Notes: a model not told the origin generated them from the letters alone. A stretch of 64,000 nt of DNA from an uncultured virus (IMG/VR IMGVR_UViG_2775507075_000002) (IMGVR_UViG_2775507075_000002), one strand, 5' to 3'; counted from the first letter of the stretch, positions 1 to 64,000 are shown. A program made the numbers and translations.

Positions 1-579
1 TCAGAGCAGCTTTGTCAAGAGCTTAGCGCGGGGCGAATTGTTCCGCTTCACTCGAGCTTTGTCTGCGGCGTTCAGGGAATAGCCAAAAGATGCATATCTT
101 TCAATGAGCTTCTTATCCGGCCGACTTATATTGACCTGTCTGATACCATATGCATCAGCGAAACTCTCTGAAATGATGAGCGCAATCGGCATGACAAAAC
201 CTTTCAAAGGATGGTTATGTGGATTTCCTTCGAGGTAACGAAGGGTTATACAAAGTCGATTTTTAGAACGTCTACCAAGCATCAACCCACAAAGAAAATC
301 GCGGCATCGAATACTCACATCAATGCGTTTGGTCTGATTACGTCTTTCTTGGTTCCAGTTGAAGTCAATGTACTGCCGTTTTTCTGGCAGACGCCAACTC
401 CTACTAGCCTCATCTGAGTCTTCATAATAGATATGACCCAATTTAATTTCATCAACCGGCAATTGGCTACTAAACTTCGCAGCAATGGAAATCATGGCAT
501 CCGCGATTGCCTCAGAATAGATTAGCTCATGGGTTAGCTCTTCATTGGCAGGAAGTATACCTGCTTGTACCGACTCCAT
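1..579 (-). CDS. Hypothetical protein, possible GNAT fold (copy 1)
   Basis: Identical to 13703..14281. Confidence 0.75.
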   Translation of the reverse strand: MESVQAGILPANEELTHELIYSEAIADAMISIAAKFSSQLPVDEIKLGHIYYEDSDEASRSWRLPEKRQYIDFNWNQERRNQTKRIDVSIRCRDFLCGLMLGRRSKNRLCITLRYLEGNPHNHPLKGFVMPIALIISESFADAYGIRQVNISRPDKKLIERYASFGYSLNAADKARVKRNNSPRAKLLTKLL

Positions 580-728
580 ATCAACTCCCTTTTAAAATGG
601 TTACTAGCACCAGTAAAATAAACATTTATTGATGTTTAAAACAAACACGGATGTCTACTCTTCGCTCTAAGCGGACTCTTTCAGTAGGATGATATTAGAA
701 CACATTCGTAAGGTTAAGGAACTAACAG

Positions 729-1994
729 TCATCTGACCTGGAGTAAATCGCGGTACCTAGTCGTGTACCGCGGAGAAAGCATTTCACGCTTCATCTGCCA
801 TGCGGTCTGGATTCCCTGCCCTGCAAAATACAGAGTTCCTCTTCCGCCTTTCGCATTGAGATGGTCGAGAACTTCCATCAGTTTCTCGCTATTCTTCCGT
901 GGTGCGTTGTCGTCGAAGAGGTTGAGCTGCGCTACGCCCTGGCTGTAGAAATCCCCAAGCATAACGCCTGCTTTCTGATAGCGATGCCCGTCTCGCCAGA
1001 TTGCATCGAGGCATTTCGTCGCCGCGGTAATTATGTCCCTGCTGTCCTGGGTTGGCGATAGCAGCTTTACCGATGCACTGTTCCCATAGTACGGCTCGTT
1101 CAGCGCAAAGGGGCTGGTTTTGACAAATGCGGAGATAAATCTGCAATACTGGTGCTCACCACGGAGTTTCTCCGCTGCACGTGAGGCGTAGCTGCATATC
1201 GCCTGGCGCATCTCTTCGTAGGTGGAAATCCGCTGCCCAAAGCTGCGACTACAGACAATCTCCTGCTTTACCGGCGCGAACTCCTCAAGACCGAGACATG
1301 GCTCTCCGCGCAGCTCCCGCACAGTTCGCTCCAGAACCACATTAAAATGCTTCCGGATAAAATGGATATCGGTATCCGCCAGTTGCAGTACCGTTTTAAT
1401 CCCCATGGCCTCCAGTTTTTTACTGATGCGGCGCCCGACGCCCCAGACCTCATCCACCGGAAGCAAAGCCATCAACTTCCTCTGCCTTTCCAGATTAGAC
1501 AGGTCCACCACTCCTCCGGTCTGTCGCTGCCACTGTTTCGCAGCATGATTGGCCAGCTTCGCCAGGGTTTTAGTCTGGGCTATGCCGACGCCGACCGTGA
1601 GGTGCGTCCTGCGCAGAACCGTCTCGCGAATTTCCCTGCCAAAATCGGTAAGATCGCGACAGTTACGAACACCAGTCAGATCGCAAAATGCCTCATCAAT
1701 ACTGTAAATTTCGCAGCGTGGAGATAGTTCCTCCAGCGTTGTCATCACTCGGTTGGACATATCGGCATAAAGCTCATAGTTGCTGCTAAACGCGATAATA
1801 CCGTGCCGGCGAAACATGTCCTTTTGCTTGAAATAAGGCTCACCCATTTTGACGAAGGGCTTCGCCTCTTGCGAACGAGCGATCACGCAGCCGTCGTTGT
1901 TTGACAGGACGACCACCGGCCGCCCCTTCAGGTCAGGACGGAAAACGGTCTCGCACGATGCGTAAAATGAGTTCACATCGCAAAGTGCAAACAT
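729..1994 (-). CDS. umuC: DNA polymerase V subunit UmuC (copy 1)
   Basis: MFALCDVNSFYASCE, YSIDEAF, C-terminal LSPRYTT Y-family motifs. Confidence 0.97.
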   Translation of the reverse strand: MFALCDVNSFYASCETVFRPDLKGRPVVVLSNNDGCVIARSQEAKPFVKMGEPYFKQKDMFRRHGIIAFSSNYELYADMSNRVMTTLEELSPRCEIYSIDEAFCDLTGVRNCRDLTDFGREIRETVLRRTHLTVGVGIAQTKTLAKLANHAAKQWQRQTGGVVDLSNLERQRKLMALLPVDEVWGVGRRISKKLEAMGIKTVLQLADTDIHFIRKHFNVVLERTVRELRGEPCLGLEEFAPVKQEIVCSRSFGQRISTYEEMRQAICSYASRAAEKLRGEHQYCRFISAFVKTSPFALNEPYYGNSASVKLLSPTQDSRDIITAATKCLDAIWRDGHRYQKAGVMLGDFYSQGVAQLNLFDDNAPRKNSEKLMEVLDHLNAKGGRGTLYFAGQGIQTAWQMKREMLSPRYTTRYRDLLQVR

Positions 1995-1995
1995 T

Positions 1996-2415
1996 TCAGC
2001 CAGCCGATTTGATGATGTAAGTTACGACCCCGAACACATCGAGAGTATCCTCGCTACCCACGACTATCGGCGAATATGCAGGGTTCATTGGGTTAAGCTG
2101 AACCCGCGGATGCAGCTGCAGCTTCTTAACGGTGAATTCCCCATCCACTGCAGCGATAACGATATCGCCATGAACTGCTGTCCTTGAGCTATCCACAACA
2201 AGAAGATCACCTTCTCCTATGCCGGCATCCTTCATGCTGTCGCCGGCGGCTTTGACAAAATACGTCGCACTGGGGTGGTTAACGAGCAACTCGTTCAGAT
2301 CGATGCGTTGCTCAACGTAATCCTGTGCAGGGCTTGGAAAACCACATTGCACAAGGTCACTGTACAACGGGATCAGCATGATCTCACGTAACTCAACGGG
2401 CGTGTAAAACTGCAT
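1996..2415 (-). CDS. umuD: UmuD (copy 1); start taken at MQFYTP downstream of the LexA box
   Basis: [10 protein letters not shown] cleavage motif, GDSM, FTVKKL. Confidence 0.95.
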
Positions 2416-2437
2416 AATTGACTCGCTCAGATTAATA

Positions 2438-2453
2438 CTGTTTTTATATACAG
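2438..2453. promoter_or_regulatory. LexA box of umuDC (copy 1)
   Basis: CTG-TTTTTATATA-CAG. Confidence 0.92.
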
Positions 2454-2966
2454 TAGTTTTAACAGGGCGACAGATCAATATAGGTTCTGGCTATAAATTT
2501 TTGTCATTGCCGTAACACATTGATGTAACGAGTAAGGTTAGTCTGAAAGTGTTTTCAGGCCTTAGCTGTTTGATGGTTTTGCGAACAATGCGAGGTTAAA
2601 ATTTTTCAGCTATGGCAATGCCTTAATAGCAAATTGCTCACCTGCGATCTCTTGCATACGGTTCGCAGGTGAGCAAACTTAACCGGCTGGAAAATATTTA
2701 TAAATCGTCTTTACTCCCACTCCTATCACATCGGCTACCAAACCAATGTTTTAACTGCTCAGACCAGAAATATCTGGAAGCTTTAGGCATCTTCTTGGAA
2801 GATAGACGAGCGCAAAGACGCACACAGCAATGATGTTATGTAGTATTTTCCCCTTGAGTGTGCCTGCTCAAGGGGATTTTTTATCGCCGTATTGTACTGG
2901 CAAATATTTGTAAATAGTCTTCCCCCCCACGCCTGTCACATCGGCCACACGCGACTGGACAGGCGG

Positions 2967-3389
2967 TTAGTCCGGTATGTTTCTCGCGCTACTACTGCTT
3001 ACGTTAACGTCTGGTAATGATCTAGCGGCGCGACGTAAAGCGGCGTTGAAAGCAATTATAGTGACCGGCCGGCGTTGGTACTTCACACGGTTAGAATGGC
3101 TCTGAAATAAAAAAACATCTTCTGGATAGCGTTCTCTTCTACGAGCAATCATCGCCTCCACTGGAGGGGTTGATTTAACACGTAGCTCCTTCAGGTGACC
3201 CTGTTTTCGTATCAGTATCAAGTCACCATCAATATCATCATATCGAATACTCAGCAGCCTTCCAGCGCTTAAACCCGTGTGAAAAATTAACGCCCACAAG
3301 TCAGCCCATGTATCTGAGATGGAAACAAGATTGCTGTTAATAGTTAAAAATTGCTCAAAACTTATTGTTTTCTTACCGTTCACGAACAA
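2967..3389 (-). CDS. Truncated tyrosine-recombinase-like protein (copy 1)
   Basis: Identical to 16670..17092. Confidence 0.6.
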   Translation of the reverse strand: MFVNGKKTISFEQFLTINSNLVSISDTWADLWALIFHTGLSAGRLLSIRYDDIDGDLILIRKQGHLKELRVKSTPPVEAMIARRRERYPEDVFLFQSHSNRVKYQRRPVTIIAFNAALRRAARSLPDVNVSSSSARNIPD

Positions 3390-3466
3390 ACCAAACTGTT
3401 TTCAAAGCTGAATGAATTGATTAAGCCAAACGTAACATATCAGGAAAAGTAGTGAAATCTTTGCCT

Positions 3467-4015
3467 TCAAGTCGCCGGGAGGTACTTGTAGATTGTTTTC
3501 ACGTCTACACCTATCACATCGGCTACCTGCTGCCGGGTAGCGCCGTTCTCCAGCATTCTGCGGCACCGCTCCACCACTTCTTCAGTCATTACCCGGCGAC
3601 GTCCGCCGATACGCCCCTGCTCTCTCGCCGCCACCAGTCCTGCGCGGGTCCTCTCCACAATCAGCTCTCGTTCCATCTCTGCCAGCGCGCTCATGACGTG
3701 GAAGAAGAAACGCCCCGCGGCCGTTGATGTGTCGATCGAGTCAGTCAGGCTTCGAAAGTTCACCCCACGCGCCTGCAGCTCTGACACCAACGTGATTAAA
3801 TCCCGCACGCTGCGCCCCAACCTATCCAGTTTCCAGACCACCAGCACATCACCCGGCTTTAGCTGCCGCAGCGCGCGCTTTAGCCCAGCCCGCCGGGCAT
3901 TCTTTCCGCTCGCCGTATCCTCGTAAATCAGCTCACATTCTGCGCGAATCAGCGCATTTTTCTGTAAATCGAGGTTTTGATCCCCGGTTGATACCCGAGC
4001 ATAGCCAATCAGCAC
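3467..4015 (-). CDS. Serine DNA invertase (copy 1)
   Basis: Identical to 17170..17718. Confidence 0.95.
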   Translation of the reverse strand: MLIGYARVSTGDQNLDLQKNALIRAECELIYEDTASGKNARRAGLKRALRQLKPGDVLVVWKLDRLGRSVRDLITLVSELQARGVNFRSLTDSIDTSTAAGRFFFHVMSALAEMERELIVERTRAGLVAAREQGRIGGRRRVMTEEVVERCRRMLENGATRQQVADVIGVDVKTIYKYLPAT

Positions 4016-4106
4016 TATCTAACTCCTTGAAATAGCTGATTGTAAAAAGCCGCGGCCATTCGCTCAAACCCTCGTTTGGGCGAAGCCTCTTTTTGGAGCA
4101 AAAAAC

Positions 4107-4850
4107 ATGGCCCTGACTCCTCCACTCGGCTCGACGACACCAGAGGTCTTGTTACGTAATGCTGGCGATCTTGATCGCGCCATGAACAGTGAAGATGATA
4201 CCTGGCAAAACCGAGGTGGTGATGAGCTCCCCACCATGAAGGGATATCAGAAACAGGTGGATGCCATCACTGATGATGTTTTTCAGGCCAGGGATACGGC
4301 TGTTGAAGCAGCTGCAACGTTACCCACAAAACAACAATTCCTTGAGCTACAGGTGGAAGTCGACGGTATCACGGCCGATCCTGCAAACGCGATTGCAAAC
4401 ATTACCATTCCGGCGAAAGACTTTGACCTTGCTGTAGGGAGTGCCAGTTTTGGCATGATAGCCAGTCGCCTCGCGGGCTGGCAGTTCACTCATGGGGTAA
4501 ACGCATCCATCACCAAAATGATAGACCTGCCGTCTCACTGGTCAAAAATGCGTATATCCCTGATCTGGACAAACCTCGTTGCTAACAACAATTTCAATGT
4601 GAGCCTTTCAGGTGAGCGGCATAGCTGGTCTGCCGGTGAGTCTTTCAATCAGGAGCCTGCAGGTTATGCTGCGGTCGTTCCGGTTAATGGCACACCGTTT
4701 ATTGCAGTGGAAACACAATTAGCGCTTGATCTCACCGTTGACCCTACACGGCATACTACCCTTCGCATCGGACGAAATGGCGCGTCTTCCAGCGATACCC
4801 TGCCCACTGCCATCGCATTACTCGCCGTCAGACTGACAAAGGTGGCTTAA
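4107..4850 (+). CDS. Tail anchor/adaptor protein (copy 1)
   Basis: Identical to 17810..18553. Confidence 0.75.
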   Translation: MALTPPLGSTTPEVLLRNAGDLDRAMNSEDDTWQNRGGDELPTMKGYQKQVDAITDDVFQARDTAVEAAATLPTKQQFLELQVEVDGITADPANAIANITIPAKDFDLAVGSASFGMIASRLAGWQFTHGVNASITKMIDLPSHWSKMRISLIWTNLVANNNFNVSLSGERHSWSAGESFNQEPAGYAAVVPVNGTPFIAVETQLALDLTVDPTRHTTLRIGRNGASSSDTLPTAIALLAVRLTKVA

Positions 4851-6085
4851 ATGAGTGTTTACCAGTCATGGCGGACGGCCTGGCGAACACCAGGCGTGTT
4901 AAGAAATTATCCTCCTAATCCGCTTTATGTGGATACGGTCAGAGGAAAAGCGTCGGGAAAAGGGTCAGTCGATGATCCAGTGAACAGCCTCGGTCTGGCG
5001 CAGGGGTTATGCCTCGGTCTTTCCGATTATGAAATAAAGATTATTGCCCCGGAAAGTTCTCCACTACGACAGGAGGTTGTATTTAACACCACCGAGAATG
5101 TGACCTTATCAGGCGTTGATGGTGAACCGTGGTACACCTTTGGATCTGAAGAACATACATCCGGGTGGACTCAGAACGGTCAGATTTTTCAGAAAACACT
5201 GGGGTATACCTCTGTGCTTCAGGTGGTCGTTACATCAATGACGGAGACGGTCGGTGACAGAGATGATTTTCTTTTTAAACTACTACAAAACACCTCCACG
5301 CCGACCACGCCAGCAGCTGGTGAGTATGGATATGCAGGAGGCATTATTTATGTCCGGTTACCGGATGATTCAGACCCTGCTCTGCACTCGATTGAAATAT
5401 CCCGGCGTAATTTTGGGGTAGCGACAACCGGGTTTGGACTCCTTACGGTGAATGACTGTATCGCGCGCTATTGCATGATTAATGGCATTTCCTGCGGGTT
5501 ATCCACGCAACCGGCAGGCACCGGCTTCCTGACCGTCAATGACTCCGTTATTGAGTACTGTGCGAATGCCGGTGTTGGTGGTACGGGGCGAAATGAGTTG
5601 ATAATCTGTAATAACGTGCGTGCCTGGCGGATTTCAAATGATGGCTTCGGGCAGCATGCGCCTGTAGGCGGTGCCGGAAAAATGATCCTGAATGGCTGTA
5701 ATGGTAGTTATAACGGCGATCAGGCCGGTCAGTCTGCCCAGGGGGCTTCAAACCATGAGTTTACGAAAATGGTAATCAACGGAGGGACATTCAATTTTAA
5801 TGTCTCAGGCGGAATGGTGGCTATTGAAAATGCGCAGTGTGATATTCACGGCGACACAAAATACGGGCCTGTTGTGATGGACGGGAATATGAGGCTGGGG
5901 AATACGGCAGGAACTATCGCCAGCCAGGCTGGATGCGCCTGGCTGAACTATGCCACTGGGATAGTGACGGGAGATGTAACCGTTAAAAACGGTCAAGGTG
6001 TCGGCGTTCGCCGTGGGCCAGATGCCATCGTGGAAGGTATCGCAACGATCCACTCAATCAACAACGCACTGCGGATATTTTGTGA
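4851..6085 (+). CDS. Beta-helix putative depolymerase (copy 1; 1-bp loss near the end extends the ORF)
   Basis: Matches 18554..19789 except CTGCGGAT vs CTGCCGGAT. Confidence 0.7.
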
Positions 6086-6488
6086 GGTAAAAATGACAGT
6101 ATGCAGATTGTGTCAGTGTGAGCCAATGGTGATGACAAAGCCGGAAACCGATGGAATCACCTATTTTATGTGCATTATGTGGAATGTTCCGGATGTGGCA
6201 TAGGAACAAAACGGTTTTCTGAGCAAATGATGGAGGCTGAGGCCGCTATCAGCCAGGCTTCAGAACAGTGGGAGCTGATGAATATAACGGTTCCTGACAT
6301 CAGATAGACGATATGCGGCTCCTGTCACGTACGTTATTTAACGAGCCTCCCGGCGACCTTGTTGCACTCTAAAGACGAGAAACATCTGGAACACCAGGAA
6401 TTTTCTTAGAAGATACTCGATGCGCAAAGACGCACACAGCAATAATGTCATTCAGTATTTTCCCCCGGCGTGCCTCCGGGGGCGTTTT

Positions 6489-9079
6489 TTAAAGCATATT
6501 CACAACGCTTGCCATTCTCCGGGCTATCAACTCTCCGCCAGCGGCATTCGGATGCAGGTTATCCCCGGTATAGAGACTCAGGTTATAGAGATTTATTCCG
6601 CTTTCAGCAAACAAATCGCAGACTGGCACACTGAATAACGCGCACACTTCTCTAATGGCCTGCACGTACTGTGGCAACGTAAAGCCCGCTGAGTTCGCCG
6701 CCGGATAAACCGGCTGGCTTTCAAATGTACCTCGTTTCATCGGCGTACTGAACATCACTCGTACCGTTGGTTTCAGGGTATAGATTTTGTTCAATACGAA
6801 GAACACGTCGTAATAAAACGATTTAACCGTCGTATCGTCATAATCCGCCCTGGCGTCTGCAATTGTCCCGAGCCGGCGATTCCCCGTAATCGTTCGTCCC
6901 TCCCAGAATCGAAATGAAATCCATCGCATCAATAGTGGTGGCGTTGAGTGAATCAGCCATCGTTTCTGACTCCCTGACCAGGTACGCCATAATTGGCAAT
7001 CTGGCGCATACCAGTCCGGGAAAGTAGTGGCGCAATGTAATTCCCCGTGTTTGTTATGCTGTCACCAAGGAATCCGATCCCCTTTCCCTGCCAGGGCAAT
7101 TCCTGCCCCTGCCACCGAAAGGAACATATCCAGCAGGAACAGCCTGACCAGGTGAAACCATCAGGCTGTTCAGGCGTGTCAGGTTGTAGACCTGGAACCG
7201 AACAAAATATGCATTATCAGGAACAGCATAAGGCGTATTTGCGACCAGATTCTGGAAGCCGCTGAGGAAGGTGCCGTCAATTTTATAGAATGCGCCGCCA
7301 CCTGAGCCATACGTAGAAACGAACCAGTCCCAGGAGTGACCATCATCATTGGCGTTGCGAAGTACCCCGGTGAAGAGGTTAGCCCGCCGGTCTGATAAGA
7401 AACGCCCCTGTCTGTCTGGGCGAGTTCGCTGTTATAGAGATTCACCGACACTTTTTGCAGGGACAGTGCGACCGAGCGCGCTACAGTCAGCGATTTTGTA
7501 TCAACGTAAGTTGACGTCGGCGAACCAAACGACAGGTAGCTCGCAGGGAGTGCTGAGCCTTCAACCATCATCAGTGTTTTTTTGCTGAAAGACCGTATAC
7601 CTGAAACCGGACATAAACCGCACCAGATGGCTGGTAAAAACGGTTCCGGCAGCAATAGTGGTTCAAAATTTTGGTTTTGTTGATATCAAAAAGACAACCA
7701 CACCTGATGCACTGCTTGCGATGTATTGGCGGTTAGGTTTTACCGGGATAAATGGCGTGACAAAATATCCGGATGCCACATAGGGCGCTCCAGTAGTCGC
7801 CAGCGCATAATTATCCAGCGCAACATCCTTGTTGAACATATTGCGTATGGCGCCAGAGTACCGTCCGCAATTCCCCAGCTGATTGACTGGGTGATTGCCG
7901 TTGCCTCTGCAGTTGTCAGCGCGCCAAACCCCAAATAAGATGACGGCAGAGAGGTTCCGCGAACAACCATCAGACTTTCTTACCCGATAGCGGTGTGCTC
8001 TGGAAACGCAGTAACAGGAACCATCGGAACGGTAAAGGTCGTTGCAGCAGCGACAGTGATATTTGACGTTTTGCTCAGGTCAGGATCATAGAAGCATAAT
8101 ACCTGCGTACCAGATGAGAGGATGTAACTCTCTCCGGGAAGACCGGATATAGTCAGTAACACAAAATAGCTGGCATTGCCGTCAGACTGCCGTTAGTCGA
8201 GAGCGCATATCCGTCGTTAGCCCGGTTTTTATCAAACAGGTTTCGTACCAGAGCGTTCGCTCGTGAGCTAATATCAATTGCCTGCTCCAGGGCAGTTCGT
8301 TTGCGGAGAAAGGGTCGACCAGACCGGCCCCAATGTGACCAGCAGGAAGAGAAGTACCTTTAATTAGCATCTGTCCGGATTTGCCAGTGCTCAGCGTCTG
8401 CGAGAACCGGATATAACGATCCTGCTGGCGTGGTAAAAAACGGTTCCGGCAGTGGCGCCTGCAACATAGGAAATGAAATTGCCCTGTAAATCATAAAATG
8501 CCAGTTGTGACACATTCACAGCGAAAACATACTGCGTACCGTCGAGTGCGGGTATCATGTCACTCACAAAGTACGTCCGCATTTGCGACCAGCGAGCCGG
8601 TAGAGCCAACCGCAAAACCATCCGTAGTCCGCTCTTTGTCGAAATAGTTAATGACCAGTGAGCCGCCCCTACATCAGAATAAATCTGCCCAGTCACCGCA
8701 CTGACAGAATCCAGATATGACTTAGACGCATCTGCCGCCCGTAGGCTGCAACGTCCCACCGTTGTTGATTACCTCAAGAGCCAGCGCGCTATCGTCCGGG
8801 CTGCGGTAATACGTCGTAGAGCCCACCGGAATATTCGCGATATCCCGCCTGCGCCGCAGCCAGCGTCGCATACTGGCGGCTGAGAGGAATCAGATTCTGT
8901 CGTGTCTCCTCTGTAAGGGCTTCATTCTTCGCCATCATTCCGCGCCAGTATCGAGCGGTTCACCGCCGCGGTCGTCAACCGTTCCTTGCCGGACCGTTAA
9001 CCAGTTCGTCAGCGCGCTTAACGTTGTCCATGAATATTTCCGGCGTCGTCGTGCCCAGTGGCGGGTTAAGTTCGGCCAT
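6489..9079 (-). pseudogene. Multiply frameshifted copy of the SGNH tail spike gene (probably sequencing errors)
   Basis: Fragments match the 868-aa ORF 20196..22802 with many single-base indels. Confidence 0.85.
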
Positions 9080-9156
9080 GTTTTTTGCTCCAAAAAGAGC
9101 TTCGCCCAAACGAGGGTTTGAGCGAAAAGAGTTAATTAGGGGTTGTTATATGGGTA

Positions 9157-9614
9157 TTACGCGACGGTCGCGGGGTATGTGGCGTCGTCGTACTGGTAGA
9201 ACGATTCGAGGTATTCTTTAGCGGTGACCTGACAGGTTCCGTCTGACTGCGGGGCGATCTCCTCTACAATGCGTCGTAGACGTGGCGCGTTGAGCCACAG
9301 AACACAGCGGATCGGTTCGATGGGTTGCGACGACAGGTCAACCTTCATCGGGTCATCAAACTCGCTCAGGTGCGGGACTGACAACTGAAAATCGCCCACC
9401 CTGCTCGCCACCATCAGCCCCGGATGCAGAGCCATCCTGATAGGCGGATTCAGCGCTCGGGATTTTCGAAAGACCAGTCCAGCGGCTCCGTAACGGTGAA
9501 CGTTGTCACGCCACCAGCCGTTGTCATCGCCTCCACCAGACAGGAAATTGTGTTGTTACCCGGAATATCATCCGTGAGCACAATGCGATCGCCCGTGTTG
9601 TAGCACAGCGCGTC
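9157..9614 (-). pseudogene. 3' fragment of the central tail/host-specificity gene, cut at the duplication junction
   Basis: Matches 22880..23338 with indels. Confidence 0.85.
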
Positions 9615-9671
9615 GTGAATGTCTATTAATCTTAATAAGATAGAGTTCAGCTCTATAATCAAACAGAAAAT

Positions 9672-11318
9672 ATGCGCCTGAAATTGTCATCTCTCCTGGC
9701 AGCCGTTTCCCTGCTGTGTGGGCCAGCTTTTGCCGCCCTGCGCTCCCGACCGCGCCGATATCCGCGATAGCGGTTTCGTCTATTGGCGTCAGCGGCCAGG
9801 TTAATACCTTTAATCCGCAGAAAGTCAGCAGCGGCCTGATTGTCGATACGCTGGCCGCTCAGATCTACGATCGTCTGCTTGACGTCGATCCCTATACCTA
9901 CCGGCTGGTCCCGGCTGGCGGAGAGCTGGGAAGTTTCTCGATAACGGCGCCACCTACCGCTTTCACCTGCGCCGCCACGTCCGTTTCAACGCAACGCAGG
10001 CGTGGTTTACCGCCCGACGCGGGACTTTAATGCCGATGACGTCATTTTTACCTTTGGCTCGTATTTTTAACCGCGACCATCCGTGGCACAACGTCAACGG
10101 CAGCAGCTTCCCTACTTCGACAGTCTGCAGTTTGCTGACAGCGTGGAGAGCGTCCGCAAGCTGGATAATCAGACCGTGGAGTTTCGCCTCAAGCGGCCGG
10201 ACGCCTCGTTCCTCTGGCATCTGGCCACCCACTATGCGTCAATTACCTCTGCCGAATATGCCGCCCGCTTAACGCAGGACGACCGCCAGGAGCAACTGGA
10301 TCGCCAGCCGGTTGGCACCGGCCCGTTCCAGCTATCCGATTACCGCTCCGGACAATATGTTCGCCTGCAGCGCCACCCCGGCTACTGGCGCGGCAAACCG
10401 TTGATGCCCCAGGTGGTGGTCGACCTTGGCTCCGGCGGCACCGGCCGCCTGTCGAAACTGCTGACCGGAGAATGCGACGTGCTGGCCTGGCCAGCCGCCA
10501 GCCAGTTGACGATCCTGCGTGACGACCCGCGCCTGCGCCTGACGCTGCGCCCGGGAATGAACATCGCCTGGCTGGCCTTCACACCGCCAAGCCGCCGCTG
10601 GATAATCCTGAGGTGCGCCATGCCCTGGCGCTGGCGATCAACAACCAGCGCCTGATGCAGTCCATCTACTATGGCACCGCGCGAGACGGCGGCGTCCATG
10701 CTGCCGCGGGCCTCGTGGGCCTACGATAATGACGCTAAAATTACCGAATATAATCCGCAGGAGGCCCGCGCCCGCCTGAAAGCCCTGGGGCTGGAAAACC
10801 TGACCCTCAAGCTGTGGGTGCCCACCAGCTCGCAGGCGTGGAATCCCAGCCCGCTGAAAACGGCGGAGCTTATCCAGGCGGATATGGCGCAGATTGGCGT
10901 TAAGGTGATTATTGTGCCGGTAGAGGGACGTTTCCAGGAGGCGCGCCTGATGGACATGAGCCACGACCTGACGCTCTCCGGCTGGGCGACGGACAGTAAC
11001 GATCCGGACAGTTTCTTCCGACCGCTGCTGAGCTGCGCGGCCATCGCCTCGCAAACCAACTTTGCCCACTGGTGTAACCGGGAGTTTGACGACGTGCTGC
11101 AAAAAGCGCTGCTCTCGCAGCAGCTCTCCTCGCGGATGGACGCTTACAAAGAGGCGCAGCGGATCCTCGCCCGCGAACTGCCGGTCCTGCCGCTGGCCTC
11201 GTCGCTGCGGCTGCAGGCCTACCGCTATGATATGAAAGGCCTGGTGCTCAGCCCTTTCGGTAACGCTTCGTTCGCTGGCGTATCGCGGGAAAATACCGAA
11301 GAGGTGAAGAAGCCATGA
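9672..11318 (+). pseudogene. sapA: Host SapA periplasmic binding protein, frameshifted (likely assembly errors)
   Basis: Fragments FNPQKVSSGLIVDTLAAQIYDRLLDVDPY, QPVGTGPF, SGWATDSNDPDSFFRPLLSC. Confidence 0.9.
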
Positions 11319-12291
11319 TTATTTTTACCCTGCGCCGTCTGCTGCTGCTGCTGATTACTCTCTTTTTTGACCTTTGTCGGTTTCAGCCTGAGCTATTTCA
11401 CCCCTCATGCCCACTGCAGGGCGCTTCCCTGTGGAATGCGTGGCTGTTCTGGTTTGAAGGGGTGCTGCACTGGGATTTCGGCGTCTCCAGCATTAACGGC
11501 CAGCTGATTTCTGAGCAGTTGCGCGAGGTTTTCCCGACGACCATGGAGCTGTGCATCCTCGCCTTCCTCGCCTTCGGCTTTGCCCTGCTGATAGGCATTC
11601 CGGTGGGGATGATCGCCGGCGTAATGCGCAATAAATGGCCCGATACCTGATCAGCGCCGTCGCGCTGTGTCGGTTTTCTGCGATCCCGGTCTTCTGGCTG
11701 GCGCTCTGCTCCTGACTTGCTCTTTCTTTCCCTGACCCTCGGCTGGCTTCCGTCTCCGGTCGCTTCGATCTGCTGTATGAGGTGAAAAACGTCACCGGTT
11801 TCGCGCTGATCGACGCCTGGCTTTCGGACTCGCCGTGGCGCCATGAGATGATCGTCAGCGCCGCCCGGCATATGGTGCTGCCGGTATTGACCCTGGCGGT
11901 CGCCCCCACCACTGAAGTGATCCGCCTGATGCGCATTAGCACCAGCGAGGTGTATGACACTAACTATGTAAAAGCGGCCGCCACCCGCGGCGTGTCGCGA
12001 CGCAAAATTCTACTGCGCCATGTGCTGCACAACGCCCTGCCGCCGGTGATCCCGCGTCTCGGCCTGCAGTTTTCCACCATGCTCACCCTGGCGATGATCA
12101 CTGAGATGGTGTTCAGCTGGCCTGGACTAGGCCGCTGGCTGATCAACGCTATTCGCCAGCAGGACTACGCGGCGATCTCCGCCGGAGTGATGGTGATTGG
12201 CGCGCTGGTGATTATTGTCAACGTAATTTCCGATATTCTCGGTGCCATGGCTAACCCACTGAAACATAAGGAATGGTATGCCCTACGATAG
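11315..12291 (+). pseudogene. sapB: Host SapB permease, frameshifted (likely assembly errors)
   Basis: [17 protein letters not shown] start, [13 protein letters not shown] end. Confidence 0.9.
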
Positions 12292-12300
12292 CACCTACAA
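12270..12300. other. Prophage attachment junction at the overlapping sapC start
   Basis: ATG CCC TAC GAT AGC (MPYDS, SapC-like start, 12278) is followed by AT-rich non-sap sequence and an early stop. Confidence 0.75.
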
Positions 12301-12496
12301 AATAAATACTTTTGTCAATTAAAAACAATGAGTTTAAATTTTTAAATTGTGCAATTTTCCTGATTTTAATACACAATTTTGTACACATTGTTTTTGACGT
12401 CATCTCCGACAGTCATCAGTTAGATGGCTGTCGGAGTTCCCTTCCTACGTTTCCTCCACACCTTCTATACTTTCAGTCTGAAGACTGGAGGTAACC

Positions 12497-13176
12497 ATGT
12501 GCGGACGATTTGCCCAATCACAGACACGCGAAGAATACCTAGCTTATCTTGCAGAAGAAGCTGATCGGGATATCGCCTATGCTCCAGAACCAATCGGCCG
12601 GTACAACGTGGCGCCGGGGACTAAAGTTTTGCTTCTGAGCGAACGAAACGAACAGCTGCACCTCGATCCGGTTCACTGGGGTTACGCACCAGGGTGGTGG
12701 GATAAACCGCCTCTGATTAACGCACGCGTTGGAAACGGCGGCCGCCAGCAGAATGTTTAAACCTCTCTGGCAACATGGCCGGGCGATTCTGCTTTGCCGA
12801 TGGCTGGTTTGAATGGAAGCGAGAAGGAGACAAGAAGCAGCCCTATTTCATTCATCGTGCCGATGGCCAGCCAATCTTCATGGCGGCGATCGGCAGTGTC
12901 CCTTTCGAGCGCGGTGACGAAGCCGAAGGTTTTTTGATAGTGACCGCTGCGGCCGATCAGGGGTTGGTCGATATTCACGACCGCCGTCCGCTGGTCCTGA
13001 CGCCGGCAGCAGCACGCGAATGGATGAGGCAGAATATCGGAGGGAAAGAGGCAGAGGAGATCGTTGCCGACGGTTCAGTGTCAGCAAACCATTTCACTTG
13101 GCACCCTGTATCCCGCGCAGTGGGAAACGTTAAGAATCAGGGGGCTGAATTGATTGTGGCTGTCAAAAGCCTATAG
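12497..13176 (+). CDS. yedK: SOS response-associated peptidase (SRAP/YedK), split by indels near 12730-12790
   Basis: MCGRF N-terminus, YNVAP, INAR, FEW, IHDRRP, VSRAVGNVKN. Confidence 0.88.
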
Positions 13177-13257
13177 CTTTATAAAACCCGCAATGCGGCA
13201 GATGCAGACGTTGTTTACATTGCGCAGCACTTATTGATGGGGACCATGTCAACCGAT

Positions 13258-13632
13258 TCAGGCTTTTACTCTGCCTTTCACTCCCGCCATCAAACTATGC
13301 TTTCCTTCTAAATCTACATCAGATGTCCATGCAGTGTAATTGCGACTCCTGCGGCCAGAAGCAACAATTTTACGCTTAATTTCTCTTGGGGACATGTTCT
13401 TCGCTTGACCTGCAAGAACATAGTCTCTGGATGCTTTCTCTATCGTTTTCAGTAAACTATCTGTGAGGATTTGTCCGTTGTTACGACATCTGCGAGTATT
13501 AAATCGTACAGCAAAATTCAGCACGTCCTGATAATCAGAGCGGACAATTTCTGTTTTGAGCATCTGCTGCACGCGTTTGTGGGCAGTTGTCGATTTCCCC
13601 TGTTTCACTATTGCTTGCTTAGCTGGCCTCAT
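13258..13632 (-). CDS. Basic hypothetical protein, 124 aa
   Basis: ORF with strong GGAGGGGG RBS; AT-rich. Confidence 0.7.
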   Translation of the reverse strand: MRPAKQAIVKQGKSTTAHKRVQQMLKTEIVRSDYQDVLNFAVRFNTRRCRNNGQILTDSLLKTIEKASRDYVLAGQAKNMSPREIKRKIVASGRRSRNYTAWTSDVDLEGKHSLMAGVKGRVKA

Positions 13633-13702
13633 ATCCCCCCTCCTAATATTGTTCTAATAATTATTTTATCATAACAGTTCATAAAACACTCAATGCAAAC
13701 TA

Positions 13703-14281
13703 TCAGAGCAGCTTTGTCAAGAGCTTAGCGCGGGGCGAATTGTTCCGCTTCACTCGAGCTTTGTCTGCGGCGTTCAGGGAATAGCCAAAAGATGCATATC
13801 TTTCAATGAGCTTCTTATCCGGCCGACTTATATTGACCTGTCTGATACCATATGCATCAGCGAAACTCTCTGAAATGATGAGCGCAATCGGCATGACAAA
13901 ACCTTTCAAAGGATGGTTATGTGGATTTCCTTCGAGGTAACGAAGGGTTATACAAAGTCGATTTTTAGAACGTCTACCAAGCATCAACCCACAAAGAAAA
14001 TCGCGGCATCGAATACTCACATCAATGCGTTTGGTCTGATTACGTCTTTCTTGGTTCCAGTTGAAGTCAATGTACTGCCGTTTTTCTGGCAGACGCCAAC
14101 TCCTACTAGCCTCATCTGAGTCTTCATAATAGATATGACCCAATTTAATTTCATCAACCGGCAATTGGCTACTAAACTTCGCAGCAATGGAAATCATGGC
14201 ATCCGCGATTGCCTCAGAATAGATTAGCTCATGGGTTAGCTCTTCATTGGCAGGAAGTATACCTGCTTGTACCGACTCCAT
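13703..14281 (-). CDS. Hypothetical protein, possible GNAT-fold acetyltransferase
   Basis: GGAG RBS; LRYLEGNP..HPLKG..helix..VNISRP..LIERYASFGY resembles GNAT motifs A/B. Confidence 0.7.
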   Translation of the reverse strand: MESVQAGILPANEELTHELIYSEAIADAMISIAAKFSSQLPVDEIKLGHIYYEDSDEASRSWRLPEKRQYIDFNWNQERRNQTKRIDVSIRCRDFLCGLMLGRRSKNRLCITLRYLEGNPHNHPLKGFVMPIALIISESFADAYGIRQVNISRPDKKLIERYASFGYSLNAADKARVKRNNSPRAKLLTKLL

Positions 14282-14430
14282 ATCAACTCCCTTTTAAAAT
14301 GGTTACTAGCACCAGTAAAATAAACATTTATTGATGTTTAAAACAAACACGGATGTCTACTCTTCGCTCTAAGCGGACTCTTTCAGTAGGATGATATTAG
14401 AACACATTCGTAAGGTTAAGGAACTAACAG

Positions 14431-15696
14431 TCATCTGACCTGGAGTAAATCGCGGTACCTAGTCGTGTACCGCGGAGAAAGCATTTCACGCTTCATCTGC
14501 CATGCGGTCTGGATTCCCTGCCCTGCAAAATACAGAGTTCCTCTTCCGCCTTTCGCATTGAGATGGTCGAGAACTTCCATCAGTTTCTCGCTATTCTTCC
14601 GTGGTGCGTTGTCGTCGAAGAGGTTGAGCTGCGCTACGCCCTGGCTGTAGAAATCCCCAAGCATAACGCCTGCTTTCTGATAGCGATGCCCGTCTCGCCA
14701 GATTGCATCGAGGCATTTCGTCGCCGCGGTAATTATGTCCCTGCTGTCCTGGGTTGGCGATAGCAGCTTTACCGATGCACTGTTCCCATAGTACGGCTCG
14801 TTCAGCGCAAAGGGGCTGGTTTTGACAAATGCGGAGATAAATCTGCAATACTGGTGCTCACCACGGAGTTTCTCCGCTGCACGTGAGGCGTAGCTGCATA
14901 TCGCCTGGCGCATCTCTTCGTAGGTGGAAATCCGCTGCCCAAAGCTGCGACTACAGACAATCTCCTGCTTTACCGGCGCGAACTCCTCAAGACCGAGACA
15001 TGGCTCTCCGCGCAGCTCCCGCACAGTTCGCTCCAGAACCACATTAAAATGCTTCCGGATAAAATGGATATCGGTATCCGCCAGTTGCAGTACCGTTTTA
15101 ATCCCCATGGCCTCCAGTTTTTTACTGATGCGGCGCCCGACGCCCCAGACCTCATCCACCGGAAGCAAAGCCATCAACTTCCTCTGCCTTTCCAGATTAG
15201 ACAGGTCCACCACTCCTCCGGTCTGTCGCTGCCACTGTTTCGCAGCATGATTGGCCAGCTTCGCCAGGGTTTTAGTCTGGGCTATGCCGACGCCGACCGT
15301 GAGGTGCGTCCTGCGCAGAACCGTCTCGCGAATTTCCCTGCCAAAATCGGTAAGATCGCGACAGTTACGAACACCAGTCAGATCGCAAAATGCCTCATCA
15401 ATACTGTAAATTTCGCAGCGTGGAGATAGTTCCTCCAGCGTTGTCATCACTCGGTTGGACATATCGGCATAAAGCTCATAGTTGCTGCTAAACGCGATAA
15501 TACCGTGCCGGCGAAACATGTCCTTTTGCTTGAAATAAGGCTCACCCATTTTGACGAAGGGCTTCGCCTCTTGCGAACGAGCGATCACGCAGCCGTCGTT
15601 GTTTGACAGGACGACCACCGGCCGCCCCTTCAGGTCAGGACGGAAAACGGTCTCGCACGATGCGTAAAATGAGTTCACATCGCAAAGTGCAAACAT
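14431..15696 (-). CDS. umuC: DNA polymerase V subunit UmuC
   Basis: Y-family motifs DVNSFYASCE, YSIDE. Confidence 0.97.
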   Translation of the reverse strand: MFALCDVNSFYASCETVFRPDLKGRPVVVLSNNDGCVIARSQEAKPFVKMGEPYFKQKDMFRRHGIIAFSSNYELYADMSNRVMTTLEELSPRCEIYSIDEAFCDLTGVRNCRDLTDFGREIRETVLRRTHLTVGVGIAQTKTLAKLANHAAKQWQRQTGGVVDLSNLERQRKLMALLPVDEVWGVGRRISKKLEAMGIKTVLQLADTDIHFIRKHFNVVLERTVRELRGEPCLGLEEFAPVKQEIVCSRSFGQRISTYEEMRQAICSYASRAAEKLRGEHQYCRFISAFVKTSPFALNEPYYGNSASVKLLSPTQDSRDIITAATKCLDAIWRDGHRYQKAGVMLGDFYSQGVAQLNLFDDNAPRKNSEKLMEVLDHLNAKGGRGTLYFAGQGIQTAWQMKREMLSPRYTTRYRDLLQVR

Positions 15697-15697
15697 T

Positions 15698-16117
15698 TCA
15701 GCCAGCCGATTTGATGATGTAAGTTACGACCCCGAACACATCGAGAGTATCCTCGCTACCCACGACTATCGGCGAATATGCAGGGTTCATTGGGTTAAGC
15801 TGAACCCGCGGATGCAGCTGCAGCTTCTTAACGGTGAATTCCCCATCCACTGCAGCGATAACGATATCGCCATGAACTGCTGTCCTTGAGCTATCCACAA
15901 CAAGAAGATCACCTTCTCCTATGCCGGCATCCTTCATGCTGTCGCCGGCGGCTTTGACAAAATACGTCGCACTGGGGTGGTTAACGAGCAACTCGTTCAG
16001 ATCGATGCGTTGCTCAACGTAATCCTGTGCAGGGCTTGGAAAACCACATTGCACAAGGTCACTGTACAACGGGATCAGCATGATCTCACGTAACTCAACG
16101 GGCGTGTAAAACTGCAT
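15698..16117 (-). CDS. umuD: UmuD, 139 aa
   Basis: CGFPSPA, GDSM, VKKL S24 motifs. Confidence 0.95.
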
Positions 16118-16139
16118 AATTGACTCGCTCAGATTAATA

Positions 16140-16155
16140 CTGTTTTTATATACAG
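16140..16155. promoter_or_regulatory. LexA box of umuDC
   Basis: CTG-TTTTTATATA-CAG just upstream of umuD. Confidence 0.92.
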
Positions 16156-16335
16156 TAGTTTTAACAGGGCGACAGATCAATATAGGTTCTGGCTATAAAT
16201 TTTTGTCATTGCCGTAACACATTGATGTAACGAGTAAGGTTAGTCTGAAAGTGTTTTCAGGCCTTAGCTGTTTGATGGTTTTGCGAACAATGCGAGGTTA
16301 AAATTTTTCAGCTATGGCAATGCCTTAATAGCAAA

Positions 16336-16378
16336 TTGCTCACCTGCGATCTCTTGCATACGGTTCGCAGGTGAGCAA
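16336..16378. other. Perfect 14-bp inverted repeat (hairpin)
   Basis: TTGCTCACCTGCGA...TCGCAGGTGAGCAA. Confidence 0.8.
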
Positions 16379-16380
16379 AC

Positions 16381-16441
16381 TTAACCGGCTGGAAAATATT
16401 TATAAATCGTCTTTACTCCCACTCCTATCACATCGGCTACC
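16381..16441 (-). pseudogene. Displaced invertase 3' end (VADVIGVGVKTIYKYFPAG*)
   Basis: Colinear with 17170..17230; differences mostly at third codon positions. Confidence 0.9.
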
Positions 16442-16462
16442 AAACCAATGTTTTAACTGCTC

Positions 16463-16584
16463 AGACCAGAAATATCTGGAAGCTTTAGGCATCTTCTTGG
16501 AAGATAGACGAGCGCAAAGACGCACACAGCAATGATGTTATGTAGTATTTTCCCCTTGAGTGTGCCTGCTCAAGGGGATTTTTT
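16463..16584 (+). ncRNA. Candidate sRNA with RprA-complementary core, ending in an intrinsic terminator
   Basis: Homologous to 20078..20197; shared GCAAAGACGCACACAGCAAT; CCCCTTGAG/CTCAAGGGG hairpin plus T run. Confidence 0.6.
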
Positions 16585-16596
16585 ATCGCCGTATTG

Positions 16597-16651
16597 TACT
16601 GGCAAATATTTGTAAATAGTCTTCCCCCCCCACGCCTGTCACATCGGCCAC
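16597..16651 (-). pseudogene. Second displaced invertase 3' end (VADVTGVGGKTIYKYLPV)
   Basis: Translates in frame in copy 1; one extra C in the homopolymer in copy 2. Confidence 0.85.
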
Positions 16652-16669
16652 ACGCGACTGGACAGGCGG

Positions 16670-17092
16670 TTAGTCCGGTATGTTTCTCGCGCTACTACTG
16701 CTTACGTTAACGTCTGGTAATGATCTAGCGGCGCGACGTAAAGCGGCGTTGAAAGCAATTATAGTGACCGGCCGGCGTTGGTACTTCACACGGTTAGAAT
16801 GGCTCTGAAATAAAAAAACATCTTCTGGATAGCGTTCTCTTCTACGAGCAATCATCGCCTCCACTGGAGGGGTTGATTTAACACGTAGCTCCTTCAGGTG
16901 ACCCTGTTTTCGTATCAGTATCAAGTCACCATCAATATCATCATATCGAATACTCAGCAGCCTTCCAGCGCTTAAACCCGTGTGAAAAATTAACGCCCAC
17001 AAGTCAGCCCATGTATCTGAGATGGAAACAAGATTGCTGTTAATAGTTAAAAATTGCTCAAAACTTATTGTTTTCTTACCGTTCACGAACAA
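16670..17092 (-). CDS. Truncated tyrosine-recombinase-like protein
   Basis: LIFHTGLSAGRLLSIRYDDID resembles integrase box I (TGxR) with R>S; no HxxR or Tyr box. Confidence 0.6.
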   Translation of the reverse strand: MFVNGKKTISFEQFLTINSNLVSISDTWADLWALIFHTGLSAGRLLSIRYDDIDGDLILIRKQGHLKELRVKSTPPVEAMIARRRERYPEDVFLFQSHSNRVKYQRRPVTIIAFNAALRRAARSLPDVNVSSSSARNIPD

Positions 17093-17169
17093 ACCAAACT
17101 GTTTTCAAAGCTGAATGAATTGATTAAGCCAAACGTAACATATCAGGAAAAGTAGTGAAATCTTTGCCT

Positions 17170-17718
17170 TCAAGTCGCCGGGAGGTACTTGTAGATTGTT
17201 TTCACGTCTACACCTATCACATCGGCTACCTGCTGCCGGGTAGCGCCGTTCTCCAGCATTCTGCGGCACCGCTCCACCACTTCTTCAGTCATTACCCGGC
17301 GACGTCCGCCGATACGCCCCTGCTCTCTCGCCGCCACCAGTCCTGCGCGGGTCCTCTCCACAATCAGCTCTCGTTCCATCTCTGCCAGCGCGCTCATGAC
17401 GTGGAAGAAGAAACGCCCCGCGGCCGTTGATGTGTCGATCGAGTCAGTCAGGCTTCGAAAGTTCACCCCACGCGCCTGCAGCTCTGACACCAACGTGATT
17501 AAATCCCGCACGCTGCGCCCCAACCTATCCAGTTTCCAGACCACCAGCACATCACCCGGCTTTAGCTGCCGCAGCGCGCGCTTTAGCCCAGCCCGCCGGG
17601 CATTCTTTCCGCTCGCCGTATCCTCGTAAATCAGCTCACATTCTGCGCGAATCAGCGCATTTTTCTGTAAATCGAGGTTTTGATCCCCGGTTGATACCCG
17701 AGCATAGCCAATCAGCAC
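17170..17718 (-). CDS. Serine recombinase, Hin/Gin/Pin-type DNA invertase
   Basis: GYARVST (catalytic Ser), WKLDRLGRS, ERTRAGL, GGRR, C-terminal HTH. Confidence 0.96.
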   Translation of the reverse strand: MLIGYARVSTGDQNLDLQKNALIRAECELIYEDTASGKNARRAGLKRALRQLKPGDVLVVWKLDRLGRSVRDLITLVSELQARGVNFRSLTDSIDTSTAAGRFFFHVMSALAEMERELIVERTRAGLVAAREQGRIGGRRRVMTEEVVERCRRMLENGATRQQVADVIGVDVKTIYKYLPAT

Positions 17719-17761
17719 TATCTAACTCCTTGAAATAGCTGATTGTAAAAAGCCGCGGCCA

Positions 17762-17815
17762 TTCGCTCAAACCCTCGTTTGGGCGAAGCCTCTTTTTGGA
17801 GCAAAAAACATGGCC
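17762..17815 (+). repeat. Left inverted repeat (54 bp) with 26-bp hix/gix-like site at 17762..17787
   Basis: TTCGCTCAAACC-CT-CGTTTGGGCGAA followed by RBS and ATGGCC; exact reverse complement at 22797..22850. Confidence 0.95.
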
Positions 17816-18553
17816 CTGACTCCTCCACTCGGCTCGACGACACCAGAGGTCTTGTTACGTAATGCTGGCGATCTTGATCGCGCCATGAACAGTGAAGATG
17901 ATACCTGGCAAAACCGAGGTGGTGATGAGCTCCCCACCATGAAGGGATATCAGAAACAGGTGGATGCCATCACTGATGATGTTTTTCAGGCCAGGGATAC
18001 GGCTGTTGAAGCAGCTGCAACGTTACCCACAAAACAACAATTCCTTGAGCTACAGGTGGAAGTCGACGGTATCACGGCCGATCCTGCAAACGCGATTGCA
18101 AACATTACCATTCCGGCGAAAGACTTTGACCTTGCTGTAGGGAGTGCCAGTTTTGGCATGATAGCCAGTCGCCTCGCGGGCTGGCAGTTCACTCATGGGG
18201 TAAACGCATCCATCACCAAAATGATAGACCTGCCGTCTCACTGGTCAAAAATGCGTATATCCCTGATCTGGACAAACCTCGTTGCTAACAACAATTTCAA
18301 TGTGAGCCTTTCAGGTGAGCGGCATAGCTGGTCTGCCGGTGAGTCTTTCAATCAGGAGCCTGCAGGTTATGCTGCGGTCGTTCCGGTTAATGGCACACCG
18401 TTTATTGCAGTGGAAACACAATTAGCGCTTGATCTCACCGTTGACCCTACACGGCATACTACCCTTCGCATCGGACGAAATGGCGCGTCTTCCAGCGATA
18501 CCCTGCCCACTGCCATCGCATTACTCGCCGTCAGACTGACAAAGGTGGCTTAA
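17810..18553 (+). CDS. Tail anchor/adaptor protein of the alternative RBP set
   Basis: N-terminus MALTPPLGSTTPE..NRGGDELPT homologous to MAELNPPLGTTTPE..DRGGEPLDT. Confidence 0.78.
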   Translation: MALTPPLGSTTPEVLLRNAGDLDRAMNSEDDTWQNRGGDELPTMKGYQKQVDAITDDVFQARDTAVEAAATLPTKQQFLELQVEVDGITADPANAIANITIPAKDFDLAVGSASFGMIASRLAGWQFTHGVNASITKMIDLPSHWSKMRISLIWTNLVANNNFNVSLSGERHSWSAGESFNQEPAGYAAVVPVNGTPFIAVETQLALDLTVDPTRHTTLRIGRNGASSSDTLPTAIALLAVRLTKVA

Positions 18554-19789
18554 ATGAGTGTTTACCAGTCATGGCGGACGGCCTGGCGAACACCAGGCGT
18601 GTTAAGAAATTATCCTCCTAATCCGCTTTATGTGGATACGGTCAGAGGAAAAGCGTCGGGAAAAGGGTCAGTCGATGATCCAGTGAACAGCCTCGGTCTG
18701 GCGCAGGGGTTATGCCTCGGTCTTTCCGATTATGAAATAAAGATTATTGCCCCGGAAAGTTCTCCACTACGACAGGAGGTTGTATTTAACACCACCGAGA
18801 ATGTGACCTTATCAGGCGTTGATGGTGAACCGTGGTACACCTTTGGATCTGAAGAACATACATCCGGGTGGACTCAGAACGGTCAGATTTTTCAGAAAAC
18901 ACTGGGGTATACCTCTGTGCTTCAGGTGGTCGTTACATCAATGACGGAGACGGTCGGTGACAGAGATGATTTTCTTTTTAAACTACTACAAAACACCTCC
19001 ACGCCGACCACGCCAGCAGCTGGTGAGTATGGATATGCAGGAGGCATTATTTATGTCCGGTTACCGGATGATTCAGACCCTGCTCTGCACTCGATTGAAA
19101 TATCCCGGCGTAATTTTGGGGTAGCGACAACCGGGTTTGGACTCCTTACGGTGAATGACTGTATCGCGCGCTATTGCATGATTAATGGCATTTCCTGCGG
19201 GTTATCCACGCAACCGGCAGGCACCGGCTTCCTGACCGTCAATGACTCCGTTATTGAGTACTGTGCGAATGCCGGTGTTGGTGGTACGGGGCGAAATGAG
19301 TTGATAATCTGTAATAACGTGCGTGCCTGGCGGATTTCAAATGATGGCTTCGGGCAGCATGCGCCTGTAGGCGGTGCCGGAAAAATGATCCTGAATGGCT
19401 GTAATGGTAGTTATAACGGCGATCAGGCCGGTCAGTCTGCCCAGGGGGCTTCAAACCATGAGTTTACGAAAATGGTAATCAACGGAGGGACATTCAATTT
19501 TAATGTCTCAGGCGGAATGGTGGCTATTGAAAATGCGCAGTGTGATATTCACGGCGACACAAAATACGGGCCTGTTGTGATGGACGGGAATATGAGGCTG
19601 GGGAATACGGCAGGAACTATCGCCAGCCAGGCTGGATGCGCCTGGCTGAACTATGCCACTGGGATAGTGACGGGAGATGTAACCGTTAAAAACGGTCAAG
19701 GTGTCGGCGTTCGCCGTGGGCCAGATGCCATCGTGGAAGGTATCGCAACGATCCACTCAATCAACAACGCACTGCCGGATATTTTGTGA
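18554..19789 (+). CDS. Putative parallel beta-helix polysaccharide depolymerase without an anchor domain
   Basis: Gly/Asn/Cys-rich repeating strands (LTVNDC..NGI, LTVNDS..AGV, NNVRA..NDGF); abuts the upstream stop. Confidence 0.65.
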   Translation: MSVYQSWRTAWRTPGVLRNYPPNPLYVDTVRGKASGKGSVDDPVNSLGLAQGLCLGLSDYEIKIIAPESSPLRQEVVFNTTENVTLSGVDGEPWYTFGSEEHTSGWTQNGQIFQKTLGYTSVLQVVVTSMTETVGDRDDFLFKLLQNTSTPTTPAAGEYGYAGGIIYVRLPDDSDPALHSIEISRRNFGVATTGFGLLTVNDCIARYCMINGISCGLSTQPAGTGFLTVNDSVIEYCANAGVGGTGRNELIICNNVRAWRISNDGFGQHAPVGGAGKMILNGCNGSYNGDQAGQSAQGASNHEFTKMVINGGTFNFNVSGGMVAIENAQCDIHGDTKYGPVVMDGNMRLGNTAGTIASQAGCAWLNYATGIVTGDVTVKNGQGVGVRRGPDAIVEGIATIHSINNALPDIL

Positions 19790-19796
19790 GGTAAAA

Positions 19797-20012
19797 ATGA
19801 CAGTATGCAGATTGTGTCAGTGTGAGCCAATGGTGATGACAAAGCCGGAAACCGATGGAATCACCTATTTTTATGTGCATTATGTGGAATGTTCCGGATG
19901 TGGCATAGGAACAAAACGGTTTTCTGAGCAAATGATGGAGGCTGAGGCCGCTATCAGCCAGGCTTCAGAACAGTGGGAGCTGATGAATATAACGGTTCCT
20001 GACATCAGATAG
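19797..20012 (+). CDS. Small zinc-finger protein, Lar-like (71 aa)
   Basis: GAGGT RBS; CxxC...VECSGCG...A..QW pattern. Confidence 0.55.
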   Translation: MTVCRLCQCEPMVMTKPETDGITYFYVHYVECSGCGIGTKRFSEQMMEAEAAISQASEQWELMNITVPDIR

Positions 20013-20077
20013 ACGATATGCGGCTCCTGTCACGTACGTTATTTAACGAGCCTCCCGGCGACCTTGTTGCACTCTAA

Positions 20078-20197
20078 AGACGAGAAACATCTGGAAACAC
20101 CAGGAATTTTCTTAGAAGATACTCGATGCGCAAAGACGCACACAGCAATAATGTCATTCAGTATTTTCCCCCGGCGTGCCTCCGGGGGCGTTTTTTT
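20078..20197 (+). ncRNA. Candidate sRNA with RprA-complementary core (second, diverged homologue)
   Basis: Core 20130..20149; CCCCCGG/CCGGGGG hairpin plus T7. Confidence 0.6.
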
Positions 20198-22802
20198 AAA
20201 GCATATTCACAACGCTTGCCATTCTCCGGGCTATCAACTCTCCGCCAGCGGCATTCGGATGCAGGTTATCCCCGGTATAGAGACTCAGGTTATAGAGATT
20301 TATTCCGCTTTCAGCAAACAAATCGCAGACTGGCACACTGAATAACGCGCACACTTCTCTAATGGCCTGCACGTACTGTGGCAACGTAAAGCCCGCTGAG
20401 TTCGCCGCCGGATAAACCGGCTGGCTTTCAAATGTACCTCGTTTCATCGGCGTACTGAACATCACTCGTACCGTTGGTTTCAGGGTATAGATTTTGTTCA
20501 ATACGAAGAACACGTCGTAATAAAACGATTTAACCGTCGTATCGTCATAATCCGCCCTGGCGTCTGCAATTGTCCCGAGCCGGCGATTTCCCCCGTAATC
20601 GTTCGTCCCTCCCAGAATCGAAATGAAATCCATCGCATCAATAGTGGTGGCGTTGAGTGAATCAGCCATCGTTCTGACTCCCTGACCAGGTACGCCATAA
20701 TTGGCAATCTGGCGCATACCAGTCCGGGAAAGTAGTGGCGCAATGTAATTCCCCGTGTTTGTTATGCTGTCACCAAGGAATCCGATCCCCTTTCCCTGCC
20801 AGGGCAATTCCTGCCCCTGCCCACCGAAAGGAACATATCCAGCAGGAACAGCCTGACCAGGTGAAACCATCAGGCTGTTCAGGCGTGTCAGGTTGTAGAC
20901 CTGGAACCGAACAAAATATGCATTATCAGGAACAGCATAAGGCGTATTTGCGACCAGATTCTGGAAGCCGCTGAGGAAGGTGCCGTCAATTTTATAGAAT
21001 GCGCCGCCACCTGAGCCATACGTAGAAACGAACCAGTCTCCAGGAGTGACCATCATCATTGGCGTTGCGAAGTACCCCGGTGAAGAGGTTAGCCCGCCGG
21101 TCTGATAAGAAACGCCCCTGTCTGTCTGGGCGAGTTCGCTGTTATAGAGATTCACCGACACTTTTTGCAGGGACAGTGCGACCGAGCGCGCTACAGTCAG
21201 CGATTTTGTATCAACGTAAGTTGACGTCGGCGAACCAAACGACAGGTAGCTCGCAGGGAGTGCTGAGCCTTCAACCATCATCAGTGTGTTTTTTGCTGAA
21301 AGACCGTATACCTGAAACCGGACATAAACCGCACCAGATGGCGTGGTAAAAACGGTTCCGGCAGCAATAGTGGTGTTCAAAATTTTGGTTTTGTTGATAT
21401 CAAAATAGACAACCACACCTGATGCACTGCTTGCGATGTATTGCGTGTTAGGTTTTACCGGGATAAATGGCGTGACAAAATATCCGGATGCCACATAGGG
21501 CGCTCCAGTAGTCGCCAGCGCATAATTATCCAGCGCAACATCCTTGTTGAACATATTGCGTATGGCGGCCAGAGTACCGTCCGCAATTCCCCAGCTGATT
21601 GACTGGGTGATTGCCGTTGCCTCTGCAGTTGTCAGCGCGCCAAACCCCAAATAAGATGACGGCAGAGAGGTTCCGCGAACAACCATCAGACTTTCTTTAC
21701 CCGATAGCGGTGTGCTCTGGAAACGCAGGTAACAGGAACCAGTCGGAACGGTAAAGGTCGTTGCAGCAGCGACAGTGATATTTGACGTTTTGCTCAGGTC
21801 AGGATCATAGAAGCATAATACCTGCGTACCAGATGAGAGGATGTAACTCTCTCCGGGAAGGACCGGGATATAGTCAGTAACAAAATAGCTGGCATTTGCC
21901 GTCAGACTGCCGTTAGTCGAGAGCGCATATCCGTCGTTAGCCCGGTTTTTATCAAACAGGTTTCGTACCAGAGCGTTCGCTCGTGAGCTAATATCAATTG
22001 CCTGCTCCAGGGCAGTTCGTTTGGCGGAGAAAGGGTCGACCAGACCGGCCCCAATGTGACCAGCAGGAAGAGAAGTACCTTTAATTAGCATCTGTCCGGA
22101 TTTGCCAGTGCTCAGCGTCTGCGAGAACCGGATATAACGAGTCCTGGCTGGCGTGGTAAAAACGGTTCCGGCAGTGGCGCCTGCAACATAGGAAATGAAA
22201 TTGCCCTGTAAATCATAAAATGCCAGTTGTGACACATTCACAGCGAAAACATACTGCGTACCGTCGAGTGCGGGTATCATGTCACTCACAAAGTACGCCG
22301 CATTTGCGACCAGCGAGCCGGTAGAGCCAACCGCAAAACCATCCGTAGTCCGCTCTTTGTCGAAATAGTTAATGACCAGTGAGCCGCGCCCTACATCAGA
22401 ATAAATCTGCCCAGTCACCGCACTGACAGAATCCAGATATGACTTAGACGGCATCTGCCGCCCGGTAGGCTGCAACGTCCCACCGTTGTTGATTACCTCA
22501 AGAGCCAGCGCGCTATCGTCCGGGCTGCGGTAATACGTCGTAGAGCCCACCGGAATATTCGCGATATCCGCCTGCGCCGCAGCCAGCGTCGCATACTGGC
22601 GGCTGAGAGGAATCAGATTCTGTCGTGTCTCCTCTGTAAGGGCTTCATTCTTCGCCATCATTCCGCGCCAGGTATCGAGCGGTTCACCGCCGCGGTCGTC
22701 AACCGTTCCTGCCGGACCGTTAACCAGTTCGTCAGCGCGCTTAACGTTGTCCATGAATATTTCCGGCGTCGTCGTGCCCAGTGGCGGGTTAAGTTCGGCC
22801 AT
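20196..22802 (-). CDS. Tail spike: anchor, four tandem repeats and C-terminal SGNH esterase
   Basis: GDSIT, GTND, DNLHPN SGNH blocks; four ~135-aa repeats (NxF.K...YF.T..IPV...P....Y.RF). Confidence 0.88.
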   Translation of the reverse strand: MAELNPPLGTTTPEIFMDNVKRADELVNGPAGTVDDRGGEPLDTWRGMMAKNEALTEETRQNLIPLSRQYATLAAAQADIANIPVGSTTYYRSPDDSALALEVINNGGTLQPTGRQMPSKSYLDSVSAVTGQIYSDVGRGSLVINYFDKERTTDGFAVGSTGSLVANAAYFVSDMIPALDGTQYVFAVNVSQLAFYDLQGNFISYVAGATAGTVFTTPARTRYIRFSQTLSTGKSGQMLIKGTSLPAGHIGAGLVDPFSAKRTALEQAIDISSRANALVRNLFDKNRANDGYALSTNGSLTANASYFVTDYIPVLPGESYILSSGTQVLCFYDPDLSKTSNITVAAATTFTVPTGSCYLRFQSTPLSGKESLMVVRGTSLPSSYLGFGALTTAEATAITQSISWGIADGTLAAIRNMFNKDVALDNYALATTGAPYVASGYFVTPFIPVKPNTQYIASSASGVVVYFDINKTKILNTTIAAGTVFTTPSGAVYVRFQVYGLSAKNTLMMVEGSALPASYLSFGSPTSTYVDTKSLTVARSVALSLQKVSVNLYNSELAQTDRGVSYQTGGLTSSPGYFATPMMMVTPGDWFVSTYGSGGGAFYKIDGTFLSGFQNLVANTPYAVPDNAYFVRFQVYNLTRLNSLMVSPGQAVPAGYVPFGGQGQELPWQGKGIGFLGDSITNTGNYIAPLLSRTGMRQIANYGVPGQGVRTMADSLNATTIDAMDFISILGGTNDYGGNRRLGTIADARADYDDTTVKSFYYDVFFVLNKIYTLKPTVRVMFSTPMKRGTFESQPVYPAANSAGFTLPQYVQAIREVCALFSVPVCDLFAESGINLYNLSLYTGDNLHPNAAGGELIARRMASVVNML

Positions 22803-22850
22803 GTTTTTTGCTCCAAAAAGAGGCTTCGCCCAAACGAGGGTTTGAGCGAA
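22797..22850 (-). repeat. Right inverted repeat (54 bp), crossover site 22825..22850
   Basis: Reverse complement of 17762..17815. Confidence 0.95.
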
Positions 22851-22879
22851 AAGAGTTAATTAGGGGTTGTTATAGGGTA

Positions 22880-25800
22880 TTACGCGACGTCGCCGGGGTA
22901 TGTGGCGTCGTCGTACTGGTAGAACGATTCGAGGTATTCTTTAGCGGTGACCTGACAGGTTCCGTCTGACTGCGGGGCGATCTCCTCTACAATGGCGTCG
23001 TAGACGTGGCGCGTTGAGCCACAGAACACCAGGCGGATCGGTTCGATGGTTGCCGACGACAGGTCAACCTTCATCGGGTCATCAAACTCGCTCAGGTGCG
23101 GGACTGACAACTGAAAATCGCCCACCCTGCTCGCCACCATCAGCCCGGATGCAGAGCCATCCTGATAGCGGATCAGCGCTCGGGGATTTTCGAAAGACCA
23201 GTCCAGCGGCTCCGTAACGGTGAACGTTGTCACGCCACCAGCCGTTGTCATCGCCTCCACCAGACAGGAAATTGTGTTGTTACCCGGAATATCATCCGTG
23301 AGCACAATGCGATCGCCCGTGTTGTAGCACAGCGCGTCCAGCTCGGTAGTGGTCTGGAACGTCACCCGCTGCTGCAGGTATTTCATAAGGCGACGCATCC
23401 CGATTTGGTAGGCGTGATCCTGATTCAGTACCCCATCGAGTTTGTAGTTCTCGATTTTCACCGGCGTGGGATTATCAGGCGTCCGGCACTTAACGGTCTC
23501 CTCTGCCCAGGTAGTCCCGTTGATGTACGTCACGTCGACACCATCAAAATCATCATCTGAGGGCACGGTAAATCCGCTCTGCAGCTCCTCCACCATCTCA
23601 TGCGGAGTGATCACACCGGTCCATGGCTTAATCCCCTCGCGGTTGACCGTCGCCAGGCCATCACTCAGCAGAAAACGTGACTTCCCGGCATTGGCTATCT
23701 TCTGCAGCATTTCCAGCGCCGAGATACTGTCGCCCGTGGCGAAATCGAAATTTTCGCCCCGTGGCGTCCAGTACGCGGATTCCAACGCGTTGATGGTGTC
23801 GACATCCATTTCCAGCCCAAGAGAGTTCGCGACATGCAGCAGCGCTCCCGAAATGGTTCTGGCCGTTCCTGAGTCATAGGCCCGCGTGGCCACAACGTTT
23901 ACGCGGCGGTCCGACTGAGCCGCCAATTTGCCCCCCGTCTCAACGGTCACCGCCATCAGCGACACGCCGGGATAGGATGAAGGGCGCGTCAGCAGTCTCC
24001 CGCGCAGTGCCTGCCAGTACATCGAATCCCTGGCGTTGTTTGAGCCCTGCTCATTGCGCCGGCGACAGCGAACCTCTACCAGCCCTGGTGAGCTGAGGGT
24101 GATCCGCTCAGTGAATCCCAGCCCGTTGACGTTTTTAAGCGCATACTCTCCCTGGTGACTCACCCACCCCGATCCGGAACCGTAGGCGCGATACTGAATC
24201 TCCCACTCAACATGCCGAAGCCGCTTTTTCCCCTTGCTGTCAAAGCCACAGATGCCGTTCGGGAAGGAGAAATTCACCTCGAATGCATCCACCACTTCAT
24301 TCTCAGGGCATACGAGGAAAGGCCCCAGCCAGCCCAGCGTGTCGTTAAGGCCAGAAGCCTCATAGTCGATCATCGTCCTAGCGGTGAATCCCGGCCATGA
24401 CTCATCAACGGCACCGGAAACCAGGCGCGCCACCGTCGCCGTCGTGCCGTCAGCTGACACAATCCGGTACTCATTCCCGCGGTGAGCAAGTGAAAGCCGT
24501 TGCACCCCCTCCGGCATCCCGGAGAATGCGGTGCCCGTGGCAGAGTTATAGGCGAGTGTCACATTCGCCGTTACCGCCGGGCTGCCGCCGGTTGATGCCG
24601 TGCCGGAGGTGTAAACCGGGGCATCACCGAAAACAGCTGCAGGCAGCGAAGAGGACGTGATCGCCCCACCCGCGAACGGACTGGCCGACTCGGTTATCAG
24701 TACGGTGCCGCCGTTGTCCTGCGCAACCAGGCCGGAGCCGGTGAGTCCCTCGGTGATGGCCGCCAGCAGTCCCGACATCGAGACGTAGTTAGCCACCAGC
24801 GACACCGGGTAGCTAACCCCCTGCCAGGTGATCGTGAACGTGCTGGAGCTGGTCGAAAAATCGTAGGTGGTCGGGGCCGCACTCGCCTGGACTTTTGCCG
24901 CACTCCCCCCGGTGCCGGGCACTGCAGCCTGACCGGGGGTATATGACGCGATAAACAGATCGTAATCGACAGAGTTAAACCCCAGCGTCACCGGCATACC
25001 TACTACCGGCGCGATCTCCGTCAGCAGCGGGCTTGCGATAACGCTGTATCCGGCCGCCGTGGTGATCTGGTAGTTCGCCGGGGCTTTAAGTTCGACCACG
25101 GCGCCAGCGACCCAGCTGGGCGGCAGTGCGTTATCGTTCTCGTCATTATCGTCATCATCATCCGTGTCCAGCCCGGTAAACGTCACGCTCGATCCGGAGA
25201 CGGTCATGCTGTCTGCGATAATGTCGTCTGCGTCCGGCGACGTCTGGGCCATATCCAGCCCGGTGCCGGATGACGTCCCGCTCACTTCGGTGGAGTTGAC
25301 CCAGTTTTCGCTGCGCTCATCACCGGAAACGTCCGCGCCTGGCGGGTAATGGGTGCTGCTGAATCCCGGTAGCGTTGAAGCTGGCGTACTGCCAACCCTG
25401 ATATCGCCATTGGTATAAATCAGATCACCGACACCGAGACACAGCAGCATCTGGACGCGCATTTTCGTAGGATCGGCGGCATCAAACCGGGTAACCGGCT
25501 GCACCACATAATCAGGGTAGATACGCACCCGGCCAAATACCTCACGAATGGCATCACCGAGTTTTGCGGTATTCGCCTTTGCCGGGTTCAGGTCGAGACT
25601 TCGCCCTGTGGATGAGGTATAGCCGCCCGTATCGATGTTGCTCATCATAAAGTACGAATAGGCTGCAGCGGCAACGGAGATACCGACGCCGATCCACGCG
25701 ATTGTGGCGGCCTCCAGCCCGAAGGGAACCGGATAAAGCCTGACATCACTATCAGGGCGAATCACACACTTAGCCCACTCGCCTGGCGGAATTAACAGCC

Positions 25801-25948
25801 CCTCAACCTCAACGGTCAGCGGTGGGACATCCCGATCCTCGTAGCCTTCAACATTTGCCACCAGCCAGCTGCGAATACTGGTTACACCATGCTCATGCGT
25901 TTCGAGTGGTTCACCGGGAAGCCGGGACGGGTAAAAACGAATAGTCAT
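22880..25948 (-). CDS. Central tail / host-specificity protein (J-like)
   Basis: 1022 aa after the NlpC/P60 gene; IREVFGRVRIYPD tail-tip motif; synteny. Confidence 0.8.
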   Translation of the reverse strand: MTIRFYPSRLPGEPLETHEHGVTSIRSWLVANVEGYEDRDVPPLTVEVEGLLIPPGEWAKCVIRPDSDVRLYPVPFGLEAATIAWIGVGISVAAAAYSYFMMSNIDTGGYTSSTGRSLDLNPAKANTAKLGDAIREVFGRVRIYPDYVVQPVTRFDAADPTKMRVQMLLCLGVGDLIYTNGDIRVGSTPASTLPGFSSTHYPPGADVSGDERSENWVNSTEVSGTSSGTGLDMAQTSPDADDIIADSMTVSGSSVTFTGLDTDDDDDNDENDNALPPSWVAGAVVELKAPANYQITTAAGYSVIASPLLTEIAPVVGMPVTLGFNSVDYDLFIASYTPGQAAVPGTGGSAAKVQASAAPTTYDFSTSSSTFTITWQGVSYPVSLVANYVSMSGLLAAITEGLTGSGLVAQDNGGTVLITESASPFAGGAITSSSLPAAVFGDAPVYTSGTASTGGSPAVTANVTLAYNSATGTAFSGMPEGVQRLSLAHRGNEYRIVSADGTTATVARLVSGAVDESWPGFTARTMIDYEASGLNDTLGWLGPFLVCPENEVVDAFEVNFSFPNGICGFDSKGKKRLRHVEWEIQYRAYGSGSGWVSHQGEYALKNVNGLGFTERITLSSPGLVEVRCRRRNEQGSNNARDSMYWQALRGRLLTRPSSYPGVSLMAVTVETGGKLAAQSDRRVNVVATRAYDSGTARTISGALLHVANSLGLEMDVDTINALESAYWTPRGENFDFATGDSISALEMLQKIANAGKSRFLLSDGLATVNREGIKPWTGVITPHEMVEELQSGFTVPSDDDFDGVDVTYINGTTWAEETVKCRTPDNPTPVKIENYKLDGVLNQDHAYQIGMRRLMKYLQQRVTFQTTTELDALCYNTGDRIVLTDDIPGNNTISCLVEAMTTAGGVTTFTVTEPLDWSFENPRALIRYQDGSASGLMVASRVGDFQLSVPHLSEFDDPMKVDLSSATIEPIRLVFCGSTRHVYDAIVEEIAPQSDGTCQVTAKEYLESFYQYDDATYPGDVA

Positions 25949-26325
25949 TGCCAGAACTCCACTTTGACAAATCGCCGCTTAAACCGCGGCAACGGCAGAA
26001 AGGTGACGTTCGTTCCCGGATTGCATTCCGCCACATGCAGCAGACCATCGATACTGACCACGATCCCTACGTGGGTGACAGTCGACCCGGAATAACAGGC
26101 CACCCCGGCCCCTTCGCAGGGTTCGCAGCGCTCAAGGGTAAGCATCATCCGGCGCGCTTCCCGGTCGAGGCCGCCGTCGTCTTTGGTTACCCCGGCAAAA
26201 TCGGGCCAGACGGGTAAATTCAGATCGCGGCGTATCTCGTTCACAATGCCGAAACAGTCGAGTTGCGGGTATACGCGCCCGCCCTTCAGCCAGGTGACTG
26301 AACGGTATTTATCAGGGTTGAACAT
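25945..26325 (-). CDS. NlpC/P60 tail assembly protein (gpK-like)
   Basis: GGR..LDCFG, HVGIV motifs. Confidence 0.8.
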   Translation of the reverse strand: MFNPDKYRSVTWLKGGRVYPQLDCFGIVNEIRRDLNLPVWPDFAGVTKDDGGLDREARRMMLTLERCEPCEGAGVACYSGSTVTHVGIVVSIDGLLHVAECNPGTNVTFLPLPRFKRRFVKVEFWQ

Positions 26326-26334
26326 TGGGATTCC

Positions 26335-26817
26335 TTAGCTGATATAACGCAGTCCGGGGAATACAGGTAGCGTGTAGCGGTAACGTGGCCAGGCGGTATC
26401 GAGGATATTCATATAACCCGCGGTAATCTGCGCCTCTGTCGCCGTCCAGTAACCAGACTTGATTTTCAGCGTATACGGCACTTCCGCAGGGGCCGCTAAA
26501 TCCGTGGAGATATAACGCCGGTACGTCAACAATGCAGACAGACGGTTAGCCAGCGCATTGCGGATCGCCGTGGACACAACACCATCGATATTGCACAAGG
26601 CAAATTTGAGGTCCTGCGTGCCGTCCGCATTGCGCGCCGGCAGCGCAATGTCTATCGCACAGGCGGTAAACGTTACGGTATCGCCGTTCTCCGTCGTCGC
26701 CGTGATGTTGTCGTAACCCTGGCAAAGGTAGTGAACATCAGAGCCAATGGTGATCTGCAGCGTTTCAATGATCACCTCCGGTCCGCTGCTGGCGTAGAGG
26801 CGGTTGAGTCTTGTCAT
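26335..26817 (-). CDS. Minor tail protein (DUF1833/gpL-like)
   Basis: Synteny and size. Confidence 0.65.
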   Translation of the reverse strand: MTRLNRLYASSGPEVIIETLQITIGSDVHYLCQGYDNITATTENGDTVTFTACAIDIALPARNADGTQDLKFALCNIDGVVSTAIRNALANRLSALLTYRRYISTDLAAPAEVPYTLKIKSGYWTATEAQITAGYMNILDTAWPRYRYTLPVFPGLRYIS

Positions 26818-26831
26818 GATTTTTACCCAAT

Positions 26832-26968
26832 AAAAAAGGCCACCCGAAGGTGACCTTAAAAACTGGTGTCGAATGTGGGTGTACCATCATCGGCAGGATC
26901 GCTATTCCGCGCTTTATTTCACGCTCCGGCTACGGAGCGGCATGAAGGACTTTCCCACAAATCGACAC
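26832..26968 (-). ncRNA. Candidate structured ncRNA between tail genes
   Basis: TTGATT-16-CATAAT promoter, closing stem GTGTCGA.TGTGGG/CCCACA.TCGACAC, inner GCTCCG/CGGAGC hairpin, terminator. Confidence 0.5.
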
Positions 26969-26997
26969 AAGTGATTATGAAGGTGAAACGGTTTTAA

Positions 26998-27462
26998 TCA
27001 AGCCTTGGGCCACTCCTTATTCAGCGCAATATCCAGCAGTGAGCTGCCGACGATCCATTCCGGGTAATTACCCCATGGGGCAGGAGCAAGGGGGCGCTCC
27101 CATAATTCAAGCGTTGCCGTGTACTTCCAGTAAATCGGGGCCACCAGCACCGGTCCCTGATAAATATCTGTGAAGCGGCATTTGTAAAACTTAATGCCCG
27201 CCGGCGTCTGCAGCTTCATCATGAACCACGCTGCCCCGTCAGATAACGCATCACGGAACCAGGACTCAAACGCCAGGCCCTGCGCATCGGTTTCCATAAA
27301 CCAGGTGATGCTGGCCTGCGTCGGCGTGGACGTAAAAGCTCGCCTTTGCCGCGCGCGGCCGGTGATTAACTGGGTACGTTTTAACGGGCTTACAGGCTGG
27401 AATCCGTATCCTTCCTGTAATGGCATAGGGAGGCTGTCATGTGGGTAGTTGATATCAGTCAT
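26998..27462 (-). CDS. Distal tail protein (gpM-like)
   Basis: Follows the tape measure; GRARQRR..FESWF..GAAWF. Confidence 0.7.
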   Translation of the reverse strand: MTDINYPHDSLPMPLQEGYGFQPVSPLKRTQLITGRARQRRAFTSTPTQASITWFMETDAQGLAFESWFRDALSDGAAWFMMKLQTPAGIKFYKCRFTDIYQGPVLVAPIYWKYTATLELWERPLAPAPWGNYPEWIVGSSLLDIALNKEWPKA

Positions 27463-27776
27463 GCAGTCTCCCGGTAAAGTATCTCGAATAAAATTTCACC
27501 ATTAACCTCAGGAGGATATTCATTTCAGAATAAAGCACGATGGAATCGAAGAAATCTCTGATTTTTTGGTTCAGATTAACGAAGATAAAAATCTTATTGA
27601 ATCGACACAAACACACAAGGCGATATATTTATCAGCTCATCTTAAGAGCTAAAAGAAATCAAAAAAAACAGCATTATCAATATATTAATTTTATTGACTT
27701 TAATGTGAGCTTACATTGTTTCGGCACAGCCCCACATCAAAATAAAAAAGGGCGACGTGCCGACAGGAAAATTACG

Positions 27777-28139
27777 TCAATGTGACTGCTTGTTTAAAAG
27801 CAACTCCTGAAGAAGAAGCGCAATAGAAACAAAGATCAAAACCCCACAAAAAACAATTTTTGCAAAATCATAGTTAAACACGGTTGTAAGCGTATCATTA
27901 TTATATAAGTGATTATGCCTATAGGAATAAGTTGTGTAAATCTCATCACATATTTCAAGAGTTCCACCAACTATCAAAACAAGCCAAAGAAATGAAAACT
28001 TCACTCGGACCTCCTTACGTTTACGTCTCCTATTGAAGATAAGCCCGCCAATAAAAAGAGGAATCATAAAAGCTATAAAGTCTTTAAATGTAAATGTTAA
28101 CAACGCTTCCATTAATAAGATCCTTGTGTTTTCTTGCAC
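27777..28139 (-). CDS. AT-rich membrane protein (moron)
   Basis: Three hydrophobic segments; low GC. Confidence 0.6.
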   Translation of the reverse strand: MQENTRILLMEALLTFTFKDFIAFMIPLFIGGLIFNRRRKRKEVRVKFSFLWLVLIVGGTLEICDEIYTTYSYRHNHLYNNDTLTTVFNYDFAKIVFCGVLIFVSIALLLQELLLNKQSH

Positions 28140-28195
28140 CTACTCAGATTGTTAGACTTACCTACCTAATCAAGTCTCAGCTAATGCAGTTTAGC

Positions 28196-31093
28196 TTACC
28201 TAGGACCGTGTCGTGTATAGTTTCCTTTTAGAGCGTTGCCAAAAGCCCCTTGTGGCATGGTAACCTCCTTTGTGAGTTCACCTTTTAACTGCCTGGAAAG
28301 CAGTCGATTATTCTGATTGAGTGTAGCGCTCAACTGCTCCGGAGTAATACCCTGGAGATGAAACTCCTGATTAATCGGCGCGTGTACAGTTGTTTGCCTA
28401 CGGTTATCGCTGTTAACGTTCTGAACACCAGTACCAAACCCTGTACGCCCCAGAGTTGCATCAAGCGGTTTGCCATTTCGAAGTGCCTCAAGCTGAGACA
28501 CGCCGATCCGGTTCGTTGATGCCTGGTCGAAGACGTACTCTCCTTTGTGAACAATACCCGCTGGCTGATACTTACCACCGGGGCCGGTGTAACCGCCGGA
28601 GGCGAATCCAACTCCTGAAACAGCCTGGATATTTGAGACGATACTGGCGGTCTGCGCAGCGATTGAGGCCATAGCGATGATGTTGGCCGGATAAGGCGAG
28701 CTAACTGCACCGCTTGCTATAGCCTGCTGGATTTTCACCATTGAGTCCGCGATAGCGAATGCCTTGCTCGCAGCAAAAGCAACCTTGTAGATTGCCGATT
28801 GCTCACCAAACCCCGTTCGCATGATGTCGGCGGTACTGTCAAACAAGGACTGCGTGGCCGCAGATATGATGGTGTTTTTCTGAGCCTCTATGACCTGATT
28901 TACATCCGCTGCACGCTGACGAATCGAGGTCATTCTGGCCTCACCCTCGGCAGTTATTTCGCCGGCCTTCGCATAAGCTTCCTCCTGAGCTGCCAGCCAG
29001 CGCTGGAGCTCTTGCTGAGCCTGGTCATATTCGTTGATTTGCCCCTGCATCCCCTCAAAAGTTCCAGAGAGTCGCCCTCCTGTGGGTGTCAGGTTTCCTA
29101 CAACATTACGAACCGTCGAGGGCAGTTGCATATCGGTATTTTGATAAATATCTGCCCGCGTTTTTTCATATTCACCGGGTTTGAGTTGCCCGGTTGCTTT
29201 GGCCTTCTCCAGTAGTTCAAGGCGGGTTTTAAGCAGATCGTTGGTCCGCTCATCCTTCGTCTTTACCTTTTCCTGCATCTTCCGGTAATCGTCCAGGGTT
29301 TTTACGGAGTTTTGCAGTGCCTCCTGCTGCTTATACGCCTGGAGGATTTCATCTGAACGGGAAAGGATCGATTTCTGGTCAGCGGTGAGCTGCGTTTTAG
29401 ACTTGAGGTCAGTAATTTGCTGTTCGAACTTAACCCGCGCCTGAGTTGCGCTGTTAAGCTTGTCACTGGCGTCAAGCTGGGACTGCATGGCAGCGGTCTG
29501 CTGGTTTATCTGATCAAGCAACCTGGTTGCTGCGTCCTCGGTATATGCTTTACCCTTTGGCGTCTTGGGTGGTTTCGGATCTTTGTACATCTCGTTAATG
29601 CGAGAAACATTTTTTGCATATTGCTCTGCAGTAATTGCACCAGCCTTCAGGAATTCGCTTTGCTGCTTAATAGCTTTATTGCGCTTATCCGCATTGCTCA
29701 GATATTGCTGGTTAACGCGATCTGCTTCCTGCTGCGTTTTAATTCTTTGCTGTTCGGCTTCCTTAGCCTTCGCCTGTCCTTTGGTTACATCCCCCTGAAG
29801 ATTGGCAACTGATTCGAGCAAATCTCTCTGTTTTATCATCTCCGGGAGGTTGGTAAACCTCGCGCTAAAACTGTTCCAGAACCCACCATCTTTTTGCCCT
29901 TTTTGGGCTTCAGCAATATTTTCGTTTAAGGTGGCAAGTTTATCCGTTAGTGTTTGTTCACGCCCAATATTGAGCATCGCATCCCAGGCGCCTTTGGCCG
30001 TTTTACCCAGCGAGTCCCATGCACTTTCAAGAAGACCAAGATTCTGATGAATATCATTCGCACGCTGCTGCATGGCATTGGCGTAAGCATCAGTAGCCAC
30101 CCGTGCAGCATCCTGCTGATTACCTTCATCCTGTAGCGCTTTAATCTGGTTGTAGGTTGCCAGTGTCAGAAAGTGGTACTGGTCGTTAAGTTTGGTAATG
30201 GCCGCAACCGGGTCAGCAGTAATGTCGTTGAAATCACCAACCAGCTTATCGGTAGCAATGCCCGTCGCCTCGCTGGTCTTAACAATGGCGGTTGTCACGC
30301 GCTCCAATGAGTCGCCAGCTACTTTACCGGATAACACCAACTGATTCAGCGTTGAAGCTGCTGCACCGGTTGTGGAGTTAGCTGCGACCGATACACGGGC
30401 CGCCATATCTGCCAGTTGACCGGAAGTTTTGCCTACCAGATTACCAGTGAGAACGAGAGACTTATAAAATTCGTCCTGCTCCTGAGTGCCTTTGTAATAG
30501 GCCAGACCAAGAAATCCGACCGCCGCAGCTGCAAGAGTTAAAGGGTTAACCAACCCCATAACATAGGTGCCCACACCCTTAATTGCCGGACCAATACCAC
30601 CAAACATATCTTTTAACTGCCCGCCCTGCTGCATCAGCACCATAAACGGAGACTGACCGGTGGATAAGCCGACAACAATATCTGTCATCTGAGCCGGGAT
30701 CATGCGCATGGCATAGGCGGTCTGGGCGGCGGATTGGCCGGTTTTACCAAGGTCGTCGCGAAATCCTGTTAGCCTGTTTCGTGTTTCCTCGATTTTCTTT
30801 GAATAAAGATCGAATGTATCGGTATCTACCATCCCCTTGGATTTGAATTTCGCAAGATCCTGCTGTTGTTTATCCAGTTTGTTCAGGGCGGCGTTTACCG
30901 GGTCGATACGATCTAAAAGTTCAGAAAGGGACTGTTTTTCTTCATCAGTGGCCTTTGTCACTTTCCCTGCACTGGTGGCAGCACGTTCACCTGCCTGCGT
31001 CATTTTTACAAGTGCAGTTGCGAGATTGTCAGCCTGCTTTTCTGCCCCAGAGCTGTCAATAATAATGGCCAGGCGGGAGGTTTGTTCTGTCAC
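28196..31093 (-). CDS. Tail tape measure protein (GTG start likely at 31093)
   Basis: QMTDIVVGLSTGQSPFMVLMQQGGQLKDMFGG lambda-type TMP motif; GFASGGYTG. Confidence 0.95.
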   Translation of the reverse strand: MTEQTSRLAIIIDSSGAEKQADNLATALVKMTQAGERAATSAGKVTKATDEEKQSLSELLDRIDPVNAALNKLDKQQQDLAKFKSKGMVDTDTFDLYSKKIEETRNRLTGFRDDLGKTGQSAAQTAYAMRMIPAQMTDIVVGLSTGQSPFMVLMQQGGQLKDMFGGIGPAIKGVGTYVMGLVNPLTLAAAAVGFLGLAYYKGTQEQDEFYKSLVLTGNLVGKTSGQLADMAARVSVAANSTTGAAASTLNQLVLSGKVAGDSLERVTTAIVKTSEATGIATDKLVGDFNDITADPVAAITKLNDQYHFLTLATYNQIKALQDEGNQQDAARVATDAYANAMQQRANDIHQNLGLLESAWDSLGKTAKGAWDAMLNIGREQTLTDKLATLNENIAEAQKGQKDGGFWNSFSARFTNLPEMIKQRDLLESVANLQGDVTKGQAKAKEAEQQRIKTQQEADRVNQQYLSNADKRNKAIKQQSEFLKAGAITAEQYAKNVSRINEMYKDPKPPKTPKGKAYTEDAATRLLDQINQQTAAMQSQLDASDKLNSATQARVKFEQQITDLKSKTQLTADQKSILSRSDEILQAYKQQEALQNSVKTLDDYRKMQEKVKTKDERTNDLLKTRLELLEKAKATGQLKPGEYEKTRADIYQNTDMQLPSTVRNVVGNLTPTGGRLSGTFEGMQGQINEYDQAQQELQRWLAAQEEAYAKAGEITAEGEARMTSIRQRAADVNQVIEAQKNTIISAATQSLFDSTADIMRTGFGEQSAIYKVAFAASKAFAIADSMVKIQQAIASGAVSSPYPANIIAMASIAAQTASIVSNIQAVSGVGFASGGYTGPGGKYQPAGIVHKGEYVFDQASTNRIGVSQLEALRNGKPLDATLGRTGFGTGVQNVNSDNRRQTTVHAPINQEFHLQGITPEQLSATLNQNNRLLSRQLKGELTKEVTMPQGAFGNALKGNYTRHGPR

Positions 31094-31166
31094 GTGCTTT
31101 TCTCCGGGCAATAAAAAACCCCGCCAAAGCGAGGTTGGAACTTTTTGAAACTGTCGGGTCTTTACT

Positions 31167-31598
31167 TCATTGGCGGTAAAACATTATTGCTACGATAATC
31201 ACCGCAAAGACAGTAATTGCAATTCCAGCGATTAACTTTACATTGACATCAGCCAGCCTATCACTAGCTCCAGTATTGTCAGTGTTAGCTATTATCTTCG
31301 AAGGAGTTACATCACTCCCGCAATGCTTGCACTTCACCGCTTCGGAATTTATTAATTCTGCGCAGTAAGGGCATTTGACTGAAGTTCCGGACGCTTTTAG
31401 CTTATCTCCCACCAGAGCAATAATGATACCTGCGATGGCTACGAAACCTCCAAATATCATATAATTTTGGCGCGATGATATTAATCCAAGATTGTTAACC
31501 CTATAGCCACCGCTTGTCGCTACTGTCACATCCATAAATAGCGCCAATACAGCAAAGATCACCCCTATTACAATCGCTAAGTATCCAATAATCTTCAC
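31167..31598 (-). CDS. Membrane protein with zinc ribbon (moron)
   Basis: TM segments plus CPYCAE...CKHCG. Confidence 0.75.
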   Translation of the reverse strand: MKIIGYLAIVIGVIFAVLALFMDVTVATSGGYRVNNLGLISSRQNYMIFGGFVAIAGIIIALVGDKLKASGTSVKCPYCAELINSEAVKCKHCGSDVTPSKIIANTDNTGASDRLADVNVKLIAGIAITVFAVIIVAIMFYRQ

Positions 31599-31645
31599 TT
31601 GTCTACCCCATAAATTAAAAAGCCACCAGATGGTGGCTTTATCAT

Positions 31646-32002
31646 TCAGCTTGCGTTCTCACAACCCGGCAGGCTGCGGTCAATCACAAGATTACCCTCA
31701 ACACGCAGACCAATCTTACCGAACAGGAAGGAGTGGTTAAGTTGAGTGACAACTACGTCAGACAGACCAACTGCACAGCGATCTTTTTCAATCGCTCGAT
31801 CAGCGGCTGTTTTAACGTTCGGGATGCCAAGAGGGAAGATGATAACCGGATAGCTATCTTCTGCTGTTACACGTTTCCCTTTATAGAACTTACCCCCATT
31901 GAGGTTGTAATTTTTAGTACTCGCCACAGTCAAATCTGCAACACGTACTGTACAACCAGAAAGTAACAGCGCTCCAAGCGCCAAAGCGATGACTTTTTTC
32001 AT
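31646..32002 (-). CDS. Lipoprotein (moron)
   Basis: MKKVIALALGALLLSGC lipobox. Confidence 0.8.
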   Translation of the reverse strand: MKKVIALALGALLLSGCTVRVADLTVASTKNYNLNGGKFYKGKRVTAEDSYPVIIFPLGIPNVKTAADRAIEKDRCAVGLSDVVVTQLNHSFLFGKIGLRVEGNLVIDRSLPGCENAS

Positions 32003-32078
32003 TATATGTTTCCTTTGATTGCAATCGGAAACATCCTATCATCGACTTTCAGGAGCATGGACCACCATTAATGGTAGG

Positions 32079-32905
32079 TCAGTTGCTTCCTTTCTTATCC
32101 GCTGCACGTTTCTGTGCCTCTGCCCACTCAGCCCTCCAGGCATCATCGAGAGCCAGTATGGCTGCGTCAAACTCAATGCGGTCGATCAGGATGGTGCGCG
32201 ATGCCAGGTAAAGCTCAATATCGTTCAGGGATAGAGGGAGCGGCACTCCGGCCATGCCGGCATACTTCCTGCCGCGCGATATCATGGCGTAAGCGTTGAG
32301 GATCTCCCCAGTAACTGCATCGATTTCAGGCTCTGGAATGGGCGGGAGATTTAGTTTCTCCCTGCGCCACTTTGCTTTCTCGCCCTGTTCGCCAGCGAAT
32401 TCCTTTAGCCACTTTTGTGCCTCTATGGCTTTTTTACGGTTTCCTGAGTCTGCTGCTCCTTACCCTGAGCAATGCTTGCGGCCTCGGCCAGTATCCGCCA
32501 GTACAAATCCGGGTACTGTTTCAGCATGGCGATCCCGAGCTCTGGGGTATAGTCGAGAGCAACCTCTGAGCCATCCACCAATTGGCCCACCCCCTCCCAA
32601 CCTTTCAGCAGGAACCGAGCGGCGTTATCGATCAGCAGGTCATCAACAGAGTCGATATCGTCCACGCTGGCGAGATTAAAATCCGTTGTCCCCACCTTAT
32701 AACCCGCGTCCATCTTATCGATGTGGCGGCGCACCAGCGCATTACGAGAGCGATATTGAGGATTCTCGCTGCTTGTCACCAGCAGGCGAAGTTTGAACAG
32801 CGATTCTTCTTCCGGCGAGAATTCCTTTTTGCTGCCTTCTGGCTTTTTGTAGGGGGAAAACCAGCGCTCGCCATTTAAATCAATTTTCTGGGTAACAATC
32901 AGCAT
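32079..32905 (-). CDS. Tail assembly chaperone G (32423..32905) and -1 frameshift product GT (to 32079)
   Basis: A AAA AAG slippery heptamer at 32429..32435; -1 frame open to 32079. Confidence 0.85.
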
Positions 32906-32959
32906 AATAACTCCATAATGAAGCCCGATCCGCGATGACTGCAGAACGGGCCAGGTAAA

Positions 32960-34132
32960 TTAAGGCGCGGTAACGGTGATTTCAGACGTTGCGGTAAAGG
33001 TGCGGGCCATACCAGTGATGATTGCAGTACCGGCTGCGTTACGCGTGACCTTCGCTGTTTTCTGCCCGGTAGAAACCACACTGGCGATAGTCGGATCCGA
33101 TGACGTCCACTGGACGGTATCAGTTGAATCAGCTGGCGTAAGCGTGGCGGTTAACGTCACAGTAGAACCCACGGCGCCAGTTGAAGTGGCTGGCGCAACA
33201 CTGATTGCCGTCGCCGGCACTTTAGGCACGCGCGTAATCGTAGGCGGAGTATTGGCCGCGGTGATATCCAGCTGAACCTGAACAATGTCAGTGCTCCCCG
33301 CATCCGGCCAGTCGCCGGAGATCTGCACTTCCGGGAAATCGAAGGTATAGGCGCCTTCAGCATTCTCCAGGGTGAAGCTAAACGGCACCGTTTCGCCGGT
33401 GAACGTTTTTTTGTAAACCTCCCAGGCTGCCTTTGACCATGACAGCGTGATTTGACCTGACGGGGTAAAGGTTGTCGGAATGTTTGCGCCGGCGAACGCC
33501 GAACCGGTACCGATGCAGCGCTGGGTCTGCATATTGTTGTTGAACTGAATGTTAAAGGTGTCGACACAGAAGCCTGTCCCGCCATCAACACCATTTAGCC
33601 GGATGTTCGTGACCTCTTTGAAGGAGTAACGCAGCGCCCCCGCTAAATCCACCGGCGCGGTGAAATAGCTGGTATCGTCCCCTTTCGTCTCCCAGTCCAG
33701 CCCAGCAAACGTAATGGTTGCAGTGATATCACCATCGGCCGGGATTTCCATCTGGAAGGTGCCAACCTGGCAACCGCGGGCAATCTGGGCAATCCCCACA
33801 TCACTGGCAAAAGTCGCCACTGAGAACGTAATGCGACCGTTACCCATCGTCAGTACGTTATTTACCCATTCGGAACCGAAGCAGCTGGCAAGAAAATCAT
33901 CATGCTGGTTCCAGCGAAACCGTGTGCCGACATCGCCGCCGACATCCACTGTGCCGCGTGAAACACCCTGCGCCATACGGTCACCAGCGATTTCGTCATT
34001 GTCGTTGGTGTTCTGCGTTGGTTTCAGACCAAATGAAGAACGGCGCAGCAGGTTCCACGCCCCTGCTGTTGGCGTGATTCCTGGCGTTGTCTCGCGAATA
34101 AACGCGGCTACTACTTTTGCACCTGAGCTCAC
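32960..34132 (-). CDS. Major tail tube protein with C-terminal Ig-like domain
   Basis: Synteny; TLTATLTPADST..WTSSDPTIASV Big_2 pattern. Confidence 0.88.
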   Translation of the reverse strand: MSSGAKVVAAFIRETTPGITPTAGAWNLLRRSSFGLKPTQNTNDNDEIAGDRMAQGVSRGTVDVGGDVGTRFRWNQHDDFLASCFGSEWVNNVLTMGNGRITFSVATFASDVGIAQIARGCQVGTFQMEIPADGDITATITFAGLDWETKGDDTSYFTAPVDLAGALRYSFKEVTNIRLNGVDGGTGFCVDTFNIQFNNNMQTQRCIGTGSAFAGANIPTTFTPSGQITLSWSKAAWEVYKKTFTGETVPFSFTLENAEGAYTFDFPEVQISGDWPDAGSTDIVQVQLDITAANTPPTITRVPKVPATAISVAPATSTGAVGSTVTLTATLTPADSTDTVQWTSSDPTIASVVSTGQKTAKVTRNAAGTAIITGMARTFTATSEITVTAP

Positions 34133-34155
34133 AGGAGCCTCCTGTTTTTTGTGCG

Positions 34156-34548
34156 CTACAGAGCGCGATAAGGAATTTGAAGATTGAGCTGTAACCAGCC
34201 ATCGGTCTCACCCGCCGGCACAGCAGAAACAGCGAAATAACTCAGCTTTCCGTCGTCCTTAAACTCGAATAGCTCCGTTAGCTGGTCGGCCGTTCGGGAG
34301 ATAAGCAACGTCCCGGAACCGACCGGAACAAACAGCTGAATGATGAGTAAGCCCGTCCTGTGGACTACCGGCCCGTCCCCGATCTCTGTTGCGCCAGCCT
34401 GCCCAGCAATGTTGGTTAGTCGGGCCCAGATATCGCGGTTACTGGGGTCAAATACTGGGCCATTGGGATAATCCACCGCATCAGAGGCAATAGCGGTCTG
34501 TGCCGCCATTCGGGAAATGACAGCGTTTCTGATTTCTGTAAGGGTCAT
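34156..34548 (-). CDS. Tail terminator-like protein
   Basis: Synteny; GLLIIQLFVPVGSG. Confidence 0.65.
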   Translation of the reverse strand: MTLTEIRNAVISRMAAQTAIASDAVDYPNGPVFDPSNRDIWARLTNIAGQAGATEIGDGPVVHRTGLLIIQLFVPVGSGTLLISRTADQLTELFEFKDDGKLSYFAVSAVPAGETDGWLQLNLQIPYRAL

Positions 34549-35096
34549 TTGTAGGCCTGAATTACACCATTAAACGAGACGGCATAGACGCCTGTCGGCG
34601 CCTGTGTTGAGTGGCCATTCTCCAGAGGCACGGAGTAAGGCAGGTTCGACTGGATGTAAATCACCGAGTAGGCTGGCGCCTGGTCAATAATATTTTTGCC
34701 ATTAAGAAACGTCATTGTCCCGCGCGGATCCGGTTCGGTCGGGACGGAATGATTAGGTTCGCCGATGCTGACAAAATGCGATGCCCTGAAGGTTCCTGCT
34801 CGATACTCAGCCGGCCGCCTGATATCCATGCTGTCATTAACACGGACTTTCTTTCTGAGACGGCCTGTCTTTGTCAGGTTGGCAGGATCGGCATAAAGAG
34901 ATTCGTTCCATTCCCCAACAGCTTTGTTGTACTGAACCGCGGTCGCGTTAATGGCCCACAGCTCCGGGTTTCCTACCGGCGACCGCTGAACGATTTCATT
35001 CAGCAACTGAATGGCGATTGCCCGCTGGCGTAGTTTGACATCTTCTGCCACCAGCCCGGCGAATGCCGCCGGGTCAATGTTCCAGCCCTTAGCCAT
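34545..35096 (-). CDS. HK97 gp10-like neck/tail completion protein
   Basis: RSPVG..GTFRAS..NLPYSVPLENGHSTQAP. Confidence 0.75.
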   Translation of the reverse strand: MAKGWNIDPAAFAGLVAEDVKLRQRAIAIQLLNEIVQRSPVGNPELWAINATAVQYNKAVGEWNESLYADPANLTKTGRLRKKVRVNDSMDIRRPAEYRAGTFRASHFVSIGEPNHSVPTEPDPRGTMTFLNGKNIIDQAPAYSVIYIQSNLPYSVPLENGHSTQAPTGVYAVSFNGVIQAYK

Positions 35097-35097
35097 A

Positions 35098-35481
35098 TCA
35101 CGCCCTCCGCAGTTGAATGGAGTACGCAGCGCCAGCAGAGTCGGCAGAAGCGGTTATGATGTCGTAACGCTGAAGCTCACCCGTAACCGGATCCGGTGCG
35201 GTGATGATATGCCCGACGGCCGGCTTATCAGTCACCTCGTTAACCAGGGCGGTTAGCTTCACATCACCATGCAGAATGTTAACGCCATCGATACGGAGCA
35301 GCTTATAGCGCGCCAGCACTCCACGCCCCGAGTAAGTCACCTGCGTTTCAGTGCCGGTTTCCGTCACCGGGTCCCAGTCACCCCGAACGGTATATGACCC
35401 AGTGAAATCCTTAACGGCATCCTGCAGGTCGGTATCGAATGCCGCGGCGACTTCGGTTTGCAGCTCGTCACGAATGCCCAT
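35098..35481 (-). CDS. Head closure/adaptor protein
   Basis: Synteny. Confidence 0.6.
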   Translation of the reverse strand: MGIRDELQTEVAAAFDTDLQDAVKDFTGSYTVRGDWDPVTETGTETQVTYSGRGVLARYKLLRIDGVNILHGDVKLTALVNEVTDKPAVGHIITAPDPVTGELQRYDIITASADSAGAAYSIQLRRA

Positions 35482-35701
35482 TGCACCCACCAATACGCTG
35501 CTGAGGTTTAACGATCACTGTACCGTGGAGTTTGCGGGTATAAATTTCGCCATTGCGTTTAACCCGCAGCGGGAGCGGAGCAAACTCTACAACACCCTTT
35601 GCCTCGTTTGCGTAAACGACATGTCTGATCGGGTTTCCATTCACAAACACATCGCGGGGACCGAGGCCGTCGCCGGCATAATGCACATATGGATTTTGCA
35701 T
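35468..35701 (-). CDS. Hypothetical phage protein
   Basis: ORF with RBS in operon. Confidence 0.55.
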   Translation of the reverse strand: MQNPYVHYAGDGLGPRDVFVNGNPIRHVVYANEAKGVVEFAPLPLRVKRNGEIYTRKLHGTVIVKPQQRIGGCNGHS

Positions 35702-35710
35702 GTTACCCCC

Positions 35711-35965
35711 TTACCGCCGCTCAATATGAGCATGGATAAAGTCGGTTTTAAGCGACTCCATAGCGCCAACCATCACATAGGGGCGTCCACCGTTATGCCA
35801 GCAATCAATCGCGTTACCCTCATCATCAAGCAGTATCACTGCGACACTGTGGCAGCCGCCGTTTTCGGCTCGCTCCAGAGCCTGTTTCAGCAGGCGAATA
35901 ACCTGGTCGTTATCGAGGTTGTGATGGCTGGGCTTTTGAAATGGGACCACCTTCAAATCGGACAT
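35711..35965 (-). CDS. Hypothetical phage protein
   Basis: ORF tightly packed in operon. Confidence 0.6.
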   Translation of the reverse strand: MSDLKVVPFQKPSHHNLDNDQVIRLLKQALERAENGGCHSVAVILLDDEGNAIDCWHNGGRPYVMVGAMESLKTDFIHAHIERR

Positions 35966-35966
35966 A

Positions 35967-36362
35967 TCACGCCCTCACAAAGAACGTCTGGAAAGGGTTA
36001 ATCATCCACGGTTTGAGCATATCCAGCGCCAGCTGCAAATCAGGATCGAGTAATTCAGTGCTGGTGGTTGAAAGCTCGGCAAAAGTGCGGGAAACCTTCA
36101 CATCGTCGGCCTCAACGCTTTTGCTCGTCACCACGCCGGAATCTGTTTTTTGCTGATACAGATTGCCTGCAGCGGCTACGGAAGCGATAAACGCTCCGGC
36201 TTGCTTAACTTCTTCAGGAATATGCTCCGGGTCGATATCCTGAAGGTTAAGCGCCGTCATCCAGGTGTTTGCCTGGAGCACGGCTTTAGCCTTTTTGTCG
36301 GCGGCAGCCCAGGTATCCCCCAGCAACTCGTCAACGTCCTGGATTGTTATATAAACGGTCAT
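35967..36362 (-). CDS. Head-tail connector
   Basis: Synteny; start MTVYIT with GAGGA RBS. Confidence 0.65.
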   Translation of the reverse strand: MTVYITIQDVDELLGDTWAAADKKAKAVLQANTWMTALNLQDIDPEHIPEEVKQAGAFIASVAAAGNLYQQKTDSGVVTSKSVEADDVKVSRTFAELSTTSTELLDPDLQLALDMLKPWMINPFQTFFVRA

Positions 36363-36402
36363 CGGATCCTCACCAAAAGAAACGGGGCTTTCGCCCCGTC
36401 GG

Positions 36403-36693
36403 TTAACCACCCGCAGGAGCAGTGAACGCGATCGCTTCAGTTGTTTTCACCACGCCGTCAACGGTAGCCGTCACCGTGAAGGAGCCGGCCGTAGCAGAGG
36501 TGAGTTTCACCGTCGAGCCACCAGCAGACCCTGTCTGTGACGTCGAAGCACTGAGTGTGCCGCCTGTAGACGTCCACGCCACAGATGCCCCGGAGACTCC
36601 TGCACCATTTCTGGTGTACTTGAGCGAAACGGTCACCGCGTCGGTACTGTCAGCAGTTGCGGAAGTTTTATCCACTGACAGGGTTACTCCCCC
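36403..36693 (-). CDS. Ig-like domain probably fused to the capsid by -1 frameshift
   Basis: -1 frame from G GGG GAG at the capsid end reads GGVTLSVDKTSATAD...; Big_1-like sequence. Confidence 0.7.
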   Translation of the reverse strand, partial: GGVTLSVDKTSATADSTDAVTVSLKYTRNGAGVSGASVAWTSTGGTLSASTSQTGSAGGSTVKLTSATAGSFTVTATVDGVVKTTEAIAFTAPAGG

Positions 36694-37637
36694 GCAGGGG
36701 CTTCCAGCTTAATCAGTACGCCTGCAGTGGATTTGTTACTGGTGAAATGTTTCTTCCAGTTCGCGCCGGTGCCGATTTTGGTCAGGTCAGGGTTAGCGCC
36801 CTTCGTCTCATCCCAGCTGTAACCCAGCAGTTCAACGTTAACCGTACCCTCTGCGCGATAGCCAATGGCAAGGTTTTCCTGGTCGTTGATATCGTAGGAA
36901 CGGAAGCCCGGAGCCTGTGATTCCGTTACGGATACCGCGCCGGCCACCAGCCCCAGAATCGCATCAACTGGCATGGTGTCAGTTACCAGCACCGGTTTAC
37001 CCAACGTGCCTGGCTGTCCGCCATAAACCACCACGCCAGCTTCTTCGTAAATTTTGTTGTCGATAGCCTGATCAACAATGTCGAAATAGGTCGTGGAATG
37101 CATAACGAACAGCGCAACACGGTTAAATTTATCGCCGTATTTACGCAGGCCACGGGTCAGCGTTTTCTTACCATCAGTGGCAATATCCGCGGATACCGTC
37201 ATGTCAGCATTTGCGCCAATGGCTGCAACAAGACCCTGTAGGGCATACTTGATATAACCTTCAAGCGTTGCATCAGCGACGTCGACGCCGATCACCTCGG
37301 AGAATTCGCTAACGTCGCGACCCCGACGTTTAAACGCCTCCTCCGTGGTTTCATACGGGCCGTATTTCCACGGCGCCTTAACGCTGACAGATTCACCGGC
37401 ACCGATTTTTTTACCCGTTACCGGGTCGGTGGAGTTAACGTTGCGCGATTCGATAGAACCACCAACTTTATAGAAGGTGCGCTTGCGAAAATCACCCTCG
37501 ATCAGTTCGTTGTCGAGAATGATTGCGCCGTTTGAAGCGGCGTTGAAGACTTCCAGATTATCCTGGCGACGCTCAAGAAACGCAGTCTGCGCGAGGTCGT
37601 CATAGATAATCAGGTCACTGTTTACGGTCGTAGGCAT
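36684..37637 (-). CDS. Major capsid protein
   Basis: 317 aa after the scaffold; synteny. Confidence 0.85.
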   Translation of the reverse strand: MPTTVNSDLIIYDDLAQTAFLERRQDNLEVFNAASNGAIILDNELIEGDFRKRTFYKVGGSIESRNVNSTDPVTGKKIGAGESVSVKAPWKYGPYETTEEAFKRRGRDVSEFSEVIGVDVADATLEGYIKYALQGLVAAIGANADMTVSADIATDGKKTLTRGLRKYGDKFNRVALFVMHSTTYFDIVDQAIDNKIYEEAGVVVYGGQPGTLGKPVLVTDTMPVDAILGLVAGAVSVTESQAPGFRSYDINDQENLAIGYRAEGTVNVELLGYSWDETKGANPDLTKIGTGANWKKHFTSNKSTAGVLIKLEAPAGE

Positions 37638-37647
37638 TGATTAGTCC

Positions 37648-38433
37648 TTACTTAGGCAATTTGAGATAGGCCTGCTGGCCATGTTTGCGGATGTAGTCCG
37701 CTTTGTCGCTTGAGCTCATTTCTGAACGTTTCAGACTACCGCCACCGCCACCGGGTTTATGACCACCAGCCCCGGAGCCTTCGGCGCGCGGGAACAGGTG
37801 CGGGGCCGTCTCTTTCAGAGATTCAGCCCACTCAACCGGGGTGAGCGGAGTTTTGCCGTCTTTACCGAACAGAACATCGCCATTTGCATCAACTGCTACG
37901 GCCTCGCCTTCGTCGTTGAGCTGGAATGTGCCTTTAGCACGAAGAATCAGATCGTCGGATGCTTCTGGCAGCGCGCCTGCCTTAAGCGCTGCGCTGCGGA
38001 TAGCATCACCCAGGACACGATCACGGAATTTGTTGGAGAACGCTTCCGCCTTTTCAGCGCGTTCATTAGCGGCTTTGATTTGCTTATCAACATCAGCACG
38101 TAGCCGCTCAGTGCGTTTATCCAGTACCTCGTCAATTTTCCCGGCGGCGATCAGTTGCGCCTCTTCATCATCAGAGAAACGCTGGAGAATGGTTTTCACC
38201 GCGTCAGGATCGATACCATCAAAACGCTTAAGCGACTCAGTGGACTCTTTGAGCTTACCGAGTAACTCACTATTTTTATTTTTCAGGCCTGAAACCTGAG
38301 CACTGACCTGCTCATCGATCAGCTTTTGGATTTCCGGCGTAATCTCGGGCGCACCACTACCGGAGCCACCGCCATCACCACCTTCACCACCAGCTGCCGA
38401 ATAATATTTAATGAGCATGTTACGAATAAGCAT
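37648..38433 (-). CDS. Scaffolding protein
   Basis: Coiled-coil, GSGAGG tail, upstream of capsid. Confidence 0.8.
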   Translation of the reverse strand: MLIRNMLIKYYSAAGGEGGDGGGSGSGAPEITPEIQKLIDEQVSAQVSGLKNKNSELLGKLKESTESLKRFDGIDPDAVKTILQRFSDDEEAQLIAAGKIDEVLDKRTERLRADVDKQIKAANERAEKAEAFSNKFRDRVLGDAIRSAALKAGALPEASDDLILRAKGTFQLNDEGEAVAVDANGDVLFGKDGKTPLTPVEWAESLKETAPHLFPRAEGSGAGGHKPGGGGGSLKRSEMSSSDKADYIRKHGQQAYLKLPK

Positions 38434-38517
38434 GTTGTCCCCTTGGGATAGTTACTGTGGGCCTGGCCCAATAAAAAAGGCCACCCGAAGGCAGCCTGAT
38501 TGAATAAGATATGTTAG

Positions 38518-39630
38518 TTAAAGCCTGGCGTTTCTGAATGCCTGCTCATCCTTTGAGCGCAACTGGTCCAGCGTCAGCCACTCGCCTCTGTCGTTGTAGA
38601 ACTCATCGGGAGACATGCCGCCATCACGAATCAGCCTGGCGCGCGTTTCTCCGACAATCTCAGCTTGTCGCGTGAACGACTGCCGGGAGAACCAGTCCTG
38701 GTAAGTCGTATCAGCCGGAACCTGTCCATCCATACTGGCGCGCGAGCTGTCCTTGATTTCGCCGACTTTGATACCCAATTCCTCGGACGATTTCAGGATG
38801 TAAGTTTCGGTGCTCCGACAGCAAAAGTGGATTTTCCCCGGTCCCTGCAAATAAGGCACCTTGTGCCCTATCGGTTTGTTATCCAGCGTGTACTTGAGTC
38901 GGTCGCGGATCCGACAATCCTTTGATGTCCGGTTATCCAAAGTAGATAACCACTGCTTACCCTTCAGAATGTCGTCGTTCGCCGCTGCAAAGCTTTGTCT
39001 TGCTGTCGATGCAAGATGCCCTACTGCCGTTTTCGCTATGCTGGCTGCATTGGCCCGGCTCATCTGAAGCGCACCATCCTGGTAGCCGCGGTTAGCATGG
39101 CCACGAACCTTTTTTGCGATCTGTTCATGCGTATCGCCCAGCAGGAATCCCTGCCGTACCGTATTGGATATGCGCGCCATACGATCAGCTTCGAGGTTGC
39201 TGGCCCATTCGCTTAGCAACCGCCCCTGAAATGGACGCCCCATCGCCGCGGCATAAACTGCATCCGGGGAGATGCCAACCAGTGGATGAAGAGCCAGAAC
39301 ATCGTCGGGAATGGCAAACTGGAAGAGGCTCATCTGAAAACTGGCCTCATGTTTCGCCAGCTCCTGCAGCTCGGTAGAGAGGGCTGCATACATCGACTGT
39401 ATGGCATCCTTGTTTACGGCCCTGACACTGACCAGTAACGCTTCCAGACGCGAAACGGTAAAGCTCTCGGGATCCAGCGTATCGATAGCCACCAGCAGCC
39501 TGGCGGTAAGTTCGGCGTCGCTGTCATTCAGAACTTTTATCATCCTGTTGGCAACGCCGGTGCTGTAGCGACTAACCCATATAGCGTGGGCTATGGATTC
39601 ATCCTGCAGTTTGTCATTCGCCGTTGCCAT
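38518..39630 (-). CDS. Minor head protein (SPP1 gp7/Mu gpF family)
   Basis: WLSTLDNRTSKDC, HFCCRS. Confidence 0.88.
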   Translation of the reverse strand: MATANDKLQDESIAHAIWVSRYSTGVANRMIKVLNDSDAELTARLLVAIDTLDPESFTVSRLEALLVSVRAVNKDAIQSMYAALSTELQELAKHEASFQMSLFQFAIPDDVLALHPLVGISPDAVYAAAMGRPFQGRLLSEWASNLEADRMARISNTVRQGFLLGDTHEQIAKKVRGHANRGYQDGALQMSRANAASIAKTAVGHLASTARQSFAAANDDILKGKQWLSTLDNRTSKDCRIRDRLKYTLDNKPIGHKVPYLQGPGKIHFCCRSTETYILKSSEELGIKVGEIKDSSRASMDGQVPADTTYQDWFSRQSFTRQAEIVGETRARLIRDGGMSPDEFYNDRGEWLTLDQLRSKDEQAFRNARL

Positions 39631-41014
39631 TATTGCCACCAATCAGGTTAGGCGCGCCGTTACGAATAGCGTCAATGACAGTTTCAGGGTCGTCAGCAGG
39701 ATCTATCAGGTCAAGCCTCTGCAGAGCTCTGACCATATCAGTGTCGCGAATCGCACCGTACTGCCAGGCATTGACGATTGCCGTTACCATGCCGGATTCT
39801 GCGACTTTGGCGATAAACTCCTGATTGATGCTGTAACGATATTCCTCGCCTTTAATGCCGAGATATCTGGCGCACCAGCCGAGCGCCAGCGTATAGGCCT
39901 CCGAGACATTGGAAACGCAAATGCCGAGCACCGATGTGGATGCGGTTTGCTCGCCGCTGGATTGCGTGGCGGTTTTAACCGCGCCGTTCTGCTCGATAAG
40001 CCGGGCGCCAAGCTGAACAGAATAATCACGCTTACTGTCCATCGCCTCTTTAGCCAGGGTGTTTGGTTGCGCCTGAGCATAGGTAAAACTCCCCTCCTTC
40101 GGCAGCAGGAATGGAGAACGAGAACCGACACGAATTCCCTTATCCTGCAGCCAGTCACGCCAGGCGGTATCAAGACCGGAAATCACCGGCTGAACCTGAC
40201 CGCAGAAAAATACGCTGTCTTCGTAATCCGCCGAATTTCGATAATGACCAAGGTTAATTTCAACGAGGGCGGCTAAAGGCGACTCGTCGATGCTGGGATC
40301 GTTATTTTGTGCACCAACGAAGGTAAAGGGGATTTCATCCCAAAAATCCTCACCTTTAGGCTTCGGGTGATACTCAGAATCGACGGAAAAAGAGCCTGCG
40401 TCAGCTGACTTTCGCCATACCCGGCAGACAAACTTTCCGTTCTCCAGAGCCAGTTCGCGATACTGGATTTCATCCTCGTACGCAAAACCATCTTCCTTTT
40501 CCATGCATTCACGTAAAACCACCAGCACCAGTTGATCACGTCCATTGATGCGTTTGGTGCGCCAGTTAATGATGCTTTCCGCCTGATAACGAAGGATGAT
40601 CGCCTCGTCGGTCTCAGCTGCATAATCCGTATAAAGCCCCTCGCGCGCGGCCTCCAGAATATTTTCTGTAACCTGCTGGGACTGCTGATAAATGCTGGCA
40701 CCAGCACCATCGGCGTTGTCACGAAGATAATTCAGTTTATCCGGCGCGGTCATGGTCGGGTCTTTTCTGAATGCCAGCCCCAGTAGACCCACTTTTGTAT
40801 TGCCCGTTATCGCGTAGAAAACGGCGCGCTGAATGTAATCAGCATTGCGCTTTTTATTGCGTGCAGACTTATCGGACGGATCCAGAAAAGGGAGGTATTC
40901 ATTCCCGGCGGCCTTTACAGCATCAGCCCCTTTGCACACGTCACGAATTTTTTTCCACACGGGCATCGCCGCCCTGACCTCAGGGCGAACATAAGTAATA
41001 TCGTTATTGGCCAT
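39614..41014 (-). CDS. Portal protein (DUF4055-like)
   Basis: Follows TerL; YIQRAVFY, IPFTFVG, NLGHYRNSAD. Confidence 0.85.
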   Translation of the reverse strand: MANNDITYVRPEVRAAMPVWKKIRDVCKGADAVKAAGNEYLPFLDPSDKSARNKKRNADYIQRAVFYAITGNTKVGLLGLAFRKDPTMTAPDKLNYLRDNADGAGASIYQQSQQVTENILEAAREGLYTDYAAETDEAIILRYQAESIINWRTKRINGRDQLVLVVLRECMEKEDGFAYEDEIQYRELALENGKFVCRVWRKSADAGSFSVDSEYHPKPKGEDFWDEIPFTFVGAQNNDPSIDESPLAALVEINLGHYRNSADYEDSVFFCGQVQPVISGLDTAWRDWLQDKGIRVGSRSPFLLPKEGSFTYAQAQPNTLAKEAMDSKRDYSVQLGARLIEQNGAVKTATQSSGEQTASTSVLGICVSNVSEAYTLALGWCARYLGIKGEEYRYSINQEFIAKVAESGMVTAIVNAWQYGAIRDTDMVRALQRLDLIDPADDPETVIDAIRNGAPNLIGGNNGNGE

Positions 41015-42321
41015 CAGAATGTCGTGTCCAGTGAAATAGAGAATGCAGGTCGAACGATTGGGAATTGCTTCACAATGAAGTAACCAGCGCCATCGTTGGG
41101 GTGATCGTTATCGCTCTTTTTATCCGGCTCGCCGTTTTTATCCCACACCTGTTGTTCCAGGCAGTCGGCATAGACCGGGCAACGGGCCACATTCACCTTG
41201 TACCGGCGATCACCATTACCATTACAGAACATGGCGTTCATGGAGTTGATGCGGTCCTTTACCGGCGGGTTAGCATCATCAACGATGACGTTAAATCCGG
41301 CCTGTCGGAGCTGCTCAATATCTGTTTTGCTGGCGTTGTTTGATTTCCTGGAGTCACCAGAGGCATCCGGGTAAATATAAATCTCGCGGACCTTGCGGTA
41401 GTCACCGTCGGCATACAGCCAGAAACGTTCCTTGATGATGCGTATCATGTCTGGCGTATCGTAAGCGTTGATAATCTCTGTTACCGCGTGTGGTAAGCCG
41501 AGCCGCAATACATGGACGATCCCGGCCATCTTCCCGACGTTGAAATCCATCCCGATATACAGCGCTTCACCTGGCTGTTCTTCCTCACTGGAATTATTCA
41601 GCACTCTGTCGAACTGATGATAAATGGTGCCGCTGGTCAGGTTAGTAAACTGGCCGTTCAGATATGCCTTGATCAATTCCGGCGGGTAACTCGCCAGAAG
41701 CGAAGGAATATAGTCATCCGGCAGGTTCTTTTCGTTGTCGAATGTCGAAGCCTGTACCAGACCATACATCGACCTCAGTTCAGGCTTTTCCCTCACAGCC
41801 TTAACAAACTGGTTATAGACGAACTTAAATCCTTCAGGTGTGGTAGTCACGTCAATGCCATTACGCAGACCATCAACTTTATAACGCATACGCGCGATTA
41901 TTTTTCGCCACGCCTGACGCGCCTTATCCGCTTTCAGAACGTCGAGTTCATCCACCAGCGCATTGCCGATTTTAAAGCCTACTATCGTGTCGGGCTTTTC
42001 CATCGACCGACAAATTGTCGTGCCGCGGTACTGGCGCCCACTGTAGAAATGGACCTCTTTGTTGCTTTCAACGATTTTGACTTTCAGTCCCCAGTCGTGA
42101 GCAACTTCTTCCACCGTGGGGTAGAAAATATCGCGGATCTGAGGATAAGTCGGGGCAAAGTAGCCTTGGTTTATTTTGGGGAACTCCCAGAACCCTTTGC
42201 ATATTCCACCGCAGCCAACCCATGTCTTACCGGATCCAAAACCAGCTACATAGGCTTTGAACTTCTGCTGCATAGCCAGAAAACGAGCCTGGGGAACGTT
42301 AAGCGTCGGAGCTATCGCCAT
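41014..42321 (-). CDS. Terminase large subunit
   Basis: Walker A AGFGSGKT, LVDE, TTTPEG, GMDFN, DHPND. Confidence 0.95.
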   Translation of the reverse strand: MAIAPTLNVPQARFLAMQQKFKAYVAGFGSGKTWVGCGGICKGFWEFPKINQGYFAPTYPQIRDIFYPTVEEVAHDWGLKVKIVESNKEVHFYSGRQYRGTTICRSMEKPDTIVGFKIGNALVDELDVLKADKARQAWRKIIARMRYKVDGLRNGIDVTTTPEGFKFVYNQFVKAVREKPELRSMYGLVQASTFDNEKNLPDDYIPSLLASYPPELIKAYLNGQFTNLTSGTIYHQFDRVLNNSSEEEQPGEALYIGMDFNVGKMAGIVHVLRLGLPHAVTEIINAYDTPDMIRIIKERFWLYADGDYRKVREIYIYPDASGDSRKSNNASKTDIEQLRQAGFNVIVDDANPPVKDRINSMNAMFCNGNGDRRYKVNVARCPVYADCLEQQVWDKNGEPDKKSDNDHPNDGAGYFIVKQFPIVRPAFSISLDTTF

Positions 42322-43303
42322 CCTCTTCCCTCACTCGCGCATCGACTACGTTGATATTGATCGCAACTGGCGTTGGTTCGTCATCTTCTGGGTCAGCGGC
42401 CAGCTCTTTACGGAGCTTGTCGATCTCCAGCTGCCGGCGCTCGATTTCAATCTGCTGTAGACGCTGGGCGAACTCACTGTCAGCCAGGCCGAGACGTTTC
42501 ATCACCGCCTCGTACATGCGCTCACGGCTGATGGCGGTTATCTCAACGCCATTCTTACCAAGCTTCACACCGGAATAGGCAAGCGCAGCATCCGGCGCCA
42601 GCTTGCGCGTATCGGCGAAGAAAGGCTGGCCGATGCCATCACCATTACAGCGAGGACATTTCGGGTTAGGCGAGCTGGTATGGTCGTAACCGTAGCCGCC
42701 TCTGTCGTTTGGCTCTTTCCCTTTCTTCGCTAAAGCCTCAGCCAGCTTCTCTTCGAACTCAACCGCATCGCGCCATTGATACTGGTGACCGAAGCCCCAG
42801 CAGTAACGGCAGCTCCCGCGGCGATACTGAGAAAGTTGGTTGGCGTCGAATGTTGCCAGCCGCCACATCTGCTCAAGCACTTCATCCGCGCTGCCAAGCG
42901 TGCGCACAATGGATGCTTTCTGCTGCTGCGCAATGGCCTGCGCAACTGAAGTTTTCTGAAGCAGCTGATAGCCAATTTGTTCAGCAGTCTTCTTGCTGTA
43001 CCCGGCACGGATAGCGGCCTGCGTGGCGTTGTGGTCCTTCAGGTATTCTGCGACAAATAAACGTTGCTGATCGGTGAGGCCATCATCATCCACCAGCTCT
43101 TCTGCGCACTTTTCCTTTTGCGCAGTGCGCAGTTTCTTCTGCGCAGGTTTTTGCGCAGTTTGCGCAGTGGGTTTCTTGATGTATCGGCGGGCAGTAGCGT
43201 AATTCAGTCCCTGCGCTTCACACCAATCCTTCGGTGATACGCCGGTTGCGGCATGATCGGACAGGAACCGTCGCTGAAGCTCGCCCCAGTCCGGTTTTGC
43301 CAT
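42299..43303 (-). CDS. Terminase small subunit
   Basis: LTDQQRLFVAEYL..NATQAAIRAGYSKKTA. Confidence 0.92.
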   Translation of the reverse strand: MAKPDWGELQRRFLSDHAATGVSPKDWCEAQGLNYATARRYIKKPTAQTAQKPAQKKLRTAQKEKCAEELVDDDGLTDQQRLFVAEYLKDHNATQAAIRAGYSKKTAEQIGYQLLQKTSVAQAIAQQQKASIVRTLGSADEVLEQMWRLATFDANQLSQYRRGSCRYCWGFGHQYQWRDAVEFEEKLAEALAKKGKEPNDRGGYGYDHTSSPNPKCPRCNGDGIGQPFFADTRKLAPDAALAYSGVKLGKNGVEITAISRERMYEAVMKRLGLADSEFAQRLQQIEIERRQLEIDKLRKELAADPEDDEPTPVAININVVDARVREEDGDSSDA

Positions 43304-43407
43304 GGATTATTCCTATTTAACGTGAGGGAGAAAAAGGAATTACTGATTCTCCATAAAATATTCACTTTTTTGTTTTGGAATTAAGGCTCTTTAGTTCAGG
43401 AGTTATT

Positions 43408-43536
43408 ATGAAAAGAATTATGCTTGCTGTTTTTGTGATCTGTGGTGCGCTGTCTCTTTCAGGATGTTTCCTTCCCCCTGGGCCTCATAGCGGCGGACAT
43501 GGTGGAGATCACTTCCATGGTCCAGAGCATCGTTAA
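43408..43536 (+). CDS. 42-aa His/Gly-rich lipoprotein (not in the ORF track)
   Basis: AGGAG RBS; MKRIMLAVFVICGALSLSGC-FLPPGPHSGGHGGDHFHGPEHR. Confidence 0.75.
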   Translation: MKRIMLAVFVICGALSLSGCFLPPGPHSGGHGGDHFHGPEHR

Positions 43537-43566
43537 CCGCCTGAGGACTTTCATTTTACAGAAATG

Positions 43567-43705
43567 AAAAAGGCCGCAAAATTATGCGGCCTTTGGTCAC
43601 TACCAACCAGCGTATAAAGAATCTCTCAGGAGCCAACAGAGAGAGGTGCATCTATCCGGCTAACTAACCTCTGGCGTTCTGATGTTGGCAGGCAGAGACG
43701 TTATG
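43567..43705 (-). ncRNA. Candidate sRNA, homologous to 44544..44695
   Basis: Shared TGGCTCCTGAGAGATT, GCCAACA(T/C)CA and similar terminators. Confidence 0.5.
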
Positions 43706-43772
43706 AGAGTATTGAGTATTTCAAAATACACCGGGAGAAACAGACAATGATATCAGTCCATTGTCTGACGGG

Positions 43773-43810
43773 CATTATCACAGGCACTCAATGAATACCT
43801 GCTGTAATGC
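43773..43810. repeat. 38-bp hairpin-forming direct repeat (second copy 44127..44164)
   Basis: CATTATCACAGGCACTC(A/G)ATGAAT(A/G)CCTGCTGTAATGC. Confidence 0.9.
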
Positions 43811-43851
43811 GGTCAGATACCAGTTTATAACCTGACCAAATGTTACTTAGA

Positions 43852-44043
43852 TCACAATCCATAGAACCACCCACCAATGCCAAAGGCTGCAGCGATCACC
43901 AGACAAGCAATTGCCGTTTTAGGCATTAACACACCGTAAAATGCAGGAGACAATCCCAGGAATAAAACCATTAGCACTGGCCACATACTAAGCAACAGGA
44001 AAAAGTAGCCATTTATACCACCGCTGCTAAACGTCACATTCAC
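43852..44043 (-). CDS. Small membrane protein
   Basis: Two hydrophobic segments. Confidence 0.5.
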   Translation of the reverse strand: MNVTFSSGGINGYFFLLLSMWPVLMVLFLGLSPAFYGVLMPKTAIACLVIAAAFGIGGWFYGL

Positions 44044-44165
44044 TCCAAACCATTACCCGGACTTTCCATAGCTTGGTTGCTTCGTTGCATGATATCATAC
44101 AACTGCCCCTTATACAGGAGCTTTAACATTATCACAGGCACTCGATGAATGCCTGCTGTAATGCC

Positions 44166-44411
44166 TTAGCTGACCTTCTCAGCGGCAGTATCAAACAGCG
44201 CCAGCGCTTCGGTCGCTTCCTGGATTGCCTTACGGGTCTTCGAGACAATCTCACTTTCCGTGAAAACACGATCGAAAGAGTCAGCGAATAGCTCAGACTT
44301 CAGATAGCTGTCGCCTACCCAGTCAATGGCCAGCTTGGCCGCTGCGGTGTCATAATTAACTTTCTTGATGATATCCAGGCGGATTTGCTCGGATGCAGTG
44401 ATCTCTGACAT
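44166..44411 (-). CDS. Hypothetical phage protein (DUF2560-like)
   Basis: GAGGT RBS; position after lysis genes. Confidence 0.6.
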   Translation of the reverse strand: MSEITASEQIRLDIIKKVNYDTAAAKLAIDWVGDSYLKSELFADSFDRVFTESEIVSKTRKAIQEATEALALFDTAAEKVS

Positions 44412-44543
44412 GTCTTACCTCTGTGCGATGTGGGGAGTATTATCGAAGCCATTCGACAAAATAGCCTCTGTGATGCTTTTGCATTTATCTTTGCCGTGTG
44501 TACAAGCTGAACGGTTTCCTTACGGATGCCTGTTACGCACAAT

Positions 44544-44695
44544 AAAAAAGGTCGCATAAAAAATGCGACCTTTGGTTGGTACCAGTTAGAAAACTAAAAT
44601 CTCTCAGGAGCCACCCGGGAGAGGCTTTTCTGCTTTTTAACTGACCACTGCCGTTTTGGTGTTGGCTGGCAGTGATAACGTGATGATAGCTTCAT
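44544..44695 (-). ncRNA. Candidate sRNA, homologous to 43567..43705
   Basis: Possible TAACTT -10, two hairpins, terminator AAAGGTCGCA/TGCGACCTTT. Confidence 0.5.
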
Positions 44696-44845
44696 TTAAG
44701 TTATCGATAGCATTTAAATATCGAAAGAGCTCATTGAACCAATCATTTTCAACTTGCCGGAACATTCAACCAGAGCACCAGGCATCTCTGCTGGTCTTTT
44801 GATGGCAATTCTCAGCTCTCCCGAACGAGGCCGGTAACTAACAAT

Positions 44846-45094
44846 TTATTCGACAGTTCCTTCGGCATTAACCCAAAGATCTAGATGCTTGATGTAGCGT
44901 TGGATGGGCACATAAATAACCGCCCCATCTACAAGGTTAACGGACTTGATAACACATCCCTGCGGAGCTAAATAATCCCCATCACAATGAGGGTGAATAG
45001 AGTGCTCGTCACCGTATCGATAACCATGCGGAAGTTGAGGGAGTGAATTTCTTGTCATGGGCAGCTTCTTAGATAGAAGGAATTGAAAATCCAT
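44846..45094 (-). CDS. Hypothetical protein
   Basis: ORF only; start uncertain. Confidence 0.45.
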   Translation of the reverse strand: MDFQFLLSKKLPMTRNSLPQLPHGYRYGDEHSIHPHCDGDYLAPQGCVIKSVNLVDGAVIYVPIQRYIKHLDLWVNAEGTVE

Positions 45095-45224
45095 AGTGCC
45101 TTAATGCACCTGACTTAGATACCAACTTTTCATTTTTCAGCGCTCTGTTGTCTCGTATTCTGATTTTTTGTTCATGTGGCCATGTAAATTTCAATACCTA
45201 AAGTGTTCTGCGTTTGTAGCTGAA

Positions 45225-45455
45225 TTACCTGGAACCCTTCTCTGTGAGCTGCGAGCAATTGGCCTGCACTGCTTTGTTGTGCGCCAGGATGTCACGCTTG
45301 GTCTGCTTATCCAACACATCGATATCGTGGTCAGTCAGGTAGATGATCCGCACCCAGCTGCAGGCCGTGTCAACGACTACCGGGGCGGGTAAACTTTTCG
45401 CGCAACTCCCGATCAACATCGTCATCGCCCATACGCTTAACGTCTTCCTGTACAT
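45225..45455 (-). CDS. o-spanin (Rz1-like lipoprotein)
   Basis: MYRK..MLIGSC lipobox, overlapping the i-spanin. Confidence 0.75.
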   Translation of the reverse strand: MYRKTLSVWAMTMLIGSCAKSLPAPVVVDTACSWVRIIYLTDHDIDVLDKQTKRDILAHNKAVQANCSQLTEKGSR

Positions 45456-45645
45456 CGCTGGCCCCTTTCGTGACTTCAGCACGGCGTTCTGCCGCGGCGA
45501 CAGTAGCAGCGGCGTTCTCTTCGGTACGTTGCTGATCAGCTTTGGCTTTCGCCTTACTGGCCCCGCGAGCATGGCCAATGCCGAACGCGCCAGCAATAGC
45601 ACCCAGGATGACGACCACCAGTCCCGCGATAATTTCAAAGCTCAT
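45370..45645 (-). CDS. i-spanin (Rz-like)
   Basis: N-terminal TM plus helical domain. Confidence 0.75.
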   Translation of the reverse strand: MSFEIIAGLVVVILGAIAGAFGIGHARGASKAKAKADQQRTEENAAATVAAAERRAEVTKGASDVQEDVKRMGDDDVDRELREKFTRPGSR

Positions 45646-45986
45646 TGCTGCTCCTTCAGTTCGTCGGCCTTTTCTTTCAATGCTGGCTGGCGTACGTATT
45701 GCGATAGTACGGCCAGCACCACCAGCGCAGGGCTAATCAACGCAACGATGTTTGGCGGCAGGATGTTTTTGATATCCGGCGGCAGCACCGCCCAGGCGTG
45801 CAGCGCAGCATCCGGGAACGACTGCGCCCATACACCAACCAGCGCGCCGATAGCTCCCAGCTTTACAGACCACGTTTTCAGCAGCAAGCTGGCATGCCCT
45901 ACGAACTCCAGCCGGGTATATTTGCGCAGAAGTAACAGAACGAGCACAGCCACCAGCACAAGCAAAGCGAAAATGATCATCTTCAC
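45642..45986 (-). CDS. Lysis-cassette membrane protein (holin-like)
   Basis: Three TM segments between endolysin and spanins. Confidence 0.6.
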   Translation of the reverse strand: MKMIIFALLVLVAVLVLLLLRKYTRLEFVGHASLLLKTWSVKLGAIGALVGVWAQSFPDAALHAWAVLPPDIKNILPPNIVALISPALVVLAVLSQYVRQPALKEKADELKEQQ

Positions 45987-46522
45987 AGGACACGCTCCTT
46001 AACCCAGCCGTAGAGAAAATCCTCGTTGGCTTCGCGGCCCTCCGCCAGTTCGAGGTATCTGGCACCCTGGCTGCAGTTCAGCGCACGCAACAGAACCTGT
46101 TCACCCTCTTTCCCGCGGGCGGAAAGGTATCCCTTAAGCGCGGTGATGGTTCGGGGACCAATGGCGCCATCCGGAATCAGATCGGGATACAGCTTTCCGC
46201 GCATATTCATTGCGGTCAGCCAGCGCTGGAAAAACTTACTGGCTACAGATGGCCCCATGTTCACGCCAGTGTCGCAAAGCTCATCTGCCAGTAACGTAGA
46301 TAGAGCTGCCACCTGGTCAAACCGGGGGCCGGTCCAGTAATCGCTCAGCAGGATTTGCTTTGCTGTTTCCCTGGGCAGGTTCCGCATATCACCGGTGTAG
46401 CCATGTGCACGGGCGGTGGTCTGCGTGATGCCCCAGCGGGTCGGCCCGCCTTTATCCGACGGATGATCGACATAACCATCCTCCTTGCCGAGGATCCCCT
46501 CGATAATCTGGTCTGCTGTCAT
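45983..46522 (-). CDS. Endolysin, glycoside hydrolase family 108 with PG-binding domain
   Basis: E(D)GYVDHPSDKGGPTRWGIT, DGAIGPRT, FLYGW. Confidence 0.92.
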   Translation of the reverse strand: MTADQIIEGILGKEDGYVDHPSDKGGPTRWGITQTTARAHGYTGDMRNLPRETAKQILLSDYWTGPRFDQVAALSTLLADELCDTGVNMGPSVASKFFQRWLTAMNMRGKLYPDLIPDGAIGPRTITALKGYLSARGKEGEQVLLRALNCSQGARYLELAEGREANEDFLYGWVKERVL

Positions 46523-46830
46523 TGTGCTTTCACTCCGGTGATTCGTTCCCAGAAATACGTGAGCGCTACGGAGCCCATCGCGCCGCTTATCCCCGCGGTT
46601 GCCAGAATCATGTAAATGCTCAGTCCGCTTTCAATGCTCACCAGGCCAGCAATAACGCCGGTAAACCCTGAAACCACCATTTGGGCAAGAGCATTGAACA
46701 AGCTCCATGTTGCCTTGCTCTGCTTCACATCTATCAGGTAGCGGACAAGTCCACCCCAGCAAGCAATGATCAGCAGAACCAGCCAGGACATCCCGGCAAT
46801 GCTCTCTTTGTCTTGCATACGTTTAGCCAT
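46519..46830 (-). CDS. Holin
   Basis: Three TM segments immediately upstream of the endolysin. Confidence 0.85.
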   Translation of the reverse strand: MAKRMQDKESIAGMSWLVLLIIACWGGLVRYLIDVKQSKATWSLFNALAQMVVSGFTGVIAGLVSIESGLSIYMILATAGISGAMGSVALTYFWERITGVKAQ

Positions 46831-47019
46831 AGTTACCGCCTCCGATGGAAGATCGGGAAGCTGTGTGTTTGAAAAGGGTCAGGCCCGTCAGGCTGGATTT
46901 AACAACGAAGCGTGTCGATGATGATTCCTGCGGGACCTGATAATAAAAAAGCCATGCAAATGCATGGCCTTGTGATTTGAATCCGTTATTTACAAAATGT
47001 ATTCGAGACAGTATCTTTC

Positions 47020-47101
47020 GACTTCCGGACAAAAAACATATACCGGGACAAAATCTAAATGTAACTGCCTTGCCTGCATGAAACCATGCGGGCTTTTTTT
47101 T
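47020..47101 (+). ncRNA. Candidate ~80-nt sRNA convergent to late transcription
   Basis: TTTACA-17-TATCTT promoter; GCCTGCATG/CATGCGGGC hairpin plus T8. Confidence 0.5.
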
Positions 47102-47107
47102 GCCCAA

Positions 47108-47271
47108 AGAAAAAGCCCACCGAAGTGGGCCTTACAGCTATCATCATTTTTTATTAGGTGTGGTGCCGGGTGCCTCCCGGTAAGTCGCCGCCAGTCCACA
47201 GACGACTCGCAATGCGCAAAAAAACATATCAGACTGGCAATGCCCCTCCGCATAGGGGGATTCACCACACC
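47108..47271 (-). ncRNA. Candidate multi-stem ncRNA with own promoter and terminator
   Basis: TTGAAA-17-TAAATT; stems GGTGTGGTG/CACCACACC, CCCCT/AGGGG, GCCAGTC/GACTGGC, CCGGG/CCCGG; GCCCAC-TTCG-GTGGGC terminator. Confidence 0.6.
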
Positions 47272-47430
47272 AGAAATTTAACATTCAGTCTTTCTGGTTT
47301 CAATACTCTGCTTGTCTGAGGTATCGGCTCACCATAACCGCCCAGCCTGATGTTATCAGCGTGTAGCGGCTTGTTTTTCTCTTTGATAAAATTGATTCGC
47401 AAATGATTAAAACATCAACTGGTGCATAAT

Positions 47431-47877
47431 ATGAGTAAGTACTCAGACCTTTTACAGGTAATCAAGTCACGGGTTTGCCAAAATAACAACTTCCCCCAAA
47501 CATTACTGGCAGACTCACACAGTTACAGAACCAGGCAGGTTTGGTACCGAATAGGACAAATATTCACTCTTGAATGTATTCTCGATGAGTACAGGAAACA
47601 TTTTTCATCGGATTATTATTATCTTGATAACGATAAGGCTCTTCATCACCTTATCTTCGAAATGACCAAGTGGAAACCTGAAGAGATTAGAAGACTCTCG
47701 CTAAACGACTGTCTCTTTATCATTGCCAGTCAACTAAAGCCCAGTTATATGTCAGAAGATGCTGCCGCTGTCCTGGCGTCACTCAATCTGCCGACTGGCC
47801 ACTATCCTGTTGAGGATTTTCCACAAGAGGACTGGGATCCCAGGGAAAACTCAGCATTCCTTGAAAGCTATCAGTAG
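47431..47877 (+). CDS. Phage-associated hypothetical protein (moron, opposite to late genes)
   Basis: 148-aa AT-rich ORF. Confidence 0.65.
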   Translation: MSKYSDLLQVIKSRVCQNNNFPQTLLADSHSYRTRQVWYRIGQIFTLECILDEYRKHFSSDYYYLDNDKALHHLIFEMTKWKPEEIRRLSLNDCLFIIASQLKPSYMSEDAAAVLASLNLPTGHYPVEDFPQEDWDPRENSAFLESYQ

Positions 47878-48040
47878 CGACTCGCCCAATCTCCGCAGAG
47901 ATCTGACTCAGCCGCTCCTCAAGAGCGGCTTTTTCTGCTATCAGACGGTTGAAGTGGGCAAGATAGATTTTCTGTTGCCCAAGCCAGTCTTCAAGCTGTT
48001 GAGTGGTCATGCCCGGGTTAAAAAAATATGGTTGCTGCAT
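47783..48040 (-). CDS. Hypothetical protein
   Basis: GGGGA RBS; coiled-coil; overlaps the convergent ORF by 95 bp. Confidence 0.5.
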   Translation of the reverse strand: MQQPYFFNPGMTTQQLEDWLGQQKIYLAHFNRLIAEKAALEERLSQISAEIGRVATDSFQGMLSFPWDPSPLVENPQQDSGQSAD

Positions 48041-48107
48041 AGCTTCCCCCAGATAAGTTACGCATTGTGATCGGGATTCGCTTCAGACGCTGGCCCCTCT
48101 GCCGTTC

Positions 48108-48183
48108 TGGTGCTGGTTGACGGAATCGAACAGCCGACATCCTGCTTACAAGGCAGGCGCTCTACCTTCTGAGCTAAACCAGC
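48108..48183 (-). tRNA. tRNA-Thr(UGU)
   Basis: GCTGGTT/AACCAGC acceptor stem, CCTGC-CT-TGT-AA-GCAGG anticodon arm, TTCGATT loop, encoded CCA. Confidence 0.93.
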
Positions 48184-48269
48184 AATCTGGTTCAGGGCTC
48201 TGCGCGGAGGGCTTTAACGTATCGTGCAGCACGTCTCTACCCAAGAGCCCTGACCGGATTGCAGATACG

Positions 48270-48298
48270 AAAAAGCCCCGGCATTTGCCGAGGCTTTA
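48270..48298 (-). terminator. tR'-like terminator
   Basis: AAAGCCTCGGCA/TGCCGGGGCTTTT just downstream of the late promoter. Confidence 0.7.
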
Positions 48299-48328
48299 AA
48301 TTTTTTCTTCAACGGTGAACACACAATG

Positions 48329-48370
48329 CCCATCGTTAGAACAAATTAACACGAATTCGGGAAAAGTAAA
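48329..48370 (-). promoter_or_regulatory. Late promoter (pR'-like)
   Basis: TTTACT-16-TAATTT with TG extension, followed by AACGATGGG as at the lambda pR' start. Confidence 0.7.
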
Positions 48371-48374
48371 TATC

Positions 48375-49196
48375 TCACCGCGTTATTTGTTTGAGTTGCG
48401 CCTCTGCCCACGCTTCCTCTATATCGAATTTAGTGATCAATACGTCGAAGAACGGTTTAACCGATTTCTTCCAGGTATCCAGAGTGATGGCGTCCGTTAT
48501 CTGGCAAATGGCCCTATGCACAGCAGTGGAGAGGATTCGCTCATACCCGCGACCACCACAGCGTTTACAGTTACCCATCACAGGCACTCCCTGCTTCTCC
48601 GTCTCATCCTGGTTCACTACCTTCCCCCGACCGTGGCAGTCGTTACAGGCGGCGCTAACAGTCCCTTTTCCCTTGCACTTTTGGCAAAGCACCCGGACCT
48701 GCTCCCGGACCGACTTCACCTCCTCCCAGTATGATGGATAGATCCCCTTTGTAACTTTGACCCACTTCGGCGGTTTGCCGTCCGGATACGTTACTTTGTT
48801 GGTGAACGCCACTGCGTCGATGAATCCAGACCCATTGCAGCAGTCGCATGTTTTTTTACTGGAAGCACTGCGGGAGTAATCCTCAAAGGCGTACTCTGCG
48901 AGGATCCGTATAACCCGGGGTTTTACGCTTGGCGAGAGCTTTCGCAACGCAGCAACCTTATCGCATTTTGTCAGCGCGTACTCAGCCAATAGTCCGATAG
49001 CCCGATCCCGGTCATTGTTGCTTATGCCCATCTTGCCCAGGAAAGCGCTATACCCCATAGCGGCACGTTCCTGGGTCATGCCCATTGCTGCCATGATGTC
49101 GGTGCCGGTCAGTGAATCAGAGGCGGTAGCACGCGGAGAATCGCTAATCAGCGTGGATTTTGCGAAGTGGTATTTCACTGTGTTTTCAAGATTCAC
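48375..49196 (-). CDS. Late antiterminator Q
   Basis: Multiple CxxCxGxG motifs; position before late promoter and lysis. Confidence 0.88.
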   Translation of the reverse strand: MNLENTVKYHFAKSTLISDSPRATASDSLTGTDIMAAMGMTQERAAMGYSAFLGKMGISNNDRDRAIGLLAEYALTKCDKVAALRKLSPSVKPRVIRILAEYAFEDYSRSASSKKTCDCCNGSGFIDAVAFTNKVTYPDGKPPKWVKVTKGIYPSYWEEVKSVREQVRVLCQKCKGKGTVSAACNDCHGRGKVVNQDETEKQGVPVMGNCKRCGGRGYERILSTAVHRAICQITDAITLDTWKKSVKPFFDVLITKFDIEEAWAEAQLKQITR

Positions 49197-49315
49197 GCTG
49201 CGGCCCTCTTTGGCTGTTTTGGTTTGGTCTGGTTCAGGTTGTGCTTTGCTACTGGCGGCATACTGGCGCGCTTAACGCTCTCGGTTTGGTACTGCATGAA
49301 GTGATCGAGGGTCAT
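49193..49315 (-). CDS. Small YlcG-like protein (40 aa)
   Basis: ATGA/GTGA overlaps with rusA and Q. Confidence 0.55.
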   Translation of the reverse strand: MTLDHFMQYQTESVKRASMPPVAKHNLNQTKPKQPKRAAA

Positions 49316-49668
49316 AGAGAATCCCCAATGATGATCTGCCCTTTCTCGCCCCATATTTTGGTGATGCGGCAATCCCAGACGTGTGAATCATCCTCATAGA
49401 GGGCGTCCATTAGGGCTTTCAGCATATTGTCGCAGTCGGGCTTTGACTGATGTGGACGTCCTGCGTATTGCGCTCTCTTTTTCTGACTCCAGCTTTGCGG
49501 CATAGGCATGACGAACGTGACGTGAGCGCCGGAGTCTGGCAGGTGAATTTTGCGCAGACGAGCTTCATCACAGAACGCCCGGTAACGTATTACTTCCGGA
49601 CGCTGCTTCCACTTATCAGCTCTGGTCATCCTGGGTTTGCCGATGGGCGTGATATCGTAGATTTTCAT
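49312..49668 (-). CDS. rusA: RusA-family Holliday junction resolvase
   Basis: KPDCDNMLKALMDAL..DD. Confidence 0.88.
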   Translation of the reverse strand: MKIYDITPIGKPRMTRADKWKQRPEVIRYRAFCDEARLRKIHLPDSGAHVTFVMPMPQSWSQKKRAQYAGRPHQSKPDCDNMLKALMDALYEDDSHVWDCRITKIWGEKGQIIIGDSL

Positions 49669-49961
49669 GATTTGATGAGTCCCTCTTTCCGCCAGATTTC
49701 CAGGGTGCGCATTACCCCCTCTGCGTGCATCAGGCGCAATTCGTCGTAGGTGAAATCGGTGGTTTTGGTTCTGCCGTCAATTACGTCATGGCACCCGTTG
49801 CAGGCGATCGCCGCCTGAGTATCGTCAGGCTTGCATCCTGTGCCGCACGTACCCGCCAGGCGGTAATGCGCCAGCACGCTGGTTTCCGGGTTGCCGTTGC
49901 AGTGCCCGGGGATCCGCACGGTACATTCGCGGCCACGCGCCTCTTTGCGTAGGTTCGCCAT
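49665..49961 (-). CDS. DUF1364/YbcO-family protein
   Basis: MANLRKEARGRECTVRIPG.CN..ETSVLAHYR. Confidence 0.8.
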   Translation of the reverse strand: MANLRKEARGRECTVRIPGHCNGNPETSVLAHYRLAGTCGTGCKPDDTQAAIACNGCHDVIDGRTKTTDFTYDELRLMHAEGVMRTLEIWRKEGLIKS

Positions 49962-49963
49962 AC

Positions 49964-50164
49964 TCACCCCCACATCCTGTTGCGCCAGCGAGAGTCTGGC
50001 CGAGGCGGATTTTTGTCCTCCACCAGCTGCACGCTGACGGTCCATGTCATAAAGTCAGGGTTTAAGCTTCGTTCGACCTTTACGCCCCGCTGACGATATC
50101 TCGCTACCAATTCTTCGGCCTGCTGCGTTGTGCATTCGAGATGGTGAAACCATGAGTGTTTCAT
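49964..50164 (-). CDS. Hypothetical nin-region protein
   Basis: MKHSWFHH..; operon packing. Confidence 0.6.
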   Translation of the reverse strand: MKHSWFHHLECTTQQAEELVARYRQRGVKVERSLNPDFMTWTVSVQLVEDKNPPRPDSRWRNRMWG

Positions 50165-50169
50165 CGGCA

Positions 50170-50766
50170 TCACCCCGCGAAGCTTAAAAGCTGGTTTGCG
50201 GCGTTCTCGGCGTCCAGCAGGCTGTTGAACGAACGAGAGAGGATCCATCGCCAGAGAACATCGAGCGATGCTTTGTACAATTCCTGGAACTCACATTCGT
50301 CCATGCTTGCGAAAGAAATGCTGCGAGGGTGTTTTTTCAGTGTGCCGTCCGGCAGCTGTATGGCGTCATAGTAGCCGGCTTCAACGATGACCCACGCCCG
50401 GTAAGCATCGAAGGATTTGCAAATACTGATATAGCCGGATCGCTTCTCGGCTATTCGGTCGAGATATTGCCCGCCGGCATCAAGTAACGCCGATTCACTC
50501 CCGCCATATGCAGCAAGGTATTTGGCGTAACCTGTGATAAGCCTGCGCTCGTTAGACGAAATCGCCCCGCCGGTAGGTTCCCAATATTCAAAGCCGAGAT
50601 TGAGTAAAGCAAAGTAACGGCGGTGAAACGCCGGATTGCGGACAAGCTTATAATCGGCTTCCAGAACGGATCCGAGCTTGCATTTTGATTGCAGAAAATC
50701 ACTGGTCTCCGGCGTCGCGGGGATCAGGATACCTTGAGATTGTTTTATTAAGTGAAGCTGCGCCAT
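50170..50766 (-). CDS. DUF1367-family protein
   Basis: RNPAFHRRYFALLNLGFEYWEP, PRSISFASMD. Confidence 0.8.
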   Translation of the reverse strand: MAQLHLIKQSQGILIPATPETSDFLQSKCKLGSVLEADYKLVRNPAFHRRYFALLNLGFEYWEPTGGAISSNERRLITGYAKYLAAYGGSESALLDAGGQYLDRIAEKRSGYISICKSFDAYRAWVIVEAGYYDAIQLPDGTLKKHPRSISFASMDECEFQELYKASLDVLWRWILSRSFNSLLDAENAANQLLSFAG

Positions 50767-50849
50767 CACGTTCTCCGGTGGCGCATTACTGTCAGGTGGC
50801 TGGTTGTTCAGACCAGCACTACAAGTATGATGTAGCTAGCTGTTATGAG

Positions 50850-51071
50850 TCAATTTTTAGAGCTCATTTCCTTAATAACCTCCACTAATGATTTTCTTGT
50901 CCAGAGGTGTTCATCTTTAGCAATTTTCCTAACCGATACTTCACTATTAATATTCGATAAAAGGATTCGGTCATTCAAAGCTAATCGGAATGAGCACAAC
51001 ACATGTCCGGATCCGTCCGTAATGGTGGCCCACACATTCCCCTGCTGATTTGGGTCAATACCATCTGTCAC
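50850..51071 (-). CDS. Hypothetical protein, candidate antirepressor
   Basis: GTG start with GGGGG RBS, directly downstream of LexA-controlled dinI. Confidence 0.5.
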   Translation of the reverse strand: MTDGIDPNQQGNVWATITDGSGHVLCSFRLALNDRILLSNINSEVSVRKIAKDEHLWTRKSLVEVIKEMSSKN

Positions 51072-51179
51072 ATTACCCCCTGAGCGACATACAGACGCAC
51101 TCATAAAAAACGGGTAGCAGCATCAAGGGAAACGCGAATGCGATGCTCTGGGATAAGAGCCGCCACCATCACAATTAAA

Positions 51180-51413
51180 CTAATAAAACCAGTCGTCTGC
51201 GCTTTCCCATGTCTCTTGCAGAATTTGCTCAACGCGTTTTTTATCGCCATCAGCGCCGCCCAAAACGCTAAGGCCATCGTTGCTTGTGCGTCGAATGGTT
51301 AATTTGCAGTCATCATAAGACTGAGATAAGCGGCGCAGCAATTCTTGTTCGAGCGCAGGTACGGCGCCATCAGGGAGTTTTTTATGTTTATCAATTGTGA
51401 CTTCAACTTTCAT
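51180..51413 (-). CDS. dinI: DinI-family protein
   Basis: MKVEVTIDK..LPDGAVPALEQEL..ILQETWESADDWF. Confidence 0.92.
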   Translation of the reverse strand: MKVEVTIDKHKKLPDGAVPALEQELLRRLSQSYDDCKLTIRRTSNDGLSVLGGADGDKKRVEQILQETWESADDWFY

Positions 51414-51434
51414 GGTTAGCACCTCACATAAACA

Positions 51435-51450
51435 CTGTATAAATAAACAG
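51435..51450. promoter_or_regulatory. LexA box of dinI
   Basis: CTG-TATAAATAAA-CAG. Confidence 0.92.
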
Positions 51451-51561
51451 TATACTGGGAGAGTGAAATGGTCAAGAGGTTAAGGGCTCTTTTTGCAAAG
51501 GCTATGAGTCTGTTTAACATGATGTTTTTCACTATTAAAAAACCCGCCGAAGCGGGCTTTA

Positions 51562-51640
51562 TCATGCTGCAATGTCTTTTTTCAGGCTCATCTCCGGTAA
51601 GTTAGCTCTCACCAGCGCTTTAGCATGCAGCGGAGTTACC
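51562..51640 (-). pseudogene. Displaced methyltransferase 3' end (VTPLHAKALVRANLPEMSLKKDIAA*)
   Basis: Matches the MTase end VPPPFAEALVRANLPEMCQTRAAA*. Confidence 0.85.
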
Positions 51641-51673
51641 CACATGGTGGAGATTTGACGTTAAACGCACTCT

Positions 51674-51994
51674 TCAAGGTTTTACCAGACTGAATTTTAT
51701 TGTATCCCGATACACCCCTGGATGGCCTGGCACAAACTTACACTTTTTAATAGCAACCTCAGTTTCCCTGAAGAAAACCTCATCGCCCGTTATGTCTACT
51801 GAGTACACTTCGCCTTTATCATTAACCCACGCCGCATAATCGACACTCCCTTCAGTTCTCAATGCCTGAGCCTTCACTGGCATCACTGGCGCAGGACAAC
51901 TTATACGCACAGGTGATATTTCTTTTTTATTATCAATAGCAAACACCACGTTTGATATAAGAGCAGCACTAACCAGAAGTATTAATTTTTTCAT
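51674..51994 (-). CDS. Secreted TonB C-terminal-domain protein (moron)
   Basis: Signal peptide MKKLILL..VFA; P.MP..AQALRTEGSV....VNDKGEV..V.I..F...AIKK.KF.PG. Confidence 0.75.
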   Translation of the reverse strand: MKKLILLVSAALISNVVFAIDNKKEISPVRISCPAPVMPVKAQALRTEGSVDYAAWVNDKGEVYSVDITGDEVFFRETEVAIKKCKFVPGHPGVYRDTIKFSLVKP

Positions 51995-52111
51995 AAACGA
52001 TACCAACTCTGTTTTCCTTGCGTCCAAAATTCACTAATGCGCATTTTGCATGCAACACCGTAGGTGTGTTCCGCTTAGGCACCGCCCCTTAGGGTATGGG
52101 GGGATTATAGT

Positions 52112-53971
52112 TTAAGCTGCGGCTCGCGTCTGGCACATTTCTGGCAAATTAGCCCTTACCAGAGCCTCAGCGAACGGGGGCGGTACCGCATTGCCACAGC
52201 GGGCCACCTGCTTATCCTTGGCGTATTTCACGCCGCGGTAGTCGCGATCGATGATGTACCACTCAGGGAATCCCTGAGCGCGGTATAACTCATGCGGTTG
52301 CAGCATTCGCATCCCGATATCAACGATGCGGTAAGTTACCCCGGCGATTTCCACCAGCCCAGTGCATTCCTCTCCGCAGAATTCTTGCAGGAACGCCAGC
52401 ACCTGCTGCGCTCGCTCTTCGTCATAGTCCTCGACCGCCAGAGTCGTTTTAACCTCCCCTACGTGCTGGCCGCCAGCAGTTATAGTCGGCATCGGTTCAT
52501 CGGTGCGCTGGCCATCCCGGCAGGTGCCACGCAGTTTCACGAGGTGAGAAGCAACCACGGCATGGTGATCAACTGTCGTCACCGAGTGCGCAGGTTCATC
52601 CAGCCCGACGCCCGGACCGGTGTAATTCCCGCCGTAGTGTTTCGCCAGGAATGCTGATACCAACTGCGATTTACCGCCGCCGCCCGCTGTGATTGTTGCG
52701 CTGGGCTCGTCTGCGCGGTGGCCAACACTGGCGCCAAACTGGCGAGCGATAACCGGAGCGACGACGCAGGCGCGCGACTCTTTCAGGATGGTATGGGCTG
52801 GTTTATCGAGCGAGCGGGGTTTCGCCTGGTATTCACTGCCGCCATTACCAGCCATGAACGGTGCCAGCTCAGCTTCAACGATGCCGAGAGCGTGGCCATT
52901 CCCGCCCGGGCGTTTTGACGTGCCGGCGGTGACCGTAGGTACCGGTTCGGTAACTGGCTGCCCGGTGGCGCCGGTGCGGAATTTTGTCAGATGCGGTACC
53001 GCGACTGCGTAGCCGTGGGTTTTCGTAATTGTCTGCAGCGGATCCGTCAGCGGCTGCCCCCGGAAGCAGTCGTATTTGCCTTTGGTTGTCGTGTGGTTGC
53101 ACTTAACGATAAACGGCGACGCACTGTCGATAACGAAGCGCTGGATGCCGCGGGCAATGCGCCGGAGCGTGTTTTCCGCCAGCGGCTTTTTGCGGCCAAA
53201 AATCGACGGGGCTGGGATGGACCAGTCGATGCATTCTGCAGCTGTGCGCCACGGCGCCAGCTTGCCTGCCTGCACCGCGGGCGATTTAGGATCTCCATGA
53301 GTGGCTTCCGGCCATACAATCGGCTTCCCATCGCAACGCATCACCATGAAGAATCGCTTACGGATGGTCGGCGCACCATAATCACATGCGCGCAACTCGC
53401 GATACTCAACAGTGTAGCCCAAACCGTTTACCAGTCGTGCTGCATCCTCGCTATCAAGCGAAATATTCAGAAATTCGCAGCATTCGGCCAGCGCCGGATG
53501 ATCCGCTGAAATGCCTGTGGTCAGCATGCCAATGAATGCCTCAAAAGTCTCGCCAGCACGGGCAGGATCTGGACGCATTTCACCAGCGAGCAGCGGCCCC
53601 CACGTTTTAAATTCTTCAACGTTCTCCAGCTTCATCACTCGGGGTTTAACATCCAGCCCCCAGCGCAGTACCACCCAGGCCAGTCCACGGATCGCTTTCT
53701 CGACAGGCTTAGCTCCTTTCGCTTTTGAAAAGTGACGACAATCTGGTGAAAACCACGCCAGCGCTACCGGGCGGCCAGCGGTCGCGACCTTTGGCCTGAC
53801 TTCGTAAACCGATTCGCAATAGTGCAGCGTGTCCGGGTGATTGGTGGTATGCATAGCAACCGCGTTCGGATCGTGGTTTATCGCGATGTCCACACTACGC
53901 CCAATCGCCAGCTCAATCCCCGTTGAGGCGCCACCGCCACCAGCAAAGTTATCAACGATGATTTCTCTCAC
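52112..53971 (-). CDS. Orphan C5-cytosine DNA methyltransferase
   Basis: FAGGGG, SPDC, ENV, GNAV motifs. Confidence 0.93.
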   Translation of the reverse strand: MREIIVDNFAGGGGASTGIELAIGRSVDIAINHDPNAVAMHTTNHPDTLHYCESVYEVRPKVATAGRPVALAWFSPDCRHFSKAKGAKPVEKAIRGLAWVVLRWGLDVKPRVMKLENVEEFKTWGPLLAGEMRPDPARAGETFEAFIGMLTTGISADHPALAECCEFLNISLDSEDAARLVNGLGYTVEYRELRACDYGAPTIRKRFFMVMRCDGKPIVWPEATHGDPKSPAVQAGKLAPWRTAAECIDWSIPAPSIFGRKKPLAENTLRRIARGIQRFVIDSASPFIVKCNHTTTKGKYDCFRGQPLTDPLQTITKTHGYAVAVPHLTKFRTGATGQPVTEPVPTVTAGTSKRPGGNGHALGIVEAELAPFMAGNGGSEYQAKPRSLDKPAHTILKESRACVVAPVIARQFGASVGHRADEPSATITAGGGGKSQLVSAFLAKHYGGNYTGPGVGLDEPAHSVTTVDHHAVVASHLVKLRGTCRDGQRTDEPMPTITAGGQHVGEVKTTLAVEDYDEERAQQVLAFLQEFCGEECTGLVEIAGVTYRIVDIGMRMLQPHELYRAQGFPEWYIIDRDYRGVKYAKDKQVARCGNAVPPPFAEALVRANLPEMCQTRAAA

Positions 53972-54237
53972 GCGTATTTCCCCATGGCGCATGCCAACGA
54001 ACGAGCCGCGGCGATAATTGACGATACCGGCATTTTCTCCAACCACATACGGTTGATATGATGATGCAGTCGGCGTTGGTGATGCGCCGGCAATTCACCG
54101 GCGTTTTCGACTTCAGAGAAAACCATCGTTACTTCAGCGGGCCATACAGTTTCTGGTACATCCACCAGCAGCAGCTGCTCCAGCTCTAGAATGCGTTTGC
54201 AGGCATACTGCAGCGATGGTTCCATTTCCTTGTTCAT
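53968..54237 (-). CDS. Hypothetical phage protein
   Basis: Overlapping start/stop packing. Confidence 0.65.
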   Translation of the reverse strand: MNKEMEPSLQYACKRILELEQLLLVDVPETVWPAEVTMVFSEVENAGELPAHHQRRLHHHINRMWLEKMPVSSIIAAARSLACAMGKYA

Positions 54238-54485
54238 GCCTGCGATCCTTCCAAAGCAACCGCTATAGCTTCAAAAAAACCATCACGGGTATGATTTGTC
54301 ATCGCTGGTACGAATGCAGCCATCAACAGCTCCTGATCGCAGTTTTCGTCTTCAGAGAGCATCGCTATTTTTTTATCCAGACGATTCTTTGCGTCCTGCA
54401 GCTGCTCGTTCTTACTGGCGCGTTGGATGTAGTCCGCAATGATTGCGATCGCTTTGTTCGTCAACTTCACTGTGACTTCACTCAT
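54234..54485 (-). CDS. Hypothetical phage protein
   Basis: Overlapping start/stop packing. Confidence 0.6.
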   Translation of the reverse strand: MSEVTVKLTNKAIAIIADYIQRASKNEQLQDAKNRLDKKIAMLSEDENCDQELLMAAFVPAMTNHTRDGFFEAIAVALEGSQA

Positions 54486-54682
54486 AATTTGCTCCCGATT
54501 TTCTCAATCGTTTCCAGCAAAAGCCGACGGCGCGTATTCTCGGCAAAGTGCCGGCGCCCGGTATCTTTGTGGTAAAACTCGTTTTTTCCCACCACCCTCA
54601 TACTTTCCGTCGCGTGCAGCTTTTTACGTTTCGGTCCGTCTTTGGTAATCACAATACCGATATGAGTTTTCTCGATAGTCAT
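54482..54682 (-). CDS. Hypothetical phage protein
   Basis: Overlapping start/stop packing. Confidence 0.6.
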   Translation of the reverse strand: MTIEKTHIGIVITKDGPKRKKLHATESMRVVGKNEFYHKDTGRRHFAENTRRRLLLETIEKIGSKL

Positions 54683-55047
54683 AAGGCCTCCCCGCGCGCA
54701 GTTGTCGGCCTACTTGCGCAGATAGCTTCCTGCACATCCAGAACACGCTGAAATACAGGACTGCCCAGCAGGCTGTAGTTCATACCAACAGCCGTTTTTG
54801 GCACCAGGCCAAACCGCTTCATGTCAAAGTCGATAACGGCCCGCTGATCGCGGAACAACCCCAAGCGACCATGCCGGACAACCTCGCCAGTCGCTTCTGC
54901 TTCGGAAAAATACCGCTGAACAGTAGCGCGGCTCAGGCCCAGTTTTTTCATTGCCTCGGCGGTCGTGAGTCGCCCCTGATGCCAGGTGATCCGAATCACT
55001 GCACGGACGTACTCTCTGCGCTCAACTGCTGACAATGCTCTAGCCAT
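54679..55047 (-). CDS. Winged-HTH protein (DUF977-like)
   Basis: GRLTTAEAMKKLGLSRATVQRYF. Confidence 0.7.
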   Translation of the reverse strand: MARALSAVERREYVRAVIRITWHQGRLTTAEAMKKLGLSRATVQRYFSEAEATGEVVRHGRLGLFRDQRAVIDFDMKRFGLVPKTAVGMNYSLLGSPVFQRVLDVQEAICASRPTTARGEAL

Positions 55048-55054
55048 ACATACC

Positions 55055-55804
55055 TCACTTAACGACACGCAAATGACGCACGTTTTTGCGATAGCTGTCC
55101 CATTCAAAATTCACCCACATACCGCCGTCCATCTGGAGACGGTCAAGAATCCGCATACCCAGTGTTTCCTTCAGCGATTCATAGTTCAGGTTGGTTAGGA
55201 TGCCGACAGGTCGCATGGAGGACAGCCGGCGATCGATAACCTGATTCAGGATGACTTTTTCACCGCTGCTTCCGCGCTGAATACCCACCTCATCCAGAAT
55301 AAGCAGGTCCACATGGCACAAATCGTCCAGCAATGACGCCTCTGACTGCCCGCCGTCATAGCACTCGCGAACACGTAGCATCAGGTCAGGAATAGTCACC
55401 ACCAGCACAGAGCGGCCACCAGCCAGCAGGTGATTTCCGATTGCGGCCGCCAGATGGTTTTTCCCGGTGCCTGGCGCTCCGCTGAATACGAAGCTCGCAA
55501 ACCCTAAGCCGAATTGCTGCGCGTAACTTTTCGCCATCGAGAGCGCCCGACGCTGGCCATCCGACTCAACCTGATAGTTCGCGAATGTGCAGCCGCGGTG
55601 CAGATCCTGAATTCCTGCACGTCCAAAGATTTTCTCTGCACGTGCACGCTGGTTTTGTTTTTCCAGTTCCTCACAGCGCTTACGGCCTTCTTCGGCTTGC
55701 CAGGCACGCCATTCATCAACGCTGCCGAATTTTGGCTGAACGCCAGGGGGAATGAGTTTTTTCAGTCGCTCCAGTGCATTCCCGGTACCAATCATGTTTT
55801 TCAT
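55055..55804 (-). CDS. DnaC-like helicase loader
   Basis: GAPGTGKNH, LLILDEVG, TNL, RILDRL. Confidence 0.93.
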   Translation of the reverse strand: MKNMIGTGNALERLKKLIPPGVQPKFGSVDEWRAWQAEEGRKRCEELEKQNQRARAEKIFGRAGIQDLHRGCTFANYQVESDGQRRALSMAKSYAQQFGLGFASFVFSGAPGTGKNHLAAAIGNHLLAGGRSVLVVTIPDLMLRVRECYDGGQSEASLLDDLCHVDLLILDEVGIQRGSSGEKVILNQVIDRRLSSMRPVGILTNLNYESLKETLGMRILDRLQMDGGMWVNFEWDSYRKNVRHLRVVK

Positions 55805-55806
55805 CG

Positions 55807-56694
55807 CTACCCCCTGAATCCCGATGGGATGGTTTTGTCAGGTTCCGAAATCTGATTGGGATCTCGTGCGCCTGGCGCCTGCTGAATCGCCCACGGTTCG
55901 CTGAAATGCATACCAGGGCCAAAAAACGTTTTCGCCTGTTTCACGTACTGCGTGTTGAGGATTCCCTCGGCTTTAACGAAAGCCGCGTAACGCACCACTC
56001 CTGCGAAGATTTCCGCCGTAGTGGTTCCATCCCTGATTCGGGCATTCCAGGCTTTGAAGGCATCGGATTTGCTGTTACCCCCTGCCCGCTTGGGATAAAC
56101 CGACCAGACCTGCTCGAACTCATTCGGGTATATTTTTTGAGGTTCAGGTTTATCGCCTTCGTCCTGATTCTGATCGTCAGGGGGTGTGGCGGAGCCATGC
56201 CCCGAACTATCTTCCTCCTGATCCTGTTCCTGCTCCTGATCCTGTTCCTGGTTAAGGAACGGTTCGAGAACCCTTTCGGAACCCTTTAGTTTTGCGATAC
56301 CAATGTGGGATATTGCCGAGGCTAAAACCCGCGCCAGCTCTGGCTTCACCGTAGATTTGTCCGGGACCTGATCAAACAAACGAAGTGCTGCAATTCCCTG
56401 GTTTGGGTTTTCAACTGAATTCCAGGTCAGAAAGTTACGAATTAGCACCCATTTCGATGACGAATCACGCGTTGCGAAACCGTTAGCCGATAGCTCATCA
56501 AACCCTTTCGAAACCCTTTCAGGAGTCCAAGCAAGGTCTTCCGAAACGTATCCATCAGGCAGCCTGAAGCATCCGATCATGTTTGTGTGTTGCCCGGTGA
56601 GCAGGTACAGCGCCAGCAACCTGGCATCATCCGATACCCGGCGCATTCCATCGCTTATCCAAAATGATGTATGCACCTTGCCGTAATCACGCAT
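55807..56694 (-). CDS. Replication initiator (O-like)
   Basis: FEQVWSVYPKR..K..AFKAW; internal AACCCTTT repeats at ~56270-56290 and ~56500-56520. Confidence 0.85.
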   Translation of the reverse strand: MRDYGKVHTSFWISDGMRRVSDDARLLALYLLTGQHTNMIGCFRLPDGYVSEDLAWTPERVSKGFDELSANGFATRDSSSKWVLIRNFLTWNSVENPNQGIAALRLFDQVPDKSTVKPELARVLASAISHIGIAKLKGSERVLEPFLNQEQDQEQEQDQEEDSSGHGSATPPDDQNQDEGDKPEPQKIYPNEFEQVWSVYPKRAGGNSKSDAFKAWNARIRDGTTTAEIFAGVVRYAAFVKAEGILNTQYVKQAKTFFGPGMHFSEPWAIQQAPGARDPNQISEPDKTIPSGFRG

Positions 56695-56711
56695 AGAGAC
56701 CCCGTTGTTGC

Positions 56712-57506
56712 TTAAACTGGTGTGTTTTCATCACCAAGCACCCACCGCAAAGCCGCTGCGTATTCGCCGCTGGCGGTTTGAAGTTGCTGGGTAATTTCCT
56801 TACGGGATTTAAGACGCGGCTTTGTGTCACCGAGAACAGCGCGCTGGCGACGAGCTTTCTCGTGGCCAGTTACACCCTCTGCCGCTGCCTCTAACTGTTT
56901 GACCGTTTCCCGTTGCTTTTCCGGTGGCATATCGACCAGCTGACGCGCTTGAGTGACAGTGACTTTTCCAGCCTCAACCGCCGCCTGGACGGCCTGCGTA
57001 GCATCCAGTAGAGCCACGGTTGCCTGGACCGTTTTTACGCTGCAGCCAAAAAGCAGGGCAATGTCATTTTCGTCATGACCGTATTCCATCTGCTGAACCA
57101 TTTTTTTGGCCCGGCCCAGTGGGGTATCTGGTTGCGTTATCTCGTTTTCGCTGACCATGTATTTGGCCATTTGAATGGCTGAACCGCGCTTAGCTATACC
57201 GGGTACCGGCCAGGGTTCCAGCCCTGCCCGCTTTCTCCTGGCGTTTGCTTCCTTAGCGTTCTTTACGCGCTGCCGACCTGCCACCACACAGGTTTTCCCT
57301 GTCTCCGGGTCCTTCCACACGATAATTGGTTCGAGTACCCCAAGTTCCATGATGTTGAGGATCACAGCTTCATTAAGCGGTAGGTGTACGCGTTCGTCGT
57401 AAAGCGGGTGTGTTGTATCGGTCACCAGATGCAGGTTTTCCGGTTCGAAAAACAGGACGTTGCTTTTACCGCTGGCGCCGTACGCGTCGATCGAGTTTTT
57501 AGCCAT
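56712..57506 (-). CDS. ParB-like protein
   Basis: GVLEPIIV..VVAGRQRV, SEN. Confidence 0.8.
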   Translation of the reverse strand: MAKNSIDAYGASGKSNVLFFEPENLHLVTDTTHPLYDERVHLPLNEAVILNIMELGVLEPIIVWKDPETGKTCVVAGRQRVKNAKEANARRKRAGLEPWPVPGIAKRGSAIQMAKYMVSENEITQPDTPLGRAKKMVQQMEYGHDENDIALLFGCSVKTVQATVALLDATQAVQAAVEAGKVTVTQARQLVDMPPEKQRETVKQLEAAAEGVTGHEKARRQRAVLGDTKPRLKSRKEITQQLQTASGEYAAALRWVLGDENTPV

Positions 57507-57634
57507 GGGCGCCCCCGTTATTGAAATTCAGTTGGTTCATGTTCATAATTTCCACTGTGAATTGATCCAGTTAATTCGCAACGAAAGCCGTAGGTGTTGC
57601 AGCACCGCGGCTTTCACCTTTCTGAATTCCAGCA

Positions 57635-58171
57635 TCACGTCACTCCCAGCATTGAAGTGACAATGGCCATCAGCGGCGCCGTTAACTCAGGGTCTATCCG
57701 GAACATCTCGACAATTCCCTCGCTCAGTTCTTTCAGCTTCTGATGGCGTGGTGCCCCCATAGCAACGGCAACCTTTGCTTCGCTGGTTTCTTTTTCCAGA
57801 CGAGCCAGACGGGACATAAAACTGTCTTCGGGCAATAGACGGTGACGGTATTCCAGAGGAAGAACGGCCATGATTGCCGGGGTAAGAAGGCGAACGTACT
57901 CGCGATAGCGCTCAGAATCGGCCGGGTTGTCCAAGTAGCGAAAAAGCTTCTGTCGGGCACGGCTGATATCATCAGGGAACGCGATCTCCTCGCCGCCCTG
58001 CTGGCGCCACTCATCGATGATATGTGCCGACACAACATCCTGGCCCTCAGCTGCAGCCCAGGCGCGAACAGCAGAACGAATTGCGTCGTGATCTGACTCT
58101 CTCAGCTGATTTCGCTTTATCAGGGCGCCGGTGTTGAATCCGGTATTTTGTTGAAAGGAAAGTGTTTGCAT
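57635..58171 (-). CDS. CII-like regulator (YdaT family)
   Basis: IRSAVRAWAA..RQKLFRYLDN; follows cro. Confidence 0.75.
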   Translation of the reverse strand: MQTLSFQQNTGFNTGALIKRNQLRESDHDAIRSAVRAWAAAEGQDVVSAHIIDEWRQQGGEEIAFPDDISRARQKLFRYLDNPADSERYREYVRLLTPAIMAVLPLEYRHRLLPEDSFMSRLARLEKETSEAKVAVAMGAPRHQKLKELSEGIVEMFRIDPELTAPLMAIVTSMLGVT

Positions 58172-58173
58172 AG

Positions 58174-58401
58174 TCAGCCTTCCTGTTTCGGCAGGCCGTC
58201 AGTGGGGTTTGGGTAAATGTCACCACGCATCTGATGAGGGGTAACCTTCCATCCGAGAGCCTCACAAACTGGAATTACGCGATGAGCGGGGGTCTCGCTA
58301 TTCAGCCAAAGGCTAACTGTTTGAGGGGTTGTGCCGAGTCGTTTAGCCAGCTCGGTCTGGCTCATGATTGAGCAGATAATGGTTTTTAGATTCGTATTCA
58401 T
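58174..58401 (-). CDS. cro: Cro-like repressor (YdaS family)
   Basis: SQTELAKRLGTTPQTVSLW HTH; divergent from the repressor. Confidence 0.85.
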   Translation of the reverse strand: MNTNLKTIICSIMSQTELAKRLGTTPQTVSLWLNSETPAHRVIPVCEALGWKVTPHQMRGDIYPNPTDGLPKQEG

Positions 58402-58451
58402 AAAGCCTCCTTGGAGATACAAGAAAACATTACATCACCAAATTAGATATA

Positions 58452-58502
58452 ACAAGTTTTTCTTGTGTTAATCTTGCAATGTCTTCTACAAGTAAGGCTT
58501 GT
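58452..58502. promoter_or_regulatory. Operator pair ACAAG-N5-CTTGT (58452..58466, 58488..58502)
   Basis: Two perfect 15-bp palindromic sites between cro and cI. Confidence 0.75.
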
Positions 58503-58514
58503 AAAATGATAAAT

Positions 58515-58940
58515 ATGAAAACAGAACAGCATGAAAACTTTGTCCGCAGGCTCCAGCTCATCCAGGATCAAACTGGCTGGAACCTATCTGAGATTGCCAG
58601 GAGAGTTACTGTTTCTCCTCAGGCTGTTCAACAATGGGCCAAAGGTGAAACAACTCCACGCGGTGAGCGCCTTAAAAGACTTGCGGCTGTAACTGGTAAA
58701 CCTGAGCATTGGTTTTTCATGCCGCCAGACGAAGATGGTGAGAATGTTTCATCGCAGACAGAACCTGAAGCGCCTGGCCGGAACGAACTGGATGACAAAG
58801 AGAAAGCCCTTTTAGCTCTCTTTAACCAGATGCCGGAAGCCGAGAAGAACAGGCTAATAGTCCACGCAAAAGCCACTTTAAAAGAACTAGACCTCCTCAA
58901 GGATGACGTTCTCAGTATCATCAAAGATATTAACGATTAA
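58515..58940 (+). CDS. CI-like repressor without S24 peptidase domain
   Basis: LSEIARRVTVSPQAVQQWAKGETTPRG HTH; short helical C-terminus. Confidence 0.85.
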   Translation: MKTEQHENFVRRLQLIQDQTGWNLSEIARRVTVSPQAVQQWAKGETTPRGERLKRLAAVTGKPEHWFFMPPDEDGENVSSQTEPEAPGRNELDDKEKALLALFNQMPEAEKNRLIVHAKATLKELDLLKDDVLSIIKDIND

Positions 58941-58996
58941 ATTCATATGATTAGCTGCTATCCATATCGGATAGCCGTTTCCCCACGCCCTCAATA

Positions 58997-59043
58997 ACAA
59001 CATTTTCTTGTATTTCTCCTTGTAAAAAGCAAATTTACCTTGT
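58997..59043. promoter_or_regulatory. Second operator pair (58997..59011, 59029..59043)
   Basis: ACAAC-N5-CTTGT and GCAAA-N5-CTTGT upstream of the early operon. Confidence 0.65.
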
Positions 59044-59123
59044 AACGTTATTCACATCGACAACAAACGCATTGTTGTCAGGTGGTAAACGTTCCGCTGG
59101 CCGGCGACAAGGCAGAGGTTGAA

Positions 59124-59222
59124 ATGAGCAAGCACGGCATCAGAGCCCTGGTCATTTCGGCAGTAGTTGGGCTCTTCATCTGGATCGCGCTTTTCAGCGT
59201 ACTGAGGGAGATATTTCTATGA
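59124..59222 (+). CDS. 32-aa membrane peptide
   Basis: GAGGT RBS; MSKHGIRALVISAVVGLFIWIALFSVLREIFL. Confidence 0.55.
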   Translation: MSKHGIRALVISAVVGLFIWIALFSVLREIFL

Positions 59223-59332
59223 ATGATTTCGCACGCAAACCCGCTCGTCAGCAGGCTGTTCGTTTAAGTCCGCTGTCAGCTTTCATCCGCCGGGTGTGCT
59301 ACATGCTCGCGCAAAAAGGAGACCCTTTATGA
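59219..59332 (+). CDS. 37-aa early protein
   Basis: MNDFARKPARQQAVRL..; ATGA overlaps on both sides. Confidence 0.6.
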   Translation: MNDFARKPARQQAVRLSPLSAFIRRVCYMLAQKGDPL

Positions 59333-59520
59333 GCACGATGTTTGCCCTGGTTCTCACCGTCAGCATGCTGACGGGCGGTAATCAGGATGTCCTGCTCGGC
59401 GTTTACGACACTGAGAATGGCTGCAAGGCAGCTGCAGAAGAGCAACACGTGAAAGCTGAATGTTATCCGCTGAAAGGTGTACTGGACGAGCATCCGGCCG
59501 GGTTCACGGTGCAAATGTAG
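59329..59520 (+). CDS. DUF1482/YebW-like protein
   Basis: MFALVLTV..GVYDTE..C..AA.EQ....ECYP. Confidence 0.7.
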   Translation: MSTMFALVLTVSMLTGGNQDVLLGVYDTENGCKAAAEEQHVKAECYPLKGVLDEHPAGFTVQM

Positions 59521-59528
59521 GGGGAAGA

Positions 59529-59684
59529 ATGCAGAAGAAATGCGGTTACTGCCGTAAAGCAATCGAGGGAAAACCAGTGGTAAGCACCCTGTTGTACCTC
59601 CAGGGGAACCAGCTCGCACGGAAAGAAAAAGAGTATTGCTCAGAACGTTGCGCCTCTCACGACCAGATGGCTCACGAGGGCTAA
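59529..59684 (+). CDS. YdaE-like zinc-binding protein
   Basis: CGYCRK..YCSERCASHDQMAHE. Confidence 0.75.
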   Translation: MQKKCGYCRKAIEGKPVVSTLLYLQGNQLARKEKEYCSERCASHDQMAHEG

Positions 59685-59821
59685 CGTAAACCCGCCGAAG
59701 CGGGCTGTACGTCCGGTGCCACCGACCAAAGTTACACCGGAAATTACCAAAACCAATGACCACCCTGAATGGGCGCTACCAATGGCCCTGGGGATTCTAC
59801 ATCCAAAATAGAGGCTATCAC

Positions 59822-62800
59822 ATGGAATATTTTTATCTGATAAAAGCGACTCAAAAATCGGGTAAAGCTGATGCCGTAATCTGGCGCACTAATAAATCAG
59901 AAGCTCGCGCCCTTCTGCAGCTGGACGTCGATCTGGAAGACGCTGGGATCGAAACAGGCCGCGGCAAAGAATATCAAAAACCAATTCGCACCGATTTCCC
60001 GGTATTCAATGACCTTCCGGCGGAAGGTGTTCTCGATTACTCATGGTGCGAACGCTACCAGCTCGGCGATGATGGTCGCACCTGGGCTCTGAAGCCAGGT
60101 CAGGTGCCTGCGGATCATCACATCGATGATGCCGGAGTAACCTCTGAGGCCGTTACTGGCGAGCTGGTTGATGCCAATACCACTATCGACGCGGTACAAG
60201 ATGAGACCGTGGAAACTTTCGGTAGTGATGAATACCAGGACGATTCCAGCGCGCTTTTTAACGTGGCCGAACTCCCCTTTCGCGCGCAGCTGCTTGCGCA
60301 GTACATGGCCGAAGAACGTCACGTTTATCATATCAGCATGCCTCACCGGCAGGAGCTGTCAGCTCTTGAAATGGACACTGATAACGCAGCCGTCCAGGAT
60401 CTGATTCTGGCCGCCGAGAATGTCCCTGAAATCAAAAAATACGATATGCCGGCGCTCTGGAAATTCACCAGCGCCAATAAAAAAGTCTTCCCGGAAGGGA
60501 AACGGCATGAGCTCGGTAAGCGTATCCAGTTTGCTAAGCTGTGGTTCGCCACGAACGCGATCGACCGCGGCATTCTCACCAGGGAATGGGCTGCCGGTAA
60601 CTGCATTTCTTCGGTTTTGAAAACCGATGCAGGTACGAATGCTGGCGGCGGTAATAAAACCGATCGCAACCCTGACTACACCCATACCCTTGATACGCTC
60701 GATGTAGAAATAGCCCTGGCCACAATGCCAATGGATTTCGATATCTACAATTTCCCGGCATCAATTCACCGCCGGGCCAAAGAGATCGTCCAGAAGAAAG
60801 AAAGTCCGTTCAAGGAATGGTCTGCAGCGCTGCGCAAGGTCGCAGGCATCCTGGATTATTCCCGCGCAGCGATTTTTGCCCTTATTCGTGGCGCCACCAG
60901 CGATATTCACCATTTCCCGGTAAGTCTGCAGACCTATATCAATGCGAACCTGACCGAGCATAAACATGACGCCCCTTCTGCTGAGACGCTTGAAAAAGCT
61001 GGTCATGTTTCATCTGCCGCCGTCACTCTGGACGCTGTGAAAAAGGCTATCGATGGAGATGAAGGTGTGCCTGACCTGGAAGCTCTCCCAACTGACTTTC
61101 AGGTAATTGGCAGCGAACTGGTGAAAGAAGCTCAAAAGAAACGTCCTGACGCTAATCAGGTTCTGGCCTCCGAACGTGGTGAATATGTCGAAGGCATCAG
61201 TGACCCCACGGATCCGAAGTGGATAACAGAAGACCTGACCAAACCCAAACAGCCTGAAGTTTCAAACATGGGCAATGGTGTTTTTTCGATTGATGGTCTG
61301 ATGGATAGCCAGCCAGCACCAGCACCAGCACCAGCACTTTCTATCGTGGACCAGGCGCGCCAGCGCGCTGCAGAAGAAAAATTACATCCAGCTAATTCCG
61401 GGGGAACCACCAGCGATGTGCAGATGGAAACGGCTCAGCCGGTCGAAGACGAAAATGATAATGCGGTATCAGCAGGCGAAGGTGCTGATGAGCCTCCTGC
61501 GCAAACAATTGCCGTGAACATGAGCAAAATACTGGCTGAACGCTGCCCGGATCTTACCGCCGAAGTGCTGAAAAGCCAGGTTTCAGAGAGTGCTCATAGC
61601 GATGAAGAGGAAGAGGCTGAACAAGCAGCGCCAGCATGGCCGGAGTATTTCGAGCCTGGTCGATATGAAGGCGTGCCAAATGAGGTCTACCACGCCGCTA
61701 ACGGCATCAGCTCAACGATGGTTAAAGATGCCCGGGTATCGCTGATGTATTTCGAGGCGCGCCACGTATCCAAAACCATCCAGAAGGTGCGCTCTCCTGT
61801 TCTGGATATGGGCAATCTGGTGCATGCACTGGCGCTGCAACCTGATCAACTGGAAAAAGAATTCAGTATCGAGCCGGAAATCCCGGAAGGCGCCTTCACC
61901 ACGACTGCGACGATCCGCGCGTTTATCGACGAATACAACAATGGGCTTCCGCCGCTGTTGAATGCTGACGACATCAAGGCGCTGCTGGAGGCGCACAACG
62001 CCAGCCTGATCGCCCCCCTCAGCACCGATGAGATCAAAGCACTCATTGAAGAACACAACGCTAGTCTGCCAGCGCAGACCGCTCTGGGGAACGATATCAA
62101 CGAAACAGGACAGAGCTACATGTCTCTGCCAGTTAATTTCCAGCGCATTGAAGAAGGCCAGAAACAGACCGCGGCTGCAATGAAAGCCTGTATCAAGGAA
62201 TTCAACGCCACCCTGCCGCCACAGCTCAAAACCAGTGGCAGCCGGGAAGCGCTGATGGAAACTCTGGCAATCATCAATCCGGATCTGGTTGCTCAGGAAA
62301 TGCAGAAGCCCTCACCAGTTAAAACCAGCGGCAGCCGCGATGCCTTACTGGAACAGCTGGCAATCATTAACCCTGACATGGTTGCTCAGGAAGCGCAGAA
62401 GGCGCAGCCGCTGAAAGTATCAGGTACTAAGGCGGATCTGATTCAGGCCGTGAAATCGGTTAAGCCGGATGCCGTATTTGCCGATGAGCTGCTGGATGCA
62501 TGGCGCGAGAACCCGGAAGGAAAAGTGCTGGTTACCCGCCAGCAGCTGGCTACGGCACTGGCCATTCAGAAAGCACTGTTGAATCACCCGACCGCTGGCA
62601 AGTTGTTGACGCACCCGAGCCGTGCCGTCGAGGTGAGCTATTTCGGCATTGATGAGGAAACCGGGCTGGAAGTTCGCGTGCGCCCTGACCTTGAGATAGA
62701 CATGGGCGGCCTGCGCATTGGTGCGGACCTGAAAACCATCAGTATGTGGAACATTAAGCAGGAAGGCCTGCGCGCGAAGCTGCACCGGGAAATCATCGAG

Positions 62801-63082
62801 CGCGATTACCACCTGAGCGCGGCTATGTACTGCGAAACCGCAGCCCTTGACCAGTTCTTCTGGATATTCGTCAACAAAGACGAGAACTACCACTGGATCG
62901 CCATCATCGAGGCATCCGAAGAACTGCTGGAACTCGGCATGCTGGAATATCGCAAAGCAATGCGTGCCATCGCGAACGGTTTCGACACTGGCGAATGGCC
63001 GGCGCCGATTACCGAAGACTACACCGAAGAACTTAACGATTTTGATATGCGCCGTCTCGAAGCGCTGCGCGTACAGGCATAA
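59822..63082 (+). CDS. recE: RecE / exodeoxyribonuclease VIII
   Basis: YHAANGISST, EVSYF, RVRPD, DLKT, YHLSAAMY. Confidence 0.92.
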   Translation: MEYFYLIKATQKSGKADAVIWRTNKSEARALLQLDVDLEDAGIETGRGKEYQKPIRTDFPVFNDLPAEGVLDYSWCERYQLGDDGRTWALKPGQVPADHHIDDAGVTSEAVTGELVDANTTIDAVQDETVETFGSDEYQDDSSALFNVAELPFRAQLLAQYMAEERHVYHISMPHRQELSALEMDTDNAAVQDLILAAENVPEIKKYDMPALWKFTSANKKVFPEGKRHELGKRIQFAKLWFATNAIDRGILTREWAAGNCISSVLKTDAGTNAGGGNKTDRNPDYTHTLDTLDVEIALATMPMDFDIYNFPASIHRRAKEIVQKKESPFKEWSAALRKVAGILDYSRAAIFALIRGATSDIHHFPVSLQTYINANLTEHKHDAPSAETLEKAGHVSSAAVTLDAVKKAIDGDEGVPDLEALPTDFQVIGSELVKEAQKKRPDANQVLASERGEYVEGISDPTDPKWITEDLTKPKQPEVSNMGNGVFSIDGLMDSQPAPAPAPALSIVDQARQRAAEEKLHPANSGGTTSDVQMETAQPVEDENDNAVSAGEGADEPPAQTIAVNMSKILAERCPDLTAEVLKSQVSESAHSDEEEEAEQAAPAWPEYFEPGRYEGVPNEVYHAANGISSTMVKDARVSLMYFEARHVSKTIQKVRSPVLDMGNLVHALALQPDQLEKEFSIEPEIPEGAFTTTATIRAFIDEYNNGLPPLLNADDIKALLEAHNASLIAPLSTDEIKALIEEHNASLPAQTALGNDINETGQSYMSLPVNFQRIEEGQKQTAAAMKACIKEFNATLPPQLKTSGSREALMETLAIINPDLVAQEMQKPSPVKTSGSRDALLEQLAIINPDMVAQEAQKAQPLKVSGTKADLIQAVKSVKPDAVFADELLDAWRENPEGKVLVTRQQLATALAIQKALLNHPTAGKLLTHPSRAVEVSYFGIDEETGLEVRVRPDLEIDMGGLRIGADLKTISMWNIKQEGLRAKLHREIIERDYHLSAAMYCETAALDQFFWIFVNKDENYHWIAIIEASEELLELGMLEYRKAMRAIANGFDTGEWPAPITEDYTEELNDFDMRRLEALRVQA

Positions 63083-63094
63083 GGGGGAATAACA

Positions 63095-64000
63095 ATGTCC
63101 AATTTAGTCGCAACTACTGAAAACCAGACCCAGAAGATCGACAACGTTTCTATCCTGACGAACGGTGAATTGTTCAACCGCCTGCGCACGCTCTCGGAAG
63201 TAATGGCCAATAGTGGAAACTTCGTGCCTGAGCATTATCGCGGGAAACCAGATGTGTGCATGGCTGTAGTGATGCAGGCAGCGCGTTGGGGTATGGATCC
63301 GTTTGCAGTGGCACAGAAAACCTTCATCGTGGGTAACTCAGGTGTGCTTGGCTATGAGGCACAGCTGGTGAATGCGGTAATTAACACCATGGCTCCAACC
63401 AAAGACCGGATCCATTTTGAATGGTTTGGTGCATGGGAAAATATCGTTGGCCGCTTCATTAAAAAAACCAGCGGCAAAGGTAACGACTACATCGCGCCGG
63501 GCTGGGATTTGCAAGATGAAGCTGGCGTGGGCGTCCGCGCCTGGGCAACGCTCAAAGGAGAATCAGAACCTCGCGAGCTTGTGCTGATGCTTTCGCAGGC
63601 ACAAGTCCGCAACTCTACACTGTGGGCGAGCGACCCCCGTCAGCAACTGGCCTATCTCGCCGTTAAACGTTGGGCGCGACTGTACTGCCCGGATGTGATC
63701 CTCGGGGTCTATACCGCCGATGAAATTGACGAACGCGAAGAAAGGGTTATCAACCCGGCGCAGACAGAAAAGGTCACGCTGAATGAAATAACACACTCCG
63801 TTGGCGATTCCACCAACACGCAAGAGCCTGCATCTAACGTTGACTCTGTTGCTCACGAACTCCGAGAGCGGATTGATACAGCTGACTCAGTGGACCAGGC
63901 CAAAGCCATTCGTGTAGACATCGAATCACAGAAAGCTCTGCTGGGTACTGCTTTGTATACCGAACTGAAGAGTAAGGCGGTGAAACGCTACTACCTTGTT
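63095..64000 (+). CDS. recT: RecT-family recombinase (runs off the window)
   Basis: VPEHYRGKP..CMAVVMQAARWGMDPFAVAQKT; follows recE. Confidence 0.88.
   Translation, partial: MSNLVATTENQTQKIDNVSILTNGELFNRLRTLSEVMANSGNFVPEHYRGKPDVCMAVVMQAARWGMDPFAVAQKTFIVGNSGVLGYEAQLVNAVINTMAPTKDRIHFEWFGAWENIVGRFIKKTSGKGNDYIAPGWDLQDEAGVGVRAWATLKGESEPRELVLMLSQAQVRNSTLWASDPRQQLAYLAVKRWARLYCPDVILGVYTADEIDEREERVINPAQTEKVTLNEITHSVGDSTNTQEPASNVDSVAHELRERIDTADSVDQAKAIRVDIESQKALLGTALYTELKSKAVKRYYLV

What the first reader, a model, noticed from the sequence alone, without database searches (positions are those of the whole stretch)
16463..20197. Two diverged candidate sRNAs share a 20-nt core complementary to RprA
Seen: 16463..16584 and 20078..20197 are homologous non-coding elements with different terminator stems but an identical GCAAAGACGCACACAGCAAT (16514..16533, 20130..20149). 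Recalled from memory: enterobacterial RprA contains AUUGCUGUGUGUAGUCUUUGC, which would pair as 12 bp (one G:U), a one-base bulge and 8 bp. The second element also has ACACCAGGAA (20097..20106), complementary to the recalled DsrA UUCCUGGUGU. Inference: phage-encoded sponges for the Rcs-induced, RpoS-activating sRNA, analogous to AgvB/AsxR. One copy sits inside the invertible spike cassette.
Basis: partly seen in the sequence, partly recalled or inferred. Interest (0 to 1): 0.8.

Follow-up and report, generated by a model that had tools for sequence, protein, structure and literature searches.

The report
Phage small RNA complementary to RprA
A conserved, unannotated RNA-like element of about 120 bases, sitting at the ends of tail-spike gene cassettes in Klebsiella and related phages, carries an almost invariant stretch that could pair with, and perhaps neutralise, the host stress-response small RNA RprA; so far this rests on sequence analysis only.

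Summary
The 20-nt core occurs four times in the window, because 1-9614 duplicates 13703-23338. The two element types belong to a family found in more than 120 IMG/VR phage contigs, in Klebsiella, Escherichia and Proteus phages, in Raoultella and in 45 of 5426 E. coli genomes. Nothing in Rfam matches.

Each copy has a 5' region, a near-invariant 22-26 nt core, a variable linker and a + strand intrinsic terminator whose stem varies with compensating changes.

The real E. coli K-12 rprA contains the complementary stretch, giving 8 + 12 bp with one bulge. That stretch is the most conserved part of RprA across Enterobacteriaceae. In a scan of 2.8 Mb of an E. coli-like genome, rprA ranks second by duplex energy and first by a helix-continuity score. 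One Raoultella variant pairs over 21 bp. BLAST statistics alone would not single rprA out.

The DsrA match is chance: 10 such 10-mers in the window against 10 expected, and it is not conserved.

No promoter was found, and the expression evidence is only weak hints from contig boundaries. Type B looks like the 3' UTR of spike cassettes inside a Gin/Pin-type invertible segment. An anti-RprA role is plausible (about 0.4) but unproven.

The parts
16463..16584 (+). Element type A, copy 2: 5' region, core 16514-16533, linker, terminator stem 16551-16578 and T-run 16579-16584
   Evidence: RNA-run contigs begin at 16459 (X3) and 16463 (X12), and one ends at 16591.
20078..20197 (+). Element type B, copy 2: core 20130-20149, terminator stem 20168-20188, T-run 20191-20197. 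It lies inside the invertible segment, 66 nt downstream of the + strand ORF that ends at 20012. Its T-run overlaps the stop codon of the convergent spike ORF (20196).
2761..2882 (+). Element type A, copy 1 (in the duplicated block); core 2812-2831
6373..6491 (+). Element type B, copy 1 (in the duplicated block); core 6424-6443. It differs from copy 2 by two one-base deletions.
17170..17718 (-). Serine DNA invertase (Gin/Hin/Pin type)
   Evidence: phrog_125 'DNA invertase', E 6e-84. C-terminus ...VADVIGVDVKTIYKYLPAT.
17762..17847 (.). Left inverted repeat of the invertible segment. It holds the dyad site TTCGCTCAAACCCTCGTTTGGGCGAA, the ribosome-binding site and the start of the + strand spike gene.
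   Evidence: Loose ends in RNA-run contigs show the other junction.
22762..22850 (.). Right inverted repeat (same site, opposite orientation), holding the start of the 868-aa spike gene
17810..20012 (+). Alternative spike cassette, read as three ORFs (17810-18553, 18554-19789, 19701-20012). The first shares the N-terminal anchor with the 868-aa spike.
   Evidence: phrog_9750 N-terminus
20196..22802 (-). Tail spike or fibre gene (868 aa), currently joined to the tail operon
   Evidence: phrog_11541, phrog_9750, tail fibre families
16393..16455 (-). Remnant of an invertase 3' end (NIGLVADVIGVGVKTIYKYFPAG*), directly left of element A
16585..16660 (-). Second invertase 3'-end remnant, frameshifted in a C/G run (..RVADVTGVGG / KTIYKYLPVQYGDKKSP*). 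It reads into the terminator of element A. In E. coli 5CRE51 an intact invertase CDS overlaps the element here.
14431..16180 (-). umuD-umuC-like genes, the left neighbours of element A

Best explanation
The element is the gene for a phage RNA of about 120 nt, read on the + strand.

Type B is made as the 3' end of a tail-spike cassette transcript. It ends at its own intrinsic terminator and may be trimmed to a stable Hfq-type RNA. Type A is an orphan copy that sits convergent to the invertase gene.

The near-invariant core pairs with the invariant 3' module of host RprA. Pairing would start from the exposed ACACAGCAAU half and extend into GCAAAGAC. The RNA would therefore titrate or destabilise RprA, as an anti-sRNA or sponge. 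That would blunt the Rcs/Cpx-triggered RprA output (rpoS activation, csgD/ydaM repression) during phage growth or lysogeny.

Shown: the anatomy, the conservation, the complementarity and its rank in a genome scan. Inferred: transcription as a discrete RNA, Hfq binding, the direction of regulation and the benefit to the phage.
For: 1. Anatomy. Both types have + strand intrinsic terminators with a T-run. Across the family there are at least five different stem sequences that still pair. The proposed 5' helices contain many G:U cells that would be C-A on the other strand.

2. Conservation not conditioned on the core. 25 of 25 IMG/VR loci found with a 5'-region pattern carry the core. The 22-nt block GCGCAAAGACGCACACAGCAAT varies at only 3 columns, each in one of 13 distinct sequences, while both flanks vary.

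3. The real RprA has the complement. Cofold ddG is -22.5 kcal/mol (A) and -21.6 kcal/mol (B). Core-shuffled controls average -11, and 1 of 200 (A) and 0 of 200 (B) reach the observed value.

4. The target stretch ATTGCTGTGTGTAGTCTTTGC is exact in 34 of 35 stronger and 16 of 20 weaker RprA-family hits whose 5' parts differ widely. This could explain one invariant core in phages of several genera.

5. Genome scan of 2.8 Mb (63%) of an E. coli-like genome, both strands. rprA ranks 2 of 8049 seeded windows by duplex energy (-32.5 against a best of -33.1). It ranks 1 by a continuity-weighted score (44 against a next-best 39). A wobble-tolerant pattern hits only rprA and the elements' own antisense strands in 5 genomes, with 0 hits for the reversed control.

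6. All 7 core variants keep a strong duplex, -27.3 to -33.0 kcal/mol. The 3 transitions seen (A>G twice, C>T once) keep pairing as wobbles. A Raoultella variant, GCAAAGACGTACACACAGCAAT, gives 21 bp with one bulge.

7. Weak expression hints. In RNA run X3 a separate 133-nt contig spans 16459-16591 at depth 1110, against 310 and 330 for the flanking contigs. In X12 a contig starts at 16463 with no cover over 16147-16440.
Against: - No sigma-70-like promoter was found upstream of either type on the + strand.
- The RNA evidence comes from assembled contigs only. These show neither strand nor ends. The X3 contig breaks have k-1 overlaps with their neighbours, which is what a multi-copy repeat would also give.
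- By duplex energy alone rprA is not an outlier. Seven other sites lie at -30 kcal/mol or below, including one at -33.1.
- BLAST of the element against three genomes did not list rprA at E <= 10.
- The continuity score was chosen after seeing the data.
- The complement is never perfect. The bulge and G:U are conserved, and the 5' half of the core can fold into a small hairpin (GYGCG-CAAAGA-CGCAC), so conservation might serve that structure. Mean predicted unpaired probability of the core is only 0.50.
- Covariation for the 5' helices is not significant; 42-81 of 500 shuffles do as well.
- Because RprA's module is invariant, no phage-host covariation test is possible.
- The paired RprA stretch is not the seed reported for hdeD, which lies in a stem-loop near nt 31 (PMC5861431, passages).
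- No RprA partner in the K. pneumoniae MGH 78578 RIL-seq table could be tied to such an element. I could not check whether that strain carries one.
Confidence: 0.4

Rival explanations
1. The element acts in cis only. It is the shared 3' UTR and terminator between convergent genes (spike against spike, or element against invertase), and a conserved linker at which spike cassettes recombine. The core is conserved for a local hairpin, a protein or RNase site, or by recombination. Its match to RprA has no function.
For: - Type B fills the gap between convergent ORFs. In 8 of 11 loci with enough flank, a co-directional open frame ends 14-54 nt upstream. In 11 of 11 a convergent frame stops within 36 nt of the T-run end, and in 8 of 11 within 2 nt.
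- The same position is seen in Proteus phage Mydo and in E. coli 5CRE51.
- The family is mosaic: identical 5' parts are joined to different terminators.
- No promoter was found.
- A core hairpin is possible.
- rprA is not an outlier by energy alone.
Against: - A terminator or linker does not need 22 invariant bases while its own stem is free to change.
- The hairpin uses only 3-7 bp, and its loop and 3' tail are just as invariant.
- The estimated chance that this core has one of its two best sites in the 2.8 Mb (63%) of the genome that was scanned inside the conserved module of an sRNA is roughly 1e-2 to 1e-4. This is my estimate.
- Variants preserve or improve the pairing.
Confidence: 0.27
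2. Regulation runs the other way. Host RprA pairs with the 3' UTR of the phage spike or late mRNA, and with the type A transcript. It changes their stability or termination, so the phage reads the host's Rcs/Cpx envelope-stress state.
For: The same complementarity and conservation apply. Type B sits in the 3' UTR of receptor-binding genes. RprA is induced by envelope stress (PMC13501541 and PMC5861431, passages).
Against: The site lies 3' of the coding region and just before a terminator, where sRNA control is uncommon. Type A has no co-directional gene upstream in 46 of 65 loci, so there is nothing obvious there to regulate.
Confidence: 0.13
3. It is a conventional trans-acting phage sRNA whose core is a seed for host or phage mRNAs. 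RprA is only one of several good complements.
For: Other sites score at -30 kcal/mol or below, for example -33.1, -31.9 and -30.8. The anatomy fits an Hfq sRNA.
Against: Those sites have large internal loops and score lower on continuity. None was checked for conservation or transcription. Nothing in the 64-kb window other than the elements' own antisense strands beats -25.4 kcal/mol.
Confidence: 0.12
4. The functional strand is the - strand. Read-through from the spike or invertase gene would carry an RprA-like seed (ATTGCTGTGTGCGTCTTTGC) that mimics RprA.
For: The - strand sequence resembles the RprA module at 19 of 21 positions. Some genomes carry RprA-like paralogues that share only this module.
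Against: On the - strand no terminator follows the module, whereas RprA and its paralogues have one directly after it. The T-run and the G:U pairs fit the + strand.
Confidence: 0.03

Closest known systems
AgvB and AsxR, the bacteriophage-encoded anti-sRNAs of EHEC (Tree et al. 2014, PMC4104026; abstract and passages read)
   Same: They are prophage-encoded small RNAs with an intrinsic terminator whose short complementary stretch binds and antagonises a core-genome Hfq sRNA (GcvB, FnrS). This is the closest functional analogy.
   Different: AgvB and AsxR are 51-60 nt, with a conserved 3' region and a variable 5' end. They lie 3' of PR' at the moron site of lambdoid prophages, in convergent sRNA pairs. 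The element here is about 120 nt, has a conserved central core with variable ends, and sits at spike-cassette 3' ends or next to an invertase. It would target RprA. Rfam gave no match at the elements, and I did not compare them directly with the AgvB or AsxR sequences. Function is untested.
mRNA-derived sponges such as SroC (GcvB sponge; PMC4474525, listing and abstract only)
   Same: An RNA from the end or interior of an mRNA that carries a target-like site and titrates an sRNA. In the K. pneumoniae RIL-seq table, SroC is also the most frequent RprA partner, with 2019 chimeras.
   Different: SroC is a core-genome RNA made from the gltIJKL mRNA. Here the RNA would come from phage receptor-binding-protein cassettes, and processing has not been shown.
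RprA (Rfam RF00034)
   Same: The reverse complement of the core matches the RprA 3' module at 19 of 21 positions, and at 21 of 22 in one Raoultella variant.
   Different: The element is not an RprA gene. RF00034 does not hit the window or the nearest virus record. Similarity does not extend beyond the core in a conserved way. The terminator is on the opposite strand.
Gin/Hin/Cin/Pin invertible tail-fibre segments (Mu G, P1 C, e14 P; names recalled, not from a call)
   Same: A serine invertase lies next to a segment bounded by inverted repeats with a 26-bp dyad site, and it switches between two receptor-binding genes.
   Different: As far as I recall, no conserved small-RNA module between the convergent genes has been described for those systems. 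Here the site lies upstream of the start codons, so whole spike genes are swapped.

Membership tests
AgvB/AsxR anti-sRNA family | Length 51-60 nt, with a conserved 3' region and a variable 5' end (PMC4104026, passage) | tested here: not met
   The elements are about 120 nt. The centre is conserved while the 5' part and terminator vary.
AgvB/AsxR anti-sRNA family | Encoded 3' of PR' at the moron site of lambdoid prophages, in convergent sRNA pairs | tested here: not met
   The elements lie between umuDC and the invertase, and between convergent spike genes.
AgvB/AsxR anti-sRNA family | Shown to bind Hfq and to antagonise a core sRNA | not testable with these tools
   Only in-silico pairing is available.
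Hfq-type trans-acting sRNA | Intrinsic terminator with a U tail at the 3' end | tested here: met
   The stems vary but still pair, followed by 5-8 T.
Hfq-type trans-acting sRNA | Own promoter, or defined processing from a longer transcript | tested here: inconclusive
   There is no sigma-70-like site on the + strand. Contigs start at 16459 and 16463 in two RNA runs.
Hfq-type trans-acting sRNA | Conserved, accessible seed | tested here: inconclusive
   The core is invariant. Mean predicted unpaired probability is 0.50, and the 3' half is mostly open in the MFE folds.
3' UTR-derived sRNA | A co-directional gene ends shortly upstream and shares the terminator | tested here: met
   Met for type B in 8 of 11 loci, at 14-54 nt, in the window at 66 nt, and in Mydo and 5CRE51. 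Not met for type A in 46 of 65 loci.
Any Rfam 15 family | Score at or above the gathering threshold | tested here: not met
   one search gave only STnc100 and a tRNA, both elsewhere in the window. In one search the best E-values were 1.7 or worse.
Gin/Hin/Pin-type invertible segment (context of copy B) | Serine invertase, inverted repeats with a dyad crossover site, and both orientations present | tested here: met
   In runs X7 and X14, loose ends at 17762 read ATTAACTCTT, which is the flank of the other repeat. These could come from different strains rather than from switching.

The most novel reading that the evidence does not exclude
A pan-enterobacterial phage anti-RprA RNA travels with receptor-binding-protein cassettes. 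Its invariant core is aimed at the one module of RprA that no host varies. The copy inside the invertible segment is expressed only in one orientation, which couples the choice of tail spike to the silencing of the host's Rcs/RpoS envelope-stress branch. The core may have arisen by capture of an antisense fragment of rprA.
Probability: 0.25. Interest if true: 0.8.

Novelty: new member of a known kind. Interest (0 to 1): 0.6.

Why it matters
Phage-encoded anti-sRNAs are known from only a few lambdoid EHEC prophages. No sponge for RprA appeared in my literature searches, neither in the listings, passages and supplement table I read nor as the core sequence in full text.

If real, this would be a widespread RNA family, not in Rfam, in phages of several genera. 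It would link receptor-binding cassettes and DNA inversion to manipulation of the Rcs/Cpx-RprA-RpoS stress circuit. That circuit also governs capsule and biofilm traits that matter for phage adsorption.

It also gives a concrete 11-nt block for compensatory-mutation tests. Even if the RprA link fails, the family is a well-defined conserved non-coding module that marks the 3' boundaries of spike cassettes and could be annotated.

Tried and rejected
- **DsrA sponge.** Rejected. The 10-mer is at chance level (10 found, 10.0 expected). It lies in a helix whose sequence changes among homologues. Cofold ddG is only -3.8 and -5.8 kcal/mol.
- **Small ORF in the element.** Rejected. The would-be start is ATG, GTG, GAG, ACG or CCG in different members. 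Type A has an early stop, and the core changes are non-synonymous (by reading).
- **Invertase crossover site in the element.** Rejected. The real site, TTCGCTCAAACCCTCGTTTGGGCGAA, lies in the inverted repeats and is unlike the element.
- **Homology to rprA beyond the core.** Type B has an extra CATTCAG/CTGAGTG match, but that part varies among members.
- **A target within the phage.** Apart from the elements' own antisense strands, nothing in the window scores better than -25.4 kcal/mol.
- **A natural host target that the core might mimic.** The scan with the RprA module gave no stand-out site.
- **Phage-host covariation.** Impossible, because the RprA module is nearly invariant.
- **Covariation support for the 5' helices.** Not significant.
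- **K. pneumoniae RIL-seq table (PMC10907235, sd03).** All 36 rows naming RprA were read. None could be tied to this element, and whether that strain carries one is unknown.
- **Pas sRNA preprint and a 2026 sRNA review.** No RprA sponge appears in the passages seen.
- **This scan's earlier notes.** Nothing was found.
- **Own assembly.** It is not held, so host genes came from other genomes.
- **RNA runs.** X7 and X14 cover region A with long contigs and say nothing about ends. The parts without cover are not evidence.


Full report
**1. What is in the sequence**

GCAAAGACGCACACAGCAAT stands at 16514-16533 and at 20130-20149. The surrounding elements align at 83% over 94 columns (self-BLAST E about 1e-19; alignment). 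Each ends in a + strand intrinsic terminator with a different stem: 16551-16578 followed by six T, and 20168-20188 followed by CG and seven T.

This is because window 1-9614 is a 99.45% direct duplicate of 13703-23338. I call the form at 2761 and 16463 type A, and the form at 6373 and 20078 type B.

**2. Surroundings**

The window is a Klebsiella temperate phage. Its 23000-43000 stretch is 97.6% identical over 100% of its length to Klebsiella phage ST11-VIM1phi8.2.

Around the finding:
- umuC and umuD homologues lie at 14431-16180 (-).
- A 140-aa ORF lies at 16670-17092 (-).
- A serine DNA invertase lies at 17170-17718 (-), matching phrog_125 at E 6e-84.
- An 868-aa tail spike or fibre gene lies at 20196-22802 (-).
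- A J-like tail protein gene lies at 22880-25948 (-).

Inverted repeats at 17762-17847 and 22762-22850 (87.6% identity) each hold the dyad TTCGCTCAAACCCTCGTTTGGGCGAA, just upstream of a ribosome-binding site and an ATG. Inversion therefore swaps whole spike genes. One is the 868-aa gene. The other is an alternative cassette on the + strand, 17810-20012, read here as three ORFs.

Contigs of two RNA runs carry, before position 17762, the ten letters that flank the other repeat. The other orientation therefore exists in public data, although strain differences cannot be excluded.

Element B starts 66 nt after the + strand cassette ends. Its T-run overlaps the stop codon of the convergent 868-aa gene.

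Element A is flanked on both sides by - strand remnants of invertase 3' ends. One reads NIGLVADVIGVGVKTIYKYFPAG*. The other is frameshifted and reads ...KTIYKYLPVQYGDKKSP*, running into the terminator. In E. coli 5CRE51 an intact invertase CDS overlaps the element's terminator by 21 nt. In that genome a type-B-like copy also lies directly downstream of, and co-directional with, an SGNH-hydrolase spike gene.

**3. A family, not a pair**

BLAST finds the elements in 7 (type A) and 8 (type B) phage records, from Klebsiella, Escherichia and the lytic Proteus myovirus Mydo. It also finds them in 45 of 5426 complete E. coli genomes, always on the chromosome and never annotated as a feature of their own.

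A degenerate core pattern hit 4 loci among the GTDB species representatives, all Raoultella. Rfam has nothing here: at gathering thresholds the window gives only STnc100 and a tRNA elsewhere, and the permissive search gives E of 1.7 or worse.

Searching with the core biases any estimate of its conservation, so I also scanned IMG/VR with a pattern taken from the 5' region alone. All 25 loci carry the core. Among the 13 distinct downstream sequences, the 22-nt block GCGCAAAGACGCACACAGCAAT varies at three columns, each in a single sequence. The seven bases before it, the linker after it and the terminator all vary. BLAST and pattern searches still cannot find members that lack a conserved word, so this is a lower bound on diversity.

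The family is mosaic. Identical 5' parts are joined to different terminators.

Context in loci with enough flank:
- In 8 of 11 type B loci, an open frame of at least 70 codons on the same strand ends 14-54 nt upstream.
- In 11 of 11 type B loci a convergent frame stops within 36 nt of the T-run end. In 8 of 11 it stops within 2 nt.
- In 46 of 65 type A loci there is no such co-directional frame upstream.

In Mydo the element sits between a small gene, downstream of a large tail protein gene, and the L-shaped tail fibre gene, all on one strand.

**4. RNA features**

The terminator stems differ among members: CCCCTTGAG/CTCAAGGGG, CCCCCGG/CCGGGGG, CCCCGGC/GCCGGGG and others. They always pair and are followed by 5-8 T.

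Two small 5' helices and a short hairpin within the core (GYGCG-CAAAGA-CGCAC, 3-7 bp) are possible. On my hand-drawn structure, 81.7% of cells pair, against 29-55% when the partners are slid. That structure was derived from these same sequences. Covariation is not significant, since 42-81 of 500 shuffles do as well, and RNAalifold gives little. Many G:U cells in these helices fit the + strand.

Predicted unpaired probability of the core averages 0.50 over 68 distinct members. The ACACAGCAAT half is mostly open in the MFE folds.

No sigma-70-like promoter lies upstream on the + strand. A coding reading is unlikely: the would-be start codon is not conserved and type A has an early stop.

**5. 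Expression**

Only assembled contigs of RNA runs could be laid. In X3 a separate 133-nt contig covers 16459-16591 at word depth 1110, against 310 and 330 for its neighbours. It overlaps both neighbours by 30 letters. That points to a branch in the assembly graph, so a multi-copy repeat explains it as well as an abundant RNA does.

In X12 a contig begins at 16463 and runs to 16845, with no cover over 16147-16440. Two runs from different studies therefore stop within four bases of the predicted 5' end. This is a weak hint, no more. Strand, ends and abundance remain unknown.

**6. The RprA link**

K-12 rprA (L002:1873-1978) reads ...CGAATTGCTGTGTGTAGTCTTTGCCCATC.... The core pairs with it as GCAAAGAC/GTCTTTGC (8 bp), one bulged A in RprA, then GCACACAGCAAT/ATTGCTGTGTGT (12 bp, the first a G:U).

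Cofolding whole molecules gives ddG of -22.5 kcal/mol (A) and -21.6 kcal/mol (B). With the core shuffled in place the mean is -11, and 1 of 200 (A) and 0 of 200 (B) shuffles reach the observed value (one search gave similar values).

The RprA stretch is the most conserved part of the RprA family:
- RF00034 matched 77 of 141 sampled genomes of the family.
- The 21-mer is exact in 34 of 35 stronger hits and in 16 of 20 weaker ones, whose 5' halves are unrelated.
- Some genomes carry second, RprA-like genes that share only this module and a terminator.

The three Raoultella genomes that carry the element all have RprA. Because the module does not vary, a phage-host covariation test cannot be made. 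The invariance does offer a reason why one core serves phages of Klebsiella, Escherichia, Raoultella and Proteus.

**7. Is it more than chance?**

The window's own assembly is not held. I scanned both strands with the 28-nt conserved stretch of type B.

- By duplex energy, rprA ranks second of 8049 seeded windows: -32.5 kcal/mol, against a best of -33.1 and seven other sites at -30 or below.
- By a score that rewards continuous helices (chosen after seeing the data), rprA is first: 44 against a next-best 39.
- BLAST of the whole element against three genomes does not list rprA at E <= 10. As a plain similarity hit it is unremarkable genome-wide.
- A wobble-tolerant pattern built on the pairing geometry hits only rprA and the elements' own antisense strands in five genomes, with no hit for the reversed control. 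That pattern is tailored to the match.

My estimate, which is an inference: the chance that one of the two best sites for this particular core falls in any of roughly a hundred sRNA genes is about 1e-2 by energy and about 1e-4 by the continuity score.

The family adds some support:
- All seven core variants keep -27.3 to -33.0 kcal/mol.
- The three transitions seen keep pairing as wobbles.
- The two disruptive changes lie beside the bulge.
- A Raoultella member, GCAAAGACGTACACACAGCAAT, pairs over 21 bp with one bulge.

Against the link:
- The complement is never perfect.
- The 5' half can fold on itself.
- The stretch is not the seed reported for hdeD, which lies in a stem-loop near nt 31 (PMC5861431, passages).

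RprA has an RNase E site in a loop, and cleavage there releases a shorter form (PMC6202311, passage). From memory, not from a call: the short form keeps the 3' module, and the rpoS-pairing region lies just 5' of it.

**8. DsrA**

ACACCAGGAA is complementary to K-12 dsrA. However, the window holds 10 such 10-mers against 10.0 expected. The motif is one arm of a helix and changes among homologues. Cofold ddG is -3.8 and -5.8 kcal/mol, weaker than the shuffled baseline for RprA. I reject this part of the finding.

**9. Most likely mechanism and rivals**

My leading reading, at about 0.4, is a + strand phage RNA that pairs with the RprA 3' module and titrates or destabilises RprA. Type B would be made as the 3' end of a spike cassette. 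Type A is an orphan copy beside the invertase. This works like AgvB and AsxR (PMC4104026) or like mRNA-derived sponges.

The rivals are:
- A purely cis-acting 3' UTR, terminator and recombination linker, with a coincidental match (0.27).
- RprA regulating the phage transcript (0.13).
- A conventional sRNA with mRNA targets (0.12).
- A - strand RprA mimic (0.03).

The element is not a member of the AgvB/AsxR family. Its length, its genome position and the part that is conserved all differ.

**10. Novelty**

I found no description of it. Searches for RprA with sponge, prophage, anti-sRNA or phage, and for AgvB with AsxR, gave nothing relevant in the listings. The passages I read in a 2026 review and in a Pas sRNA preprint do not mention it. 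The core sequence in either orientation occurs in no held full text.

In the K. pneumoniae MGH 78578 RIL-seq table, the 36 rows naming RprA list SroC, several 5' UTRs and others. None could be tied to this element, and I could not check whether that strain carries one. Subscription-only papers and bioRxiv supplements were not searchable.

**11. Verdict**

This is a real, conserved, unannotated phage non-coding module with a striking but unproven complementarity to the invariant module of RprA. The DsrA part of the finding is chance.

Noticed in passing
window 1-9614 and 13703-23338: A 9.6-kb direct duplication at 99.45% identity. It covers umuDC, element A, the invertase, the invertible spike segment and the 3' end of the J-like tail gene, with about 4 kb of other genes between the copies. 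It could be a tandem prophage remnant or an assembly effect.
   Followed up: partly
window 16393-16455 and 16585-16660 (- strand): Two remnants of invertase C-termini flank element A. The second is frameshifted in a run of eight C/G. This suggests past recombination between invertase modules.
   Followed up: partly
window 17810-20012 (+): The alternative spike cassette reads as three ORFs of 247, 411 and 103 aa, rather than one long gene like its 868-aa partner. It may be split or decayed, or it may include accessory genes.
   Followed up: no
window 47102-47297 (-) and 48111-48183 (-): There is a full-length Rfam STnc100 match (108 bits, E 1e-22) and a tRNA about 0.8 kb away, within the phage region.
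   Followed up: no
window 43096-43185, and 43563-43709 against 44541-44689: There is a cluster of repeated TGCGCAG-like words and a pair of diverged direct repeats (71% identity) upstream of the structural genes. They may be protein-binding sites.
   Followed up: no
L196 (G251:C1:1418175-1418294), L197 (G145:C1:1751036-1751143), also G240 and G169: Some Enterobacteriaceae genomes carry a second RprA-like gene. It shares only the 3' module ATTGCTGTGTGTAGTCTTTGCCC and a terminator (with compensating stem changes), joined to an unrelated 5' half.
   Followed up: partly
L001 (Escherichia phage vB_EcoS-733R5, 4333-5817): In this relative, a retron-type reverse transcriptase is annotated about 1 kb from the type A element and a truncated Pin-like recombinase.
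   Followed up: no
PMC10907235, supplement sd03: In the K. pneumoniae Hfq RIL-seq table, SroC-RprA is the most frequent RprA pair, with 2019 chimeras. A host sponge-like partner for RprA may therefore already exist.
   Followed up: no
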